This document shows positions 1 to 64,000 of a stretch of 64,000 nt of DNA, piece by piece. Every line of letters begins with the position of its first letter. Position 1 is the stretch's first letter. The translations under genes were made by a program, and so were the position numbers. The stretch comes from Candidatus Poribacteria bacterium (GTDB lineage Bacteria > Poribacteria > WGA-4E > PCPOR2b). The notes under the pieces were generated by a model that made no database searches, was not told the origin of the DNA, and saw only the letters and a program-made list of their open reading frames with translations. The stretch lies in assembly GCA_965208325.1 (NCBI GenBank), contig OZ242326.1, forward strand, positions 4,576,001-4,640,000, written 5' to 3'.

Positions 1-1
1 T

Positions 2-2734
2 AGCAACGTCCAGCGAAACACCCCACGCTACCAGCAAGGCATTGGCGAGCTTGTAACAGACATAATTGGGCACCCCATTGAGGAATTCAGCCCCGGTTTC
101 AAATCTCGCGTTGTTGCTAAACTCAGTCCTACGGTTGATATGCGCTACGTCGATGTTACGCAGGAGCTCGGACTTAGCAATTTGTCAGGCAAAAGATCGA
201 GGGTCATACTGTCAGATACGGACAGCGACGGCGATTTAGACCTGTTTACACTATTCGCGAGGAACGGCGAGGAATCAAGCGGCAGTTTCTTCCTGAACAA
301 AGATGGGAAGTTTGAATCCCATCCACCCAGTGAATACGGCGATGCCGCCGCCTTCGTGGACATTGACAAGGACGGCGACCAAGATTTGTACGTGCTAGCG
401 GAGAGACAGGAGCGGTTACTCCTGAATGCGGGCGACGCTTTTGAGTTTCAATCGCCGCCGAAAGTTGGGTCAGACGTACTTTATGTCGATTACGATCACG
501 ACGGCGACCTCGACAGGATGACAGTCAGCGATACTGAAACCAGCATGCAGCGGAATAACGGTGACAGCTCATTCACCGATGTGACGCTTCAGACCTTTTT
601 GTCCCCAGAGACGCAAGGCGGTCTTGATGCGGCTTTCGGCGACTTTGATGATGACGGCGATGTTGATATATTTGCCGTGAATGGTGCGAGCGGAACCACC
701 CTATACACCAATCTGCGGCAGGGCAAGCTGCGGGCGGTGACCGATGGACTGGGAATTTCACAGGATGTGTTCTTTACGTCGGTTGCCGTGGGCGATTATG
801 ACAATGACGGCGATCTTGATCTGTTTTTGGCAACTGACGGCAAAACGCCCCATCAGTTCTATCTCAACAGGGGGGACGCCACGTATGTTCACGATAACCG
901 GTCGCTGGCGGGATTGTCCTCGACAATTGGTGCGCGCGGATGGGATGCGCATTTCTTGGATTATGACAACGATGGTTTTTTGGATCTTTGGGTTGTCGGC
1001 GAACGAGCGGGCGGAGATGGAATTTTGCTGTTTCGGAATGACGGCACCGCAAAATTTGACGATGTTTCAAGACTGCTGCCGGACGGTGCCGCTGGCGGAA
1101 TTGACGGAGCGGTCGGCGACTACGACAACGACGGCGATTTAGATTTGGTTTTGATTGACGGTGAGGGGCAACTGTTCGCGCTGCGTAATGACGGCGGCAA
1201 CAAGAACGGATGGCTTCAGGTGCGGTTAGAGGGAGTCACTGCGGGCAATAACAAGGTCAACATCGACGGTATCGCTTCGAGGGTTGAACTCAAGGCTGGC
1301 GACCTCTACCAGATGAGGAATGTCACCGAGCCGATTACGCATTTCGGGCTGGGAGCTGCCGAGCAAGGTGATGTGCTGCGTGTGGTCTGGACGAACGGCG
1401 TTCCCCAGAACCTTATACATCAGCAGGCGAATCAGCGCATTGTCGAGAAGCAGATTCTGAAAGGCTCTTGTCCGTTTTTGTACGTTTATGACGGGGAGAA
1501 ATATCAATTTGTGACAGATCTTTTGTGGCGCAGCCCGCTCGGGATGGCAACGCCGATGGGGTTCCTCGCGCCCGCCGAGACTGCAGATTACGTCAAAATA
1601 TCGGGCGACCTCATGAAGCCCAAATCCGGCGTCTATTCGATACAAGTCACAGAAGAACTCTGGGAGACTGCCTATGTTGATGAGGTCAGGCTAATCGTCG
1701 TGGACCACCCCGACGGAACGCAGATATTCGTCGATGAAAAATACAGCCCACCGCCGTTTCCGGACTTCAAAATCTATGCAACTCGAGATATTCATCGGCC
1801 TCGCGCTGCGTTCGATTCCCGTGGTAACGATGTCGCCGATGCACTGATGGAATCCGACTACCGTTATGCCGTCGAACATGAACCCGGTAAGTTTCAAGGC
1901 GTGGTTGAACCGCATTCTGTTATACTCGACCTCGGCGATGTTCCAAATGACCAGCTGTTAACTTTGTTTCTCTCCGGTTGGATATTTCCAACTGACACGA
2001 GTATCAACATTTCACTCTCGCAAAATCCGTCGCTCAGCCCGATATTCCCTTATCTCCAGGTGCTAAACAGTGATGGAAACTGGCAAACGGTGATAGACGT
2101 GATTGGGATACCGGCGGGGAAGAACAAAACAATCGCCGTAGATTTGACGGGAAAATTCCTTTCTGAAGATCGGCGCGTGAAGATTTCAACCGATATGCAG
2201 ATATACTGGGATTCGGCGTTTTTTTCAATTGGCGCACCGGTTGTGCCCATGCAGATTACGGAATTACCTCCCCATAGCGCGGATCTTCACTATCGCGGCT
2301 TCTCCGAGATGTATCGTCCGACAGCGCATGCGCCGCACCTGTTCAATTATGAGAGCGTCGTCAAGGAGGCGCAGTGGCGGGATCTTGCGGGAAATTATAC
2401 GCGTTATGGAGATGTTACGCCGCTGCTCCAGCGCATAGACGATATGTATGTGATTATGAACGCGGGCGACGAAATGACGGTTGAATTTGACGCGGCGAAG
2501 CTGCCGCCGTTGAAAGATGGGTGGGTGCGAGATTTTATTCTTTTCAGCGATGGCTGGGACAAGGATGGCGACATAAATACGCTCTTCTCTCAGACCGCCG
2601 GTCCGCTGCCATTTCACGGCATGTCCGCGTATCCATATCCTGAAGGCGAGAATTACCCCGACGATTTAGAACATGTGCGTTATCAACTGGAATACAACAC
2701 GCGGCGGGTAGGGCACAAGTTGCCCGATTTCTAG
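2..2734 (+). CDS. FG-GAP repeat / ASPIC-UnbV (CRTAC1-like) protein, 5' end outside window
   Basis: Many DxDxDGDxD repeats; UnbV-like segment (WLQVRLEG...HFGLG...LRVVWTNG); C-terminal GSCPFLY domain. The frame is open from position 2, so ATG 140 is probably internal. Confidence 0.85.
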   Translation, partial: SNVQRNTPRYQQGIGELVTDIIGHPIEEFSPGFKSRVVAKLSPTVDMRYVDVTQELGLSNLSGKRSRVILSDTDSDGDLDLFTLFARNGEESSGSFFLNKDGKFESHPPSEYGDAAAFVDIDKDGDQDLYVLAERQERLLLNAGDAFEFQSPPKVGSDVLYVDYDHDGDLDRMTVSDTETSMQRNNGDSSFTDVTLQTFLSPETQGGLDAAFGDFDDDGDVDIFAVNGASGTTLYTNLRQGKLRAVTDGLGISQDVFFTSVAVGDYDNDGDLDLFLATDGKTPHQFYLNRGDATYVHDNRSLAGLSSTIGARGWDAHFLDYDNDGFLDLWVVGERAGGDGILLFRNDGTAKFDDVSRLLPDGAAGGIDGAVGDYDNDGDLDLVLIDGEGQLFALRNDGGNKNGWLQVRLEGVTAGNNKVNIDGIASRVELKAGDLYQMRNVTEPITHFGLGAAEQGDVLRVVWTNGVPQNLIHQQANQRIVEKQILKGSCPFLYVYDGEKYQFVTDLLWRSPLGMATPMGFLAPAETADYVKISGDLMKPKSGVYSIQVTEELWETAYVDEVRLIVVDHPDGTQIFVDEKYSPPPFPDFKIYATRDIHRPRAAFDSRGNDVADALMESDYRYAVEHEPGKFQGVVEPHSVILDLGDVPNDQLLTLFLSGWIFPTDTSINISLSQNPSLSPIFPYLQVLNSDGNWQTVIDVIGIPAGKNKTIAVDLTGKFLSEDRRVKISTDMQIYWDSAFFSIGAPVVPMQITELPPHSADLHYRGFSEMYRPTAHAPHLFNYESVVKEAQWRDLAGNYTRYGDVTPLLQRIDDMYVIMNAGDEMTVEFDAAKLPPLKDGWVRDFILFSDGWDKDGDINTLFSQTAGPLPFHGMSAYPYPEGENYPDDLEHVRYQLEYNTRRVGHKLPDF

Positions 2735-2887
2735 TCTGATGTGTAATAAGATTCAATTGGTACTTTTGGTCTGTTTCGTACGGTGAGTGAGCGGCTTTAG
2801 ATAATATGGAAAATTGCATTGGATGAATGATATAATAATCAAAATTATAAGGATTAAGAAATTAAAGCGACAAGGAGAAGGGAGCAA

Positions 2888-3940
2888 TTGACACCGAGAG
2901 TAACAGAGGATCGTTCAGCGTGGTGGGCGACAATAACGGCCGTAACGGTTATATTATTTTTGTTGGTTGGTGATGCAGGTATTGCCGCTACGAGCGATTC
3001 TACGGATGCCATGAAACCGAAAGAGTCCCAATCCCCGAAACAAGACGCTGATTCCATGGAAGATGCGGCTAACAACCCGATAGTTTCGCCGGATTCTAGC
3101 ATCGCTCTTCGAGATTTTGAAATCCTTCCGGGCGGACTACTGGAGTGGGCAAATAATCTGCGGATGGGCTATGGAGGCGTAGGTCCTGGTTTTCCTCCCA
3201 TCGGCGATTCAGTCCGCGCACAAAGGGGCGGCAACATTTTTCTTGAACCGCAGGGCGATTACATGCGGTGCGCCATTGACCTGCTCCCGACGTCGGGCAA
3301 GCTACCAGATTTGGACGCCACCACAGAGCTAACGATTCACCGAATTCACCCCAAGACGGTCGACGCGCGTACGGATGCGGAGATGATTAGCTACAGCGGG
3401 ATGGGCACAAAGAACGGCGTGTTCGGTATAATAGTCGAAGCTCACGGACGGGGGAGGCTGCGGCCGCTGGTGTTTATGACAGTGCAAGGAGGGTTGAATG
3501 AGGGAGAAGAAAACTTCGCGGCAGAAGCCATGCGTATGAATGAAGATGGCACCATCGCACTTGGGGTCAACCGAGTTGGCGGAAAACTGAAGCGTCCGCT
3601 GGACAGCCTCACTATCCACCAGCCCGATCCGGATAAAGTTGGCGCCTACGATTCCGATTACCTTAGGTGGATTGGAAAATCACACGACGGGGAGATGGCT
3701 CATCAGGTGAATTGGCGCATGAACGTCGATGTAAAAAACAAGAATGGTGATTCCAACCTTGTGGTCGAGAGCGGATTTGACGGCGCCAATTACAGAAAGC
3801 GGGTGGAGATTACCGACAGCGGCGATGTGGAGCTTTCATCCATTGGCAGCGGCGTAATCTTGCGTTCTCCCAATGGCAAGCGTTGGAAACTGACCGTCGA
3901 AAATAACGGCAAACTACGAACTGACCCAATGGGACGCTAA
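2888..3940 (+). CDS. Secreted hypothetical protein with tail-fibre/spike-like beta motifs
   Basis: AGGAGAAGGGAG upstream of a TTG start; hydrophobic N-terminus; EAMRMNEDGTIALG and C-terminal GVILRSPNGKRWKLTVENNGKL motifs. Confidence 0.65.
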   Translation: MTPRVTEDRSAWWATITAVTVILFLLVGDAGIAATSDSTDAMKPKESQSPKQDADSMEDAANNPIVSPDSSIALRDFEILPGGLLEWANNLRMGYGGVGPGFPPIGDSVRAQRGGNIFLEPQGDYMRCAIDLLPTSGKLPDLDATTELTIHRIHPKTVDARTDAEMISYSGMGTKNGVFGIIVEAHGRGRLRPLVFMTVQGGLNEGEENFAAEAMRMNEDGTIALGVNRVGGKLKRPLDSLTIHQPDPDKVGAYDSDYLRWIGKSHDGEMAHQVNWRMNVDVKNKNGDSNLVVESGFDGANYRKRVEITDSGDVELSSIGSGVILRSPNGKRWKLTVENNGKLRTDPMGR

Positions 3941-4074
3941 CCGCATTGGCCGGCTCACCAGTTCTTATTTGCGGGAATCAGAATTCCGTATTGAAGTCAG
4001 CGAATACCTGTGACACGATGCTATAATTCATACAAAAATTTTCAAACTAGATGAAATAACAGGAGACTAAAGAA

Positions 4075-5145
4075 ATGCCTGAAATACGAACAGCGATTGT
4101 CGGCGTGGGGAATTGCGCTTCCTCACTGATTCAAGGGATTGAATATTATCGGGATGCGAAAGAAGATGAATTCGTCCCCGGCCTCATGCATGTGAGGGTG
4201 GGCGACTACCATATCAGTGACATCAAAGTGGTGGCGGCCTTTGATGTTGATAGCAACAAGGTAGGATGCGATGTGGCTGACGCCATTTTCGTTGACCCCA
4301 ACAACACGATAAAATTCTCGGACGTGCCCGCGACGGGGGTAACTGTACAACGCGGACAGACGATGGACGGGTTCGCGAAATACTACCGCGAGACTGTGGA
4401 GGAATCTACCGCTCAAGCAGTGGATGTCGTTTCCGTGCTACGCGAAACGCAAACGGACATTCTTATCAATTATCTTCCTGTTGGCAGCGAAGAGGCGACA
4501 AAATGGTATGTGGCTCAAGCGCTGGACGCCGGGTGCGCTGTGGTGAATTGCATGCCCGTATTTATTGCAAGAAACGACCAGTGGCGGGCGAAGTTTGAAG
4601 CGGCGGGCTTGCCCATCGTTGGTGACGATATTAAGGCGCAGTTTGGGGCGACAATTGTACATAGGGCGCTAGCCAAACTGATGAGTGACCGCGGACTGAA
4701 AATGGATCGGACGTCTCAGTTGAACGTTGGCGGTAATATGGACTTCAAGAACATGTTGGAAAAGGAGCGTTTGGAATCCAAGCGCATTTCCAAGACGAAC
4801 GCGGTGGTTTCGCAATTGGACCATGACATTTCGCCGGACAACGTGCATATTGGACCCAGTGACTACATTCCTTGGTTAGCGGATCGGAAGTGGTGTTATC
4901 TATTCTTGGAAGGCACAGAATTTGGGGATATTCCGGTGCGGTGTGAAGTTAAATTAGAAGTCTGGGATTCGCCAAACTCCGCAGGCATCGCCATCGACGC
5001 GATTCGGTGCTGCAAAATTGCACAAGATCGCGGCATCGCTGGCGCGCTCTATGGTCCCAGCGCATACTTTATGAAGTCGCCGCCGGTTCAGTACGCCGAC
5101 ACCGAAGCACGCGAGATGTTGGAAGCGTTCATTGCGGGTCGATAG
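4075..5145 (+). CDS. ino1: Inositol-3-phosphate synthase
   Basis: [55 protein letters not shown] motifs; AGGAG RBS. Confidence 0.95.
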
Positions 5146-5174
5146 ATTTAGAAAGAGTTATTCGGCGTTTAAAA

Positions 5175-5214
5175 GGGAAAGCAGGGATATCTTCTGCTTT
5201 CCCATTTTTATTTT
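5175..5214 (+). terminator. Intrinsic terminator after ino1
   Basis: 10-bp stem GGGAAAGCAG/CTGCTTTCCC followed by ATTTTTATTTT. Confidence 0.8.
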
Positions 5215-5319
5215 ACCTTTTAAGCGGCATCATCCGCCGCGACACATCCGTCGTCCGCCGATCAGTTTTTTTGAATTCTAAACAAGGTCAAATTCTTTCT
5301 TTCAAGTAAGGAGTGAAAC

Positions 5320-5670
5320 ATGCCTCAATTCCGTGCAATTCATACCATTGAGTTAAAGCAGAATGTGGATTCCGAAGTCTTTGAAGATTTTATGTCACGC
5401 GAATATTTGCCGGCTACGCGTTCGCTACCGGGGTGCTTGCGGGTAGAATTCCTCAAAGGGTACAAAGGGGACTTTGTGGGGGTGGCGCCGTCAAAACATG
5501 ATTATGCTTGGGTAACACTTTGGGAGAGTGTGGAAGCGAACAACGCAATCTGGTCAAGGGCCGGGGCACATCACACGCCCGAGGATATATTGGAAGTCAA
5601 CGCCAAGCTATATCACTATGCCGCAAGCTATTCCTTAGTAGGTGGGTTTACTGTCGAAGCAGCGGTTTGA
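5320..5670 (+). CDS. Small dimeric alpha-beta barrel (ABM/Dabb-like) protein
   Basis: AAGGAG RBS; pattern LK..VD...F...LPG....WES typical of this fold. Confidence 0.6.
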   Translation: MPQFRAIHTIELKQNVDSEVFEDFMSREYLPATRSLPGCLRVEFLKGYKGDFVGVAPSKHDYAWVTLWESVEANNAIWSRAGAHHTPEDILEVNAKLYHYAASYSLVGGFTVEAAV

Positions 5671-5833
5671 TTACCAAAAACGCGCTCGTGCCCTCTAAAT
5701 GCTATTTCGCGCGAAAATTTTGCCAAAATCGGTTCGAGTTTTTTCAATAAGGCGTGGTAAACGATCTGTCATATAAAGATTTCAATATTGTGTCTACAAG
5801 GATGAATCCACGTCACTCCTAATCAGATTAATA

Positions 5834-6721
5834 TCACTGCGCGGCTTTTATTGTTGCCCATATGGTTAGCATACCTTCCTTTGGAGACACCGACAATTGC
5901 CTTGGCGACCACGCAGGTTTGCTGTCAGATGACGGGTTTTGCGTTAAGTTTGTCTGATTTCCACCGTCCGAATCCATGACATAAATCTCCGAGTTGCCAT
6001 CGCGGCTTGAGGCAAAGGCAATTTTTTTCCCATTCGGAGACCAACTCGGTTCGCCGTCCCACCCTGGCGATTGGGTAAGCCTGACGACGTTCCCGCCGTC
6101 CGCATCCATGATGCAGATTTCGTAATCGCGGTCGCGAACCGATCGAAAGGCGATGTGTTTTCCATCGGGCGACCAACTCGGATCCGCGTCCGACTCCGCG
6201 CTTCGGGTCAGTCGCACAACATTTCCGCCATCAGCGTCCATGACAAAAACCTCAAGATCTAGAGCGAAGAACGGGCCAGTGAAATTTCCGTCACGCCGTG
6301 ACGTAAAGGCAATCTTTAACCCGTCTGGAGACCATCTCGGATGGCCATCACTCTCGGCGGCTTTTGTGAGCTGGATGAGGTTTTTGCCGTCAACATCAAT
6401 GACATAAACTTCGGAATTGTCTTCGCTATGAGACTCGAAAGCAATTTTTGTCCCATCCGGTAACCAGCTTGGGTGTAAATCCCGAGAAGCTAGGTTTTTC
6501 GTGAGGTTACGAGGTTTAGATCCATCGCTCTTCATTATGAAGATGTCAGGATTCCCACCAGGGTTGTCGCGGTTTGAGGTGAAGGCAATCATTGAATCGA
6601 GCGAATGGGCTTGATTAATCGACATAAGTGCAAATGCCAGCATTACTGCGAATCGGCGTAAGTGCACGAGTCGGTTCTTCCGTATGAATTTCATGAGCTC
6701 GATCTCCCAGTTAGGATTCAT
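5834..6721 (-). CDS. TolB-like PD40-repeat beta-propeller, secreted (start may be 6694)
   Basis: Repeated PxWSPDGxKIAF...IYVMDADG units; signal-peptide-like N-terminus. Confidence 0.9.
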   Translation of the reverse strand: MNPNWEIELMKFIRKNRLVHLRRFAVMLAFALMSINQAHSLDSMIAFTSNRDNPGGNPDIFIMKSDGSKPRNLTKNLASRDLHPSWLPDGTKIAFESHSEDNSEVYVIDVDGKNLIQLTKAAESDGHPRWSPDGLKIAFTSRRDGNFTGPFFALDLEVFVMDADGGNVVRLTRSAESDADPSWSPDGKHIAFRSVRDRDYEICIMDADGGNVVRLTQSPGWDGEPSWSPNGKKIAFASSRDGNSEIYVMDSDGGNQTNLTQNPSSDSKPAWSPRQLSVSPKEGMLTIWATIKAAQ

Positions 6722-6953
6722 CCTGAGATTAGGTTAGTTGATTTGCTCAATCTGTTGTCATCTATGGCGGCGACTTCGAATTTAATGCCCGTTGCAAAAA
6801 GAGAAAGTTAGCTGAATAGATGATGGTAGTCCAATCTCATTCTGAAAGCTAATTTTGAACTAGCAGAGGAAATGTGTACAGTAGGCATTATTTATACAAT
6901 TCCAAAAATTCCTCAATAGTTGTAGTCATCAAGAACATCTTTGCGATTATATT

Positions 6954-6969
6954 AGCAAATTCTGTGCCA
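6954..6969 (-). promoter_or_regulatory. Sigma-54 (-24/-12) promoter for the 5834-6721 gene
   Basis: Minus strand reads TGGCAC-AGAAT-TTGCT, an exact TGGCAC-N5-TTGCW match, correctly oriented and intergenic. Confidence 0.75.
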
Positions 6970-7471
6970 TTACTAATGAACAGCACTTTTTAGGCGGTTT
7001 AGGCGTAGCCCATTACGAGAGATCAAGATTCGGAATTGGCAATGCAGCGAAATGCTGACAGCACCGTGTCAATTACGCCACACCATTGTTCAGATATCGC
7101 AGGGTTTGCCGACTGCAAAATAAAACCGGAGAAAATTGAAAACGGCGCACTAGTGATGGTAACAGGGTGCCGTCAACTGCGGGAAATTTTTTTGAGCGAC
7201 GGTTGAGTATTGAGCAGCCTGAAACTGGCCAATGGAACGCTGTAGGCGTGAACCCTTGTCCGGATGGAAGCGGGCATAACGCAACCGACACTATTTCAGA
7301 ACTTGGCACGTGAGACAATTCTCGCCGAATGAAATCGAATTAAACTCTTCTAGTCGAATCCGCGGGGATGAGACACTCGAAGAAATAACGCGAGAATCAT
7401 AATGAGGAAAACGCAGTAGGCATAAGTTATAGAGGTGTTTCTATGCATCGCTATGGGATTTTGTAGGCACC

Positions 7472-8476
7472 TTACAATTCCGCGTCGATCAATGGGAGTT
7501 TTTTTATTGCCGCCCATAGCATCAATAATTGCTTCTTTGGAGAAACCGCCAATGGATTCGGCGGCCATGCAGGGCTGACATCGACCGCCGGATGTTGGGT
7601 GAGATTTGTCGGATTACCGCCGTCATCGTTCATAACATAAATCTCCCAGTTCCCATCACGCACTGACGAGAAGGCAATTTTCCGACCGTCCGGAGACCAG
7701 CAGGGCGCACTGTCTTTTGCAGGGTCTCTAGTGAGCCGGACAGGATTTTTTCCGTCAGCGTCCATGACATAAATCTCCCCGTTTCCATCGCGCTTTGACG
7801 AAAATGCAATTTTACGCCCGTTTGGCGACCAGCTAGGACTGACATCCCATCCGGGGGATTCCGTAAGTCGAACCACGTGCGGATTTCTGCCGTCAGCGTC
7901 CATAATAAAAATCTCGAGATCTCTGAATCCAGCGCGCCATGACGTGAAGGCGATTTTCCGTCCATCCGGAGACCAGCTAGGATCGCGGTCGAATCCACGG
8001 TTAAGCGGATACCGGAAGCGGTTCTTGCCGTCAGGGTCCATAAGGTATAATTCTAAACCTCCAACCCCTCCAACCCCATACTCAAAGGCGATTTTCCGTC
8101 CGTCTGGAGACCAACTTGGATCGACATCTAAAAATCGGTTTGACGTAAGCCGAACAGGGCTCTTGCCGTCAGCATTCATTACGTAGATTTCGGGATTGTT
8201 TCCGTCGCGTTCCGCCTGAAATGCGATTCTCGTCCTATCTGGCGACCAAGCAGGGGCCTGATCGTGTGACAATGGATTATTCGAAAGATTGCGTACCTGT
8301 GACCCATTCGGTTTCATTACAAAGATGTCACGATTTCCACCGGGGTTGTCACGGTCTGATGAAAAGGCAATCATTGAGTCTAGGGATTGGGCTTGATTGA
8401 CCGACATGAGGACAAAGCCCATTACCACAATTAGGCTGGGCAAAAACACGGTTCGGTTCATTTGGACCGTTTTCAT
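7472..8476 (-). CDS. TolB-like PD40-repeat beta-propeller, secreted; paralog of 5834-6721
   Basis: PD40 repeats; shares the NQAxSLDSMIAF..RDNPGGN segment with its paralog; AAAGGAGG RBS. Confidence 0.9.
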   Translation of the reverse strand: MKTVQMNRTVFLPSLIVVMGFVLMSVNQAQSLDSMIAFSSDRDNPGGNRDIFVMKPNGSQVRNLSNNPLSHDQAPAWSPDRTRIAFQAERDGNNPEIYVMNADGKSPVRLTSNRFLDVDPSWSPDGRKIAFEYGVGGVGGLELYLMDPDGKNRFRYPLNRGFDRDPSWSPDGRKIAFTSWRAGFRDLEIFIMDADGRNPHVVRLTESPGWDVSPSWSPNGRKIAFSSKRDGNGEIYVMDADGKNPVRLTRDPAKDSAPCWSPDGRKIAFSSVRDGNWEIYVMNDDGGNPTNLTQHPAVDVSPAWPPNPLAVSPKKQLLMLWAAIKKLPLIDAEL

Positions 8477-8602
8477 TGAGAGATTCCTCCTTTACCATGA
8501 AAAGCAAAATGCCGCCGGTTGTTTTTTCACCCGATAGTTTGCTGAAATTCTGGTTTTGCGTTTGGTGCGAAAAGGGTTGCTGAATAACTTCGGATTAGAT
8601 AT

Positions 8603-8631
8603 ACTATATCACTCAAGCGAACTTAGGTCAA
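8603..8631 (-). promoter_or_regulatory. Sigma-70-type promoter for 7472-8476
   Basis: Minus strand TTGACC-17 nt-TATAGT with TG extension. Confidence 0.6.
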
Positions 8632-8824
8632 CGTCCGACCGCTCGGCGGAAAATATGTGCAAGTCAGTTCGATACGCATGTAAAATCCGTGCCGGAACGA
8701 TTAATGCAACAATTCCCCAAGGGCATATCGGTAAACGCCAGGCATACCACAAGCGGCTTTCAGGACGGTCGTATGAACATTCCTAATTCTTTATCACGTC
8801 AATGGAACACGGAGAAGAACAGAG

Positions 8825-9466
8825 ATGGGTGGCGCTATACAGGTCCTCACGGGCAGCCTTTTGTTAAGTGTTGTTCACGCTTTAATTCCCAACCATTGGA
8901 TTCCGTTGGTTGCAATCGGGAAGACGGAGCAGTGGTCACGCCGCGAAACGCTGGGCATCACGGCAATTACCGGGATTGCCCATTCGTTGAGCACAATTCT
9001 CATCGGGATTGTTGTCGGATTTATCGGTTTCAAAATCTCCGAATCCTATGAGTTTTTTGCGCACATTGTGGCGCCGTTGATTTTGTTTTGTTTGGGTGTG
9101 ATTTATTTGGTGTTGGATTCAAAAGCCAACCACGCACATCACCACGTGAACAACGAAAAAATTTCGCGGAAATCGAAGTTCGCGATTGTTACCTCGTTAG
9201 CCGCTGCGATGTTCTTTTCTCCGTGTATTGAGATTGAGGTTTACTATTTCTCGGCAAGTGCATTGGGCTGGTTTGGTATTAGCGCGGTTTCAATTATCTA
9301 CTTGGTCGTGACTGTGCTTGGCATGTTACTGCTGGTCGATTTGGGTCGGAGAGGTGTTGAGCGGTTCCATTCTCATTTCTTAGAACATCATGAAAGGGGA
9401 ATTACCGGCGCGCTTCTGGTTATTTTGGGAATTTTCGCTTTTGTGTTTGAGCATTTTTCCCATTAG
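8825..9466 (+). CDS. Putative nickel/cobalt transporter (RcnA/HoxN-like membrane protein)
   Basis: HALIPNHW motif, His-rich loop NHAHHH, FSPC motif, about 6 hydrophobic segments. Confidence 0.65.
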   Translation: MGGAIQVLTGSLLLSVVHALIPNHWIPLVAIGKTEQWSRRETLGITAITGIAHSLSTILIGIVVGFIGFKISESYEFFAHIVAPLILFCLGVIYLVLDSKANHAHHHVNNEKISRKSKFAIVTSLAAAMFFSPCIEIEVYYFSASALGWFGISAVSIIYLVVTVLGMLLLVDLGRRGVERFHSHFLEHHERGITGALLVILGIFAFVFEHFSH

Positions 9467-9614
9467 TGTTGTTGCTCTTAAGAGCCTGTTGAATAATAGG
9501 CGGCAAAGGAATTCTTGGGCGTTTGAAGCGCTAAATCTTAAAGAAATTCTATCGCATGAGATTTACGCTCGCCTTCGCTATTCGCTCGGATGATTCTATT
9601 CAGTCACTTGATCG

Positions 9615-9679
9615 CCGCCTACAAGGCGTGGTTGTGCACGCGGGGCAAGATGCCCCGCCTACAAGGCGTGGTTGTGCAC
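9615..9679. repeat. Two 25-nt direct repeats (period 40) enclosing a GTAG-type REP palindrome
   Basis: CCGCCTACAAGGCGTGGTTGTGCAC at 9615-9639 and 9655-9679; minus strand 9662-9640 reads GTAG-GCGGGGCA-TCT-TGCCCCGC. Confidence 0.75.
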
Positions 9680-9769
9680 TCCTAAATAATATTACAGGTC
9701 TATAGAAGACGGGAGAAAAATGAAGCACTGTGCAAAAGAATTTCTACGTTGTGCTTGCAATTACACGCA

Positions 9770-10951
9770 CTATCTAGCATCCCAACTTGCGATAAATTCT
9801 TCTATGCCAAAATCAGACGGCATTTCGTAGAAATTATAGCGCATCGGACCAGACTGAAAACCGGGCAGGTACTGCTCCGTATCCGACTGGAGTTTTGCGT
9901 CCAATGGCGCGAACCGATTCCAGAGCGTTTCAATCTGCGCCGGCGAAAAGCGGTTGCCAATGTCTTGAGACCTTGTAATATCCCCTCCGTATCCCGGAGG
10001 CCTAAATCGAATCTTAAACGCAAATTTGGATAACAGGGTGACACACACCATCCGTCCACTCTCGCCCGGATGGAGCGCGGCAATTCCCTCACGAAATGCG
10101 TCAGCATCTTTGTCAATCATTGCGTGAAACACCGATGCGATACGATTGCACTCGTCGTCGAGTAGGTTGCAATATCCTTCGAAGATCTCTCGTCCCCGGG
10201 GCGAAAGATACTCGCCAAAATCCAATCTCCAATACGGGTGAGCGACATACGGAAAGATTGGACCTCCGAATGCGCGGTAGCCGAGATGAATTGTTCGCCT
10301 GAGTTGGGGACTGTAGTCGCTGCCCCAATGAAAGATTGTATTGGTATAGGCAACGGCGTCCCCGGCTTTGAGTTCCACTGGAATGCCGTTCGGAAGCGGA
10401 ACGCGGCTGTTCTCAAGCAACTGGCGGTTCTCCTCGTCCGTATTGGATCGGCGGTGGCTGCCCGGTACAACCCACAGCACGTCATCATCATAAAGAGGTA
10501 TGTTCCATTGCACATAGCCGGGTGCATTTTCTAGCATGTCCGACTGTAAACCGCCCAACGGAGCTTGATCCATGGGGTGAATGTCGCGATGCCAGTGCGA
10601 CGGCCCATGGTCTCGCACGGGATTGCACATGAGCGCCATTAACGTCACGGTTGCTTCCTTCGACCGCATTAATTGGCAGCTAACACCTCGTGTATTTTCG
10701 TGCAAGCAAAACTCAATTGTGTCAGCGGTTGCTTTGTCTGCAACGTTGGAAAACATTACCCGCGGCTGTGGACTGGTCTCCCATTCACCGCCGGGCGGCG
10801 CATCGGGTTTGCGGTTTTGCGCCCAGATTGCCTTTTGCCGTTCAACCGTGATTTCAAAACTGTCGCGCAGCTGATTTAACCGTTCAGGGGGAATGGCACT
10901 GCGTAGAATGATGAAGCCGTCATCAAGTATCTGTTGGGGATTAACCTTCAT
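9770..10951 (-). CDS. PhyH-family Fe(II)/2-oxoglutarate dioxygenase
   Basis: DDGFIIL, WHRD (HxD), LWVVPGSH, LKAGDA...FHWG; AAGGAG RBS before ATG 10951. Confidence 0.85.
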   Translation of the reverse strand: MKVNPQQILDDGFIILRSAIPPERLNQLRDSFEITVERQKAIWAQNRKPDAPPGGEWETSPQPRVMFSNVADKATADTIEFCLHENTRGVSCQLMRSKEATVTLMALMCNPVRDHGPSHWHRDIHPMDQAPLGGLQSDMLENAPGYVQWNIPLYDDDVLWVVPGSHRRSNTDEENRQLLENSRVPLPNGIPVELKAGDAVAYTNTIFHWGSDYSPQLRRTIHLGYRAFGGPIFPYVAHPYWRLDFGEYLSPRGREIFEGYCNLLDDECNRIASVFHAMIDKDADAFREGIAALHPGESGRMVCVTLLSKFAFKIRFRPPGYGGDITRSQDIGNRFSPAQIETLWNRFAPLDAKLQSDTEQYLPGFQSGPMRYNFYEMPSDFGIEEFIASWDAR

Positions 10952-11001
10952 TGTTGTTATCTCCTTGAACAAACTATCGCGGGATGTTCCTGTATTGCTA
11001 T

Positions 11002-11694
11002 TTATCGCTTGATGGTTTTTGCCTGCTCCAACGTCTGATGGCTGAGAATTCGCTGCCGGTCCACAGGCCGCAAATGAGGTTCTACCTGCCGCACAAATTC
11101 CTGTAACGTCTCCGAGGCTGAGGTGCTAGTTGTATCTATAGTGATTTTTGCATCAATTATTGAGTTAGTATAGACTTCTTGAAATCGATCTAACACGGTT
11201 TCGATATCCTGCGAATGTTTGAGGGGGCACCGGGGACGCGGTGCCTGCCGCATGCGATTGCGGATTACATCCGGTGACGCTTTCACGAGTACCAATACCA
11301 TATCCGGCGCCAAAACTTTTAGATCGGTTTCGATGAACCGCGCAAGGTATTGGCGGTCGTGTCCGCCGAGATTCGGATAATACAGCGGTACATATACAGC
11401 GTCGGCGTAGTACCAGTTTTCAATCAGGAAATCATCGCGATGGTAAAGCACAGGCTGCAGATGATAAACGAATTGGAATCGCTGAAACTGTTCGACAAAC
11501 GAAGGGACTTTCTCAAGGAGTTCCATAACGGTCTCTTCGATTTCGTCCGTAGCTTCTCCTTGACCCACATTTGGCAGCGTGAAGTGGTCGTGGCAGCCGG
11601 TATAGCTTCCCATGGTTTGCGCAATCCAATCGGTGATTCCGTTAACTAGCGTCGTTTTGCCAGCATACTCGCAGCCGATTATAAAAATTCGCAT
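11002..11694 (-). CDS. P-loop NMP-kinase-like protein
   Basis: N-terminal IIGCEYAGKTT Walker A; LVLVKASPDVIRNR lid region; IDTT near the C-terminus; GGAGG RBS. Confidence 0.75.
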   Translation of the reverse strand: MRIFIIGCEYAGKTTLVNGITDWIAQTMGSYTGCHDHFTLPNVGQGEATDEIEETVMELLEKVPSFVEQFQRFQFVYHLQPVLYHRDDFLIENWYYADAVYVPLYYPNLGGHDRQYLARFIETDLKVLAPDMVLVLVKASPDVIRNRMRQAPRPRCPLKHSQDIETVLDRFQEVYTNSIIDAKITIDTTSTSASETLQEFVRQVEPHLRPVDRQRILSHQTLEQAKTIKR

Positions 11695-11922
11695 CTATGT
11701 CCTCCCGAGTGAATACCAAGTTACGGCGGCGCCTCCCACCGTCGTGCGGCCAAGCGGAAAAGTCCCCAAGCCCTGGAAACTTACGAGCGTGAGTGCGTTG
11801 CATCGCCGCTCAATAATGCCGTAGGAAGAGTTGTAAAACTACACGGTTTAAATTCCGCCTATTATATCACACACCATAGACTAGGTAAACAGGATTACCG
11901 TTTCACGGGCATGGCTAAGGTG

Positions 11923-14421
11923 CTATTCCTTTGAATCTAAACGCGGAACTATCACTGCTCCGGCAATATAAATGCCAATTGCCGCCAGGATTACAGTACT
12001 AAACCCAAACGAAATTGCAAGGCAGGTTGCCAGAATTGCGCTCACCACTGAAGCATAACCGTTTATTGCCCATGCCCACGCGATCAGGTGTGGATTGCGA
12101 TTTCTCAGCAGGTCTATCCCGAGCGGAAACGGCATTCCCATAAAAAACGCCAGCGGGGCAATGAGTGAAATTGAGACTGTTATTTTTATCGGGTCCGGGC
12201 TTGCCAGGAAACGATGGAAGATTGGGTTAAACAAGAGGAGATAGAGCAGCGCAATTGCCGATAACACGCCGATTGCAACGGGAATGGGATACCGCAGCGG
12301 AAATTTTACTTTGAATTTTAGGATTGTGTCCCTGAATCGCAGCGAGAAAAAACTGCCTAACCCTGCAAAAACAAGAAATGCACTGAGCACGACCGCGACG
12401 GCATAAGTCGGGTGGGAGAGCAGGAGAAGGAATTTCTGAATGAACGCCATCTCAATAAACATGAAGGCGGCGCCCAAGCTGAAGAAATAGCCGAGTATAC
12501 TCCAATATTTGATTCTACGCGGTTGACCACTGGTTGGTGTTCGAGAAGTTGTATCCCTACCTTGTCGGGTAATACACACGGATTGGCGCTTTGAAAGGAT
12601 GAGCGGCACGAGGATTAGGATGAATCCCACTAAAACAGCTTGCAGCAGGGTTGCAATAAGAAGTAGATAACCCCACTCAATGAACGGGATGGAACTCCTG
12701 CCGGCTGCGCGAATCATTTGAAATAGCGAATCTAACCGAAGAAAACGAAAAAAATACGGGCGATCGTCGGTCGCGGGACGGGTGTAAAATAGATACTCGC
12801 TGTAGAACCGCTTTCGATTCTCGAACAGAATCGACTGTGCTGCGCGGAAATAGATTGGTTCGGTTAGTTGGTTATACCGGTTTGCCTCTGATTCACCCAT
12901 GTCGGGATAGTAGGCGGTGTCGAAAGAACGCTCGCCGCAAAAATTGCGAATTATCGCCCGTTCATGCGGATGGAAACGACTGTTTTTAATCAGGAGTGTA
13001 CCTGTTCGCCAGCCACGAATCATGACTAATTTTTCAGCGGGATTTTGCTCGCCGTTCCGCTCGAGTGCTTCGACCGCTGTACCAAACAGCTTAATCATAT
13101 CTCGCGGCGGCGTTTTCAACCAGCGCGTAATTGACACGATACCGTTGGGATTCAGATGTTGCAAGAGTTCCGTAATTGCTTCTACCGTGTAAAGATAGCT
13201 CTCACTCAGGGCGTGTGTGCCCGCGGCGGACGCATTCACAGAATCCAACAGTGCGATTTGGATGAGGTCGTATTTCCCCGCCATCGATCTCACAAATCCC
13301 CGCGCTTCAGCGTTGTAAACTCGAACCGGATAAGCCGAATTCGAGGCGTAAATATTCCCTGCGAAATCCCCGTGCACTTTCTCCACCAAATTGACGATTT
13401 GGGGATTCAATTCAACAGCGTCGACGGAACTTGCGCTGTGATATAAGGCGTTGAGAACGTCGCTCCCGCCGCCTGCGCCTAACACGAGTACACGCGGCCT
13501 CTTGAGCAGGTGGTACGCCAATGCCGAAGTTGTGTCGTCCAGATAAGCCAGTTTCGATAGGTCTCCATCGAAATTGGTGATTGCAGTCATTGCGTCTGCG
13601 TCAGTGAATACGCCCAACTGCGCCGGTATCGGGTGTTGTGATGTCAAGCTTAAGCCTGGCGCAGATCGAATGGACTCGCTCCGAACAACGTGCAAAGCGC
13701 CAAGTGGACTGTTTGCCTCGCTCAGAACTTCTGCATCAGGAAAGTTCAGTGTAGCCTCCAGACCCTTGTAAGGCGAAACTTTAATTGAGATTGGCTTGAG
13801 CAACAAGCAGCCGATAAATAGTGCGCCGCCGACTGTAATCAGACTAATCCCACGCCAATGGGTTCTTAGACTACCCAGATTAGAGATTAAGACTCCACAT
13901 ATCCCAATGGCTGAAATCACGATGAGAATGGCGGCGGGGGGAACCACGTACATGAAAAAAACAACGCCGAACGCACCGATTCCCGACCCGAGGAGATCGA
14001 AAAAATAGAGCCGATTTACGTGTCGGTTGAATCGCAGCAGCGCCGTGCCGATGCACGCTGCGCCGAAAAAAAATGGGACGGATAGTATGAGGTATTGCGC
14101 GAGAAGGGACAGCATTTGACCCGGTTGCCAAATTAGCATAAACGGGTTAAATGGCACATTCTGGTTCAAGGCAAAACAAACGGGGACACTGATTGAGAAT
14201 ATCATCCCGGAGATGCTGTAGGACAGTTCAAAACGCTTCATCAGCCAACCCTGCGCGAGGAAAATCACGCTCCCGCTTGCACCAAATCCGAGCAACGCAA
14301 GGCTGATAATCATGTAAGCGAAATGACCCCACTGGCCGATTGAGAAAAGGCGCATCAGGGTAATTTCGTACGCGATAATAGAACCGGATATCAGTGAAAT
14401 TGAAATGAAGTAACGAGTCAT
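11923..14421 (-). CDS. Membrane spermidine-synthase-like SAM-dependent methyltransferase
   Basis: N- and C-terminal TM bundles; VLVLGAGGGSD and AVELNPQI; ATDDRPYF; MGMPFPLG; WAWAINGYASV. Confidence 0.8.
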   Translation of the reverse strand: MTRYFISISLISGSIIAYEITLMRLFSIGQWGHFAYMIISLALLGFGASGSVIFLAQGWLMKRFELSYSISGMIFSISVPVCFALNQNVPFNPFMLIWQPGQMLSLLAQYLILSVPFFFGAACIGTALLRFNRHVNRLYFFDLLGSGIGAFGVVFFMYVVPPAAILIVISAIGICGVLISNLGSLRTHWRGISLITVGGALFIGCLLLKPISIKVSPYKGLEATLNFPDAEVLSEANSPLGALHVVRSESIRSAPGLSLTSQHPIPAQLGVFTDADAMTAITNFDGDLSKLAYLDDTTSALAYHLLKRPRVLVLGAGGGSDVLNALYHSASSVDAVELNPQIVNLVEKVHGDFAGNIYASNSAYPVRVYNAEARGFVRSMAGKYDLIQIALLDSVNASAAGTHALSESYLYTVEAITELLQHLNPNGIVSITRWLKTPPRDMIKLFGTAVEALERNGEQNPAEKLVMIRGWRTGTLLIKNSRFHPHERAIIRNFCGERSFDTAYYPDMGESEANRYNQLTEPIYFRAAQSILFENRKRFYSEYLFYTRPATDDRPYFFRFLRLDSLFQMIRAAGRSSIPFIEWGYLLLIATLLQAVLVGFILILVPLILSKRQSVCITRQGRDTTSRTPTSGQPRRIKYWSILGYFFSLGAAFMFIEMAFIQKFLLLLSHPTYAVAVVLSAFLVFAGLGSFFSLRFRDTILKFKVKFPLRYPIPVAIGVLSAIALLYLLLFNPIFHRFLASPDPIKITVSISLIAPLAFFMGMPFPLGIDLLRNRNPHLIAWAWAINGYASVVSAILATCLAISFGFSTVILAAIGIYIAGAVIVPRLDSKE

Positions 14422-14824
14422 TGGGGTAGATGCTTATTTGCCGCGCAGTTAGTTTGGTTGCCAGATTGGGTCGAGGTAAACCTATCACCCACAGTTGCGA
14501 TTTCAATCAATGCAGTGCCAGATTCGGTATTAATGATTTGGACTGTAGGAGGTTCCGAGTGTCGCGACGCTCGTAACTGCAAAGTGCCGCGTATTGTGGG
14601 CGATACATTACACCTGTGACTTTAATGGTATCGTCTTGGTTTAGCCGCTCAAACTGCACTGGTCACAGGCTTCTTCTTTTGCGAACAATCGCGACGAAGA
14701 TTACTTTTTATCAAAGTCTAGTAGAAATTCCGCTCACCGTCAACGACAATTCGTTGTTCTTTCGACTCCGCATGCATCTCGCAAAGGGCCGAAGTTACTT
14801 CCTCGTGACAATACGACAGATATT

Positions 14825-14853
14825 TTGCTTTTTTCTCGCTGTTGTGCTATAAT
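14825..14853 (+). promoter_or_regulatory. Sigma-70-type promoter for 14955-15875
   Basis: TTGCTT-17 nt-TATAAT with TG extension. Confidence 0.6.
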
Positions 14854-14954
14854 TTCAAACCATCTTGAGGTCAGAAATCGCTATGGTGTTTATTGGCCTC
14901 CTTAGTCCCTCTCAGCTAAATGCCACAGAAATTCACACGTGAGGTAATCAAGCG

Positions 14955-15875
14955 ATGCAATACAATAAAGCGAATCGAACATTTGATTGCGAACCCACCC
15001 TCACCGACACACAAATTCTAGACTTTTGTAAGAATGGTTACATCATCTTGGAAGGTGTTGTCGATGAAGAAACGAACCAACGAACATGTGATTACTTGGA
15101 AGGAAGGCTGCCTGCTAACCCCAGTTACATTCCGAAAGGACTTACAACTGCAGATTTAGAACGGATTCGTAACTCTCACGAACCCAGCACAATTTTTCTT
15201 GAGGATTGGTTCGTTGAAAACACGCTTCTCAACCGTGAAGTCTGCGGCGCCCTCCGATCATTGCTCGGTAAAAACGTCGGGCTTCCGGTATTGGTTAGTC
15301 ATCACCGCGCTCAATGCCCCTCGCCTCCACAAGGGTGGCATCATGATGCCGACCATGTGTTTGGACCAGAACTAAATTTTGTTGAAGTGTTCTATTATCC
15401 TCAGGACACCCCAGAAGAATTAGGACCAACTGAAATTGTGCCTGGATCGCACATTCAACCCACGCATAGAGGGCCTGAAGACAGAGGGGTTCTATCCTCT
15501 GGTCCTGCTGGTTCACTTATCATCCACCATCAATGTATTCTTCACCGTAAAGGCCCGTCCACCGCTACAGGAACGCGCCACATGCTAAAATACAACTGTT
15601 GGCGCACCGCTGCACCAGATAGGGATTGGATTGTTGAACCCGAATTTGACTTACACACTACCTATTACGGCGGACACACTACGGCTAGATATGTTGCCCA
15701 TATGTTCTACTGGTTGTGCGGCAAGGGAGATGAATTTCGGGTAATCGGCGGACAAGGGTGGCCGTGGTCAACGAATAACCAAATCGGCCCGTCCTATGGA
15801 TATGGGAAGTCGGAAGGTTATATTCCGAACTGGCGTTACAATAACGGTGACGGCTACGCGGACGCCCCAAACTAG
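14955..15875 (+). CDS. PhyH-family dioxygenase
   Basis: F.KNGY.IL, GWHHD, GPTEIVPGSH, ILHR, distal R; GAGG RBS. Confidence 0.85.
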   Translation: MQYNKANRTFDCEPTLTDTQILDFCKNGYIILEGVVDEETNQRTCDYLEGRLPANPSYIPKGLTTADLERIRNSHEPSTIFLEDWFVENTLLNREVCGALRSLLGKNVGLPVLVSHHRAQCPSPPQGWHHDADHVFGPELNFVEVFYYPQDTPEELGPTEIVPGSHIQPTHRGPEDRGVLSSGPAGSLIIHHQCILHRKGPSTATGTRHMLKYNCWRTAAPDRDWIVEPEFDLHTTYYGGHTTARYVAHMFYWLCGKGDEFRVIGGQGWPWSTNNQIGPSYGYGKSEGYIPNWRYNNGDGYADAPN

Positions 15876-15968
15876 GAAACGCGCAGACTGGTCGGACTAG
15901 TCATGGTATGGCCTTTGTATTGGTGCCAGAAGCACGGCGAGCAAGGCTAACCTAGCGAGAATTGTCAA

Positions 15969-16835
15969 GTGCACCGAGTATTCATCGGTGTCGATGCAAA
16001 TGACTATAAGGGAAAAATTCTGAGGCTCGCTGAACACATAAAAAGAGTTTTAATCTACACGGCGCTGTTGACCGTTTCGACGTGGGCTTTTTCTCTTGGA
16101 TCTGCGGCGTTAATTGACCGCGACGCCCTTGTAGTTGCGCTGCCATTTGACGAAGGTGTGGGCGATGAGGCTAAAGACGTTTCGCCGCATGGGAACCACG
16201 CGGTCCTAGTGGAAGGCGCTAGATGGGGTAACGGGAAGTTCGGAAAGTGCCTGAAGGTGAAAGAACCCGCTCGCGCAGAGGTCGCGAACAGTGAAAGCTT
16301 CCACTTGCATGGCACTGACTTTACGTTGGCAATGTGGATGAATTTTTCCAACGAACCCGGCGTGTTTGGTTTAATCGGACACGATGATGGCGGTGCAGCG
16401 CAGTCGAAGAAGGCAGTCTGGGAATTTTTAGGCGGTACGCTCGTGTTCCACATCAATCGAGCGGACAATAATGTCGACTGGCTGCGTTCTGAGTTTATTG
16501 GGACTCCTGAGCTTAACCGGTGGTACCACGCCGCACTTGTCAGGAAGGGAAAACAGTACACACATTATCTCGACGGTGAAGTGTTTGGTGAACAGACGGC
16601 AAAGGAGGAAATTCCCGAGGGAATCAACAACCCACTCACCATCGGCATGACAGAGCACTACCTGTTTTTCAACGGACTTATCGATGAAGCGGTCGTTGCG
16701 CACCAGGCGTGGACTCACCCGGACGTGCTGAAGCATTACAATGGAGGCATTCAGGGCGTTCTGTCAGTTGAACCTGGCGCGAAGTTGGCGGTAGCGTGGG
16801 GCGGCCTAAAGGCAAACCGTTCGTTCCGTAATTGA
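15969..16835 (+). CDS. LamG-like jellyroll protein, secreted (start uncertain)
   Basis: PFDEGVG..AKD.S..GN, GKFGKCL, FTLAMW, WYHAALV, YLDG, FNGLIDE motifs. Confidence 0.85.
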   Translation: MHRVFIGVDANDYKGKILRLAEHIKRVLIYTALLTVSTWAFSLGSAALIDRDALVVALPFDEGVGDEAKDVSPHGNHAVLVEGARWGNGKFGKCLKVKEPARAEVANSESFHLHGTDFTLAMWMNFSNEPGVFGLIGHDDGGAAQSKKAVWEFLGGTLVFHINRADNNVDWLRSEFIGTPELNRWYHAALVRKGKQYTHYLDGEVFGEQTAKEEIPEGINNPLTIGMTEHYLFFNGLIDEAVVAHQAWTHPDVLKHYNGGIQGVLSVEPGAKLAVAWGGLKANRSFRN

Positions 16836-17278
16836 GTTAATCCTTGCCTCATATGGTGATTTTTTCCAATCGTCCATTTCGCTGAATTTCCAAATACCAC
16901 CAAATCCTTTCACGTGGTTTTACCTTGAAACACCTATCCGCCAATTCCTTGTAATATAAGGACTAACGGGATAAATTGCGCATTCCGCATAGTGATGAGT
17001 CCAGGATGTAGATGATTGGTACGAAACTTAACCGTGCGACTGGAAAGCCCAAACCTGTCTAAATTAGTAATTATCCAGCGCAATGATCAATCTATCCTGA
17101 ATTTCGATGCTGCCGGGCGTCCGAATCCCGTCTACGGCCTGAATACGTGAGATGCCATTCTTCTTTTGGGTCATGGCGGCATGCGGAATGCTGCCATTCC
17201 ATGCGTCCATTTTCAATTTCTTATTACATTATCAACCTGTTTTACCCGTCGCAGGCGGGAAACATAAGATGGTGTTAG

Positions 17279-18013
17279 ATGCTCGATCATGTAGTATTAG
17301 AGAATCTACTCGTAATAGACGTTGAGACGGCTCCGGTTGAACCAGAATTGGAATCTTTGCCGAAGGCAATGCAGGTTGCATGGGAGTCGAAGGCGAGTAA
17401 ACACCGCAAGGATGATGTGGCGCCGCAAGATTATTTCTTTGAACGGGCAGCCATATTTGCGGAATTTGGGAGAATTGTGTGCATTTCAGTCGGTTATTTC
17501 TTAAAGGACAACGAAAGTACTGATAAGTTAAACTTTCGTATTAAATCGTTCTCAGGCCGCGAAGAAAGACCGATATTGGATGGGTTCATGGAGCTACTTA
17601 ACCATCCGCACTTTAATAAACCGGAAATCGGTTTGGCTGGCCATAACATCAAAGAGTTTGATGTTCCTTATATCTGCCGCAGGGCTTTGGTAAATGGATT
17701 AACGCTTCCCCAGATTTTGGATATTTCAGGCCGGAAGCCCTGGGAGACCAATTTTGTAGACACGATGAACCTGTGGAAGTTCGGGGACTACAAGAACTAC
17801 ACTTCTTTAGCCTTGCTCACTTCACTGTTTGGTCTACCCACCCCTAAAGATGATATTGATGGGAGCGAGGTAGGAGCGGTCTTTTGGCACGAAGATGATG
17901 TGGATCGAATCACCCGGTACTGCCAGAAGGACGTGCTTGCGGTTGCGCAGCTCTTGCTTCGTTTCAAAGGCATGCCAGTACTAGATAACGAGGATGTCAC
18001 GATTGGGGATTAA
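17279..18013 (+). CDS. PolB-related stand-alone 3'-5' exonuclease (DEDD)
   Basis: IDVET (ExoI), GHNIKEFD (ExoII), YCQKD (ExoIII). Confidence 0.85.
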   Translation: MLDHVVLENLLVIDVETAPVEPELESLPKAMQVAWESKASKHRKDDVAPQDYFFERAAIFAEFGRIVCISVGYFLKDNESTDKLNFRIKSFSGREERPILDGFMELLNHPHFNKPEIGLAGHNIKEFDVPYICRRALVNGLTLPQILDISGRKPWETNFVDTMNLWKFGDYKNYTSLALLTSLFGLPTPKDDIDGSEVGAVFWHEDDVDRITRYCQKDVLAVAQLLLRFKGMPVLDNEDVTIGD

Positions 18014-18229
18014 TGAATCACATCAAGTATTACCCCCATCAAGCAGATGGAAAGGTTTTCCAATTTCTGTTCAAACTATTGGCGAGGAGCCTGATAAAAA
18101 GTTTTATTGAGTGATAGCGCGTCGGCTGAAAGTTTGGGAAATGATAGGATTGCCAGATGCCTACCTTAATACAACAAATTATTGAAAGACCACCGCACAT
18201 GTATGTGAGAAAGATGGAGGGCCTCCACG

Positions 18230-19153
18230 ATGGAATACGATAAAACCAATAGGACATTTGACTGCGAACCCACCCTTAACGACACGCAAGTTTTGGAATT
18301 TTGCAAAAATGGGTTTTTAATTTTGGAGGGTGTTGTCCAAGATGACATAAATCAGCGTACATGCGATTACCTGGACGGAAAAATTCCGGCTCAACCCAGT
18401 TATATTCCCGAAGGACTCACGCATGAAGATTTAGAGCGAATTCGTAATTCGCATGAACCCAGCACAATCTTCCTTGAAGACTGGTTTGTCGAGCATGTTG
18501 TGCTCAATCCTCAGGTCGCGGGGGTAGTGCGGTCGCTTCTCGGAAGGAACGTCGGGTTGCCCGTGCTAATGAGTCTTCATCGTGCTGAATGTCCAGGCCC
18601 TGCGCAGGGGTGGCATCATGATGCAGACCACGTATTTGGGCCTGAGGTTCGTTTTATTCAGGCATTTTACTACCCGCAGGACACGCCATTGGAGATGGGC
18701 CCAACGGAGATTGTGCCAGGATCGCACATTCGCCCTACCCACCGTGAGGCGGGAGAGAAAGGCCTTTCAACTAGCGCCCCCGCCGGTTCGTTTGTCATCC
18801 ACTTTTTTCAGATCCTTCATCGCCGCGGCGAAGCCACTGGCGAAGGGGTTCGGCATATGCTGAAATATAACTATTGGCGTACAGTGCCGCCGCAAAGAGA
18901 TTGGATTGTTGAACCGGGCTTCAACTTTCATACTGCCGACTATGGGAGCCATGGTATTGCCAGATACATTGCGCACATGTTCTATTGGCTTTGCGGAAAA
19001 GCTGATGAATTTCGGATAATCGGAGGTCAGGCGTGGCCGTATTCAGGTTCAAGCATGAACCAGATTGGGAAAACCTATGGATTCGGAGAGCCGGAAGGTT
19101 TTATTCCAAACTGGCGGCACAATAACGCCGACAATTACTCAACACCATCATGA
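18230..19153 (+). CDS. PhyH-family dioxygenase, close paralog of 14955-15875
   Basis: Collinear with 14955-15875; GWHHD...ILHR; GGAGG RBS. Confidence 0.85.
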   Translation: MEYDKTNRTFDCEPTLNDTQVLEFCKNGFLILEGVVQDDINQRTCDYLDGKIPAQPSYIPEGLTHEDLERIRNSHEPSTIFLEDWFVEHVVLNPQVAGVVRSLLGRNVGLPVLMSLHRAECPGPAQGWHHDADHVFGPEVRFIQAFYYPQDTPLEMGPTEIVPGSHIRPTHREAGEKGLSTSAPAGSFVIHFFQILHRRGEATGEGVRHMLKYNYWRTVPPQRDWIVEPGFNFHTADYGSHGIARYIAHMFYWLCGKADEFRIIGGQAWPYSGSSMNQIGKTYGFGEPEGFIPNWRHNNADNYSTPS

Positions 19154-19166
19154 AAGGTTGGGGTCA

Positions 19167-21269
19167 ATGCAGGAATTGAGCAATAAGGAGTTCCACGTCG
19201 CTGTGGATGGCGATGATACTAATCCGGGTACGCGTGAAAAGCCTTTTGCGACACTGCACCGCGCGCGTGATGCGGTGCGTGAGTTCAAACAGGATTGCGG
19301 CTTGACCACGGCTGTCACTGTGGTGGTGCGCGGAGGCAAGTATTATCTGGGCAGCCCATTGGTTTTAACCGAACAGGACAGCGGCAGTCGAGAGTTTCCG
19401 GTTATCTACACCAGCCATTCGGGCGAAGAGGCCGTTATTAGCGGAGGCGTGAATCTCACCGGCTGGGAAAAACATCAGGATAGTATTTTTAAGGCGAAGC
19501 TCCCGCCCGGCAGTTGGAGCGTGAGTAAAAGCCGGCAGTTAACGTATAATGGTGAATTGCAGGTCCGAGCGCGTTGGCCCAATTTCGACGCGAATACAAA
19601 CCCAGTCATTGGTGCATATTTGAACATAGAGGATGCAGCAGAACCGGGCAGCGACACTTCTTTCAGATTTGCGCAAGGCGCGCTTCCCCGTGGATGGAAG
19701 AAACCTCAACTGGCGGAAGCGCTTGTTACGGTTGCGGGCGGATGGAGTACGAACGTTGTACCTGTTGAATCGGTTGACCGTGAAAATAGCATCATACGAT
19801 TGCAACGGCGGACATGGCATAGCGAGAACGACAATTTCGTGCGTTACCGTCACATGCCGTTTCGAAATCGAGGAGAAGGTGACGCGCCGTTCGTGATGGA
19901 GAATATCTTGGAGGAGTTAGATACTCCTGGCGAATGGTGCCTCGATACTGAAGAAAGCGTTGTCTATTTCTGGCCGCCTACACCGTTGTCGCCGGAGAGT
20001 GATGTTGTGCTGCCACGCCTTGACAATTTAATCGATATTCAGGGTGCTTCGTACGTTTCGTTATCCGGCTTTACATTTACCGAGACCACCAGCGGCGACA
20101 ATTATCATCGATCGGGCCTCGACGGTTACGGAGCCATGTTTCCCGTCAAAGGTTGGGACTACTGTGGTGAGGCGATTCATCTGAAGGACGCATCGTATTG
20201 TGTTTTTGAAGACTGCCGTTTTTATGCCTTGGGCGGCAACGCGGTTTACTTAGAAGGTGACAACTTAAAGAACCGGATTGAACACAACGAATTCAACTAT
20301 ATCGGAGCCAATGGTGTAGCTCTTTTAGGAACTGCCGAGGCGCATCCCATGTCCAACAAGGTGGTCAATAACCACTTCGACCGAACGGGATGTATACTAC
20401 ATTACACAGCCGCCGTTTTTGCGGGGTTAAGCAATGGAAATTGGATTGCCCATAATGAAATACATGACGTTCCGCATCACGGAGTAAATCTTGCCACGAA
20501 TGGCCAAGGCCGCAATCTGTTAGAATACAACGACATTCGCCGCACATGCTTAGTCCTGTACGACACTGGCGCTGTCAATATGTGGATGGATCCCTATGAA
20601 ATCGGCGACGATGGACGAGTTTATGTGCTCAACAGGACCGATCGCGCAGGGCACATTCTACGGTTCAATTACATCACGGATACGGTGCAGGGGTTTTACC
20701 TGGATGACTGGGCGAGCAACTGCCTGGTGTACGGAAACATTTTTGCCCACGTGTGGAATGGCGTGACCATCCATGGCGGGAAAAACAATCTGATAGAGAA
20801 TAATATCTTTTATGATAGTGCGTGCATGGTTTACATAGCCAATGATTTGACTCATCGTCCTGAAGAAAGCGCAAAAGATATGTGGGGCTTCTGTGTAGGA
20901 AATCGCGCACGGAACAACGTATATCACTCGGGCAAAGGAAATTTGTGGTGGCTGTATACCGACGACAAAGAGTTCGGTCTACTCGACGATAAACGTATCG
21001 CCGAGTCAGAGGGAAATGTGTACTACATGACGCATGAGAATTACCAGATCGGGGAAACTTGGATGGAAAGACCCATGGTAGTGTACACTTTCGATGAATG
21101 GCAAAAAATGGGTTACGACACGACTTCAGTGATTGCCGATCCGATGCTGATAGACCCTGAAGACGAAAATTTCAACTTACATCCGGATTCACCGGCATTG
21201 AAACTCGGATTCCAACCTATCGACGCAAGCAGAATCGGCATTCAGTCCAAGGCCAAATCGGATCGATAA
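19167..21269 (+). CDS. Right-handed parallel beta-helix protein (GH141-like)
   Basis: VAVDGDDTNPGT..KPFATL.RARDAVR, RARWPN, ELDTPGEW, YDTGAV, YLDD motifs; ATG 19167 follows the PhyH stop. Confidence 0.75.
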   Translation: MQELSNKEFHVAVDGDDTNPGTREKPFATLHRARDAVREFKQDCGLTTAVTVVVRGGKYYLGSPLVLTEQDSGSREFPVIYTSHSGEEAVISGGVNLTGWEKHQDSIFKAKLPPGSWSVSKSRQLTYNGELQVRARWPNFDANTNPVIGAYLNIEDAAEPGSDTSFRFAQGALPRGWKKPQLAEALVTVAGGWSTNVVPVESVDRENSIIRLQRRTWHSENDNFVRYRHMPFRNRGEGDAPFVMENILEELDTPGEWCLDTEESVVYFWPPTPLSPESDVVLPRLDNLIDIQGASYVSLSGFTFTETTSGDNYHRSGLDGYGAMFPVKGWDYCGEAIHLKDASYCVFEDCRFYALGGNAVYLEGDNLKNRIEHNEFNYIGANGVALLGTAEAHPMSNKVVNNHFDRTGCILHYTAAVFAGLSNGNWIAHNEIHDVPHHGVNLATNGQGRNLLEYNDIRRTCLVLYDTGAVNMWMDPYEIGDDGRVYVLNRTDRAGHILRFNYITDTVQGFYLDDWASNCLVYGNIFAHVWNGVTIHGGKNNLIENNIFYDSACMVYIANDLTHRPEESAKDMWGFCVGNRARNNVYHSGKGNLWWLYTDDKEFGLLDDKRIAESEGNVYYMTHENYQIGETWMERPMVVYTFDEWQKMGYDTTSVIADPMLIDPEDENFNLHPDSPALKLGFQPIDASRIGIQSKAKSDR

Positions 21270-21405
21270 TACTTTTGCAGGATAGGCCGCTATTTATAGG
21301 ATATTTTGTCTTGGTTCGCTCGGGACGCGATGTTACATTGGAGTTTGGTTAATGCGACTGCCACCCAAGCGGTCGTGCACAATGCTCCCGGATTGATGGT
21401 AAATC

Positions 21406-22677
21406 TTATGAGCCTGATAGCGTGTGCGCTGGCGCATGCGGCATCATCATGAGGGTCGCATAAATTTTCGCAACTGCAACGAGATCGGGGATACTCACCC
21501 GCTCATTGACCCCATGAGCACTTTCACCGTCAACGCCGTACCCTACACCTGGCAGACCGCCATCTACTACGAAATAGTGAAGATCTGTGAATCCGCTTGT
21601 AGCACTAAAGGTAGGGGTCCGTTTGCGAACGACTTGCACGGCTTCGCCGAAGGCTTGCACGAATGGGTGCCCCACGTCTACGATGCAAGGCGCAATAGAG
21701 AGTATTGTTTTGACATCCACCGCTAACTCAGAATCCGCACTACAAATTTCCTTAATGATTTCCCGGATTTCTTGTTCGACTTCTTCAAGGTTTTCCGAAG
21801 GAATGACGCGCCGGTCAATAGAGAAGGTAGCTTGCGCCGGAACCGTATTCACTTTATCCCCATCGGTGCCGTGAAAGACGCCACCGATACTAATCGTCGG
21901 ACGCCGATGCTGCCCCGATTCGGTTTCAAAAACGCGATTGGGCGGCGCTAAACGTGCTTTTTGGCGTTGAAGCGCCGAAACGAGTGATACCATTTTCTCG
22001 AACGCATTCAATCCCTTTTCCGGCTGAGACGCGTGTGCCGCCACACCGTGAACAGTCACGTTCATCCAAATGACGCCGTTGTGGCCGACACCCACATTCA
22101 AGAGTGAGCCCCCTTCGCAGTTGACGACATAATCCGCCTGAACCATCCGATTTTGAACCAAATAACCTGCGCCAAGTTCCCCTCCGATTTCCTCATCGCA
22201 GGTGAAGGAACATTCAATGTTGAAGACAGGTCGAAGGTTGTTCTCCCGAATGGACGAAATCGCAAATAACAAAGCAGCAATCGAATCCTTCATGTCGTCG
22301 GCACCTCTGCCATAGAGCCATTCATCTTCGATTTCAGGCGCGAACGGCGGAAACCGCCAATTCCCAGCAACTGGAACGACATCGTAGTGGGCGTTGAAAT
22401 GAATCGTTTTATTTGCGCCAACATCCCATCGGGCGATTAAGTTGAGACGCGGATAAGCGTCTGCATGGGGCACAACACTAAGCGTTTCTGATTCTGGTAC
22501 TGGAATAACCGTTGTGTGAAGACCTAGCGCTTCACACCGCTTTTCGAGCAGATTGACCATTTCCACATAATGTCTGCCCGGCGGATTAGTGGTGTCCACC
22601 GAAACTATCTCTTTCAGAAGATTGCATAACCTCCCACGACTATGTTCAATTGTCCGAAATACTTTTTCCACCGTCAT
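21406..22677 (-). CDS. M20 family metallopeptidase (ArgE/DapE-like)
   Basis: NAHYDVVP, YGRGADDMK, DEEIGG, HAS.P..G.NA, AHG.NE. Confidence 0.9.
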   Translation of the reverse strand: MTVEKVFRTIEHSRGRLCNLLKEIVSVDTTNPPGRHYVEMVNLLEKRCEALGLHTTVIPVPESETLSVVPHADAYPRLNLIARWDVGANKTIHFNAHYDVVPVAGNWRFPPFAPEIEDEWLYGRGADDMKDSIAALLFAISSIRENNLRPVFNIECSFTCDEEIGGELGAGYLVQNRMVQADYVVNCEGGSLLNVGVGHNGVIWMNVTVHGVAAHASQPEKGLNAFEKMVSLVSALQRQKARLAPPNRVFETESGQHRRPTISIGGVFHGTDGDKVNTVPAQATFSIDRRVIPSENLEEVEQEIREIIKEICSADSELAVDVKTILSIAPCIVDVGHPFVQAFGEAVQVVRKRTPTFSATSGFTDLHYFVVDGGLPGVGYGVDGESAHGVNERVSIPDLVAVAKIYATLMMMPHAPAHTLSGS

Positions 22678-22730
22678 TTCATCCTTTAATTGGGTGGAGT
22701 GCGCGTTTAGTATTCATTCGAAAGGGTCCC

Positions 22731-23483
22731 ATGCCCTATTCCAAAGATTTCTTTGCGTTTCAACTATCATGTGCACATGCGCTAGCTAAGAGATTTCGGC
22801 GAAATGTGGGTGATATTCTATACGATTACACCACATTTTCCAGGAGTATTGCTTTGACACCTGATAGGCCATTCGATCAGTGGAATCCTGTTTGGCAAAG
22901 CTATATCAATGGACTAGGTAAGGCAGTAAACGAGGCCGAATGGACGCACGACTTTTACTTGAACCATTGCGCTGACGACCCGTTATCCACGGACGAGGAG
23001 TTCAATGGTAACATGTTGTTCGGTTCTTTCTATTTCGTCCTTCGTGACAATCATATCATCAGGCCGCACTTCATAAAGTTGGGTGATGATACATCTCCGC
23101 ATAGCGTTATTGGTAAAGAGAGAATGGTGGAAAGCCTCGGAAATTTGAAGAATATGTTCCAATATGTCAAGGACAATGTCGGCGGGGCAAAAACGGTTAT
23201 GGGCAACACATGGCTATACAATTTAGAAGCTTACAGAAGGCTTTATCCGCCAGAGTACACGGCACAGATGGTAGAGAATGATTCGCATGCATTCCAATTC
23301 TTGTCTTTGTGGGGCCAGTTTTTTGATAAAAATTGGCAGGTTAAAGGCTTGCTCGCAAACGAATTACTCAATCGGATTTCAGCATTGAACAGTTTGGAAA
23401 ACCTGAGGTTTTGCTTTCCGTACCAAGCGTTGATACCTCAATTCCATATTCAGGCCTTCTATGATTTCTATGGAATTGTTTGA
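22731..23483 (+). CDS. Hypothetical protein
   Basis: 250-aa open frame divergent from the M20 gene; GAAAGGG before ATG 22731; no motif recognised. Confidence 0.6.
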   Translation: MPYSKDFFAFQLSCAHALAKRFRRNVGDILYDYTTFSRSIALTPDRPFDQWNPVWQSYINGLGKAVNEAEWTHDFYLNHCADDPLSTDEEFNGNMLFGSFYFVLRDNHIIRPHFIKLGDDTSPHSVIGKERMVESLGNLKNMFQYVKDNVGGAKTVMGNTWLYNLEAYRRLYPPEYTAQMVENDSHAFQFLSLWGQFFDKNWQVKGLLANELLNRISALNSLENLRFCFPYQALIPQFHIQAFYDFYGIV

Positions 23484-24172
23484 CACAAGCCAATTGGAAA
23501 CGCCGTGATGATGCCGTGCGGCGTAACCGAACTATTGACGATGACGCATTACGTTCGAGTTATCGCCGCGCCGTAGCCGACGCAAATTGTTGGCATGTAG
23601 TTTCCCGGTGGTGTAATCTCTGTTTCGGCAAAATTTTCGTCACGGCGTAAACCTTTGTCAACAGTTTTACGTAATAGGCAGTGGTTAAAATTGAAATTAA
23701 CTGCGGCAAAAATCTCTCATCTGCACAAAGGTTTCACCTACGATTGCTCGCTAGGTCCGATTTCTCCATTTCGCCACTTCTGATTCTACAGTATAGTGAG
23801 TTTGCGAAGAAAGTTCAAGCGCTTTCACTCAATTCGTAGAGTACTGTTTGAATATTCGGCGGCAAACGGATTCTTCGGCGTTTGAGTTGCTATAATAGTT
23901 GGAAATCCTATCGGACGGGATTAACTATCGTCTTCGCTAAACCCACATTTGATCTTAATCAGTCGCTTGATCTCGCCAAACGCTATACTCCAGCCCAGCA
24001 TTGTGCGGGGCAAGGAAGATCTCTATCGCACTCCCTATCCAGTCGTTTGATCCCCGACTACCGCGCGTGGTGGCGCACTGTATGAAATGAATTTTCAAAC
24101 AAGTTCTAAAAGTTGCTTTCTACCAAGTGTCTGGTCTAGATATGCTGTCGCTCTGTCAATTTTCAAAAACTC

Positions 24173-24201
24173 TTGACAAGCATTCGATCAGGTGCTATGC
24201 T
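24173..24201 (+). promoter_or_regulatory. Sigma-70-type promoter about 390 nt upstream of nadC
   Basis: TTGACA-17 nt-TATGCT with TG extension. Confidence 0.65.
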
Positions 24202-24596
24202 TTGTTTCGCAAAATCCCGTGAAGTAGATTTTGATGTATTCTTGCCTAACTCCTTTCTCCCATTATGCCCTTAATTTTACCGCGTGTCCAGCTCAATGTT
24301 CTTGGGTTTGAGAATTAACGACTGATAATTGTGCATAGGCGGAAATGGAATCGGAGGGCAAGTATGAGGATTTATGCGTGTTGAAAGAGCGATTAACACA
24401 TAGTTGAATTGCGTTGTGCCAGGGTGCGTGCGGCACGCATGTGCGTAATTGGTCAAGGAGTACTTCCACCACCGGCCATGTGAATTGGATTTCTGATGTG
24501 GTGGTTATCACGGTTTGGCGAACATTTGGGCGGTTGGAGGGTATTCTTCTTTAACCGAGTGATACTAAGGTAATAGTCTTAAATCTAACAGCCAAA

Positions 24597-25436
24597 ATGC
24601 TAGATTTTCGTTCGATAGATTCGCTCATTGAACTTGCGCTCGCGGAGGACATTGGAACCGGCGACATAACCACCGAGGCCACAGTTTCCACAACGCAAAA
24701 TGGAATCGGGTTGATCATTGCCGAGGACGATGGTGTGATTGCTGGACTTCCGGTGGTTGAACGTGTTTTTCAAAAAATTGACCCGTCACTTGAATTTCGG
24801 AAGTTTGCCTCGGACAGCGATAGGGTAAAAAAGATGACTCCAATCGCTGAAGTAAAAGGCCGCGTGAAACCCATCCTCACAGGTGAACGCACTGCGCTCA
24901 ATTTTCTGCAGCGCTTATCGGGAATTGCAACGATGACCGCACAGTTCGTTGAGCTGGCCGAGAAATATGATGTACAAATTACAGATACACGTAAGTCAAC
25001 CGCTGGTTGGCGAGTCGTTCAGAAGTACGCCGTCTATACGGGCGGCGGTAAGAACCATCGATTTGGGCTTTTTGATGGAATTCTCATCAAAGATAATCAC
25101 ATCATAGCAGCCGGAAGTGTTGCCAAAGCTGTGAAGAAAGCTAAATTAAAGGCTCCACACACTATGAAGATTGAGGTTGAAGTCGAAACACCGGATCAAG
25201 TTGAAGAAGCCTTGAGTGAGGGAGCAGACATTCTTTTGCTGGATAACATGTCTGTGGAGCTTATGAGAACTACCGTCAAAAACGTCGCTGGTCGAGCCCT
25301 TATAGAAGCATCGGGCAATATAACGATAGACAAAGTTGACGCTGTTGCGGCAACGGGAGTAGATTTAATCTCTGTCGGTGCATTGACGCATTCGGCGATT
25401 CCGTTAGACATGAGTTTGGATTTAACGTTGAACTGA
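24597..25436 (+). CDS. nadC: Nicotinate-nucleotide pyrophosphorylase (quinolinate phosphoribosyltransferase)
   Basis: ALAEDIG.GDIT, ERTALN, DTRK, NHRFGL, LIKDNH, EVEVE, LLDNM, EASGNI. Confidence 0.95.
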   Translation: MLDFRSIDSLIELALAEDIGTGDITTEATVSTTQNGIGLIIAEDDGVIAGLPVVERVFQKIDPSLEFRKFASDSDRVKKMTPIAEVKGRVKPILTGERTALNFLQRLSGIATMTAQFVELAEKYDVQITDTRKSTAGWRVVQKYAVYTGGGKNHRFGLFDGILIKDNHIIAAGSVAKAVKKAKLKAPHTMKIEVEVETPDQVEEALSEGADILLLDNMSVELMRTTVKNVAGRALIEASGNITIDKVDAVAATGVDLISVGALTHSAIPLDMSLDLTLN

Positions 25437-25484
25437 AGTAATGGAATTAAAGCACGAGATAGCATGGCTTTGAATTAAAAACCG

Positions 25485-26531
25485 ATGCAAGAGTTCTTGA
25501 GCCAGTCACTGAACCGAAAGAATATTATTCGTGGATTTCTATTTTTTGTACTTTGTACACTAATTGGATTGTATGTCAGTTTTTTGTGGGGAGGCACGAA
25601 AAATTTTGGCAATGCACTGAGTTCGATACGCGGCAAGTTCTTAGTGATTGCAATGCTTTGCATGCTTTCAGATTGGGCATGCGGCGCCGCTCGCTTCTAC
25701 ATTTTTGTGCGAAAGATGGCTCCACAGGTCACCTTTTTTGATAGCATCCGCGCCACTCTAGCAACACTTTGCGTTGGCGGAATCACGCCGTTTCAGACTG
25801 GAGGAGTCGGATACATCTACATTTTCAACCGGAGCGGGGTACCACTATCGGGTTGTATGACGCTAGGCATCATTAGTTTTATCGGTACACTGATGTTTCT
25901 TATCTGTTCCGCGGGTTACACTGTATGGAAATCGCCCAGTTTTTTGCCCAAAGGGTTTGCCATTTTCGGCCAATATAGTTTAGTGATGTTTGCCCTTGTG
26001 CTCTTGTTCTTGTTCGTCATGGTCATCAAGCCCGGTGTTCTACTGTTTCCCTTGACGAAGATTCGGCTCATGAATCACCGCGGTTTTCGATTCCCGACCA
26101 AGGTGTTGAATCGTTTGGCGTTATCGCTTGAGAAATTAATTGGGGAGCACAAAGCGTTTACCCATATGTTCATCACACACCACAAGGGGGTCTTTGCTTT
26201 GAGTCTCCTCCTTTCGGGCGGCATATATATGAGCCGATTCGTGGCCGGATATGTTGTTGTGCAGGTGTTAGGCGGAAACACGCCGTTTTGGGACGTAATT
26301 GCAGCACAAGCAATACTACACTTTACAACACTGTTTGCACCAAGCCCGGGCGCAAGCGGAATCGCCGAATTTTTTACGGTTGTTCTAATGGAGGATTTGA
26401 TTAAACCCGACGTGGTTGCGCTGTACGCACTAATGACACGTTTCTTCACAACTTATTTTGCTGTCGCCGTTGGAGGAACCGTTTTGGTACCGCAATTAGC
26501 GAAGGACTTGAAGCAGGGAAAAGAAAAATAG
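25485..26531 (+). CDS. Lysylphosphatidylglycerol synthase TM-like (UPF0104) membrane protein
   Basis: ITPFQTGG and PSPGASGIAE motifs; multiple TM segments. Confidence 0.8.
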   Translation: MQEFLSQSLNRKNIIRGFLFFVLCTLIGLYVSFLWGGTKNFGNALSSIRGKFLVIAMLCMLSDWACGAARFYIFVRKMAPQVTFFDSIRATLATLCVGGITPFQTGGVGYIYIFNRSGVPLSGCMTLGIISFIGTLMFLICSAGYTVWKSPSFLPKGFAIFGQYSLVMFALVLLFLFVMVIKPGVLLFPLTKIRLMNHRGFRFPTKVLNRLALSLEKLIGEHKAFTHMFITHHKGVFALSLLLSGGIYMSRFVAGYVVVQVLGGNTPFWDVIAAQAILHFTTLFAPSPGASGIAEFFTVVLMEDLIKPDVVALYALMTRFFTTYFAVAVGGTVLVPQLAKDLKQGKEK

Positions 26532-26570
26532 TTCGTGTTCTGAACGTTGCATGCAATTCGGACTCTAAGT

Positions 26571-27569
26571 ATGAAGGCATTCGTCACTGGCAGCACGGGT
26601 TTCATTGGTAGCCACCTCGTCGAGTTTCTCGTTCGCCAAGGTTATCGCGTAACCTGCCTAGTCCGCAAAACGAGCGATGTACGCTGGCTCAATCAACAGC
26701 TGAATGCTGATACTGAACCCATTGAATTGGTTACTGCGGATATTGGCGATTATGATACTCTCGCCCAGTTGGTCAAAGATACAAACCTTGTTTTCCATCT
26801 TGCAGGATTAACGAAAGCGCCTGACGCTGCGACTTACGATCGAGTCAATGTACAGGGAACCAAGAACCTGATTAATGCCTGTTTACGAACAAATTCCGGT
26901 TTGGACCGGTTCGTATATTGCAGCAGCCTTGCGGCAATGGGGCCGTGCTCTACCGCAACACCAATGACTGAAGACGCTTCTCCGCAACCTTTGACAGACT
27001 ACGGTAGAAGCAAGCTAAAAGGCGAATTTGTAACCTACGAATGTGCCAATCGATTGCCGATTACCATCATTCGCCCGCCCGCTGTCTATGGTCCAAGGGA
27101 TACCGATGTTTTTCTCTATTTTCAGTTCGTTGAAAAAGGGTTGATGCCAACTCTTGGCGATGAAGATAGACTCTTGAGCTTGATACATGTCAGGGACTTG
27201 GTAGCTGGAATCTACGCCGCCGCTGTCTCCAACCTTGCTATCGGAGAAGCTTATTTCCTTACGGATGGTGCTCTGCATTCATGGAATGATGTCGGAAATA
27301 CGATTGCTTACGCGTTAAAAAAATGCCCGCTCAGACTTAAAGTGCCTTACGTAGTATTGGATATGATTGCCATGTGTACTGAAACTGCAGGCAGAATAAC
27401 ACGTCATGCCCCGACCTTAAATCGGCAAAAGATACGTGAACTCAAGCAGCGATTTTGGATTTGTGACAGTACAAAGGCGCAGCAACAGTTAGGTTTTGCC
27501 CCGGCGTATCCGCTTGAAAAGGGGATTCAGGAGACTGCAGAATGGTATCGAGAAAGCTGCTGGCTTTAA
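26571..27569 (+). CDS. NAD-dependent epimerase/dehydratase
   Basis: VTGSTGFIG, HLAG, YGRSK (YxxxK), RPPAVYGP. Confidence 0.9.
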   Translation: MKAFVTGSTGFIGSHLVEFLVRQGYRVTCLVRKTSDVRWLNQQLNADTEPIELVTADIGDYDTLAQLVKDTNLVFHLAGLTKAPDAATYDRVNVQGTKNLINACLRTNSGLDRFVYCSSLAAMGPCSTATPMTEDASPQPLTDYGRSKLKGEFVTYECANRLPITIIRPPAVYGPRDTDVFLYFQFVEKGLMPTLGDEDRLLSLIHVRDLVAGIYAAAVSNLAIGEAYFLTDGALHSWNDVGNTIAYALKKCPLRLKVPYVVLDMIAMCTETAGRITRHAPTLNRQKIRELKQRFWICDSTKAQQQLGFAPAYPLEKGIQETAEWYRESCWL

Positions 27570-27686
27570 ATTCAGGAAGGAGAGAACATTATGAAATAGA
27601 GTACATAGGACAGGAAGATAAATTTTGCATAGGTGCATTAATTTAATTCGTACGATTATTTCTTTTTAAGAACATGGAGGGGATTA

Positions 27687-28595
27687 ATGGGAATAACAAT
27701 CAATCCAGAAAGGACAAAAATCGGCTGGGTTGGGACTGGCGTAATGGGACGCTGGATGTGCCAGCATATCATAAATCTCGGATATTCTGCAACTGTCTAC
27801 AGCCGAACAAAGGAAAAAGCACAACCATTACTCGATAGCGGGGCGATGTGGGCAGATGACCCGCGTAAAGTTGCGGAAGCGTCTGATGTAATCTTCACAA
27901 TCGTTGGTTTTCCACCGGATGTGCGGGAAGTGTATCTTGGCGATAACGGCATCTTAAAGGGCACCAAAACAGGTGACATCATCGTTGACATGACAACCAC
28001 TGAACCGTCACTTGCGCAAGAGATTTATGAACAGGCAAGGAGGCGGGGAGTTTCCTCAATTGATGCCCCCGTGTCAGGAGGCGATGTCGGCGCACGCGAA
28101 GCGCGCCTTTCCATTATGGTGGGTGGAGAATCCGAAGTTGTTGAAACCATCATGCCGCTTCTCGAAGCAATGGGAAAAAACATCGTGCATCAGGGAGCTG
28201 CGGGAGCTGGCCAGCACACCAAGATGTGCAATCAGATAACAATTGCCGGAACGATGATAGGTGTTTGTGAAGGGTTATTCTACGGATACAAGGCAGGTTT
28301 GGATTTGAAGACAATGCTCTCATCGATTAGCGGCGGTGCAGCAGCGTGTTGGGCCTTGAGTAATCTTGCCCCCCGAATTCTGGAGCGTGATTTCGATCCG
28401 GGCTTTTTCGTTGAACACTTCATTAAGGATATGGGTATCGCGCTTGATGAAGCCGAGAAAATGGACATGAGTCTTCCCGGACTAGCACTGGTACACCAGC
28501 TATATCTCGCTGTTAAAGCCCAAGGCCATGGGCGTCTTGGCACGCAAGCGCTTATGTTAGCTCTAGAGCAGATGTCGAATGCGAAAGTTGATTAG
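27687..28595 (+). CDS. 3-hydroxyisobutyrate dehydrogenase-family oxidoreductase
   Basis: [33 protein letters not shown]. Confidence 0.9.
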
Positions 28596-28891
28596 AATTT
28601 GCTAACACTTCATATTCCCAACCTTCTCGAATGCTGCAATTTTAGCACGCCGTCTCCGATCCAAATGGAGTTTTGAAATCGCCCCAATCGGTATTGGAAT
28701 TGGTCAAATACATCCAATGCCCAAATGACCAATCGAACCACCGCGTCGCGTGAAGGAATGCTTGGTAGAAGCAGAATACAATCTTAACCGTAAATATCAG
28801 TCTTTTCCGGTATGCCGAGCGGTTTTTTCGCGCGAATTGATGCATAATTTGGAAACGGTTTATTTTTTTCTGCGTTTTGTACAACAAATAC

Positions 28892-28921
28892 TTGACGATG
28901 TATCACTAACTATTGTATAAT
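28892..28921 (+). promoter_or_regulatory. Sigma-70-type promoter upstream of rho
   Basis: TTGACG-18 nt-TATAAT. Confidence 0.65.
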
Positions 28922-29479
28922 AGCACATTCATGACGGAAATTTCCCCCCAATAATCACCAATTATCCACCGCACAGATTTGCTTCGTCTGAGCCTGCTTT
29001 ACTACTTCAAAGTAACTTTGAAGCCTCTTCTATTGGACTTTTTCAGTGATGGCGGAATCTGCGCCGCAAATTTTGGAAGTTTATGTCAGTGATTTAAGTC
29101 TCAACCGCCCAAATACCCTGCATAGCGTAGTAAAACCTATCCAATCCTTGAGAATGTCGATTGAGCAATAATCGGTAAGTGTTTTGTGAAAGATTTCTGG
29201 TATTGGATGGAAAAACTCGCAAATTCTGCATGTTTCCGAAGCGGTTTATGCCTTTGATTTAAAATCCAACCTAAAATAATTATGTGTCTTCATGCCCGAT
29301 AATCCAACCTATTTTTTCATAAGTTTGTTCTTTTCTTTGAGTATATTTACAGTGGGGTCAGTGCAAATTTGCATGTTAGAAATGCGTCACGTTCATCTTT
29401 GAAAAGATGAATGCGTGCGTAGGCTATTTATGAACAACTTACAAAATGTGATGGTTGTTAATGAGGAGTAACTAACAAT

Positions 29480-30799
29480 ATGGAGAATGTGGACATTACT
29501 AAACTCCAAGAATCGACAATCTCCGAACTCAATACTATGGCTCGGAAACTTGGCTTGAGCGGTTATAGTGGTCTCCGAAAACAAGATTTGATAACTCGGA
29601 TTCTAGAGGCCAAAGCGGCGAGCAGCGGTTCGTTGTTTGGAGGAGGTATTCTTGAGATATTAACGGATCGAGATCAAGGGTATGGTTTCCTCCGTTCATC
29701 TCGATATAACTATTTGCAAAGCAATGATGATATTTATGTGTCTCCTTCTCAGATTCGTAAGTTTGGTCTGCGCACGGGACATGAAGTTCAGGGGCAAATC
29801 CGTCCGCCTAAGAAGGATGGCAACAAAGAAGAATATTACTTTGCGTTATTGAAAATTGAAGAAGTCAATGGTGAAAATCCTGAATTCGCAAAGGACAAAA
29901 TTCTCTTTGATAATTTGACGCCTGTGTACCCCTATGAACAGTTAAAACTTGAACACGATCCGCTCGAATTTTCAACTAGAATTGTCGATTTGATGTCGCC
30001 TATTGGTAAAGGGCAACGCGGTCTTATTATTGCACCACCTTACAGTGGTAAAACGACGCTTTTGAAAAATATTGCCAGCGGTATCACCGCGAATCATCCA
30101 GAGGTGATGTTGATTGTGCTATTGATTGATGAACGCCCTGAGGAAGTCACTGATGTTGCACGCTCCGTTAAAGGAGAGGTTATCAGCTCGACTTTCGACG
30201 AGCATCCCGAGCGCCATGTACAAGTAGCAGAAATTGTTATTGAAAAGGCGCAAAGGTGGGTGGAATATGGCAAAGATGTAGTGATTTTGTTGGATAGCAT
30301 GACTCGGCTGGCGCGTGCATATAATGTTGTAGCGCCCCACAGCGGCAAAACGTTAACGGGCGGATTGGATGCACTTGCTTTCATTAAACCTAGAAAACTT
30401 TTTGGTGCTGGGCGAAAGATTGAAGAGGGGGGTAGCTTAACCATTATGTCCACGGCACTGATTGATACGGAAAGCCGTGCTGACGAACACATTTATGAAG
30501 AATTCAAGGGTACGGCTAACATGGAAATACACTTAGAACGATCACTGTTAGATCGACGAATTTTTCCATCAATTAACATCAATAAATCGAAGACGCGACG
30601 AGAAGAGCTATTACTTAAACCAGAAGTACTTAGCAAAGTATGGCTTTTGCGAAAGTTCATGGGCCAGATGAGCACCGCTGAATCAATGGAACTCTTTGTG
30701 GAACAGCTAGGCAAAACAGACTCCAATGAGGCGTTTTTGGAGATGATGGTTGATAACAAGCCGAAAAACCCACCTTCGCGAGGGCGGTACCAATGGTAA
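29480..30799 (+). CDS. rho: Transcription termination factor Rho
   Basis: GYGFLR, DDIYVSPSQIR, GKGQR, DERPEEVT, EEFKGT; GAGGAG RBS. Confidence 0.97.
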   Translation: MENVDITKLQESTISELNTMARKLGLSGYSGLRKQDLITRILEAKAASSGSLFGGGILEILTDRDQGYGFLRSSRYNYLQSNDDIYVSPSQIRKFGLRTGHEVQGQIRPPKKDGNKEEYYFALLKIEEVNGENPEFAKDKILFDNLTPVYPYEQLKLEHDPLEFSTRIVDLMSPIGKGQRGLIIAPPYSGKTTLLKNIASGITANHPEVMLIVLLIDERPEEVTDVARSVKGEVISSTFDEHPERHVQVAEIVIEKAQRWVEYGKDVVILLDSMTRLARAYNVVAPHSGKTLTGGLDALAFIKPRKLFGAGRKIEEGGSLTIMSTALIDTESRADEHIYEEFKGTANMEIHLERSLLDRRIFPSININKSKTRREELLLKPEVLSKVWLLRKFMGQMSTAESMELFVEQLGKTDSNEAFLEMMVDNKPKNPPSRGRYQW

Positions 30800-30845
30800 T
30801 TTATTTTGTAGTCAATTTTCTAGTTTTATGGGGGAGGTTGTCAAC

Positions 30846-31064
30846 GTGAAAACCGGTATTCATCCGCAGACGATGGAGTGTGTCATCAATTGTGTTTGCG
30901 GTGCAACATATGAAACTACTTCGACCAAGCCTCAGATTCGGATTGAAGTTTGTGCGAAATGCCATCCCTATTACACCGGGCAGCAGACAATGATTGATAC
31001 GGCAGGCCGTGTGGAGAATTTCCGAAGAAAATATGGGATTTCCGCAGAAACCGAGGCTGACTAA
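30846..31064 (+). CDS. rpmE: 50S ribosomal protein L31, zinc-binding type
   Basis: KTGIHP, CVCG...CAKCHPYYTG, AGRV; GGAGG RBS before GTG 30846. Confidence 0.95.
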   Translation: MKTGIHPQTMECVINCVCGATYETTSTKPQIRIEVCAKCHPYYTGQQTMIDTAGRVENFRRKYGISAETEAD

Positions 31065-31271
31065 AGCAGTTAATTTTTTAATTATAGTGAGCATGCAATT
31101 TAACACCGTGAATTTCCGGGGGCAAGCAGCCATCATAAAACGATGATGCATGCCCCCATTTGTTAGCGGTAATCTGTATTTCGTCATTGATAAAAGAGAA
31201 AATTATTGTGTTCGAAGGTATATTCAATACAGCCGTCTTGAAGTATTCACTCTCAAAATTGTATTTGCCAT

Positions 31272-32336
31272 ATGTTAGAAAAGCTAAAAGATTTTGAATC
31301 CAAATATCAAGACATTGAAAATGCGTTAGCTGATCCAGTACAAATAGCTAATCACCAAAGGTTGCAGCAGCTCAGCAAGGCGCACGCGGAGTTAGCGCCG
31401 ATAGTCTCCACCTATAAAGAATACCAAATAACAGAGAGAGATATTCAGAACACATTGTCGCTCATTGAGCAAGAAACCGAAGAAGAATTTATCGAGTTTG
31501 CCAAGAGTGAACTCGATTCTCTGAATAGTCAGAAAGAGCGTTTAGAAGCCCAACTCAGAATTCTAATGCTTCCCAAAGATCCAAACGATGAAAAAAATGT
31601 AATCATGGAGATTCGTGCGGGCACGGGCGGCGAGGAAGCGTGCTTGTTTGCAGCCGAACTCTTCAGAATGTATGCAAGATACGCTGAAAATCAGGGTTGT
31701 AAAATAGATTTGCTTAGTTCGCACAACACCGGATTGAAAGGATTTAAGGAGGTTATATTCACAGCACAAGGACGTGGTGCTTACAGTAAACTCAAATTTG
31801 AAGGAGGAATCCATCGAGTGCAACGTATCCCTGCGACGGAGGCGAGCGGCCGAATCCATACGTCGGCTGTTACTGTTGCGGTATTGCCAGAAGCTGAAGA
31901 TGTTGATTTGAGCATCAATTCGGAAGATTTGCAGATTGATGTGTACCGATCATCCGGGCCAGGCGGCCAGAGCGTAAATACAACCGATTCCGCGGTACGC
32001 ATTACTCACCTGCCATCCGGACTTGTTGTCACTTGCCAGGATGAAAAGTCACAGCACAAAAATAAGGCGAAGGCAATGAAAATCTTGCGTTCGCGACTGT
32101 TGGAGAAGATGCAGTCTGAGCAGGAGGCGGAACGCGCACAAACACGGAAATCGATGGTCGGCAGTGGGGATCGAAGCGAAAAAATACGTACCTATAATTA
32201 TTCCCAGAACCGCGTAACAGACCATCGAATTGGACTGAGTGTTTATCAACTGGATTCGGTTTTAGACGGAGAACTAAATCCTTTTATTGATGCATTAATA
32301 GCTGCAGATCAGTCAGAGAGGTTAAAGCATTTGTAG
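31272..32336 (+). CDS. prfA: Peptide chain release factor 1
   Basis: GGQ motif, PAT tripeptide, IRTYN. Confidence 0.97.
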   Translation: MLEKLKDFESKYQDIENALADPVQIANHQRLQQLSKAHAELAPIVSTYKEYQITERDIQNTLSLIEQETEEEFIEFAKSELDSLNSQKERLEAQLRILMLPKDPNDEKNVIMEIRAGTGGEEACLFAAELFRMYARYAENQGCKIDLLSSHNTGLKGFKEVIFTAQGRGAYSKLKFEGGIHRVQRIPATEASGRIHTSAVTVAVLPEAEDVDLSINSEDLQIDVYRSSGPGGQSVNTTDSAVRITHLPSGLVVTCQDEKSQHKNKAKAMKILRSRLLEKMQSEQEAERAQTRKSMVGSGDRSEKIRTYNYSQNRVTDHRIGLSVYQLDSVLDGELNPFIDALIAADQSERLKHL

Positions 32337-32338
32337 CT

Positions 32339-33196
32339 GTGAAAATCTGGCGGGTCATCGATCTTATTGAATGGACAACCAAATACTTTAAGCATCAGAA
32401 TATTCACAACGCTCGTCTAGATGCCGAACTCCTACTAGGGCACGTCTTGGAAAAGAGCAGATTACAGCTTTACTTGAGTTTTGACATGCCTGTTTTTGAA
32501 GAGAGGTTATCGGAATTCCGAGGATTAATCAAACGGCGGGCAGCGCATACGCCGGTGAGCTACCTCACGAACGAGAAGGAATTCATGTCTATAGCCTTTT
32601 ATGTTGATTCTCGAGTGCTAATCCCCCGTCCTGAAACAGAAATTCTAGTCGAAACGATTTTGCGACAACAAAGTGGAAAATGTCGGGTCATGGACATGGG
32701 TACGGGCAGTGGAGCCATCGCGGTCAGTCTAGCTTTCAAACACCCCGATTGGGAAATTGCGGCGACCGATATGTATGCGGATGCACTCGATGTTGCTCGA
32801 AAAAACGCGTGCATCCATGGCTGCACTGAGCGCATTACCTTCTTGCAAGGCGACCTTTTTGCCCCTGTAGAACCATTAGAAAATTATCGTTTTGACTGGA
32901 TCGCCTCCAACCCCCCGTACGTCAGCGCGATAGATTTTCCGATGCTCCCTCCTGAAATTCGAGATTATGAACCAAAATCTGCGCTCACAGGCGGATGCGA
33001 TGGACTCAGTATCATTCGCCGGATAATAGCCGGCGCACCGCAGTTTTTGAATCCCAACGGCCGCCTAATCTTGGAAATTGGCGATAATCAAAGCGGCAAA
33101 GTTCAAGATCTTGTCCATTCGAATCCGGCGTATAATGAGTGTCAAATGATAGTAGACTATTCAGGTCGAGAACGTGTCATTGTTGCTAGTCTCTGA
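32339..33196 (+). CDS. prmC: Release factor glutamine methyltransferase
   Basis: VLIPRPETE, DMGTGSG, SNPPY; directly after prfA. Confidence 0.95.
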   Translation: MKIWRVIDLIEWTTKYFKHQNIHNARLDAELLLGHVLEKSRLQLYLSFDMPVFEERLSEFRGLIKRRAAHTPVSYLTNEKEFMSIAFYVDSRVLIPRPETEILVETILRQQSGKCRVMDMGTGSGAIAVSLAFKHPDWEIAATDMYADALDVARKNACIHGCTERITFLQGDLFAPVEPLENYRFDWIASNPPYVSAIDFPMLPPEIRDYEPKSALTGGCDGLSIIRRIIAGAPQFLNPNGRLILEIGDNQSGKVQDLVHSNPAYNECQMIVDYSGRERVIVASL

Positions 33197-33400
33197 AGAA
33201 CACGCCATAACCGACGGCCGCCGCATTGCCCCTTTTTAAAATCAAATCAAGACGATTGCGCGCAATTGGGCGGGCCTAAATAAATGACAACTCTACATTG
33301 GCGGATATTTGACATCGTTGACATACGCTATCTCACCAATGCGTACCGGTGTGCTTTGACCAATGCCGCCGGAAACATCAAGGATTAACTTTACGGTTCA

Positions 33401-35314
33401 ATGGCACCGATGCAAGTATCCAATCGGACTTTTCAGTTGAATACTGCTGGTTGCGTCCGTATACTGATTTTAATTGTTATTTTAGTTTGTGGCAGAGCTA
33501 TCTTCGCTCAAACCCCCGCCGAAAGTCCTGAAGGTAATCTCCACAAGTCTGTTATATTCAAGGATGTTACCGCCGTAGCGGGCATTCACTTCGTCCACTC
33601 GCGCGGCGTGAGATCATTAGAAGAAACGTCCCACGGATTATATCCGGAAGATGTAGGTTCAGGGGCGGCCTTCGCTGACTACGATTGCGATGGCGATCTG
33701 GATCTTTACATCGTCAATAACCCCGGTCCCTTCAACACTGAGATTACAAAATTTTCTCCAGGGAATGTGCTCTATCGCAACAACGGGGATGGTACGTTTT
33801 CCGATGTTACTACTGAGGCCGGTGTTGGCGATCAGAGCTTCGGAATGGGGGTCGTCTCTGGAGATTACGATAACGACGGCGATTTAGATTTCTACATCAC
33901 TAACTACGGTCCAAACATTCTGTACCGCAACGATGGAAATGGTGCGTTTACCGATGTGACTACCGGGGCTGGCGTTGGGGATTCACGATGGAGTACCGGT
34001 GCAACTTTCGGAGATTATGATAACGACGGCGATTTGGATCTCTATGTGCCTAACTATCTGGACTACGATCTCGGCAAACTAGAAGCGGCGAAGCAAAAAT
34101 CACTTCAATATGGACAATATGTTCCAAGCGCGTTAAACCCAGTTGTCTTCGATCCTCAAGATAATGTACTTTACCAAAACAACGGCGATGGCACGTTTAC
34201 CGATGTAACCCGAGATTTGGGCGTCGAAGCTCATGGCGGGCGGAGTTTTCAAGCTCTCTTTACCGACTTAGATTTGGATGGCGATTTAGATTTATACATT
34301 GCAAACGATTTGTCAGCCAACACTTTGTATCGAAACGATGGGAATGGAACGTTCACGGATGTAAGCAACCAATCATGGGCGGCAGATGTACGCGGTTCAA
34401 TGGGGTTGGCAGCAGGAGATTATGACAATGATGGCGATTTAGATCTATTTATGAGCCATTGGATGGATCAGGAAAACGCAATTTACAGGAATTTGTGGCG
34501 GGAGGAAGGCGAAATCAGCCAGACCACTCCTTCTCAGTTAATCCCGATTCCTGACTCAGGGCGGATGTCCAAGGAGACTAATCCAACCGATTCGGAAGAG
34601 GAGAGAAAGGCTCGATTGGGTAGGTATTCCGTAACATCTGTTTCAGATGGACTCAGCACAAGGACTATTCGCTTCGTCGATGAAGCGTATAGCGCATCGC
34701 TGGGCGAGGAGAGTCTCGATTACGTCGGTTGGGGGACAGATTTTTTTGATTACGATCTTGATGGCTATCTTGACATTTTCGTCGTCAATGGACATACCTT
34801 CCCATATCTGAATCAGCGTGAGAGGCTAATTCCACAAGAAGACCAACTCTTTCGCAACCATGGAGATGGCGTTTTTGCTGATGTGACTGAGAGCGCAGGC
34901 ATCACCAGCGTGCGGCGGCAAGTAGGACGCGGTGCAGCCTTCGGCGATTACGATAACGATGGCGATGTTGATGTCTTCATTGTTAACAATCATGGTCTAG
35001 GGGTTTTATTTCGGAATGAGGGCGGAAATCGAAACAACTGGCTGCATGTTAAACTGGTTGGCACATCGGGGAACCGTGATGCCATCGGCGCAAAAATCTG
35101 GATGAAGACTAGCGGCTTAACGCAGTTCCGTGAAATCAATGCCGGATCCAGTTTCCTATCGTGTAACAGTTTAACTGCGGAGTTTGGGTTAGGTTCTAGA
35201 AAAATAATTGATTCGCTTGAGGTAGTCTGGTTGAACGGTACGACAGCAGAATTGAGGAACATCAAGGCAAACCAGCGGCTCATAATCGTCGAGGGAGTAG
35301 ACGCTACGCATTGA
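33401..35314 (+). CDS. CRTAC1-family FG-GAP / ASPIC-UnbV protein, secreted
   Basis: GDYDNDGDLD and LYRN.GDGTF.DVT repeats; NRDAIGA...FGLG C-terminal domain; hydrophobic N-terminus. Confidence 0.9.
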   Translation: MAPMQVSNRTFQLNTAGCVRILILIVILVCGRAIFAQTPAESPEGNLHKSVIFKDVTAVAGIHFVHSRGVRSLEETSHGLYPEDVGSGAAFADYDCDGDLDLYIVNNPGPFNTEITKFSPGNVLYRNNGDGTFSDVTTEAGVGDQSFGMGVVSGDYDNDGDLDFYITNYGPNILYRNDGNGAFTDVTTGAGVGDSRWSTGATFGDYDNDGDLDLYVPNYLDYDLGKLEAAKQKSLQYGQYVPSALNPVVFDPQDNVLYQNNGDGTFTDVTRDLGVEAHGGRSFQALFTDLDLDGDLDLYIANDLSANTLYRNDGNGTFTDVSNQSWAADVRGSMGLAAGDYDNDGDLDLFMSHWMDQENAIYRNLWREEGEISQTTPSQLIPIPDSGRMSKETNPTDSEEERKARLGRYSVTSVSDGLSTRTIRFVDEAYSASLGEESLDYVGWGTDFFDYDLDGYLDIFVVNGHTFPYLNQRERLIPQEDQLFRNHGDGVFADVTESAGITSVRRQVGRGAAFGDYDNDGDVDVFIVNNHGLGVLFRNEGGNRNNWLHVKLVGTSGNRDAIGAKIWMKTSGLTQFREINAGSSFLSCNSLTAEFGLGSRKIIDSLEVVWLNGTTAELRNIKANQRLIIVEGVDATH

Positions 35315-35959
35315 GAATTTATCAAGGAATCAATAGAACACATGAGCTACATTAGAATATAGGGAGATGTGACGCCAATCGAATTGAAAGTTGTGCCTGG
35401 AGGTAGCTGATAAAGTTAAGGAAGCGGTTTATCAGACATTTAATGAGATTTTGAATACCAAAAAATATCTCCCAATTTACCAATCTTTTATCCAAATTCC
35501 CACATCTGAATGTTCCTTTACTATTTTCGCCTAAAGTGCAAAATCACGAGGCGGATAAACCTGTATTCTAGACTTATTGGAATGAGTCTATCAAAAATGC
35601 CGGCGTGTTGGGCGTACCAATTCGCGTGGGATTGCTCTGACGAGCAGCGGAAACTAACGTTTTACACGCATTTCAGACAAATGTTGCGGCTACAGTATTT
35701 TTCTCTCCGCAATCTACATGGAGACGGCAGGAATTCCTTTCCGGCGTTAATCCGTTCGCCGTCCATCAAGAAATTTTATCTCGCCTTGCCGCCTTATCGA
35801 TTGGCTTTGGAAAACCTCTAGGAAGGCAGTCATTTAAACCGGGTGCAATACTTTCCTGTCAATTAAGTAAAACATATTTTTATCGCACGTCCTGACTGAG
35901 TGTGGTAGTCTACAAATCACGGCGCAATCGAAATGCGAGATAATGCCTCAGTATTTGAG

Positions 35960-35989
35960 TTGACGGTGTTTCAGCATGTAAGATATAAT
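35960..35989 (+). promoter_or_regulatory. Sigma-70-type promoter for the VWA-DUF4159-DUF4175 operon
   Basis: TTGACG-18 nt-TATAAT about 30 nt before the start. Confidence 0.6.
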
Positions 35990-36018
35990 TCATCACCGTT
36001 TGTAATTAAGGGAGTTTG

Positions 36019-38280
36019 ATGCAATTTACGTATTATTTGCCAGGCTGGGCAGTCGCTATAGCGCTGGCAATTGTGGCGGGCGTTACGATTTATGCTTACC
36101 TCCGTCTACAACAATCTCTCAACCAAGGACTTAGATTTATCCTAATCGGGTTAAGGGTTGCAGCCGCATCGCTAGTGTTATTATGTCTGTTAGCGCCGGT
36201 GGTGTCTGAGAGAATAGACGTTACGCCAAAGACTAATTTCCTGATTCTTGCAGATACTTCCCAAAGCATGAATTTTGACGATGTGGAGTTAGACGGCCGA
36301 CAAACTGACCGTTTGACCCTTGTGAATCAGCTATTATTCAATCTGTCTAGTCAATTTCTAAATGTTCTTGCGAACCAATTTGAGGTGCATCTATATCAAT
36401 TTAATACCCATGCGCAGAGAATCGCCGACCCGCTTGAGCCGCTTGAAGCGAAAGGACGATTAACAGATATCGCTACCTCAATCCAGCAAGTACTCAAAAA
36501 GTGGCGTGGGCAGCGGATTGCTGGCGTGATGTTGATTACTGACGGCGCCCATAACTCTTCGGCGTTTCAATCCGACAGTATCGCCGATGTGCAAGTCCCC
36601 ATTTACACAGTCGGCGTTGGTAATCCTCAGCCCCGCAAAGACCTGAAAATTTCAAGAGTTAAAGTGAGTCCAGTCGTTTATGTGGGACATGATGCACCTA
36701 TCCGTTTCACTGTTGAACAAACGGGCTACGCTGGGAGCACGGTTCGCGTTTCATTGATGCAGGACGCTCGTTTAACTGACGCTGCGTTGATTACATTGGA
36801 CGAGCGACCAACTCAGGATATCGAATTCACTTTGGATCCCCAAAAAGAGGGCGTTTTTCAATATGTCATTTCTGTGCCGACTCTTCCGGATGAGCTCACG
36901 CATGTGAATAACGAGAGGGTCTTTTCCTTAAAAGTTGTCAAAACGAAATTTCGTGTATTGTACGTTGATGGGCGGCCTCGTTGGGAATATACGTTTCTCA
37001 AACGCGTATTGGAACGGGATGCTGACATTGAATCAACCTGTATGATTATATCGAATCGCACGAACCGCCAACTTCGCGGAACGCTGCTGGGACGTACCAA
37101 CCGACACTACCCGCAAACAACCGCTTTGGGCAGACTGCCTTATTTTCCAGATACGATTTCCGAATTACTAAAGTACGATGTGCTAATTTTAGGGGATTTG
37201 CCATCGACTACCTTGAATAAATTACAGCACGACGCAATTGTCGATTTCGTCGAAAATCACGGTAAGTCGGTTATCTTTCTCGGTGGACGGAGTTCGCTCG
37301 GCGCAAAGGGCTTAAAGGAAACCGCTTTGGAACGCTTGCTGCCGATTGTTATTCCAGCGAACGGATGTGCTGTTCAAAATGAAGACTTCAGTCTGGAACC
37401 TACCCAACAAGGAATCTACCATCCCATAATGCGCGTGGGAGATACGCGGTCAAAAGTTGAAGCCATTTGGAGGGACTTGCCGACGCTGCCACGATGGTTC
37501 GGTGACTTCCGTCTCAGGGGCGGGGCAACCACTCTTGCCGTTCGCGGGCAATCTCGGGACGAGAATTCAATGCCAATCGTGGTTATACAGAGATCTGGTT
37601 TAGGTAAAAGCCTCCTCATTGCGGCGGAAGGGCTTTGGCACTGGGGATTCGGCGTGTGGGGGTTCAAGGAAGAAGATGACACCTATCCCCGTTTTTGGGG
37701 AGGGGCTATTCGCTGGATGGCATCGCAACCCTATGGCAAACCCATTAATCTAACGACTGATTTGACAACCTATTTGGTCGGGGACGAGGTTCAAATTACC
37801 GTATACGCTTATGATGAGAGCTACCGCCCTCTGGCTGATGCGGCGTTCAAAATTAACGTTATTCCTCCGGGCGGGAATTCGTTCCAAGTTAGTGATGCGA
37901 CTAGTTCACAAATTGCGGGTGTCTATACAACTCAGTTTGAGGTCAATCAGAAGGGAAATTATCAGATTCGTGCCATGGGTGTCGAAGACTTTTCTTCTTT
38001 AGGTGAGGATTCGACAGAAATACTCGTTCAATCTCCACTTTCGGAGTTTGAAAATCCACAACTCAATGAGCCGTTGCTACAACAATTAGCTGAAAATACG
38101 GGCGGATTTTACACTCCGATTCGTGATGTGGAATCTCTACCCAATAAAATTAAAGATGTTGAAGAGCGAGTTTTTACTGATCAAGAACGAGATTTGTGGA
38201 ACACGCCTATCATTTTGATTCTTGTGGTTGGATTGCTGGGAGCAGAATGGTTTCTACGTAAGCGAAGCGGCCTGGTGTAA
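36019..38280 (+). CDS. Membrane-anchored VWA plus glutamine-amidotransferase-like domain protein
   Basis: Two N-terminal TMs; MIDAS DTSQS and ITDG; YDVLILGD GATase-like region; C-terminal TM ending EWFLRKRSGL. Confidence 0.8.
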   Translation: MQFTYYLPGWAVAIALAIVAGVTIYAYLRLQQSLNQGLRFILIGLRVAAASLVLLCLLAPVVSERIDVTPKTNFLILADTSQSMNFDDVELDGRQTDRLTLVNQLLFNLSSQFLNVLANQFEVHLYQFNTHAQRIADPLEPLEAKGRLTDIATSIQQVLKKWRGQRIAGVMLITDGAHNSSAFQSDSIADVQVPIYTVGVGNPQPRKDLKISRVKVSPVVYVGHDAPIRFTVEQTGYAGSTVRVSLMQDARLTDAALITLDERPTQDIEFTLDPQKEGVFQYVISVPTLPDELTHVNNERVFSLKVVKTKFRVLYVDGRPRWEYTFLKRVLERDADIESTCMIISNRTNRQLRGTLLGRTNRHYPQTTALGRLPYFPDTISELLKYDVLILGDLPSTTLNKLQHDAIVDFVENHGKSVIFLGGRSSLGAKGLKETALERLLPIVIPANGCAVQNEDFSLEPTQQGIYHPIMRVGDTRSKVEAIWRDLPTLPRWFGDFRLRGGATTLAVRGQSRDENSMPIVVIQRSGLGKSLLIAAEGLWHWGFGVWGFKEEDDTYPRFWGGAIRWMASQPYGKPINLTTDLTTYLVGDEVQITVYAYDESYRPLADAAFKINVIPPGGNSFQVSDATSSQIAGVYTTQFEVNQKGNYQIRAMGVEDFSSLGEDSTEILVQSPLSEFENPQLNEPLLQQLAENTGGFYTPIRDVESLPNKIKDVEERVFTDQERDLWNTPIILILVVGLLGAEWFLRKRSGLV

Positions 38281-38425
38281 AAGCTATGAGGAGTTTTCCG
38301 AACACAGTAAAATTTTGGTTTACCAAAAACATTTGGCCAGTCGGTGCGTTGGTGCCTCACCGGAATTATGCCGGTCCAGCTGACGTAAACTTTGTTTACT
38401 GCCGCAATACTGATGTTGCCGTGAC

Positions 38426-39103
38426 ATGAAAAATTATCGAAGAATGGTACTCTTTTCAGCTATTTGGGGACTAGCCGCCCTAACCGTATCCGTCCAAGCG
38501 GCGGGCGATAAATTCGTGATAGCCCAAGTTCAATACGGCGGCGGCGGAGATTGGTACGGCGATCAGACTGTAATTCCCAACTGGCTTAAAAGGCTTAGCA
38601 GCGTCACCGATATTGAGACTGCCGACAATCGCGTAATTACAAAGCTAACGGATCGTAACGTATATCAATATCCAATGCTGTACCTTGTCGGGCACGGTAA
38701 TATCCGCCTTACAGAGAAAGAGGTCGAGGCATTGCGTCTTTATCTAATGCGCGGCGGTTTTCTCTTCGCGAACGACGACTATGGACTTGACAAGAGTTTT
38801 CGGCGTGAAATGACCCGCGTGTTCCCGAATGAAGAACTTCAACCGATACCGAATTCACATCTAATCTATCACTGCTTTTATGATTTTCCGCATGGCTTGC
38901 CGAAAATTCACGAGCATGATGCTGAACCGGCACAAGGCTTTGGACTATTTCACGAAGGGCGGATGGTGGTGTTTTATGCCTATAGCTCAGACATTGGGGA
39001 TGGGTTGGAAGATTCAGAAATTCATCCCGAGGACTCTCATGAAGTTCGTCAACTCGCCGTAAAGATGGCGGTTAATATAGCAGTTTACGCACTAACACAT
39101 TAA
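38426..39103 (+). CDS. DUF4159 domain protein, secreted
   Basis: Signal peptide; YGGGGDWY, YPMLYLVGHG, GGFLFANDDYG, SDIGDG, VNIAVYALTH. Confidence 0.85.
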   Translation: MKNYRRMVLFSAIWGLAALTVSVQAAGDKFVIAQVQYGGGGDWYGDQTVIPNWLKRLSSVTDIETADNRVITKLTDRNVYQYPMLYLVGHGNIRLTEKEVEALRLYLMRGGFLFANDDYGLDKSFRREMTRVFPNEELQPIPNSHLIYHCFYDFPHGLPKIHEHDAEPAQGFGLFHEGRMVVFYAYSSDIGDGLEDSEIHPEDSHEVRQLAVKMAVNIAVYALTH

Positions 39104-39193
39104 ACAGCCGCTATTGCCAGCAAATTCATTCTAGCTACCTTTTGCTGACTACCAATACTGCTGAAGATCAGGGGGAAGAACAGAGGGTATAAA

Positions 39194-42100
39194 ATGTCAA
39201 ATCCAACGCCCGATGCGCGCTGCCAAGAAATAAAAACCCACCTCCAACTGCTGCGAAATCAGTGGAGATTGTTGCTGTTTTCTCATAATTTTTTGCGATG
39301 GCTTGCTTTACTCGCACTAAGTCTTGCTACGGTGCTTACCGCTGATTCGTTAATGCAACTGCCGAGTTTTCTACGTATTGGGCTGCTGGTGCTGTGGTTA
39401 GGAATTACTGTCTGTACAGCATTTCGTTATCTAATTCGCCCGATTTTAAAAAAGTTAAGCAAAATTCGTGTAGCGGCATATGTTGATGCCAGTAACTCCG
39501 ACTTTGAAAACCGTTTATTGAGTACAGTTCAACTCGAACCAGAGTTGAAAGCTAACAACTTTGGGTATGCTACGGGCTTCATTGAAGAACTCACTCAACA
39601 GGCGCATCAATCCATCGACCGAATCGAATCAAAGCAAGTTTTCAAGAAGGAATTGATCGAACTCAAGAAAAACGGCGGATTTGCCGTGTGCGCATTGGCT
39701 TTATTAATTCTGGTAAACCTTATTTTCCCCGCAGCATTGCAAAATTTTGTGCAAGCATTCAATGAACTTCCCACGTCCCCTCAAGATGAAATTGCCGCCC
39801 AAATTGATGAAATCGATCCCGGAAATACCCTTATTCAATCCGGAGGAAACATTTCCATCTCCGCAAAAGTGATTGGGCATTTTGGCGCCCCAGTACATCT
39901 AAACTATCGTGCGGTACAGGCTATGGATCCAGCGAATCAGCGAGTTGAGCACCCTGCGCCGTCTTTCGATAAATGGCGGTCGATTTTAATGGAGCAAAAC
40001 CACACGGAGTCGAGCTATCATATTGAATTGAAAAATGTCACGCAGTCAATGGATTATTTTGTCAGGGTGAATGAAGCCGAGTCAGAACACTTCCGTATTA
40101 CTGTTGCGCACCATCCAATCGTTAGTCGTTTCCAGCTTAAACTTAGCTTTCCGAGATACACCCAACTTTCTCCGCACGTCTTAGAAGAAAATATCGGCGA
40201 CATCAGTGCGCTAATTGGCACTGGAGTACAGTTCGATGGCGAAAGCAATAAGTCCCTTGCTTCAGCTACGTTAATCTTTGAAGAATCACCGGCTGTAAAG
40301 CTCAAAGTTTTAGACAATAACCATCTAATCGGGAATTTTATTGTTCAGTGCAGCGAAAAATACCATGTTGAACTGATTGACGCCGATGGCATTTCGAATT
40401 CACAGCCAATTGTTTATACGATTCACACAATTAAGGATGACGAACCAAAAATAGAAATTGTTGAGCCTGGAAAAGATGTTACGCTTGATGAATCCATGAC
40501 AGTAAATCTCCAGATCGATGTTGAGGATGACTATGGCGTACAAGAAATTCGGTTGGTTTATCGGGTTGAAGAGCACAATGAAGGCGACAAGGTTGTCTCG
40601 CTTAAAGCTTTTAATCCGCCTCAAGGATCCGCCTACATCGAGTTTGGGTGGGATATAGATTCAATTGGGCTATTTCCGGAAGATGTTGTTACATATCATG
40701 CGGAAGCAATTGACTCAGATAATGTCACGGGACCAAACGTAGGGAAATCTATCACCTACTCAATCCGATTTCCATCTGTGGCAGAACTGTATGAAGCAAT
40801 CGAGGCTCAGCAGGAAATAGAGCAGCACGGGGTGGAGGCCTTATTTAGCAGGCAAGTTGAAGTGAAAGCAACAATTGATGACCTGTTAAGAAAAATTCGC
40901 AAGAGTCAGCAGTTTACTCTCAAAGATGAAAAGTTAGTAAATCAGGTGTTTGAAACGCAGAAACAAATTGAGCAAACCTCAAAGAATATTATCGAAGATA
41001 TGAAACAAACTGCCGAACAGATGGATAAGAATCAGTTGTTTGATTTGCGGACTATCCAAAAATATCAGGAATTGCAAGAACTGATGGAGCAGGCGTTATC
41101 AGAAACGCATAAAGAACTTCTACGAAAGTTGTCCGAGGCGCTGCAACAGCGGCAACTGTCCGATCAAGAAAGAAAATTGATGGAGACGAATTTCAACCAA
41201 GAACAATTTGTGCAGCAATTGGATCGATTGAAAGAACTCTATCAACAGTTAATTCTTGAGCAAAAATTGGAAGCTGCGGCAACTCAAGCGATGGATCTCG
41301 CTAAACGTCAGGAACGCTTGATGGACACGGTAAAGAATCTGATTAGTCGCGCCAATCAATTTAGTGAAGGGAATGAAATGGGATTGGAAAATCTTGCCGA
41401 ACAAGAAAACCGCGTTATGGCAGGTCTAGCCTCGCTCCACGAAAAGCTTGATGAACTAGGTGAAAAAATGTCGACACGGGCAAATCTGCAACGTGTCGCT
41501 GATGAAATAAAGCGGTTAAATCGGACGGCGCGAGAACGGGAAATCGCTCAAAAACTTCAATCCGCGGGTTCAGCAATTCAGCGGTCTCGCATGCGTGCTG
41601 CAATTGCACCGGGGCAGCAGGCGCAGGAAGGACTGAGTGACCTGGCACAAGGATTAGAAAACGCAATGGAATTCATGGGTGCGAATGCTGATGCGGCTTT
41701 AGCGGCAATGCGAGAAGCCGTACGCGACGGCATTTTTCTCTCCCATCTGCAAGAAAGAGTAATTGACGGGACTGAAGCACTCTTGGATTCGGGGCATGGT
41801 CGTTATATCGAGAGCGAGATTAAACGTTTACAGCGATTGTCGGCAAGTGAATTGAGCATATCATCGGGTATCACAGATCTTGCCAGCGGACTTTGGGATT
41901 TAGGCAAGGAACAGATGCAAATCGATCTGAAAATCGTCTTGAGACTGCGCGCTGCAAGCGATGCCTTTGCGAGATCGGCGCGCGCGTTAGAAGATCGAAA
42001 ACCAAGTTTGGCGACACCTATACAAAAGCAGGGATTGGCCGATCTCAATGAAGCAATTTTAGATCTCATCAAGGCAATGGGCCAGATGAACCAACAGATG

Positions 42101-42676
42101 GGTATGGGAGGATTGCAGAGTATGCTGGAGCAGCTCCAGGAAATGGCACAGAATCAGCAAAATCTGAACGAAATGGCTGAAAACCTACATGAACAGATGC
42201 GGCAGCAAGGACAGACACCTGAGATGAAACAGTTGCTCGATCGTTTGGCTTATGAGCAGGAGATGATACGTGAAGCGACCGAACGGCTAGCAGAAATGAT
42301 TGGAAGCATGTCACAAGTACTCGGTGATTTGAATAGTGTGTCCGAGGAAATGAAAGAAGTGGAAGCAGAACTTCAACAAGGCAACTTGAATCAACGCGTC
42401 TTAGAAAAGCAGCGACGGATTTTAACCCGAATGCTCGAAAGTTCAAAATCGTTACAAAAGCGAGAGATTAACAAACGGCGCAAAGGCGAGGCTGCTAAGA
42501 ATCCGATGGATTCCACAACAGATGCACCTGCACTCGATTCCAAACTGCTAGAGACGGTCCGCCAGCTTGAATCTGACCTAGAATCTGGCGGAAGAGATGG
42601 GTTTCCTCCGCAGTACCGCGGGTTGATTGAACAGTATTTTAAGGCATTATCTCAGGAAACACAGAGAGGATTGTAG
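39194..42676 (+). CDS. DUF4175-family membrane protein with Ig-like domains and long coiled coil
   Basis: N-terminal TMs, DD.P.I.I..P and EDDYG motifs, Q/E/L-rich coiled coil, terminal PPQYRGLIEQYFKAL. Confidence 0.8.
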   Translation: MSNPTPDARCQEIKTHLQLLRNQWRLLLFSHNFLRWLALLALSLATVLTADSLMQLPSFLRIGLLVLWLGITVCTAFRYLIRPILKKLSKIRVAAYVDASNSDFENRLLSTVQLEPELKANNFGYATGFIEELTQQAHQSIDRIESKQVFKKELIELKKNGGFAVCALALLILVNLIFPAALQNFVQAFNELPTSPQDEIAAQIDEIDPGNTLIQSGGNISISAKVIGHFGAPVHLNYRAVQAMDPANQRVEHPAPSFDKWRSILMEQNHTESSYHIELKNVTQSMDYFVRVNEAESEHFRITVAHHPIVSRFQLKLSFPRYTQLSPHVLEENIGDISALIGTGVQFDGESNKSLASATLIFEESPAVKLKVLDNNHLIGNFIVQCSEKYHVELIDADGISNSQPIVYTIHTIKDDEPKIEIVEPGKDVTLDESMTVNLQIDVEDDYGVQEIRLVYRVEEHNEGDKVVSLKAFNPPQGSAYIEFGWDIDSIGLFPEDVVTYHAEAIDSDNVTGPNVGKSITYSIRFPSVAELYEAIEAQQEIEQHGVEALFSRQVEVKATIDDLLRKIRKSQQFTLKDEKLVNQVFETQKQIEQTSKNIIEDMKQTAEQMDKNQLFDLRTIQKYQELQELMEQALSETHKELLRKLSEALQQRQLSDQERKLMETNFNQEQFVQQLDRLKELYQQLILEQKLEAAATQAMDLAKRQERLMDTVKNLISRANQFSEGNEMGLENLAEQENRVMAGLASLHEKLDELGEKMSTRANLQRVADEIKRLNRTAREREIAQKLQSAGSAIQRSRMRAAIAPGQQAQEGLSDLAQGLENAMEFMGANADAALAAMREAVRDGIFLSHLQERVIDGTEALLDSGHGRYIESEIKRLQRLSASELSISSGITDLASGLWDLGKEQMQIDLKIVLRLRAASDAFARSARALEDRKPSLATPIQKQGLADLNEAILDLIKAMGQMNQQMGMGGLQSMLEQLQEMAQNQQNLNEMAENLHEQMRQQGQTPEMKQLLDRLAYEQEMIREATERLAEMIGSMSQVLGDLNSVSEEMKEVEAELQQGNLNQRVLEKQRRILTRMLESSKSLQKREINKRRKGEAAKNPMDSTTDAPALDSKLLETVRQLESDLESGGRDGFPPQYRGLIEQYFKALSQETQRGL

Positions 42677-42939
42677 AAATTGGGTACATAACTAGGCTGG
42701 CAGCACGGCTAAATGTTTCAATAAGTTTAAGACGTGAAATTCCAATTTCGTCGATACGGTTTAACCCGTATTCGTTGGACGTCTATCAAAACATCAAATT
42801 TCCGTGCTTTGGAAGTCGAAAAATCATGAAGTATTGATGACATCGTATTGCGGGGCTTGCGTGGCATGGGGGAGGTAAAGAGCAGGTTGGACATTTGACA
42901 AACGGGTAGGTTTTGGGAGACTGTGGCTGTGCTAATCTC

Positions 42940-43296
42940 CTACTCATCAACCAGACTAATGTAAGCCATCTGAGCATCATCCCCGCCTCGCAACTCTCCG
43001 CGAATGATGCGAGTATACCCGCCATTTCGGTTCTCATAACGTGGACCAATTTCATCAAACAATTTCTGCAAAACGAAATGATCGTGGATGATTCGAGCAG
43101 CTTGCCGGCGTGCGTGCAGGTCACCTCGTTTGGCTAAGGTAATCAGTTTTTCTGCAATTCGCCTGAGTTCCTTGCACTTGGGTAGCGTGGTCCGAATCTG
43201 CTCATGTTCAAACAGAGCCGTAGCTTGGTTACTGAACAGAGCCTTACGATGGCTACTTGTTCTCCCAAGTTTTCGTCCTCGCTTTCTATGACGCAT
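42940..43296 (-). CDS. rplQ: 50S ribosomal protein L17
   Basis: [25 protein letters not shown]. Confidence 0.97.
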
Positions 43297-43298
43297 AA

Positions 43299-44279
43299 TT
43301 ATTCATCCTTCTCTTCGTTTGCATCATTCAGAATCATTCCTAAGGAGAGCCCCATACCGGCAAGAATATCTTTAATCTCATTTAAAGATTTCCTGCCAAA
43401 ATTGCGGAATTTGAGCATTTCCTGTTCGGTTTTTTGCACCAAGTCTCTTATGGTTACAATCTTGGCAGCCTCCAAACAATTCGCCGAACGTACTGACAGT
43501 TCTAGCTCGGCGACGGGTTTCGATAAAAATTTATCGCGTTGAACTTTTTCTTCATCAATTACAACTTCGGGTTCAACATAAGTTTCATCAAAATCGCTAA
43601 ATAACCGCAGCTGGTCAAGCAAAATTTCCGCTGCCCGCGTTACCGCCTCTTTTGCGGTAAGGCTCGCATCTGTCCATACCTCTAAGATGAGCCGATCAAA
43701 ATTTGTCATGTGACCTACTCGTGTTTCTTCAACATGGAAATTCGCTTTCTTGACGGGGGAGAATTGGGCATCAAGCGGGATTACGCCAATTGGTTGTTCA
43801 GGACTCAAATGTTCTTCAGAAAGTGCATAACCACGACCCTTACACACTTGCATTTCCATGTTCAAACCGTTACACTTATCAAGCGTTGCGATGTGTTGAT
43901 CTGGGTTGATAATATCAATCTGACTGTTTGGTTGAATATCCGCTGCAGTAACCTCAGATGAGCCTTCTGCAAACAATCGCAATGTAACAATTTCATCGGT
44001 ATAGACATGGAATCTAATTTCTTTGAGGTTAAGAAGGATCTGAACGATATCTTCACGAACGCCTTCAATTGTCGAATATTCATGCCTTACATTTTCAATA
44101 GCAACAGTAATAATTGCTGCGCCTTCAATCGATGACAACAAAACCCGTCTCAGAGCATTCCCAAGTGTAATCCCAAATCCTCTAGCGAGCGGTTCAGCAA
44201 TGAATTTTCCATAATCAGCCCTTAAAGTGTCCAAATCTGCAACAAGACGCTGCGGTTTAGTAATTTCCCAAGCCGTCAT
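43299..44279 (-). CDS. rpoA: RNA polymerase subunit alpha
   Basis: [35 protein letters not shown]. Confidence 0.97.
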
Positions 44280-44300
44280 CAAATTAATCTCCCTGCATCA

Positions 44301-44927
44301 TTACTTGGAATAAAGCTCAACAATCAGTTGTGTTTGGAGGTTGGCAGCAACTTGATCTGCTTGGGGAAATGCGCGTACAATTCCCTCCTGTTTGTCCACA
44401 TCTAGTTCTAACCAATCCGGTGTCCCTTTGTGCTGAGCAAGTTCTAACGATTCGCTAATAATCGCCAAATTGCGACTCTTTTCACGGACTTGAATGACTC
44501 CTCCAACGGGTACCGAGTAAGAGGGTATATTCGCGCGTTTCCCGTTGACGAGGAAGTGATTGTGCTTAACGAGTTGGCGTGCCTGCGAGCGTGAACCTGC
44601 AAAACCTAGCCGATAAACTAGATTATCTAACCGACGTTCCAAGAGTACAACTAAATTTTGGCCGACAATGCCTTTTTGACGTGCCGCTTTCAAATAGTAT
44701 CTTCTAAATTGTTTTTCTAAGACACCGTATATTCGCTTAGCTTTCTGTTTTTCGCGCAATTGCCGCCCATACTCTTTTACTTTGCTTGATTTTTGACCGT
44801 GCTCACCGGGCGGGTAAGCACGACGTTCAATCGCACACTTTGGGGAATGGCAACGTGATCCTTTCAAAAAGAGTTTTTCCCCTTCTCTGCGACACAATTT
44901 ACAGACCGAATCCAAATATCTGCTCAT
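44301..44927 (-). CDS. rpsD: 30S ribosomal protein S4
   Basis: [29 protein letters not shown]. Confidence 0.97.
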
Positions 44928-44968
44928 CTTCACTCTCTAAAATTGAGTTACTGAATTCCAAAATTCAA

Positions 44969-45337
44969 TCAAACGCGGCGTCGCTTTGGAGGACGGCAAC
45001 CATTATGGGGAATTGGTGTGACATCTTTCAGCGAAGTAATTTCCAATCCGGCCGCTGACAGCGCTCGAATCGTAGATTCTCTGCCGGCGCCTGGTCCTTT
45101 TACACGAACCTCAACGCGTTTCATACCTTGCTCCATTGCTTTCTTTGCAACGGCCTCCGCAGTCTGTTGAGCCGCAAACGGAGTAGATTTTCTGGAGCCT
45201 CGAAAGTTCATCCCTGCGCTTGCCCAAGCGATTGTATGACCGTTTTGATCTGTAATGGTAACAATCGTATTATTGAAAGTTGCTTGTATGTGGGCAATTC
45301 CTTCAGGAACAAATTTTTTTTCTTTTCTTTTTCTCAA
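44969..45337 (-). CDS. rpsK: 30S ribosomal protein S11
   Basis: [36 protein letters not shown] before TTG. Confidence 0.97.
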
Positions 45338-45422
45338 ATGTAAACTCCTTATACGAACCCTCTAGGATACAACATCACACAAGGATGCCATTAGTCCGAG
45401 CGGGTCGAGTTTCATGCGGATA

Positions 45423-45818
45423 TCAGCCGCCTCTTCGCGCGGATTCTTTTGCTTTCCTGCCCACTGAAATGGTTCTTGCCTTTCCTTTGCGCGTGCGCGC
45501 ATTTGTACTCGTACGCTGACCTCGAACAGGCAGTTGTCGACGATGACGCAACCCACGATAACTATTGATGTCCACCAGCCGTTTTATGTTTAGCTCGATC
45601 TCACGCCTGAGATCGCCTTCCACCTTGTGTTCCTGGCCAATGCTATTTCTCAACCGGCTAATTTCGTCTTCAGTGAGATCCTGAGATTTAGTCTCAGGAT
45701 TGATTTGCAACTCCGCCACCATGTTTGATGCCGTACGGCGTCCAATTCCAAAAATGTGCGTGAGTGCAATGTCTATTCTTTTGTTCCGAGGTAAATCGAC
45801 TCCGGCAATTCTTGCCAC
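45423..45818 (-). CDS. rpsM: 30S ribosomal protein S13
   Basis: [25 protein letters not shown]. Confidence 0.97.
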
Positions 45819-45944
45819 AGTTGTCCTCCCCGATGGATTGAAGGTTCAGTTTACATGTGCCCTAGGCTGACACGGAATGAGATTCCGAAATGAATTCTTC
45901 CAATTACCCTATAACTCGACCTTAATTTGCCTAACCATAAAAAG

Positions 45945-46061
45945 CTAACCTTGTCTCTGTTTGTGCTTTGGATTTGCAGGGCAAATGACCCGGACAATCC
46001 CTTTTCTCTTTATAACAATGCACTTATTACAAATTTTTTTTACTGAAGCGCGAACTTTCAT
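45945..46061 (-). CDS. rpmJ: 50S ribosomal protein L36 (not in ORF track)
   Basis: My translation: [38 protein letters not shown]. Confidence 0.97.
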
Positions 46062-46138
46062 AATACTTCCCCTTCTCAGTTGGATGTTTAGGTTCTGTTG
46101 GCGAGCTAAGTGTGAAAAAGGGGTATTGCCAAAGGGTT

Positions 46139-47473
46139 TTATCTGGAGCGTCGTCCTCTCATACGTCTATCTTGCAGAAATCCCTCATAATGCCTCATGG
46201 TCAGGTAAGATTCGATTTGGGACATTGTATCCAATACAACACCTACAACAATCAAGATTGAAGCACCTTCTATTAATGTTCCGACACCAAGACCCGCTTG
46301 CAAAATAATCGGAATAACTGCGATGGCGGCGAGAAAGAGTGCGCCGGGTAAAGTAATCCTGGTTAAAGTATCATTAATATACTCCGCTGTCCGTTTTCCG
46401 GGGCGAATCCCCGGAATGAACCCGCCGTATTTTTTCAAATCATCAGCCATCTGAACGGGATTAATCTGGACAGCAGTGTAGAAAAATGTGAAACCAATAA
46501 TCAGAAGCGCATAGGTTATCATATATAAGGGAGTTCCCGAACTGAAAATACCCCGTGCGCCATCAACCCACCCCCAAGTTTGCGGCAAGAAACCCAAAGC
46601 TGTGGAAGGAAATTGGATTAGCGTCACGGCGAAAATGATGGGAATCATACCTGCGGCGTTTACACGAAGGGGCAGATGCGTCGTTTGACCGCCGAATACC
46701 TTGCGTCCAACCACCCGCCGCGCATACTGCACTGGAATCTTACGAACGGCCAATTGAATATAGACCGTTCCCATGATGGCTATCACAGCCAGTACCAAAA
46801 ATATAGCGAGTTGCGGGAGTCCAAATTTTGGATCGCTAAATAGACGACCAAAAAGTGTACTTGCACCGCCGGGCATGCCTGCAAGGATTCCGATGGTAAT
46901 GATTAACGAAATGCCCTGCCCGATTCCCCGTTCTGTAATCTGCTCGCCAAGCCACATCACAAAAGAGGTACCTGCCATCAGAGTGATGACGGTCACGAAA
47001 TGGAACATCCAACCCGGATTCGTTACGATAGTCCTATCCAGACCAACAATTGCACCGGGGTTGAGCAAAATGAAACTTATTGTGATTCCTTGAACAACGC
47101 TGAGAATGACGGTTCCGTAGCGCGTATATTGCGTAATTTTTTTGCGTCCATCAGGTTCTTTTGAGAGTTTTTCAAGTGAGGGAATAACAACGGTGAGAAG
47201 CTGCATGATAATCATGGCGCTGATGTACGGCTGAATACCAAGTGCAAATATGGTCATCTGTGCGAACGCACCTCCGGAAAACAAATCTACTAGCCCAATC
47301 ATTCCGCCCGTGCGTTCCTTTAACGCCTCAAAGAAATCTTTCAACGCCGCATCGTCTATCCCCGGCAAGGTAATGTGAGCGCCCAATCGATATACAATTA
47401 ACAACATCGCCGTGAAGAACAGCCGTTTGCGTAATTCTGGAATTTTCAAAGCGTTTTGAAAAGCCTTAATCAT
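46139..47473 (-). CDS. secY: Preprotein translocase subunit SecY
   Basis: [33 protein letters not shown]. Confidence 0.97.
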
Positions 47474-47922
47474 TATTGCATTACCTCAATTTTACCGCCC
47501 GCCGATTCTATTTTCTCAATGGCAGACTTCGAAAATTTATGGCTCTGTACAGTTAATTGCTTTTCAAGATTTCCGGATCCTAGGATTTTCACTCTAGCAT
47601 TCCCGCCATGAATAATTCTTGCTTCTCGCAGAACCTCTAGCGTAATAGTCCTCCCGTTTTCAAAACGATTTAGCGACTCTACATTAACAACGTCATATGT
47701 AATGTGTTTATGCCCCACTTTACTAGGACCACGCTTGGGGAGCCGTCTAACGAAGGGCATTTGCCCCCCTTCGAACCAGTCCGGGATTGACCCGCCGGAC
47801 CTCGACTTTTGCCCCTTGTGCCCTCTACCACAGGTTTTCCCCCAACCTGAAGCATTTCCGCGCCCAACCCGTTTTCTTGGGCGTTTTGAGTTCTTAGCTG
47901 GTTTGAGATTGTTCAATTCCAT
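47473..47922 (-). CDS. rplO: 50S ribosomal protein L15
   Basis: RVGRG..SG.GKT.GRG.KGQ, FEGGQMP. Confidence 0.97.
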   Translation of the reverse strand: MELNNLKPAKNSKRPRKRVGRGNASGWGKTCGRGHKGQKSRSGGSIPDWFEGGQMPFVRRLPKRGPSKVGHKHITYDVVNVESLNRFENGRTITLEVLREARIIHGGNARVKILGSGNLEKQLTVQSHKFSKSAIEKIESAGGKIEVMQ

Positions 47923-47934
47923 TAGAATTTTGCC

Positions 47935-48471
47935 CTAGCGGGCACCCATATTATTTCGGAGGTCTTCAATAGCTTTACCACGAAGGTGAGTAACTTCATC
48001 AATATCCTTCAAGGCGCGTAGCGCTTGCATAGTTGCTTCTGCAATATTTTTTGCATTTCTAGAGCCTAGCCGCTTGGTCAATATATCCTGAACACCGGCG
48101 AACTCCAGAATTATCCGTGTTGCAAGACCGGCAATAATCCCTGTACCGGGGCTTGCCGGTTTTAGAAGGACTTTAGCAGCTTTAAATTGACCAACAATTT
48201 CGTGCGGAATCGTACTTCCTGACAATGGAACGCGGATTAGATTTTTCTTGGCATCAGCAATACTTTTGCTGATTGCCGAAGGAATTTCATTTGCGCTGCC
48301 AAATCCGATGCCAACAATGCCGTCGCGGTTCCCAACGGCTGAAAGCGCATTGAAACTCGGAGTTCGTCCGCCTTTTCGCACGCGCATTACACGATTTATG
48401 TCAATTGGCCGTTCTTCAAATTCAAATTCATCCGGGTTTATCTTTTCCTTCAACAAAAAATTGGCCTCCAC
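47935..48471 (-). CDS. rpsE: 30S ribosomal protein S5
   Basis: INRV..V.KGGR, KPASPGTGIIAG. Confidence 0.95.
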   Translation of the reverse strand: MEANFLLKEKINPDEFEFEERPIDINRVMRVRKGGRTPSFNALSAVGNRDGIVGIGFGSANEIPSAISKSIADAKKNLIRVPLSGSTIPHEIVGQFKAAKVLLKPASPGTGIIAGLATRIILEFAGVQDILTKRLGSRNAKNIAEATMQALRALKDIDEVTHLRGKAIEDLRNNMGAR

Positions 48472-48481
48472 GTTGAAATCT

Positions 48482-48850
48482 CTAAAACTTCAATCCGCCT
48501 TCCCTAGCAGCTTCTGCGAGCCCTTGGAGCCTTCCATGATAAGGATTTCCACCCCGATCGAAAACAACGGAATAAATCTTTTGTTCTTTCGCTTTGTTCG
48601 CGATCAACTGTCCAACTTTACGAGCTGCATCAATATTACCCGCTGTAGTCAAGCTATTTTTTAACTCCGGTGAAAGGGTCGATGCTGCAACAAGCGTAAT
48701 CCCTTTCTCATCATCAATTATCTGTGTATAAATGTGCTTCAGACTCTTAAATACGGCAAGCCTTGGTCTTTTACTGGTACCGACAATTTTCTTTCTGACT
48801 CGCTGTTTACGCATCTTTCGAGCAATATATTTCCTCTTAATCCGATCCAA
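48482..48850 (-). CDS. rplR: 50S ribosomal protein L18
   Basis: [27 protein letters not shown]. Confidence 0.97.
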
Positions 48851-48876
48851 GACTTTCCTCCACGATATATTCGGCG

Positions 48877-49443
48877 TTAAGCCCTAGCTTTCCCTTCCTT
48901 CATACGGACATGTTCGCCTTCATAGCGGATACCTTTGCACGGCTCATATACTTCAGGTTTTTTTATCTGTCGAATTGATGCGGCAACCTGTCCTACAAGT
49001 TGTTTATCAATACCGTTTACCGTGATAGGTATATGAGGTTGTCCATCCACGTTTTCAATGGTACCCACATTCAGGATAACACCATCAGGGGGAGAATAAA
49101 CAACTGGGTGAGAATATCCAACATTTAAAACTAGACGTTTTTGCCGATCTATTTCCGCTCGGTATCCCGTTCCTACGGCCCGAAGCCTCTTCTCAAATCC
49201 CTTGCTTACACCAGCTACCATATTCGCAATGAGACTGCGAGTTAAACCATGTAGAGACCGATGTATCTTTTGGTTGCTCGACCGGCTAACCGCAATTACA
49301 CCATCGACTAAATTCACTTCAATGTTTTCAGGTATCTTCCAACTTAGATTCCCTTTTGGCCCTTCAACAGTGATATCCTTTTTTTCCACAGCTACTTTCA
49401 CATTCGCGGGTACCTCAATGGCCATACGTCCTATTCGTGACAT
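48877..49443 (-). CDS. rplF: 50S ribosomal protein L6
   Basis: [25 protein letters not shown]. Confidence 0.97.
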
Positions 49444-49475
49444 TACTTCATCTCCTATGTTCAAAAACTCAAGAA

Positions 49476-49874
49476 TTACCAAACATAACAGAGGACTTCA
49501 CCGCCGATGCTGACATTCCTGCATTCAAATGCGGTCTTCACGCCTTGGGAGGTCGAAAGAATCGCAATCCCTAAATCTCCGTACACGCGAGGTAAGTCTG
49601 TGGCTTTTACATATACACGCCGCCCCGGTTTGCTGATTCGCTTAATACCTGTAATGACTTTCTCTTGATTGTCACCATACTTAAGATAGATCCTCAAAAT
49701 GCCCTGTTTTCGGTCATCAATCAAGCGATAGTTTCGAAGAAACCCTTCCTCGTGAAGGATACGGGCGATTTCCAATTTTAGATTTGACGCGGGTATTTCT
49801 ACGCGATCGTGCCTGACCATATTCGCATTGCGAATGCGAGTTAACATATCCGCGATAGGATCTGTCATTGACAT
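49476..49874 (-). CDS. rpsH: 30S ribosomal protein S8
   Basis: [25 protein letters not shown]. Confidence 0.97.
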
Positions 49875-49889
49875 TAGTATTCTTCTCCT

Positions 49890-50075
49890 TTACCAGCTCG
49901 CTTTTCTCACACCGGGTATCTTGCCGGCCCTGGCTAGTAGTCGGAAGCAAATTCGGCAACATTCAAACCGGCGCAGGAAGCCTCGAGAGCGTCCGCATAT
50001 TCGGCATCGATTGTATTTCCGCGTTCTAAACTTGGGAGTTCTTTTCTGCTTTGCAATGAGTGCTTTAGTTGCCAA
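49890..50075 (-). CDS. rpsN: 30S ribosomal protein S14, short zinc-binding type
   Basis: RCRICGR...CRICFR...[17 protein letters not shown] before TTG 50075. Confidence 0.95.
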
Positions 50076-50119
50076 CCCCAACCTCCTTTCTTCAGCTATG
50101 CTCGGGACCAAGCACGCAA

Positions 50120-50659
50120 TCATCCTCTAAATGGCATACCCATGAGACGCAAGAATTCATGCCCCTCTTCGTCTGTTGAGGCTGTAGTAACGATGGAAAT
50201 ATTTAATCCTCGGACTTCACTCACGCGATCGTAGTCAATTTCCGGAAAAATAACCTGTTCATGAAGACCTAACGAATAATTTCCGCGTCCATCGAATGAA
50301 TTTGGGGAAAGCCCTCTAAAATCTCGAATTTGCGGTAATACAGCGTTTACGAGCCGATTGAAAAACTCATACATCGAGTGCCGCCGTAGAGTGACCTTAC
50401 AACCGATAGCCATACCATCGCGTATCTTGAATGCGGACACTGATTTCTTGGCTCGCGTAATAATTGCGCGTTGACCGGCTATTAGCGTCAGTTCTTCGAC
50501 AGCATTCTCCAGCAATTTGGGATTCTGTGTTGCAGCGCCAACTCCTATATTCAACGCAATCTTTTCAAGTTTTGGCACCTGCATGATGTTTGAATAGTCA
50601 AAGCGCCGTTGCAGCGCAGGCACTACCTCTTCTTTATAAAACGATCTAAATGGACTCAT
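50120..50659 (-). CDS. rplE: 50S ribosomal protein L5
   Basis: [23 protein letters not shown]. Confidence 0.97.
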
Positions 50660-50720
50660 CAGTTTTTCCTCACACGGAGAAAATGTTGCGGGGATATTGC
50701 AATTTATGTGTGTCTAAGAA

Positions 50721-51071
50721 TTATTCGTTTTCGGCTACTTCTCCGCATTTTTTACATATGCGCAATCGGCGTTTTTTTGTTCGGTCTCCGATTTCTTTCT
50801 CAAAAACTTGGCGTTTCGTACGTGCTGGGCGATTACACTTTGGGCAAATTAATTTCAGATTAGAAATGTGAATAGTACCTTCTTTCTCTACAATGCCGCC
50901 TTGCCCCTGTGGATTGGGACGAAGGTGCATCGTCGCCATGTGTATGCCTTCGACAACTGCACGATTTTTACCGTATAGCGTCTCAAGCACGATTCCTCTC
51001 TTGCCCGCATCTTTACCGCTCAACACCAATACCAAATCGTCTTTTCTGATATGAAATTTCCGCAGCGCCAC
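50721..51071 (-). CDS. rplX: 50S ribosomal protein L24
   Basis: VLSGKDAGKRG, E..IHISN; position after rplN. Confidence 0.95.
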   Translation of the reverse strand: MALRKFHIRKDDLVLVLSGKDAGKRGIVLETLYGKNRAVVEGIHMATMHLRPNPQGQGGIVEKEGTIHISNLKLICPKCNRPARTKRQVFEKEIGDRTKKRRLRICKKCGEVAENE

Positions 51072-51102
51072 GCATACCTCCTTAAGGACCAGAAATGACC
51101 TT

Positions 51103-51471
51103 CTAAATGACTTCAGGGGCTAAAGAGATAATCCGGGCGAACGCCTTATCTCTGAGTTCACGAGCGACGGGACCAAATATGCGTGTTCCCCTCGGCTGAT
51201 TCTGAGTATCGATTAAAACGGCAGCGTTCTTATCGAACTTGATGTAAGACCCGTCCAATCGACGGTACTCCTTGACGGTACGAACAATTACGGCTCGGAC
51301 AATCTCCCCCTTTTTTACCTGGCTGTTTGGACTCGCTTCCTTCACACTTGCGACAATTACATCACCCACTCGCCCATACCGTTTTCGGCTGCCGCCAAGC
51401 ACTCGAATACACATCAGCCGTTTCGCACCCGTGTTATCAGCACAGATTAAACGGCTGTAGGATTGAATCAT
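51103..51471 (-). CDS. rplN: 50S ribosomal protein L14
   Basis: [25 protein letters not shown]. Confidence 0.97.
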
Positions 51472-51520
51472 TTATCGGTCCCTTTCTGATTCTGATACTT
51501 CTGGCATCTGTGCGATTAAC

Positions 51521-51796
51521 TCAGTCATTGTCTGGCTCAATTTTTGAAACAACCTGACGAACTTTCCATTTTTTTTCGCGACTAATCGGGCGCGATTCAA
51601 CCACCTGAACAAGGTCACCTACTCTACATACATTTTGCTCATCGTGGGCAAGAATTCTAGTTGTTTTTCTTAGAATCTTTTTATAAAACGGATGTTGATA
51701 AGTGCGGGTAATTGTGACCGCAACAGTTTTATCCATTGAATCGCTAGTTACAACGCCCGTGCGAAGTTTTCGTTTGCCTCGGTCCTTTAGACTCAA
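51521..51796 (-). CDS. rpsQ: 30S ribosomal protein S17
   Basis: GVVTSD.MDKT, AHDE, ESRPIS. Confidence 0.95.
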   Translation of the reverse strand: MSLKDRGKRKLRTGVVTSDSMDKTVAVTITRTYQHPFYKKILRKTTRILAHDEQNVCRVGDLVQVVESRPISREKKWKVRQVVSKIEPDND

Positions 51797-51814
51797 GATC
51801 GCCCTCTTTCAACC

Positions 51815-52021
51815 CTATGGTTCTTTATGAATTTCGAGGTCACGTTCACCTAAAATTGTGTGAATCCTCGCGATATCTACCTTGACTTTTTTAAATTGAG
51901 AAGTATCTTCAAGTTGGCCAAGCATCGCTCGAAATTTCAGATTAAATAGTGCTTCTTTGAGATTACCTAGTTCGTTTTTTAGTTCTTCTACTGATTTGCT
52001 TCGAAGTTCGACGGTAGTCAT
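51815..52021 (-). CDS. rpmC: 50S ribosomal protein L29
   Basis: ELR.KS..EL, LFNLKF, DIARI.T; start may be 52051. Confidence 0.93.
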   Translation of the reverse strand: MTTVELRSKSVEELKNELGNLKEALFNLKFRAMLGQLEDTSQFKKVKVDIARIHTILGERDLEIHKEP

Positions 52022-52028
52022 AACGTTG

Positions 52029-52442
52029 TTATGCTCCAGATCGGCTGACAAACTTTGTCTTCAGGGGTAATTTGTGGGCGGCTCTTCGCATCGCCTCCCT
52101 AGCTTCTGCCTCCGCGACTCCACTCAATTCATACAGGATTCGCCCGGATTTTACGACTGCCACCCAAAATTCGGGGGGACCTTTCCCACTTCCCATTCTA
52201 GTTTCAGCGGGTTTCTTGCTGATGGGTTTATGCGGAAATATCTTAATCCAAACCTTCCCACCGCGTCGTACATACCGGGTCATTGCGACACGAGCAGCCT
52301 CTATTTGACGACTTGTAATCCAACCACATTCAACTGCTTGCAAGCCAAATTCACCAAAATTTATCCGAGAACCGCGGTGGGGCTTTCCACGCCGCTTCCC
52401 CCGTTGCACCTTTCTGTGTAATACACGCTTTGGCATCAACAT
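52029..52442 (-). CDS. rplP: 50S ribosomal protein L16
   Basis: [22 protein letters not shown]. Confidence 0.97.
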
Positions 52443-52564
52443 TTCATATAACTCCCTATACTTTGGCCCCCTTTACCTCACACTAACATAGGGAAACCTG
52501 CAATTGAGAAACACAGTTGGACTGCGGTGATGCGCGACTAATATAATCACGATTTCAACGACTT

Positions 52565-53341
52565 CTAATTTGTCCTGCTACGACGAGAGCCACGCTTGCG
52601 AGATTGCCCATCCCACCTATCTTGAGAGCGCCGTGACGGCTGTCTTGATGTAGTCTGATCGGGAGGAACTTTCGCCACACGGCCTGGGGGCGATGTAATC
52701 TCCGGAATGCCAGGTTTACCAATTACCTCCCCTTTGAAAATCCATGTCTTTACGCCAATCTTTCCGTACGTCGTATTTGCTTCGGTGAACCCGTAGTCAA
52801 TATTCGCTCTTAGTGTATGGAGGGGAACGCGCCCATCAATATTTGATTCCGATCGCGCCATCTCATGTCCGCCGAGGCGGCCGCCAATAACTATTTTCAC
52901 TCCCTGAGCACCAGCTCTCATTGAGGAAGCAATCGTTTTTTTCATTGCCTGCCTGAAGTTCGTTCTCCGCTCAATCTGAAGTGCGACGCCTTCAGCTACG
53001 AGTTGCGCATCAAGTTCAGGCTGTTTAATTTCTGTCACATTGATTCGGATGGTTCGTCCGATGAGTTTTGCCACGTCCTCCTGCAATTTCTCAGCTTCCG
53101 CCCCGCGCCGCCCAATCACGATCCCAGGACGTGCTGTGTGGACATTTATGCTACACTTATCTCCCACTCTCTCAATTTCAATGCGCGAAATTCCGGCGCG
53201 TGACAATCTCTCCTTTACGAAGTTTTGGATCTTTAAATCTTCATGGAGCCATTGGGCATACTCTTTTTCATTGTACCATTTAGAATCCCAAGTTTCAGTG
53301 ATTCCCAATCGTAACCCGCGTGGGTGCGTTTTCTGTCCCAA
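52565..53341 (-). CDS. rpsC: 30S ribosomal protein S3
   Basis: [28 protein letters not shown]. Confidence 0.97.
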
Positions 53342-53435
53342 TCAGACCTCCTCACAGCGATTATTCCTGCGGAAACGTCTAAATAGACGCGGCGCAAGAC
53401 CATTAGTCAATCTATGTATTGAGTTAAAAAATTCC

Positions 53436-53789
53436 TTAATCCCCATTTCCCTCATTTTCCTCGTCCAACATAACGGTAATATGCGATCTTCGATGTAATA
53501 TACGATTTGCTATACCTCGAGATCTTGGACGAAACCACTTTCGAGTCATCCCCTCATCGACGAAAATAGTCTTGATAAAAAGATTGTCTTGGTTAATGTT
53601 GGCATCTCGATATTGTGCATTCGCTACCGCTGATCGAATTAGCTTACGGATTACCGGCGAAATGGCTTTGTGCGTTATTGTTAATAGATTTAAAGCATCT
53701 TCCACATACAGCCCTCTCACCAAATCGGCAACTAAACGTGCCTTGCGCGGTGCAACAGGTACATTTCGGATTCTCGCTTTCGCTTCCAT
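53436..53789 (-). CDS. rplV: 50S ribosomal protein L22
   Basis: PRKARLVADLVRG, SAVANA, SHITV. Confidence 0.97.
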   Translation of the reverse strand: MEAKARIRNVPVAPRKARLVADLVRGLYVEDALNLLTITHKAISPVIRKLIRSAVANAQYRDANINQDNLFIKTIFVDEGMTRKWFRPRSRGIANRILHRRSHITVMLDEENEGNGD

Positions 53790-53821
53790 CTTACAAAACT
53801 CCTCACCGCATCGAACGTCAA

Positions 53822-54091
53822 TTACCCTTTTCTGCCGCCCGTATGTGATCTAAACGTCCTTGTTGGTGCGAATTCACCTAATTTGTGCCCTACCATGTTC
53901 TCCGAAATATAAACCGGGAAAAACTTCTTCCCGTTGTGGATAGCGAGGGTATGGCCCACCAATTCCGGTGTAATCATCGAACGTCGCGACCAGGTACGAA
54001 TGACACGCTTGGTACCGGATCGATTCATGGTTTCAATCTTTTTCTGCAGCTTGGGCTCAATATAAGCCCCTTTTTTAATAGAGCGTGGCAT
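53822..54091 (-). CDS. rpsS: 30S ribosomal protein S19
   Basis: [18 protein letters not shown]. Confidence 0.97.
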
Positions 54092-54168
54092 CAGCCATTC
54101 CTCTTCTAATCAGTTGTGTTCAGGTACGTTGTATTTCCATACAATCGAAATTGAGTCTAACAAAATGA

Positions 54169-54993
54169 CTACTTGCGGCGACTAGAAATATATTGGCTCG
54201 ATTTCTTCTTAGGATTACGCGTTTTATAACCCTTTGTCGGAACTCCCGAAGGTGTTACGGGGTGCCTACCGCCCGAACTTTTTCCTTCTCCGCCGCCATG
54301 AGGATGATCGATTGGATTCATTGCAACGCCACGGACTTTAGGCCGACGTCCCATCCATCGAGAACGCCCAGCCTTGCCGATAGAGATATTGGCATATTCA
54401 ACATTGCCAACCTGGCCAATAGTAGCCATGCAACTCACTAATACTAACCGAACTTCACTAGATGGGAGTCGAATCCGTGCATATTTGCCCTCTCGATCAA
54501 TCAACTGCGCAGCGGCACCCGCACTTCGTACTAACTGTGCTCCCTTACCCGGCATCATTTCTACATTGTGTACAGAAGTTCCTAGGGGAATTTTCTCCAG
54601 CGGTAAAGCATTCCCTACCTTAATCTCCGCATCCGTCCCCGAACTTAACATTTCACCGATCTGCAGGCCTAAGGGCGCAAGAATATACCGCTTTTCGCCA
54701 TCAGAATAGTGAAGAAGTGCGACCCGGGCCGATCGGTTAGGATCGTATTCAATTGAGGCAACTTTTGCCGGAATGCCAAATTTATCACGCCTGAAATCAA
54801 TGATTCGGTATCGCCGTTTGTGTCCACCGCCGCGCCTTCGGACGGTAATGCGTCCTAATGCGTTCCGCCCTGCATTATTCTTTTTCCCTTTAACTAAGGA
54901 TTTTTCTGGTTCACGACGAGTAATTTCTTCAAAAGTATGTCCCGTCATCATTCTGCGACTAGGCGTCACTGGGGAATATGTTTTAACTGCCAT
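54169..54993 (-). CDS. rplB: 50S ribosomal protein L2
   Basis: [25 protein letters not shown]. Confidence 0.97.
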
Positions 54994-55071
54994 GCTCTAT
55001 TCCTTTTACAATTTAAAATGGGCATACCGCATAAGACGGGATCACTGGCGTAAACCCATCAACTGACAGGT

Positions 55072-55371
55072 TTAAATTCCTTCGAAGATCTGTATGGCTG
55101 CCCCTTCTTCGATAGTGATGATTGCTTTTTTCCAGCTTGGGCGTCTGCCAATCCGATACCGAAACAGCTTTCCTTTTGGCTTACCATGAACCCGAATGGT
55201 ATTTACTTGGGTAATTTTCCCCTTTAAATCAAATATCTCTTCAGCAGCGTGACGAATTTCTGACTTTGTGGATTTTGAATCAACAACGAAAGAATACTTA
55301 TTGGACTCCCGAAGAATTGTGCTTTTTTCTGTGACTAGCGGTTTTAATATAACGTGGTACGGTTCTTTCAT
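55072..55371 (-). CDS. rplW: 50S ribosomal protein L23
   Basis: PLVTEKS, WKKAIIT. Confidence 0.95.
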   Translation of the reverse strand: MKEPYHVILKPLVTEKSTILRESNKYSFVVDSKSTKSEIRHAAEEIFDLKGKITQVNTIRVHGKPKGKLFRYRIGRRPSWKKAIITIEEGAAIQIFEGI

Positions 55372-55418
55372 TGACTGGCTTATGCCTCATTTGAAGAATT
55401 TTCTGTCATTTCGACTTC

Positions 55419-56048
55419 TTAAGTTCCTACGAATTTACGTTCGAGCTTTTCTACCGCGCTTTCGGTGAAGACGATTTTGTCATGCCAAAGTACATCATGA
55501 ATATTTAACCTATCCCACGTGCAACAATTCGCCCGAGGGATATTCCGCACAGATAAGTAAATGTTGTGTTCATGGGATCCAACGACAAAAAGGGTTTTAC
55601 CTTCAAGATCAAAGGTTTCTAAAAACTCAACGAATGTTTTAGTTTTGGGCAGTTCTAATGTGAAATCCTCGACTATTAAACAATTCTCACTTTGAAATTT
55701 ATCCGCTAAAGCCGAGTGAAGCCCGCGTCTACGGATTTTTTTGGGGGTAAATTGACGATAGCTCCGCGGTTTTGGACCAAATGCCACACCCCCGTGTACA
55801 CGTATCGGTGATTTATTATCGCCGACACGAGCTCGCCCCGTTCCTTTTTGGCGATAGAGCTTTTTCTTGCTTCCTCGAACCTCCGATCGTGATTTGGTCG
55901 AAGCTGTTCCTCTTCGTTGATTGGCAAGATATGCAACGACACATTGATGTACAATAGCCTTGTTTACGGATTCGTTAACAAATGTGTCCGATAATTCCTT
56001 CGACCGAAGAATAGTACCCGACCGGTCATACACATCGAAAGTTGCCAT
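55419..56048 (-). CDS. rplD: 50S ribosomal protein L4
   Basis: [19 protein letters not shown]. Confidence 0.97.
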
Positions 56049-56126
56049 GGTTAATCATCCTTACAAAGATGGACGGAATCGCTTGATTTAATTTTTAAGT
56101 CATTCGTTTTCGCGGAGGATAATCTC

Positions 56127-56756
56127 TTATTTGACCGCTCTTCTGATGACTAGCAATCCATTTGGCGGACCAGCGACTGCACCTTTAATAACTAAAAGAT
56201 TTCTTTCCATATCGGCTTCAATGACTTCTAGGTTTTGGACGGTAATTCGTTTTCCGCCATGCCGACCTGACATACGCTTGCCCTTGAAGACGCGTGAGGG
56301 ATCGGAACCTGCTCCAATCGAACCCGGGCGTCTCAAATCTTGTTCGCCTCCATGGGATTTCCTACCACCCGCGAACCCCCAACGTTTAACGACGCCGGTA
56401 AAACCTCTTCCTTTTGAAATCCCGGATACATCAACGGTGTCGCCGGCTGAAAAAATTCCTGCATCCACAACCGATCCAACCGACAACCCTTCGGTTGTGT
56501 CTACGCGAACCTCTTTCAAATACCGGCGAGGCGTAACATCTGCCTTTTTGAAATGGCCATGTATCGGGCGGTTAATCTTATTTTCGTTTCGATCGACAAA
56601 TCCCAGTTGAACCGCATTATATCCGTCTCGTTTCTCGGTCTTTATTTGCACGATTGGACAAGGGCCGGCTTCCACGACCGTTACCGGAATGGCTGTACCA
56701 GATTCGTCAAAGACTTGAGTCATTCCTATCTTTTTACCCAAAATTCCATCGCTCAT
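56127..56756 (-). CDS. rplC: 50S ribosomal protein L3
   Basis: [28 protein letters not shown]. Confidence 0.97.
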
Positions 56757-56789
56757 TTACACATCTCCAAAGCCGGTATTACAGATTAC

Positions 56790-57101
56790 TTACAAAAGCA
56801 TGATTTTAACATCAACACCAGCAGGCAAATCTAAGCGCATTAAGGCGTCTACAGTCTTTGGGGTTATTTCCACGATATCCAAAACCCTCTTATGGATACG
56901 CATTTCAAACTGTTCACGAGACTTTTTGTCTATGAATGTAGACCGTTGAACTGTATAGGTGTGTTTCTTTGTCGGCAGCGGGATTGGACCAGACACAACT
57001 GCGCCTGATCGCTTCGCAGTATCTGCGATTTGTGACGCGGACTGGTCTAATAATCGATGATCGAACGCTTTCAGGCGAATACGAATTTTTTGGTTGTCCA
57101 T
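56790..57101 (-). CDS. rpsJ: 30S ribosomal protein S10
   Basis: [26 protein letters not shown]; start may be 57113. Confidence 0.97.
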
Positions 57102-57332
57102 CAACCTTTCCAATTGAGTCCATGGAGCGGTGCACTACACAGCACGAATTGGACAAACGGGCGTATGCACGATAATTCTCAAATCAACTTGGCGATACAG
57201 TGCAAATCCAATAACCCCATTAGACCTCGAGTGTTGCAAAAAGATGACCCAATTAACTTCATTGCGGTTAGTTGTGAGGCGTCTTTTCGCGGCGATTTCC
57301 CTTCTTCATTGCAACTTCCATCGTAGGAGCGT

Positions 57333-58529
57333 TCACTCAATAACTTTAGATACAACACCTGCTCCAACAGTATGCCCACCTTCACGTATGGCGAACCTTA
57401 GTTCTTCTTCTAAGGCAATTGGCTTTGTCAGTTCTACGCTAATATGAATGTGATCGCCTGGCATGACCATTTCGACACCTTCGGGAAGATGCATTACCCC
57501 TGTTACGTCCGTCGTACGGAAGTAAAACTGGGGTCGGTAACCACTAAAGAATGGTGTCCAACGACCGCCTTCATCTTTATTCAAAATATAGGTTTCAGCT
57601 TCAAATTTCGTGTGGGGTGTAATTGAACCAGGCGCTGCTACCACTTGCCCCCGCTCAACATTCTGGCGCTCAACACCACGCAACAATAACCCGATGTTAT
57701 CACCGGCGCGCCCTTCATCTAACAACTTACGGAACATCTCCACCCCGGTGACAACAGTGTCATGGGTTGGTCGAAGGCCAACGATTTCAACAGTTTCGCC
57801 GACCTTTACTATTCCACGTTCCACACGCCCTGTCACAACAGTTCCTCGTCCCGTAATTGAAAAAATATCTTCTATTGGCATTAAAAACGGCCTGTCAATA
57901 TCTCTTACAGGTTCAGGAATATAGGCGTCAATGGCTTCCATCAATTCCAAAATTGGCTTACATGCTTCATTGTCTGGTTCACCGCTTTCCATCGCCTCTA
58001 GTGCGGAACCCGCGATTACCGGGATATCATCCCCCGGAAATTCATATTCGGTCAAGAGTTCTCGAACTTCAAGCTCAACCAATTCTAGTAGTTCGGGGTC
58101 ATCAACCATGTCCGCTTTATTCAGAAAAACAACGATTGATGGCACATTTACTTGCCGTGCCAAGAGAACATGTTCACGGGTTTGGGGCATAGGGCCATCG
58201 GCGGCGGACACCACCAAGATTGCTCCATCCATTTGCGCCGCACCAGTAATCATATTCTTGATATAATCCGCGTGTCCAGGACAGTCCACATGAGCATAGT
58301 GTCGATTCTCGGTTTCATATTCCACGTGAGCTGTATTGATTGTAATTCCGCGCTCTTTCTCTTCCGGCGCGGCGTCAATCTCTTCGTAAGTTTTGACATA
58401 ATCTACTCCGGAAAGTTTCGAATAGATCATTGTGATTGCCGCCGTTAATGTTGTCTTACCGTGATCGACGTGCCCAATTGTACCGATATTGATGTGTGGT
58501 TTAGTCCTTTCAAATTTTGCTTTTGCCAT
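57333..58529 (-). CDS. tuf: Elongation factor Tu
   Basis: [25 protein letters not shown]. Confidence 0.98.
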
Positions 58530-58640
58530 GTGTAAATCTCCTCACATTCATAAGAATTTATAGGGTGCACATTCTTGCCAGTCTCTGGCGATCAGGGTTG
58601 TTTACCATTCTTGAAGTAGTACCGAATTAAAATGATAGAG

Positions 58641-60779
58641 TTAAGATACCCTTTTTGACGAAAGAATCTCCTGAACAATGCTTTGTGGAACATCACTGTA
58701 GTGCGAGAATTCCATTGAATACGTCGCTCGTCCTTGAGTTAAGGAACGAAGCGTTTTGACATAACCGAACATTTCAGCTAGAGGGCAATATGCTTGAATC
58801 AACTGTATGTGTGATTTTGATTGAGTGTCCGTACGGAGAATTTGTGCACGACGTGCGTTCAAATCACCCATAACCTTTCCTAAGTAGCTATCTGGCACAA
58901 TCACTTCTACATCCATGATGGGTTCAAGCAAGATTGGTTGTGCTTGCTTCATAGCATCCTTGAAAGCAATCGAAGCAGCGATAGAAAATGCTAATTCTGA
59001 TGAATCAACCGCATGGTAAGAACCATCGTAGAGACGCACACCGACATCAACAATAGGATAACCGCATACAATCCCTACGTTCATCGCCTCCTGAATTCCT
59101 TTATCAATAGCTGGTATGTAGTCTTTTGGAATATCGCCGCCCTTTATTTCATCAACGAATTCATATCCTGAACCCTTTGCAATGGGATAAATTTCGAGAA
59201 CGACATGTCCGTATTGCCCGCGTCCGCCAGATTGTCTGACAAATCGTCCCTCCGCCATCGCATGGCGCCGGATGGTTTCCCGATAAGCCACTTGAGGCTG
59301 TCCAATATTCGCGCTAACATTAAACTCTCTAATCAGGCGATCGACGATGATTTCAAGGTGTAACTCTCCCATTCCTGACAGGAGCGTCTGCCCAGTTTCG
59401 GAGTCTTGATGAATCTTGAAGGTTGGGTCTTCTTCTGCAAGTTTCAAGAGTGCCAAGTTCATTTTGTCTACGTCCGATTGCGTTTGTGGTTCAATCGCAA
59501 TTGACATAACGGGAGACGGAAAGACTATCGATTCAAATGTTATGGGAGAATCCTGGACACAGATAGTATCGCCGGTGGAGATATCCTTCAACCCAATTAC
59601 TGCCGCGATGTCTCCGGCATAAACTGCATGGCGTTCTTCACGTTTATTAGCGTGCATTTGCATCAACCTTCCAACTCTCTCATGTTTTTGACGCGTGCTG
59701 TTATAAACGGCCGCACCTTTTGTCAAAACGCCAGAATAGACACGGAGAAAGGTTAATTTTCCAACGTGCTCATCCGTCATAATCTTGAAGGCTAATGCTG
59801 CAAAAGGCTCATCATCGCTAGCTGAACGAATTTCTTCAGTGTGGGTTTGGGGGTGGAAACCAATCATCGGGGGGACATCTACAGGGGAGGGCAAATAATC
59901 AGTGATGGCATCTAACAGCGGTTGAATCCCTCTGTTTCTTAATGCCGCTCCGCATAGCACTGGAACAACATGTCCATTCAATGCGGCTTTTCGCAAGCCG
60001 GATTTTATTTCCGCCTCGGAAAGCTCAACACCATCAAGGTATTTAATTAGCAACTCATTATCCCATTCAGCAATCGCCTCCAACATCTGCCCTCGGTAGT
60101 CCTCAACAATCTCTGCCATTGCTTCAGGGATAGCAGTTTCGTCAACTACAGCACCGAGGCTTGCTTCATTCCATGTTAAACCTTTGCGAGTAATCAAATC
60201 AACAACGCCGTTGAACCGCTCGGCCGAACCGATAGGCAACTGAATTGGTATAGCGCGTGCGCCGAGCCGTTCAACCATCATTTCAACAGTTCGAAAAAAG
60301 TCTGCACCCGTCCGATCCATCTTATTTATTAATGCGATGCGCGGAATCTGATATTTATCCGCTTGCCTCCAAACAGTTTCGGATTGCGGTTCAACGCCGC
60401 CAACCGCGCAAAACACCGCAACGGCACCATCAAGTACGCGGAGTGAGCGTTCGACTTCAACCGTAAAATCGATATGACCGGGGGTATCAATAATGTTGAT
60501 ACGATGGTCCTGCCATCGGCAAGCTGTTGCCGCAGCGGTAATGGTAATTCCTCTTTCTTGTTCTTGGACCATCCAATCCATCGTGGTAGTTCCGTCATCT
60601 ACTATACCCATCCGGTGGACTCGGCCTGTATAGTATAAAATCCGTTCGGTAATAGTTGTCTTTCCGGCATCAATGTGCGCCATAATGCCGATGTTGCGCG
60701 TATTAGCCACGGGGAATCGACGCGGATCTATTGATTTCCTTTTAGCGGATGTGGAACGGTCATTATGTGTGAGCGCCAT
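58641..60779 (-). CDS. fusA: Elongation factor G (str operon copy)
   Basis: [36 protein letters not shown]. Confidence 0.95.
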
Positions 60780-60827
60780 TTTCTAAATTTACCTTCCGAA
60801 CTTTCCCAGATGGCGTTGGCTGTCTTT

Positions 60828-61325
60828 CTACCAGCGGTAATGGGCGAATGCCCGGTTTGCTTCTGCCATTCTATGTTGATCGAGTTTCCTGCGGAATGCT
60901 GATCCGTCATTTCGATAAGCATCTAACAATTCGCCGGCTAGCCGCTCTTGCATGGTTTTTTCGGGGCGTTGGCTTGTAGTAGCGTAGCCCCGTTCGCGCC
61001 GGGTGGATTTGACAATCCATCGAATTGCTAACGTGGTTCGCCGCTCTGCCTTTACATCAACTGGCACTTGATACGTTTGCCCGCCAACACGCCTCGATCT
61101 AATCTCAAGCACAGGTTTGACATTATTAATCGCTTGACGGAACACTGCGAACCCATCTTCCTTTGTTCTGTTTTCGATAATGTCAAAACTTTCATACAAA
61201 ATTCGCCTGGCAAGACTCCTTTTCCCGCGGGTCATTAGGCAATTTACAAATTTTGCGACTAGCTTACTGTTGTACTTCGGATCAGGTAATATCTCTCGTT
61301 TCTCGCCGACTTTTCGCCGCGGCAT
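60828..61325 (-). CDS. rpsG: 30S ribosomal protein S7
   Basis: MPRR, SRRVGG.TYQVP, MAEANRAFAHYRW. Confidence 0.97.
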   Translation of the reverse strand: MPRRKVGEKREILPDPKYNSKLVAKFVNCLMTRGKRSLARRILYESFDIIENRTKEDGFAVFRQAINNVKPVLEIRSRRVGGQTYQVPVDVKAERRTTLAIRWIVKSTRRERGYATTSQRPEKTMQERLAGELLDAYRNDGSAFRRKLDQHRMAEANRAFAHYRW

Positions 61326-61339
61326 GCCTTCCTCCTTAT

Positions 61340-61705
61340 TTACCTCTTCGCCCCATATTTTGATCGGGCCTGCCTTCGATTTTCGACTCCGGCAGTATCT
61401 AAAGCACCGCGAACGATATGGTATCTGACATTTGGCAAATCTTTAACCCTTCCTCCGCGGACAAGGACAACAGAGTGTTCCTGCAGGTTATGGTCAATTC
61501 CCGGAATATAACAAGTCGCTTCAAAACCTGTTGTGAATCGAACACGAGCCACTTTTCGCAACGCGGAATTTGGTTTTTTGGGCGTTATGGCTCTTACCTG
61601 AACACAGATACCTCGACGTTGCGGGCAGTTTTGAAGGACGGGCGCTTTACTCTTCTTCCGGTTCTTTTTTCGAGGTTTTTTGATTAACTGATTAATTGTC
61701 GGCAT
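61340..61705 (-). CDS. rpsL: 30S ribosomal protein S12
   Basis: [24 protein letters not shown]; start at 61705 rather than the ORF-track start. Confidence 0.97.
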
Positions 61706-61915
61706 TTTACCCTCAATTTTTTTAATCGTTGGATTCACACTGTCAGGGACACTAACGAAAATTCCGTTAGGCATAAATAAAGCCCCATTGGGACTCAAGG
61801 GGCTCATAACTAGTTCCCTATCATGAGTAAACCGTAAAAACACTATCGAAGCGTTCTGGGCTTAGAATCCCTCCCTTCATGCCTAATCAAATTGTAAAAT
61901 GGCATTAAGAGTGAG

Positions 61916-61945
61916 AGTATACCAAACCCAATTGATGTATGTCAA
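61916..61945 (-). promoter_or_regulatory. Sigma-70-type promoter of the str operon
   Basis: Minus strand TTGACA-18 nt-TATACT with upstream A-tracts. Confidence 0.7.
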
Positions 61946-62082
61946 GTTTTTTCTAGGTTTTTTTTGAGTTATGTCAAGTTTTTTCGCAATCTACTGCTTT
62001 TAACACCGTAATCACAAATTTAACGCTCACATCAGAGCGCTAAGAAAGGCTCAACGAGCCAAATAAAATACCGAACAAACCC

Positions 62083-63774
62083 TTATTTTTTATAAGCGGA
62101 TCGATCGGTATTTCCCCCGTATTTCATCGCATACACAAATAAATTGACCATAAACCGATGCACATCAGCGGATCGGCGCATCCTTAGCATGGTCCGACTT
62201 GGGATTTCTGCTGTTTCCATCGCACAGAGATAATCCTTCCGATTATAAAGCACTGCGACACGACGTCCAATCGTAATCGCCTTATGGTATTTAAACTTCG
62301 TGACTTTAGGATTATTTTCCGATCCCCAGTACACATCAGACCCATTCGGAGGGATTGATAGCTTATAATAGATGGAATAAATCTCATGGTTGTGTGGGAT
62401 TGACTGAAGCGGATATTCTGGCAGGATTTTTTTCAATTCATCCGCGACACGCGCGGCGAACAAGCCCTTGAACCCGCAATCATCGAAAAATAGCGTCCCA
62501 CCGCGTTCCACGAGGTATTTTCTCATTGCCGACCGTTCTGCAGGAGTAAAGCCCACCATCCACGGCTCGCCCCGCATTAGATTACGCGTTGTGGTCAATT
62601 CTTTATCGTGTCCGGTCATAACAATGATGGGTGCATCAAGGATTCTCGGATCTGTCATTCGCATGGCGCCGCCCTCCAGTTTCATATCCGCACGCAGGCG
62701 AGTATTGTCCGATAACCACCGCATGAAACTCGGCAGCGCCGAGGGATCTTGCCACCAATCTGCTAGTGAATGAATTAGTCGAGTGAAGCGGATATGACCT
62801 TGTATGTCAGCGCCCTCCCCTTCTAATATTGCACCTAACTTATCATCAGGCACCGTCGTGATTTTAGCCAACGGATCGTCTCCAACGCCTCCGGCGCCAG
62901 CGTCGGCTGCCCCGACCGTGCCAACTAGCGAGTCAATACCGCCTGTTCCGCTTCGGCCGCGTCCGTTTATTGCCTCTGTACCTGACCCGCGCCCCTTATC
63001 GGGACCTCGACGCCCGCCGACTGCGGGGGCAATGACCTCCTCGTTGCGCTTGGGTTCGATGTCTGCCACCGTCTTTACAGGACTATCTACAATCGTATCC
63101 GGAACTAATGGGGACACGTCCATCGACACACGGCTTGGGGCAGCCGCGACAGGCCTAGCAACTCGCGGAGCAGAAGACACTCGAACGGGTTGGGAAATCT
63201 GTTGCGCGGGTTGGGGCACCGGTTCAGGCGGTTTGGGCTTGATCTTTTTCAACCGCCTAACCTTCGGCTGCGGCTTCACCATCTCGACCGCAATCGCATC
63301 TTTAATTTCATCCGCGTCGTCCCTTGCAAACAGGAAAATAGCGAAAGCCAAGATAACGTGTGAGACTACAGAGAATACCATCGAATTGCGCACCGTACGA
63401 CGTTTTGGCGTCACTACCGCGATTGCTGTTTCCGCCGCTGGAGACTGTGGCACGTAGGTAGACGCGCTCAGGTAATAGGTCTGTCCGCCGCAATCCACTT
63501 GCATTTGCCCTTCCGGGAGCATGCGGAACTCGGCGCGTTGTCCGGCACGGACTACCTCACTCAGCCGTCTGACGGGCAGAATTACCGTCCCCGGTTGCGT
63601 AACATCCGCGTCAATTGTAATTTTTGTGTCTGAGGTTGAAAGCTCTAGCTTATCGTTCTCAATGCTACGCACACGCACATCGGAGATATACTCTAGGTGA
63701 TTATCTCGCGCCGCCCGCGACTGGAGAGACTTGATTGCTTTTAGAAGGTCCGCTTGTTTGGCTGTGAATTGCAT
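62083..63774 (-). CDS. Fusion: DnaN domain-I-like region, TonB/TolA-type TM helix, Pro/Gly-rich linker, DUF4159
   Basis: AAGGA RBS 8 nt before ATG; aa 1-104 resemble the DnaN N-terminus; TM at about aa 132-150; C-terminus shares GG.LF.DD.G, IP..H.IY and M.VN...YA with 38426-39103. Confidence 0.75.
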   Translation of the reverse strand: MQFTAKQADLLKAIKSLQSRAARDNHLEYISDVRVRSIENDKLELSTSDTKITIDADVTQPGTVILPVRRLSEVVRAGQRAEFRMLPEGQMQVDCGGQTYYLSASTYVPQSPAAETAIAVVTPKRRTVRNSMVFSVVSHVILAFAIFLFARDDADEIKDAIAVEMVKPQPKVRRLKKIKPKPPEPVPQPAQQISQPVRVSSAPRVARPVAAAPSRVSMDVSPLVPDTIVDSPVKTVADIEPKRNEEVIAPAVGGRRGPDKGRGSGTEAINGRGRSGTGGIDSLVGTVGAADAGAGGVGDDPLAKITTVPDDKLGAILEGEGADIQGHIRFTRLIHSLADWWQDPSALPSFMRWLSDNTRLRADMKLEGGAMRMTDPRILDAPIIVMTGHDKELTTTRNLMRGEPWMVGFTPAERSAMRKYLVERGGTLFFDDCGFKGLFAARVADELKKILPEYPLQSIPHNHEIYSIYYKLSIPPNGSDVYWGSENNPKVTKFKYHKAITIGRRVAVLYNRKDYLCAMETAEIPSRTMLRMRRSADVHRFMVNLFVYAMKYGGNTDRSAYKK

Positions 63775-64000
63775 TGTTAGTTTCCTTCGCTGTCATTTAA
63801 GGCCTTTTTTGCCCTATCAAGATAGTCGAGAATTTCTGGCTCGTCGGCGGCTAAGTCGGGTCGAGACGTACCGCTTCATCAAAGTCAGCGATTGTGTCCG
63901 CGGATTGTATTATTTAAAACTTCGTCCTACAACATCAATAGTAGACAACAATGTACTCCGAATTTAGTCGATTTGCCGCGTCATATTTCGCAATCGTTGC

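Follow-up and report, generated by a model that had tools for sequence, protein, structure and literature searches.

The DNA considered here is a window of 64,000 nt, the whole stretch that was analysed, taken from a genome of the sponge symbiont Candidatus Poribacteria bacterium (GCA_965208325.1, contig OZ242326.1, positions 4,576,001 to 4,640,000). Near one end of it lies an open reading frame on the minus strand, which a sequence-only reading had described as a domain of the DnaN sliding clamp followed by a KRR patch, one transmembrane (TM) helix, a linker rich in Pro and Lys and then in Gly, and a DUF4159 domain. The coordinates given in that reading were exact, and all of these parts were found within the single frame. 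The features of the locus are the following, in the direction of transcription.

63783-63787, minus strand: Shine-Dalgarno-like AAGGA, 8 nt 5' of the ATG (read from the sequence)
62083..63774, minus strand: fusion ORF of 563 aa with an ATG start; stop codon at 62083-62085
63463..63774, minus strand: aa 1-104, one beta-clamp domain on the cytoplasmic side, homologue of domain I of DnaN (Pfam, PDB profile, AF2, Foldseek, VIA-align)
63400..63462, minus strand: aa 105-125, cytoplasmic linker, disordered and little conserved, with K124-R125-R126 at its end (sequence, alignment, AF2)
63319..63399, minus strand: aa 126-152, one TM helix carrying S135-x3-H139, an anchor of the TonB type (helix in the AF2 model, alignment)
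63175..63318, minus strand: aa 153-200, acidic juxtamembrane segment, then a Pro/Lys-rich stalk, predicted periplasmic (predicted disordered; part of the HMM matching the N-terminal regions of TonB)
62866..63174, minus strand: aa 201-303, long disordered linker, Ser/Pro/Val-rich, then Gly-rich (AF2)
62086..62865, minus strand: aa 304-563, DUF4159 with a class-I glutamine-amidotransferase-like fold, predicted periplasmic (PF13709, Foldseek)
62020..62060, minus strand: two terminator-like hairpins just past the stop codon (consensus matches only, their number not above that in shuffled controls)
61916..61945, minus strand: near-consensus sigma-70 promoter (TTGACA-18-TATACT, 11/12, TG-extended), serving the downstream rpsL-rpsG-fusA-tuf operon

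The good ribosome-binding site ascribed to the gene is indeed there, and a GAAGG(A/G)AA motif is kept upstream of the start in the four genomes of the genus (4/4, including the source genome). Because the rpsL-rpsG-fusA-tuf operon has a near-consensus promoter of its own, the fusion gene would form a separate transcription unit. An antisense frame of 217 aa (62804..63457, plus strand), rich in Pro, Ser, Gly and Ala and a mirror of the linker codons, was taken as spurious.

The first 104 residues are truly homologous to domain I of DnaN, a relationship proposed at the outset from an alignment by eye and supported by several routes. When these residues alone are compared with the DNA_pol3_beta family (PF00712), they score 26.0 bits (E 1.1e-5, against a cut-off of 24.4), so that the lack of any clamp-fold hit is ruled out; the whole 563-aa protein scores 21.1 bits, under the same cut-off, and eight of 12 family members match PF00712, the best with E 4.2e-8. 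In a PDB search at E<=1 with a profile built from 12 such N-terminal domains (N-domains), 46 of the 47 matches were beta sliding clamps (best E 3.4e-6), aligned over their first ~110 residues. The AF2 model of the domain (pLDDT 88.1) retrieved clamps for all its top Foldseek matches (TMq 0.73-0.77), while VIA-align fitted it to clamp domain I with a Z of 15.2 (rmsd 2.2 A over 102 aa), 49 of the 50 top entries aligning to that domain. The genome's own DnaN is found by BLASTP at 25% identity (E 2e-7), identities between N-domains and DnaN ranging from 25 to 33%. With a 110-aa query, genuine DnaN genes (frames of 365-400 aa) were matched in many Poribacteria (E 1e-8 to 1e-4), and the profile reached DnaN-length proteins in a library of 1.84 billion proteins with E down to 1e-12. 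The similarity to clamps exceeds chance. The top match of a representative search, a haemagglutinin-like repeat protein of 5,173 aa with 38 matched stretches (P0122), was read as a repeat-driven false positive.

Only this first part of the clamp is present. The NCBIfam model of DnaN (TIGR00663) covers aa 1-90 with its positions 1-94, at 24.6 bits, far under the equivalog cut-off of 137.65 that marks a full-length clamp, and the Pfam search for PF02767 and PF02768 returned nothing beyond a 13.9-bit echo on domain I; as the sequence-only reading had stated, domains II and III are missing together with the partner-peptide pocket, and linker, TM helix, stalk and DUF4159 come after residue 104. DnaN itself (PF00712/PF02767/PF02768, TIGR00663; PDB 2pol, 5wce, 6djk) shares with the N-domain the domain I family, its fold, the first helix and the final edge strand, but it has three domains (~366 aa) and the pocket. 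With one of the three clamp domains, the protein would form no closed dimeric ring and, the pocket being absent, it should neither act as a sliding clamp nor bind clamp-binding peptides. Within the domain, Lys12 is invariant in the 26 N-bearing rows (26/26) and the LLKA helix is the best-conserved element. Hydrophobic residues are retained in the last strand where it lines up with the own DnaN and with E. coli beta; these positions form the strand at the dimer interface of the clamp. By contrast, DnaN domain I is acidic (pI 4.5 in the source genome), whereas the N-domains are near neutral (4.8-9.0), a shift which indicates that their surfaces have diverged from DnaN; the domain is moreover tethered to the membrane and encoded outside the dnaA-dnaN-recF locus. 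That locus is intact, at 3.12 Mb of the source genome, which thus has the separate dnaN gene that had been looked for; dnaN and the fusion gene are its only two PF00712 loci.

The segment after the clamp domain is flexible in the AF2 model (pLDDT <50 at residues 108-127) and its K124-R125-R126 patch would serve as a positive-inside signal. In the helix that follows, H139 is invariant (69/69 alignment rows), position 135 being Ser in 50, Ala in 18 and Thr in one of the 69. The S-x3-H motif after a basic tail, the defining feature of TonB, is also present in the TonB proteins of this genome. When an HMM of aa 122-205 was compared with the 15,099 frames of the genome, it matched two TonB_C proteins (E 3.2e-7 and 1.8e-6), VWA-headed proteins (E 4e-14 to 3e-4) and DUF4159 paralogues (E 3e-6 to 1.5e-3); it superseded a BLASTP comparison of aa 105-330 with the own TonB proteins, weak and run without composition correction. 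The TonB-like stalk of the sequence-only reading is borne out by these matches and by the invariant H139: the anchor shares ancestry with the module found at the N-terminus of the TonB proteins in this genome. In no fewer than 10 further genes of the source genome that module bears a VWA or DUF4159 head. Like TonB, the protein has a Pro/Lys-rich spacer and, behind a basic tail, one TM helix in which an invariant His comes four residues after a Ser. It differs in that its disordered linker is much longer (pLDDT <50 across residues 154-303), in that a folded 104-aa cytoplasmic domain replaces the short tail, and in that its head is DUF4159 and not TonB_C (PF03544), for which no match was found in the protein even at E<=10. 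A single ExbB-ExbD-ExbD set is encoded in the genome, at 2.83 Mb, unlinked to the fusion gene.

The fusion is intact in 13 of 176 Poribacteria species genomes, belonging to eight genera and three families; in one genome beyond these (G113) it is split into two frames. Single contigs from three independent studies span the junction at 63300-63500, colinear and without indels, and a chimeric assembly is thereby ruled out. It is likewise not so that all homologues start at the TM helix (Met132), since the whole N-domain is carried by 38 of the 120 homologues listed. That we are facing an artefact, due to mis-assembly or to a true start at Met132, is extremely improbable: Met132 does stand just before the TM helix and some relatives start at or near that place, but the colinear contigs, a Shine-Dalgarno sequence ahead of Met1 and an N-domain frame that 13 genomes keep open and under selection all argue to the contrary. 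An additional internal start may nevertheless be used besides Met1.

The tree of the family gathers the 26 N-bearing rows, without exception, in a single clade (41 tips, support 0.966), which points to one origin of the fusion; the remaining 15 tips, nested inside that clade, are N-less. The closest homologues (~50-53% identical), from 20 genomes of one genus (g7), have frames of 445-501 aa and no N-domain. Another relative (P0058) passes into the TM helix directly after 13 initial residues that look like the beginning of the N-domain. A further close N-less homologue (P0014) was looked for in the family's 29 species genomes and not found, the best match there having 78% identity; its DNA being absent from those genomes, a mis-called start in this protein and its kin (P0014-P0016) is possible. 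The dN/dS ratio was 0.16-0.33 for the N-domain (10 pairwise comparisons), 0.09-0.19 for the linker (aa 201-303) and 0.02-0.055 for DUF4159, so that the N-domain value is five to ten times that of DUF4159 and not below that of disordered linkers. Between lineages N-domains are only 29-44% identical, while remaining in frame and foldable (pLDDT 88), with conserved fold-determining residues. The clamp domain is under purifying selection, yet it has been lost several times. As it was lost in several nested lineages it is dispensable, and its repeated loss in close relatives suggests an accessory part, not central to the function of the protein. One might go further and see in it an evolutionary relic, a 5' fragment of dnaN fused by chance that persists as a folded, functionless cap. 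Repeated loss, with the remnant-like start of P0058, and a constraint relaxed relative to DUF4159 fit this view, which we hold to be distinctly unlikely, as all ten dN/dS values stand well under 1 and the domain has stayed foldable across such divergent lineages.

The best explanation of these data is that the gene product is a bitopic inner-membrane protein, one member of a Poribacteria-specific expansion that combines a TonB anchor with various periplasmic heads. In one clade of this TonB-anchor family, domain I derived from dnaN replaces the short basic cytoplasmic tail. As to its role, our preferred reading, to which we would give a probability of about one in three (0.35), is an envelope protein of the TonB type that has an accessory docking module in the cytoplasm, DnaN being the favoured candidate for a partner. 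The topology would be that of TonB, with the N-terminus inside and the C-terminus outside; the histidine of the TM helix would couple the protein to the ExbB-ExbD-ExbD motor encoded elsewhere, and the stalk would span the periplasm, bearing the DUF4159 head. On the cytoplasmic side the clamp domain would dock through the exposed edge strands of its fold, its last strand (aa 98-103) possibly pairing with the domain-III edge of a DnaN protomer that is free or has been opened by the loader, and a fraction of the clamp or replisome could in this way be placed at an envelope complex. Docking on DnaN or on DNA, if true, would tie an energised envelope complex directly and physically to the replication machinery.

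Gene neighbourhoods across the fusion-bearing genomes reveal no conserved operon partner. In one genome (G035) a second copy of the fusion directly follows a TonB_C gene, with overlapping stop and start. The gene dinB is a divergent neighbour in another (G018), and a SRAP/YedK gene a convergent one in two more (G061 and G063); such neighbours are thus seen in only 3/13 genomes, none of them co-directional. Together with the hydrophobic last strand, they are hints toward DnaN or DNA metabolism. Several observations weigh against the preferred reading: Ala in place of Ser135 in a share of the alignment, ExbBD genes that are not adjacent, the want of a conserved operon partner, the repeated domain loss, the relaxed dN/dS, the diverged surface pI and the small number of genomes with suggestive neighbours. 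DnaN dimers, furthermore, are very stable, which leaves scant free domain-III edge for docking.

If DnaN is not the partner, the domain may pair with itself. Clamp rings are made of six such domains, arranged as two chains of three in beta and three chains of two in PCNA, and a single clamp domain should expose both sheet edges that neighbouring domains cover in DnaN. Lone domains might then associate head to tail through these two free edges and oligomerise the TonB-like anchors with no involvement of DnaN, giving dimers, arcs or even a six-domain ring on the cytoplasmic side. The six-domain make-up of the rings and the divergence of the surfaces from DnaN, in pI and in identity, are in keeping with such self-assembly; the N-less relatives, however, evidently work without the domain, and we judge this course of events unlikely. 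Were it true, one clamp domain would be able to serve as an oligomerisation unit. Complex prediction with two copies of the N-domain gave a score of 0.01 (mark 0.42), a value that favours neither binding nor its absence. More daring, and in our opinion very unlikely, is the idea that the lone domain I is a working part of a clamp, either as six tethered copies in a hexameric ring or inserted at the DnaN dimer interface. The former would amount to a present-day survivor of the presumed ancestral clamp, and the latter would hold the clamp or replisome at a trans-envelope complex driven by the proton-motive force; either would physically couple chromosome replication to the cell envelope of Poribacteria.

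The fold may also have been kept as a scaffold for an unrelated partner, be it DNA, contacted through two basic helices, the cytoplasmic domain of ExbB, or a regulator. The invariant Lys12 and the conservation of the LLKA helix would suit this repurposing, and in related Poribacteria genomes clamp proteins are joined to an ECF sigma factor (in genus g18) and to FtsZ (in g13), fusions of which the source genome has none. These belong to the same phylum and likewise contain dnaN-derived sequence, showing that clamp folds are reused as modules in Poribacteria; they differ from the present protein in having a complete, cytoplasmic three-domain clamp, against a membrane-anchored domain I only. Repurposing is nonetheless somewhat improbable in our eyes: no conserved gene neighbourhood points to a partner, the genome has no other clamp-domain gene besides dnaN, and the sigma-clamp fusions occur in other genera, not alongside the fusion protein. 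That the protein and the ECF sigma-DnaN fusions make up a sigma/anti-sigma pair based on clamps was considered and rejected: the two PF00712 loci of the source genome leave no room for it, and in genus g18, home of the sigma-clamp fusions, the DUF4159 fusion was met only once, in the split form. Taken with the sigma-clamp and clamp-FtsZ fusions, the present case marks Poribacteria as a phylum using the clamp fold as a general-purpose fusion module.

The modules of the protein are individually known, whereas their combination, clamp domain I with a TonB-type anchor and DUF4159, appears to be undescribed. Literature searches for a DnaN-like TM protein or a membrane-anchored beta clamp found none, and nothing usable emerged on the short form of beta that UV induces. 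Searches on sliding clamps in Poribacteria and on the PF00712 family led to papers that, judging by title and abstract, seemed irrelevant in the first case and dealt with plastid DNA polymerase III in the second; a stably folded, selected single clamp domain on a TonB-type protein therefore has no described counterpart in the literature searched. At 104 aa, the domain is small, soluble and easily testable. The C-terminal 260 aa clearly belong to the DUF4159 family: PF13709 matches aa 329-550 with 98.8 bits (cut-off 25.9), covering profile positions 1-202 of 202, and the best Foldseek match of the head is 4i66 (Hoch_4089 of Haliangium ochraceum; E 5.6e-11, TMt 0.78). The Pfam database paper places the family, by structure, in the class-I glutamine amidotransferase clan (PMC4702930). 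Our search for literature on DUF4159 found nothing else, and no described function for any member, so that the TonB-like anchor would provide a first functional context for this uncharacterised family. Typical DUF4159 proteins stand alone and are secreted, whereas the fusion protein is TM-anchored with a clamp domain. The same window holds a stand-alone DUF4159 gene at 38426-39103, whose product has a signal-peptide-like N-terminus, in keeping with a periplasmic place for the DUF4159 head; the gene has a VWA gene on one side and a DUF4175 gene on the other.

The open reading frame at 62083..63774 of the window (minus strand) opens with an ATG and codes for 563 amino acids, precisely as the sequence-only reading had it, and the good ribosome-binding site claimed for it is present as an AAGGA Shine-Dalgarno motif 8 nt 5' of the start. 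Its product joins a domain akin to domain I of the beta clamp, DnaN, to a membrane anchor, a stalk and a DUF4159 head. This architecture is both solid and surprising. The gene is not an artefact, an explanation to which we leave a negligible probability: the stretch 63300-63500, for which a look at read coverage had been asked, is bridged by single contigs from three sponge-metagenome studies that differ by substitutions only, with no indels, and two of these three independent contigs span the whole of 62000-63900. The genome itself is one 4.71-Mb contig, of which the window takes up 4,576,001-4,640,000, and the named close homologues all belong to Candidatus Poribacteria in NCBI naming. An AlphaFold2 (AF2) model of the full-length protein, built from an alignment of 69 rows (mean pLDDT 66), divides it as follows.

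Regions of the fusion protein in the AF2 model
aa 1-104, clamp domain, ordered
aa 108-127, linker, disordered
aa 126-152, single helix
aa 154-303, stretch after the helix, disordered
aa 304-563, C-terminal DUF4159 domain, ordered (98.8 bits)

The proposal that residues 1-104 are homologous to DnaN domain I is borne out by profile and fold searches alike. With the whole protein as query Pfam PF00712 reaches 21.1 bits, under its cut-off of 24.4, and with the isolated domain 26.0 bits (E 1.1e-5); positions 1-94 of the NCBIfam dnaN model TIGR00663 align with aa 1-90, far under the equivalog cut-off. In an alignment of 12 such domains, from loci of 11 genomes, eight match PF00712 (best E 4.2e-8). 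Against the PDB its profile returned 47 matches at E<=1, 46 of them beta clamps (best E 3.4e-6), in which the aligned part is the first ~110 residues. Run over 1.84 billion representative proteins, it retrieved 1,521 at E<=0.001, the best 150 of which comprise 95 proteins of DnaN length (352-405 aa), four of the fusion type (563-571 aa) with four short fragments of it (70-191 aa), 46 other shorter proteins, and one repeat-driven false positive. The AF2 model of the domain from the same alignment (pLDDT 88.1, pTM 0.79) has sliding clamps as all its top Foldseek matches (TMq 0.73-0.77); VIA-align superposes 102 residues (Z 15.2, rmsd 2.2 Å), and its top 50 entries are clamp domain I in 49 cases and domain III in one. 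The genome carries two PF00712 genes only, the other being an intact dnaN in a normal dnaA-dnaN-recF-DUF721-gyrB locus at 3.12 Mb, whose product is 25% identical to the domain (BLASTP, E 2e-7).

The basic patch noted before the transmembrane helix is K124-R125-R126; with acidic residues after the helix, the positive-inside rule would place the N-terminus in the cytoplasm. His139 is invariant (69/69 rows), and the residue four places before it is Ser135 in 50 rows, replaced by Ala in 18 and Thr in one; this pattern, S135-x3-H139, is that of TonB and recurs in the genome's own TonB proteins. A profile of the anchor (aa 122-205) was run over every open frame of 80 aa or more in the genome, 15,099 in total. 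Besides the fusion protein (7e-24) it retrieved four proteins with VWA heads (4e-14, 9e-14, 1.6e-8 and 3e-4), the two TonB_C proteins (3.2e-7 and 1.8e-6) and, at 3e-6 to 1.5e-3, the remaining DUF4159 paralogues. The stalk proposed to be TonB-like is therefore a real and shared module, which in this genome carries TonB_C, VWA or DUF4159 heads; with the four VWA proteins below, TonB-anchored heads form a family here.

VWA proteins with the TonB-like anchor module (window's own genome)
2217486-2218721
4323757-4324992
2490123-2492126
1812130-1813275

One ExbB-ExbD-ExbD cluster is found, at 2.83 Mb. The fusion protein would lie N-in/C-out, its His-bearing helix coupling to ExbB/ExbD and its DUF4159 head reaching across the periplasm in the manner of TonB. 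The best structural match of that head is 4i66, itself uncharacterised (Foldseek, E 5.6e-11, TMt 0.78); on the strength of structure, Pfam assigns DUF4159 to the class-I glutamine-amidotransferase clan (PMC4702930). The signal-peptide-like start of a stand-alone DUF4159 protein at 38426-39103 fits an extracytoplasmic place for the domain. The surrounding cluster (36016-42676, plus strand) encodes a VWA/MG2 protein (754 aa), this secreted DUF4159 protein (225 aa, E 1.6e-59) and a DUF4175 protein (1160 aa), and ties DUF4159 to VWA proteins in this genome.

When 176 species genomes of the phylum were searched with aa 1-110, 13 of them, in three families, proved to hold the DUF4159 fusion intact; the query also matched ordinary DnaN genes in many genomes (E 1e-8 to 1e-4).

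Genomes with an intact fusion
G000 (the window's own), G033, G034, G035 (two copies in G035)
G029, G030, G032, G018
G057, G058, G059, G061, G063

Apart from these stands G113 (contig C159), whose copy, the only one in its genus, is split into frames at offsets 1101 and 1697 (213 and 220 aa) with an insertion in the clamp domain, either a pseudogene or a sequencing error. That homologues might all begin at the transmembrane helix was not the case: among 120 homologues listed for the full-length protein, 38 have a complete clamp domain. No match to it was found in the other 82, and the cytoplasmic tails of the roughly 40 of these inspected are short and basic or otherwise unrelated. In a FastTree phylogeny of the region from the helix to the end (69 rows chosen from 121), a single 41-tip clade (support 0.966) takes in all 26 rows bearing the domain; nested within it, in four groups or more, are fifteen rows lacking it. 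Five changes over the whole tree are required under Fitch parsimony, which makes the ancestor of this clade domain-bearing; the number of losses is uncertain because internal supports are often low. One homologue lacking the domain, P0058, begins with 13 residues resembling the domain's start and passes directly into the helix, which looks like a deletion scar. To be sure, some lineages can dispense with the clamp domain, and these nested losses would suit a functionless relic; against this, its dN/dS within the genus (0.16-0.33, 10 pairs) means that it is translated and constrained, and we hold the relic to be improbable. The DUF4159 head is under far tighter constraint (0.02-0.055); the helix plus stalk give 0.11-0.34 and the linker 0.09-0.19.

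Beyond the observed anatomy, homologies, conservation and loss pattern, any function of the clamp domain is putative. Consisting of domain I alone, the module cannot be a sliding clamp and lacks the peptide-binding pocket. For interaction it offers a pair of basic helices and two beta-sheet edges left free. In its final strand (aa 98-103), hydrophobic residues are kept at the same positions as in the genome's own DnaN and E. coli beta, and the equivalent strand forms the dimer interface of beta. Tentatively, we favour a putative docking of the clamp domain onto DnaN, at roughly one chance in three. It might instead bind another partner or DNA, a possible but unlikely role, or self-assemble, which we think rather doubtful.

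Gene neighbourhoods give a weak hint. In the four genomes of the genus the fusion gene lies just 5' of rpsL-rpsG-fusA-tuf, with terminator-like hairpins and a near-consensus promoter between it and the operon. No conserved operon partner was found across the neighbourhoods compared; the sole possible case is the second G035 copy (67% identical), which has a TonB_C gene directly 5' with overlapping stop and start. In G029 the gene 5' of the fusion gene codes for an ECF sigma factor and has a long extension. The dinB and SRAP neighbours listed here point weakly to DNA metabolism, being confined to two genera and 3/13 genomes, none co-directional.

Neighbouring features, by locus
L036 6639-9211, minus, second fusion copy of G035 (TonB_C gene, 289 aa)
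L050 8780-9898, plus, dinB (Y-family polymerase), divergent, G018
L049 9724-10389, minus, and L051 5924-6607, plus, SRAP/YedK gene, convergent, VWA gene nearby, G061 and G063

In G033, G034 and G035 a DnaJ-TPR gene fills the position upstream of the fusion gene. The 680-bp gap found there in the window's genome (63775-64000 and L004 3775-4456) aligns partly with the 3' end of that gene and probably represents what is left of a deleted gene. Locus L004 further encodes, on the minus strand, very large secreted proteins of 1198 aa (4457-8053, with LVIVD repeats) and 1407 aa (11469-15692), both ending in T9SS-type/FlgD-Ig C-terminal sorting-like domains.

The protein is predicted to work partly as TonB does but has no TonB_C; it has a DnaN domain but not clamp domains II-III. 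As a whole it belongs to neither family and is clearly a member of the DUF4159 family. Neither this architecture nor any DUF4159 function was found described in the literature searched, which left most subscription journals outside, and 'undescribed' means here exactly that. Related genomes hold further clamp fusions, including a complete three-domain clamp in one frame with an ECF sigma factor, for which Pfam found all five domains in both proteins scanned.

Other clamp-derived frames in the phylum
L037-L042 (G174, G136, G135, G149, G165, G155), ECF sigma-70 (regions 2 and 4) with complete three-domain DnaN paralogue, 575-595 aa; e.g. L037 7374-9104, plus
L043 6213-8333, minus, candidate DnaN-FtsZ fusion, G066, 706-aa open frame: complete DnaN (PF00712, PF02767, PF02768), FtsZ GTPase (PF00091) and FtsZ_C (PF12327)
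Tandem dnaN-like frames, ~1.3 kb apart, in many genomes of family f4: G161:C2:20927-21247 and 22239-22562; G128:C40:45620 and 46915; also G077, G098, G087, G089, G104, G106

Together, the sigma-clamp fusions, the candidate clamp-FtsZ fusion and the tandem dnaN pairs make clamp-derived sequence a fusion module that recurs within the phylum.
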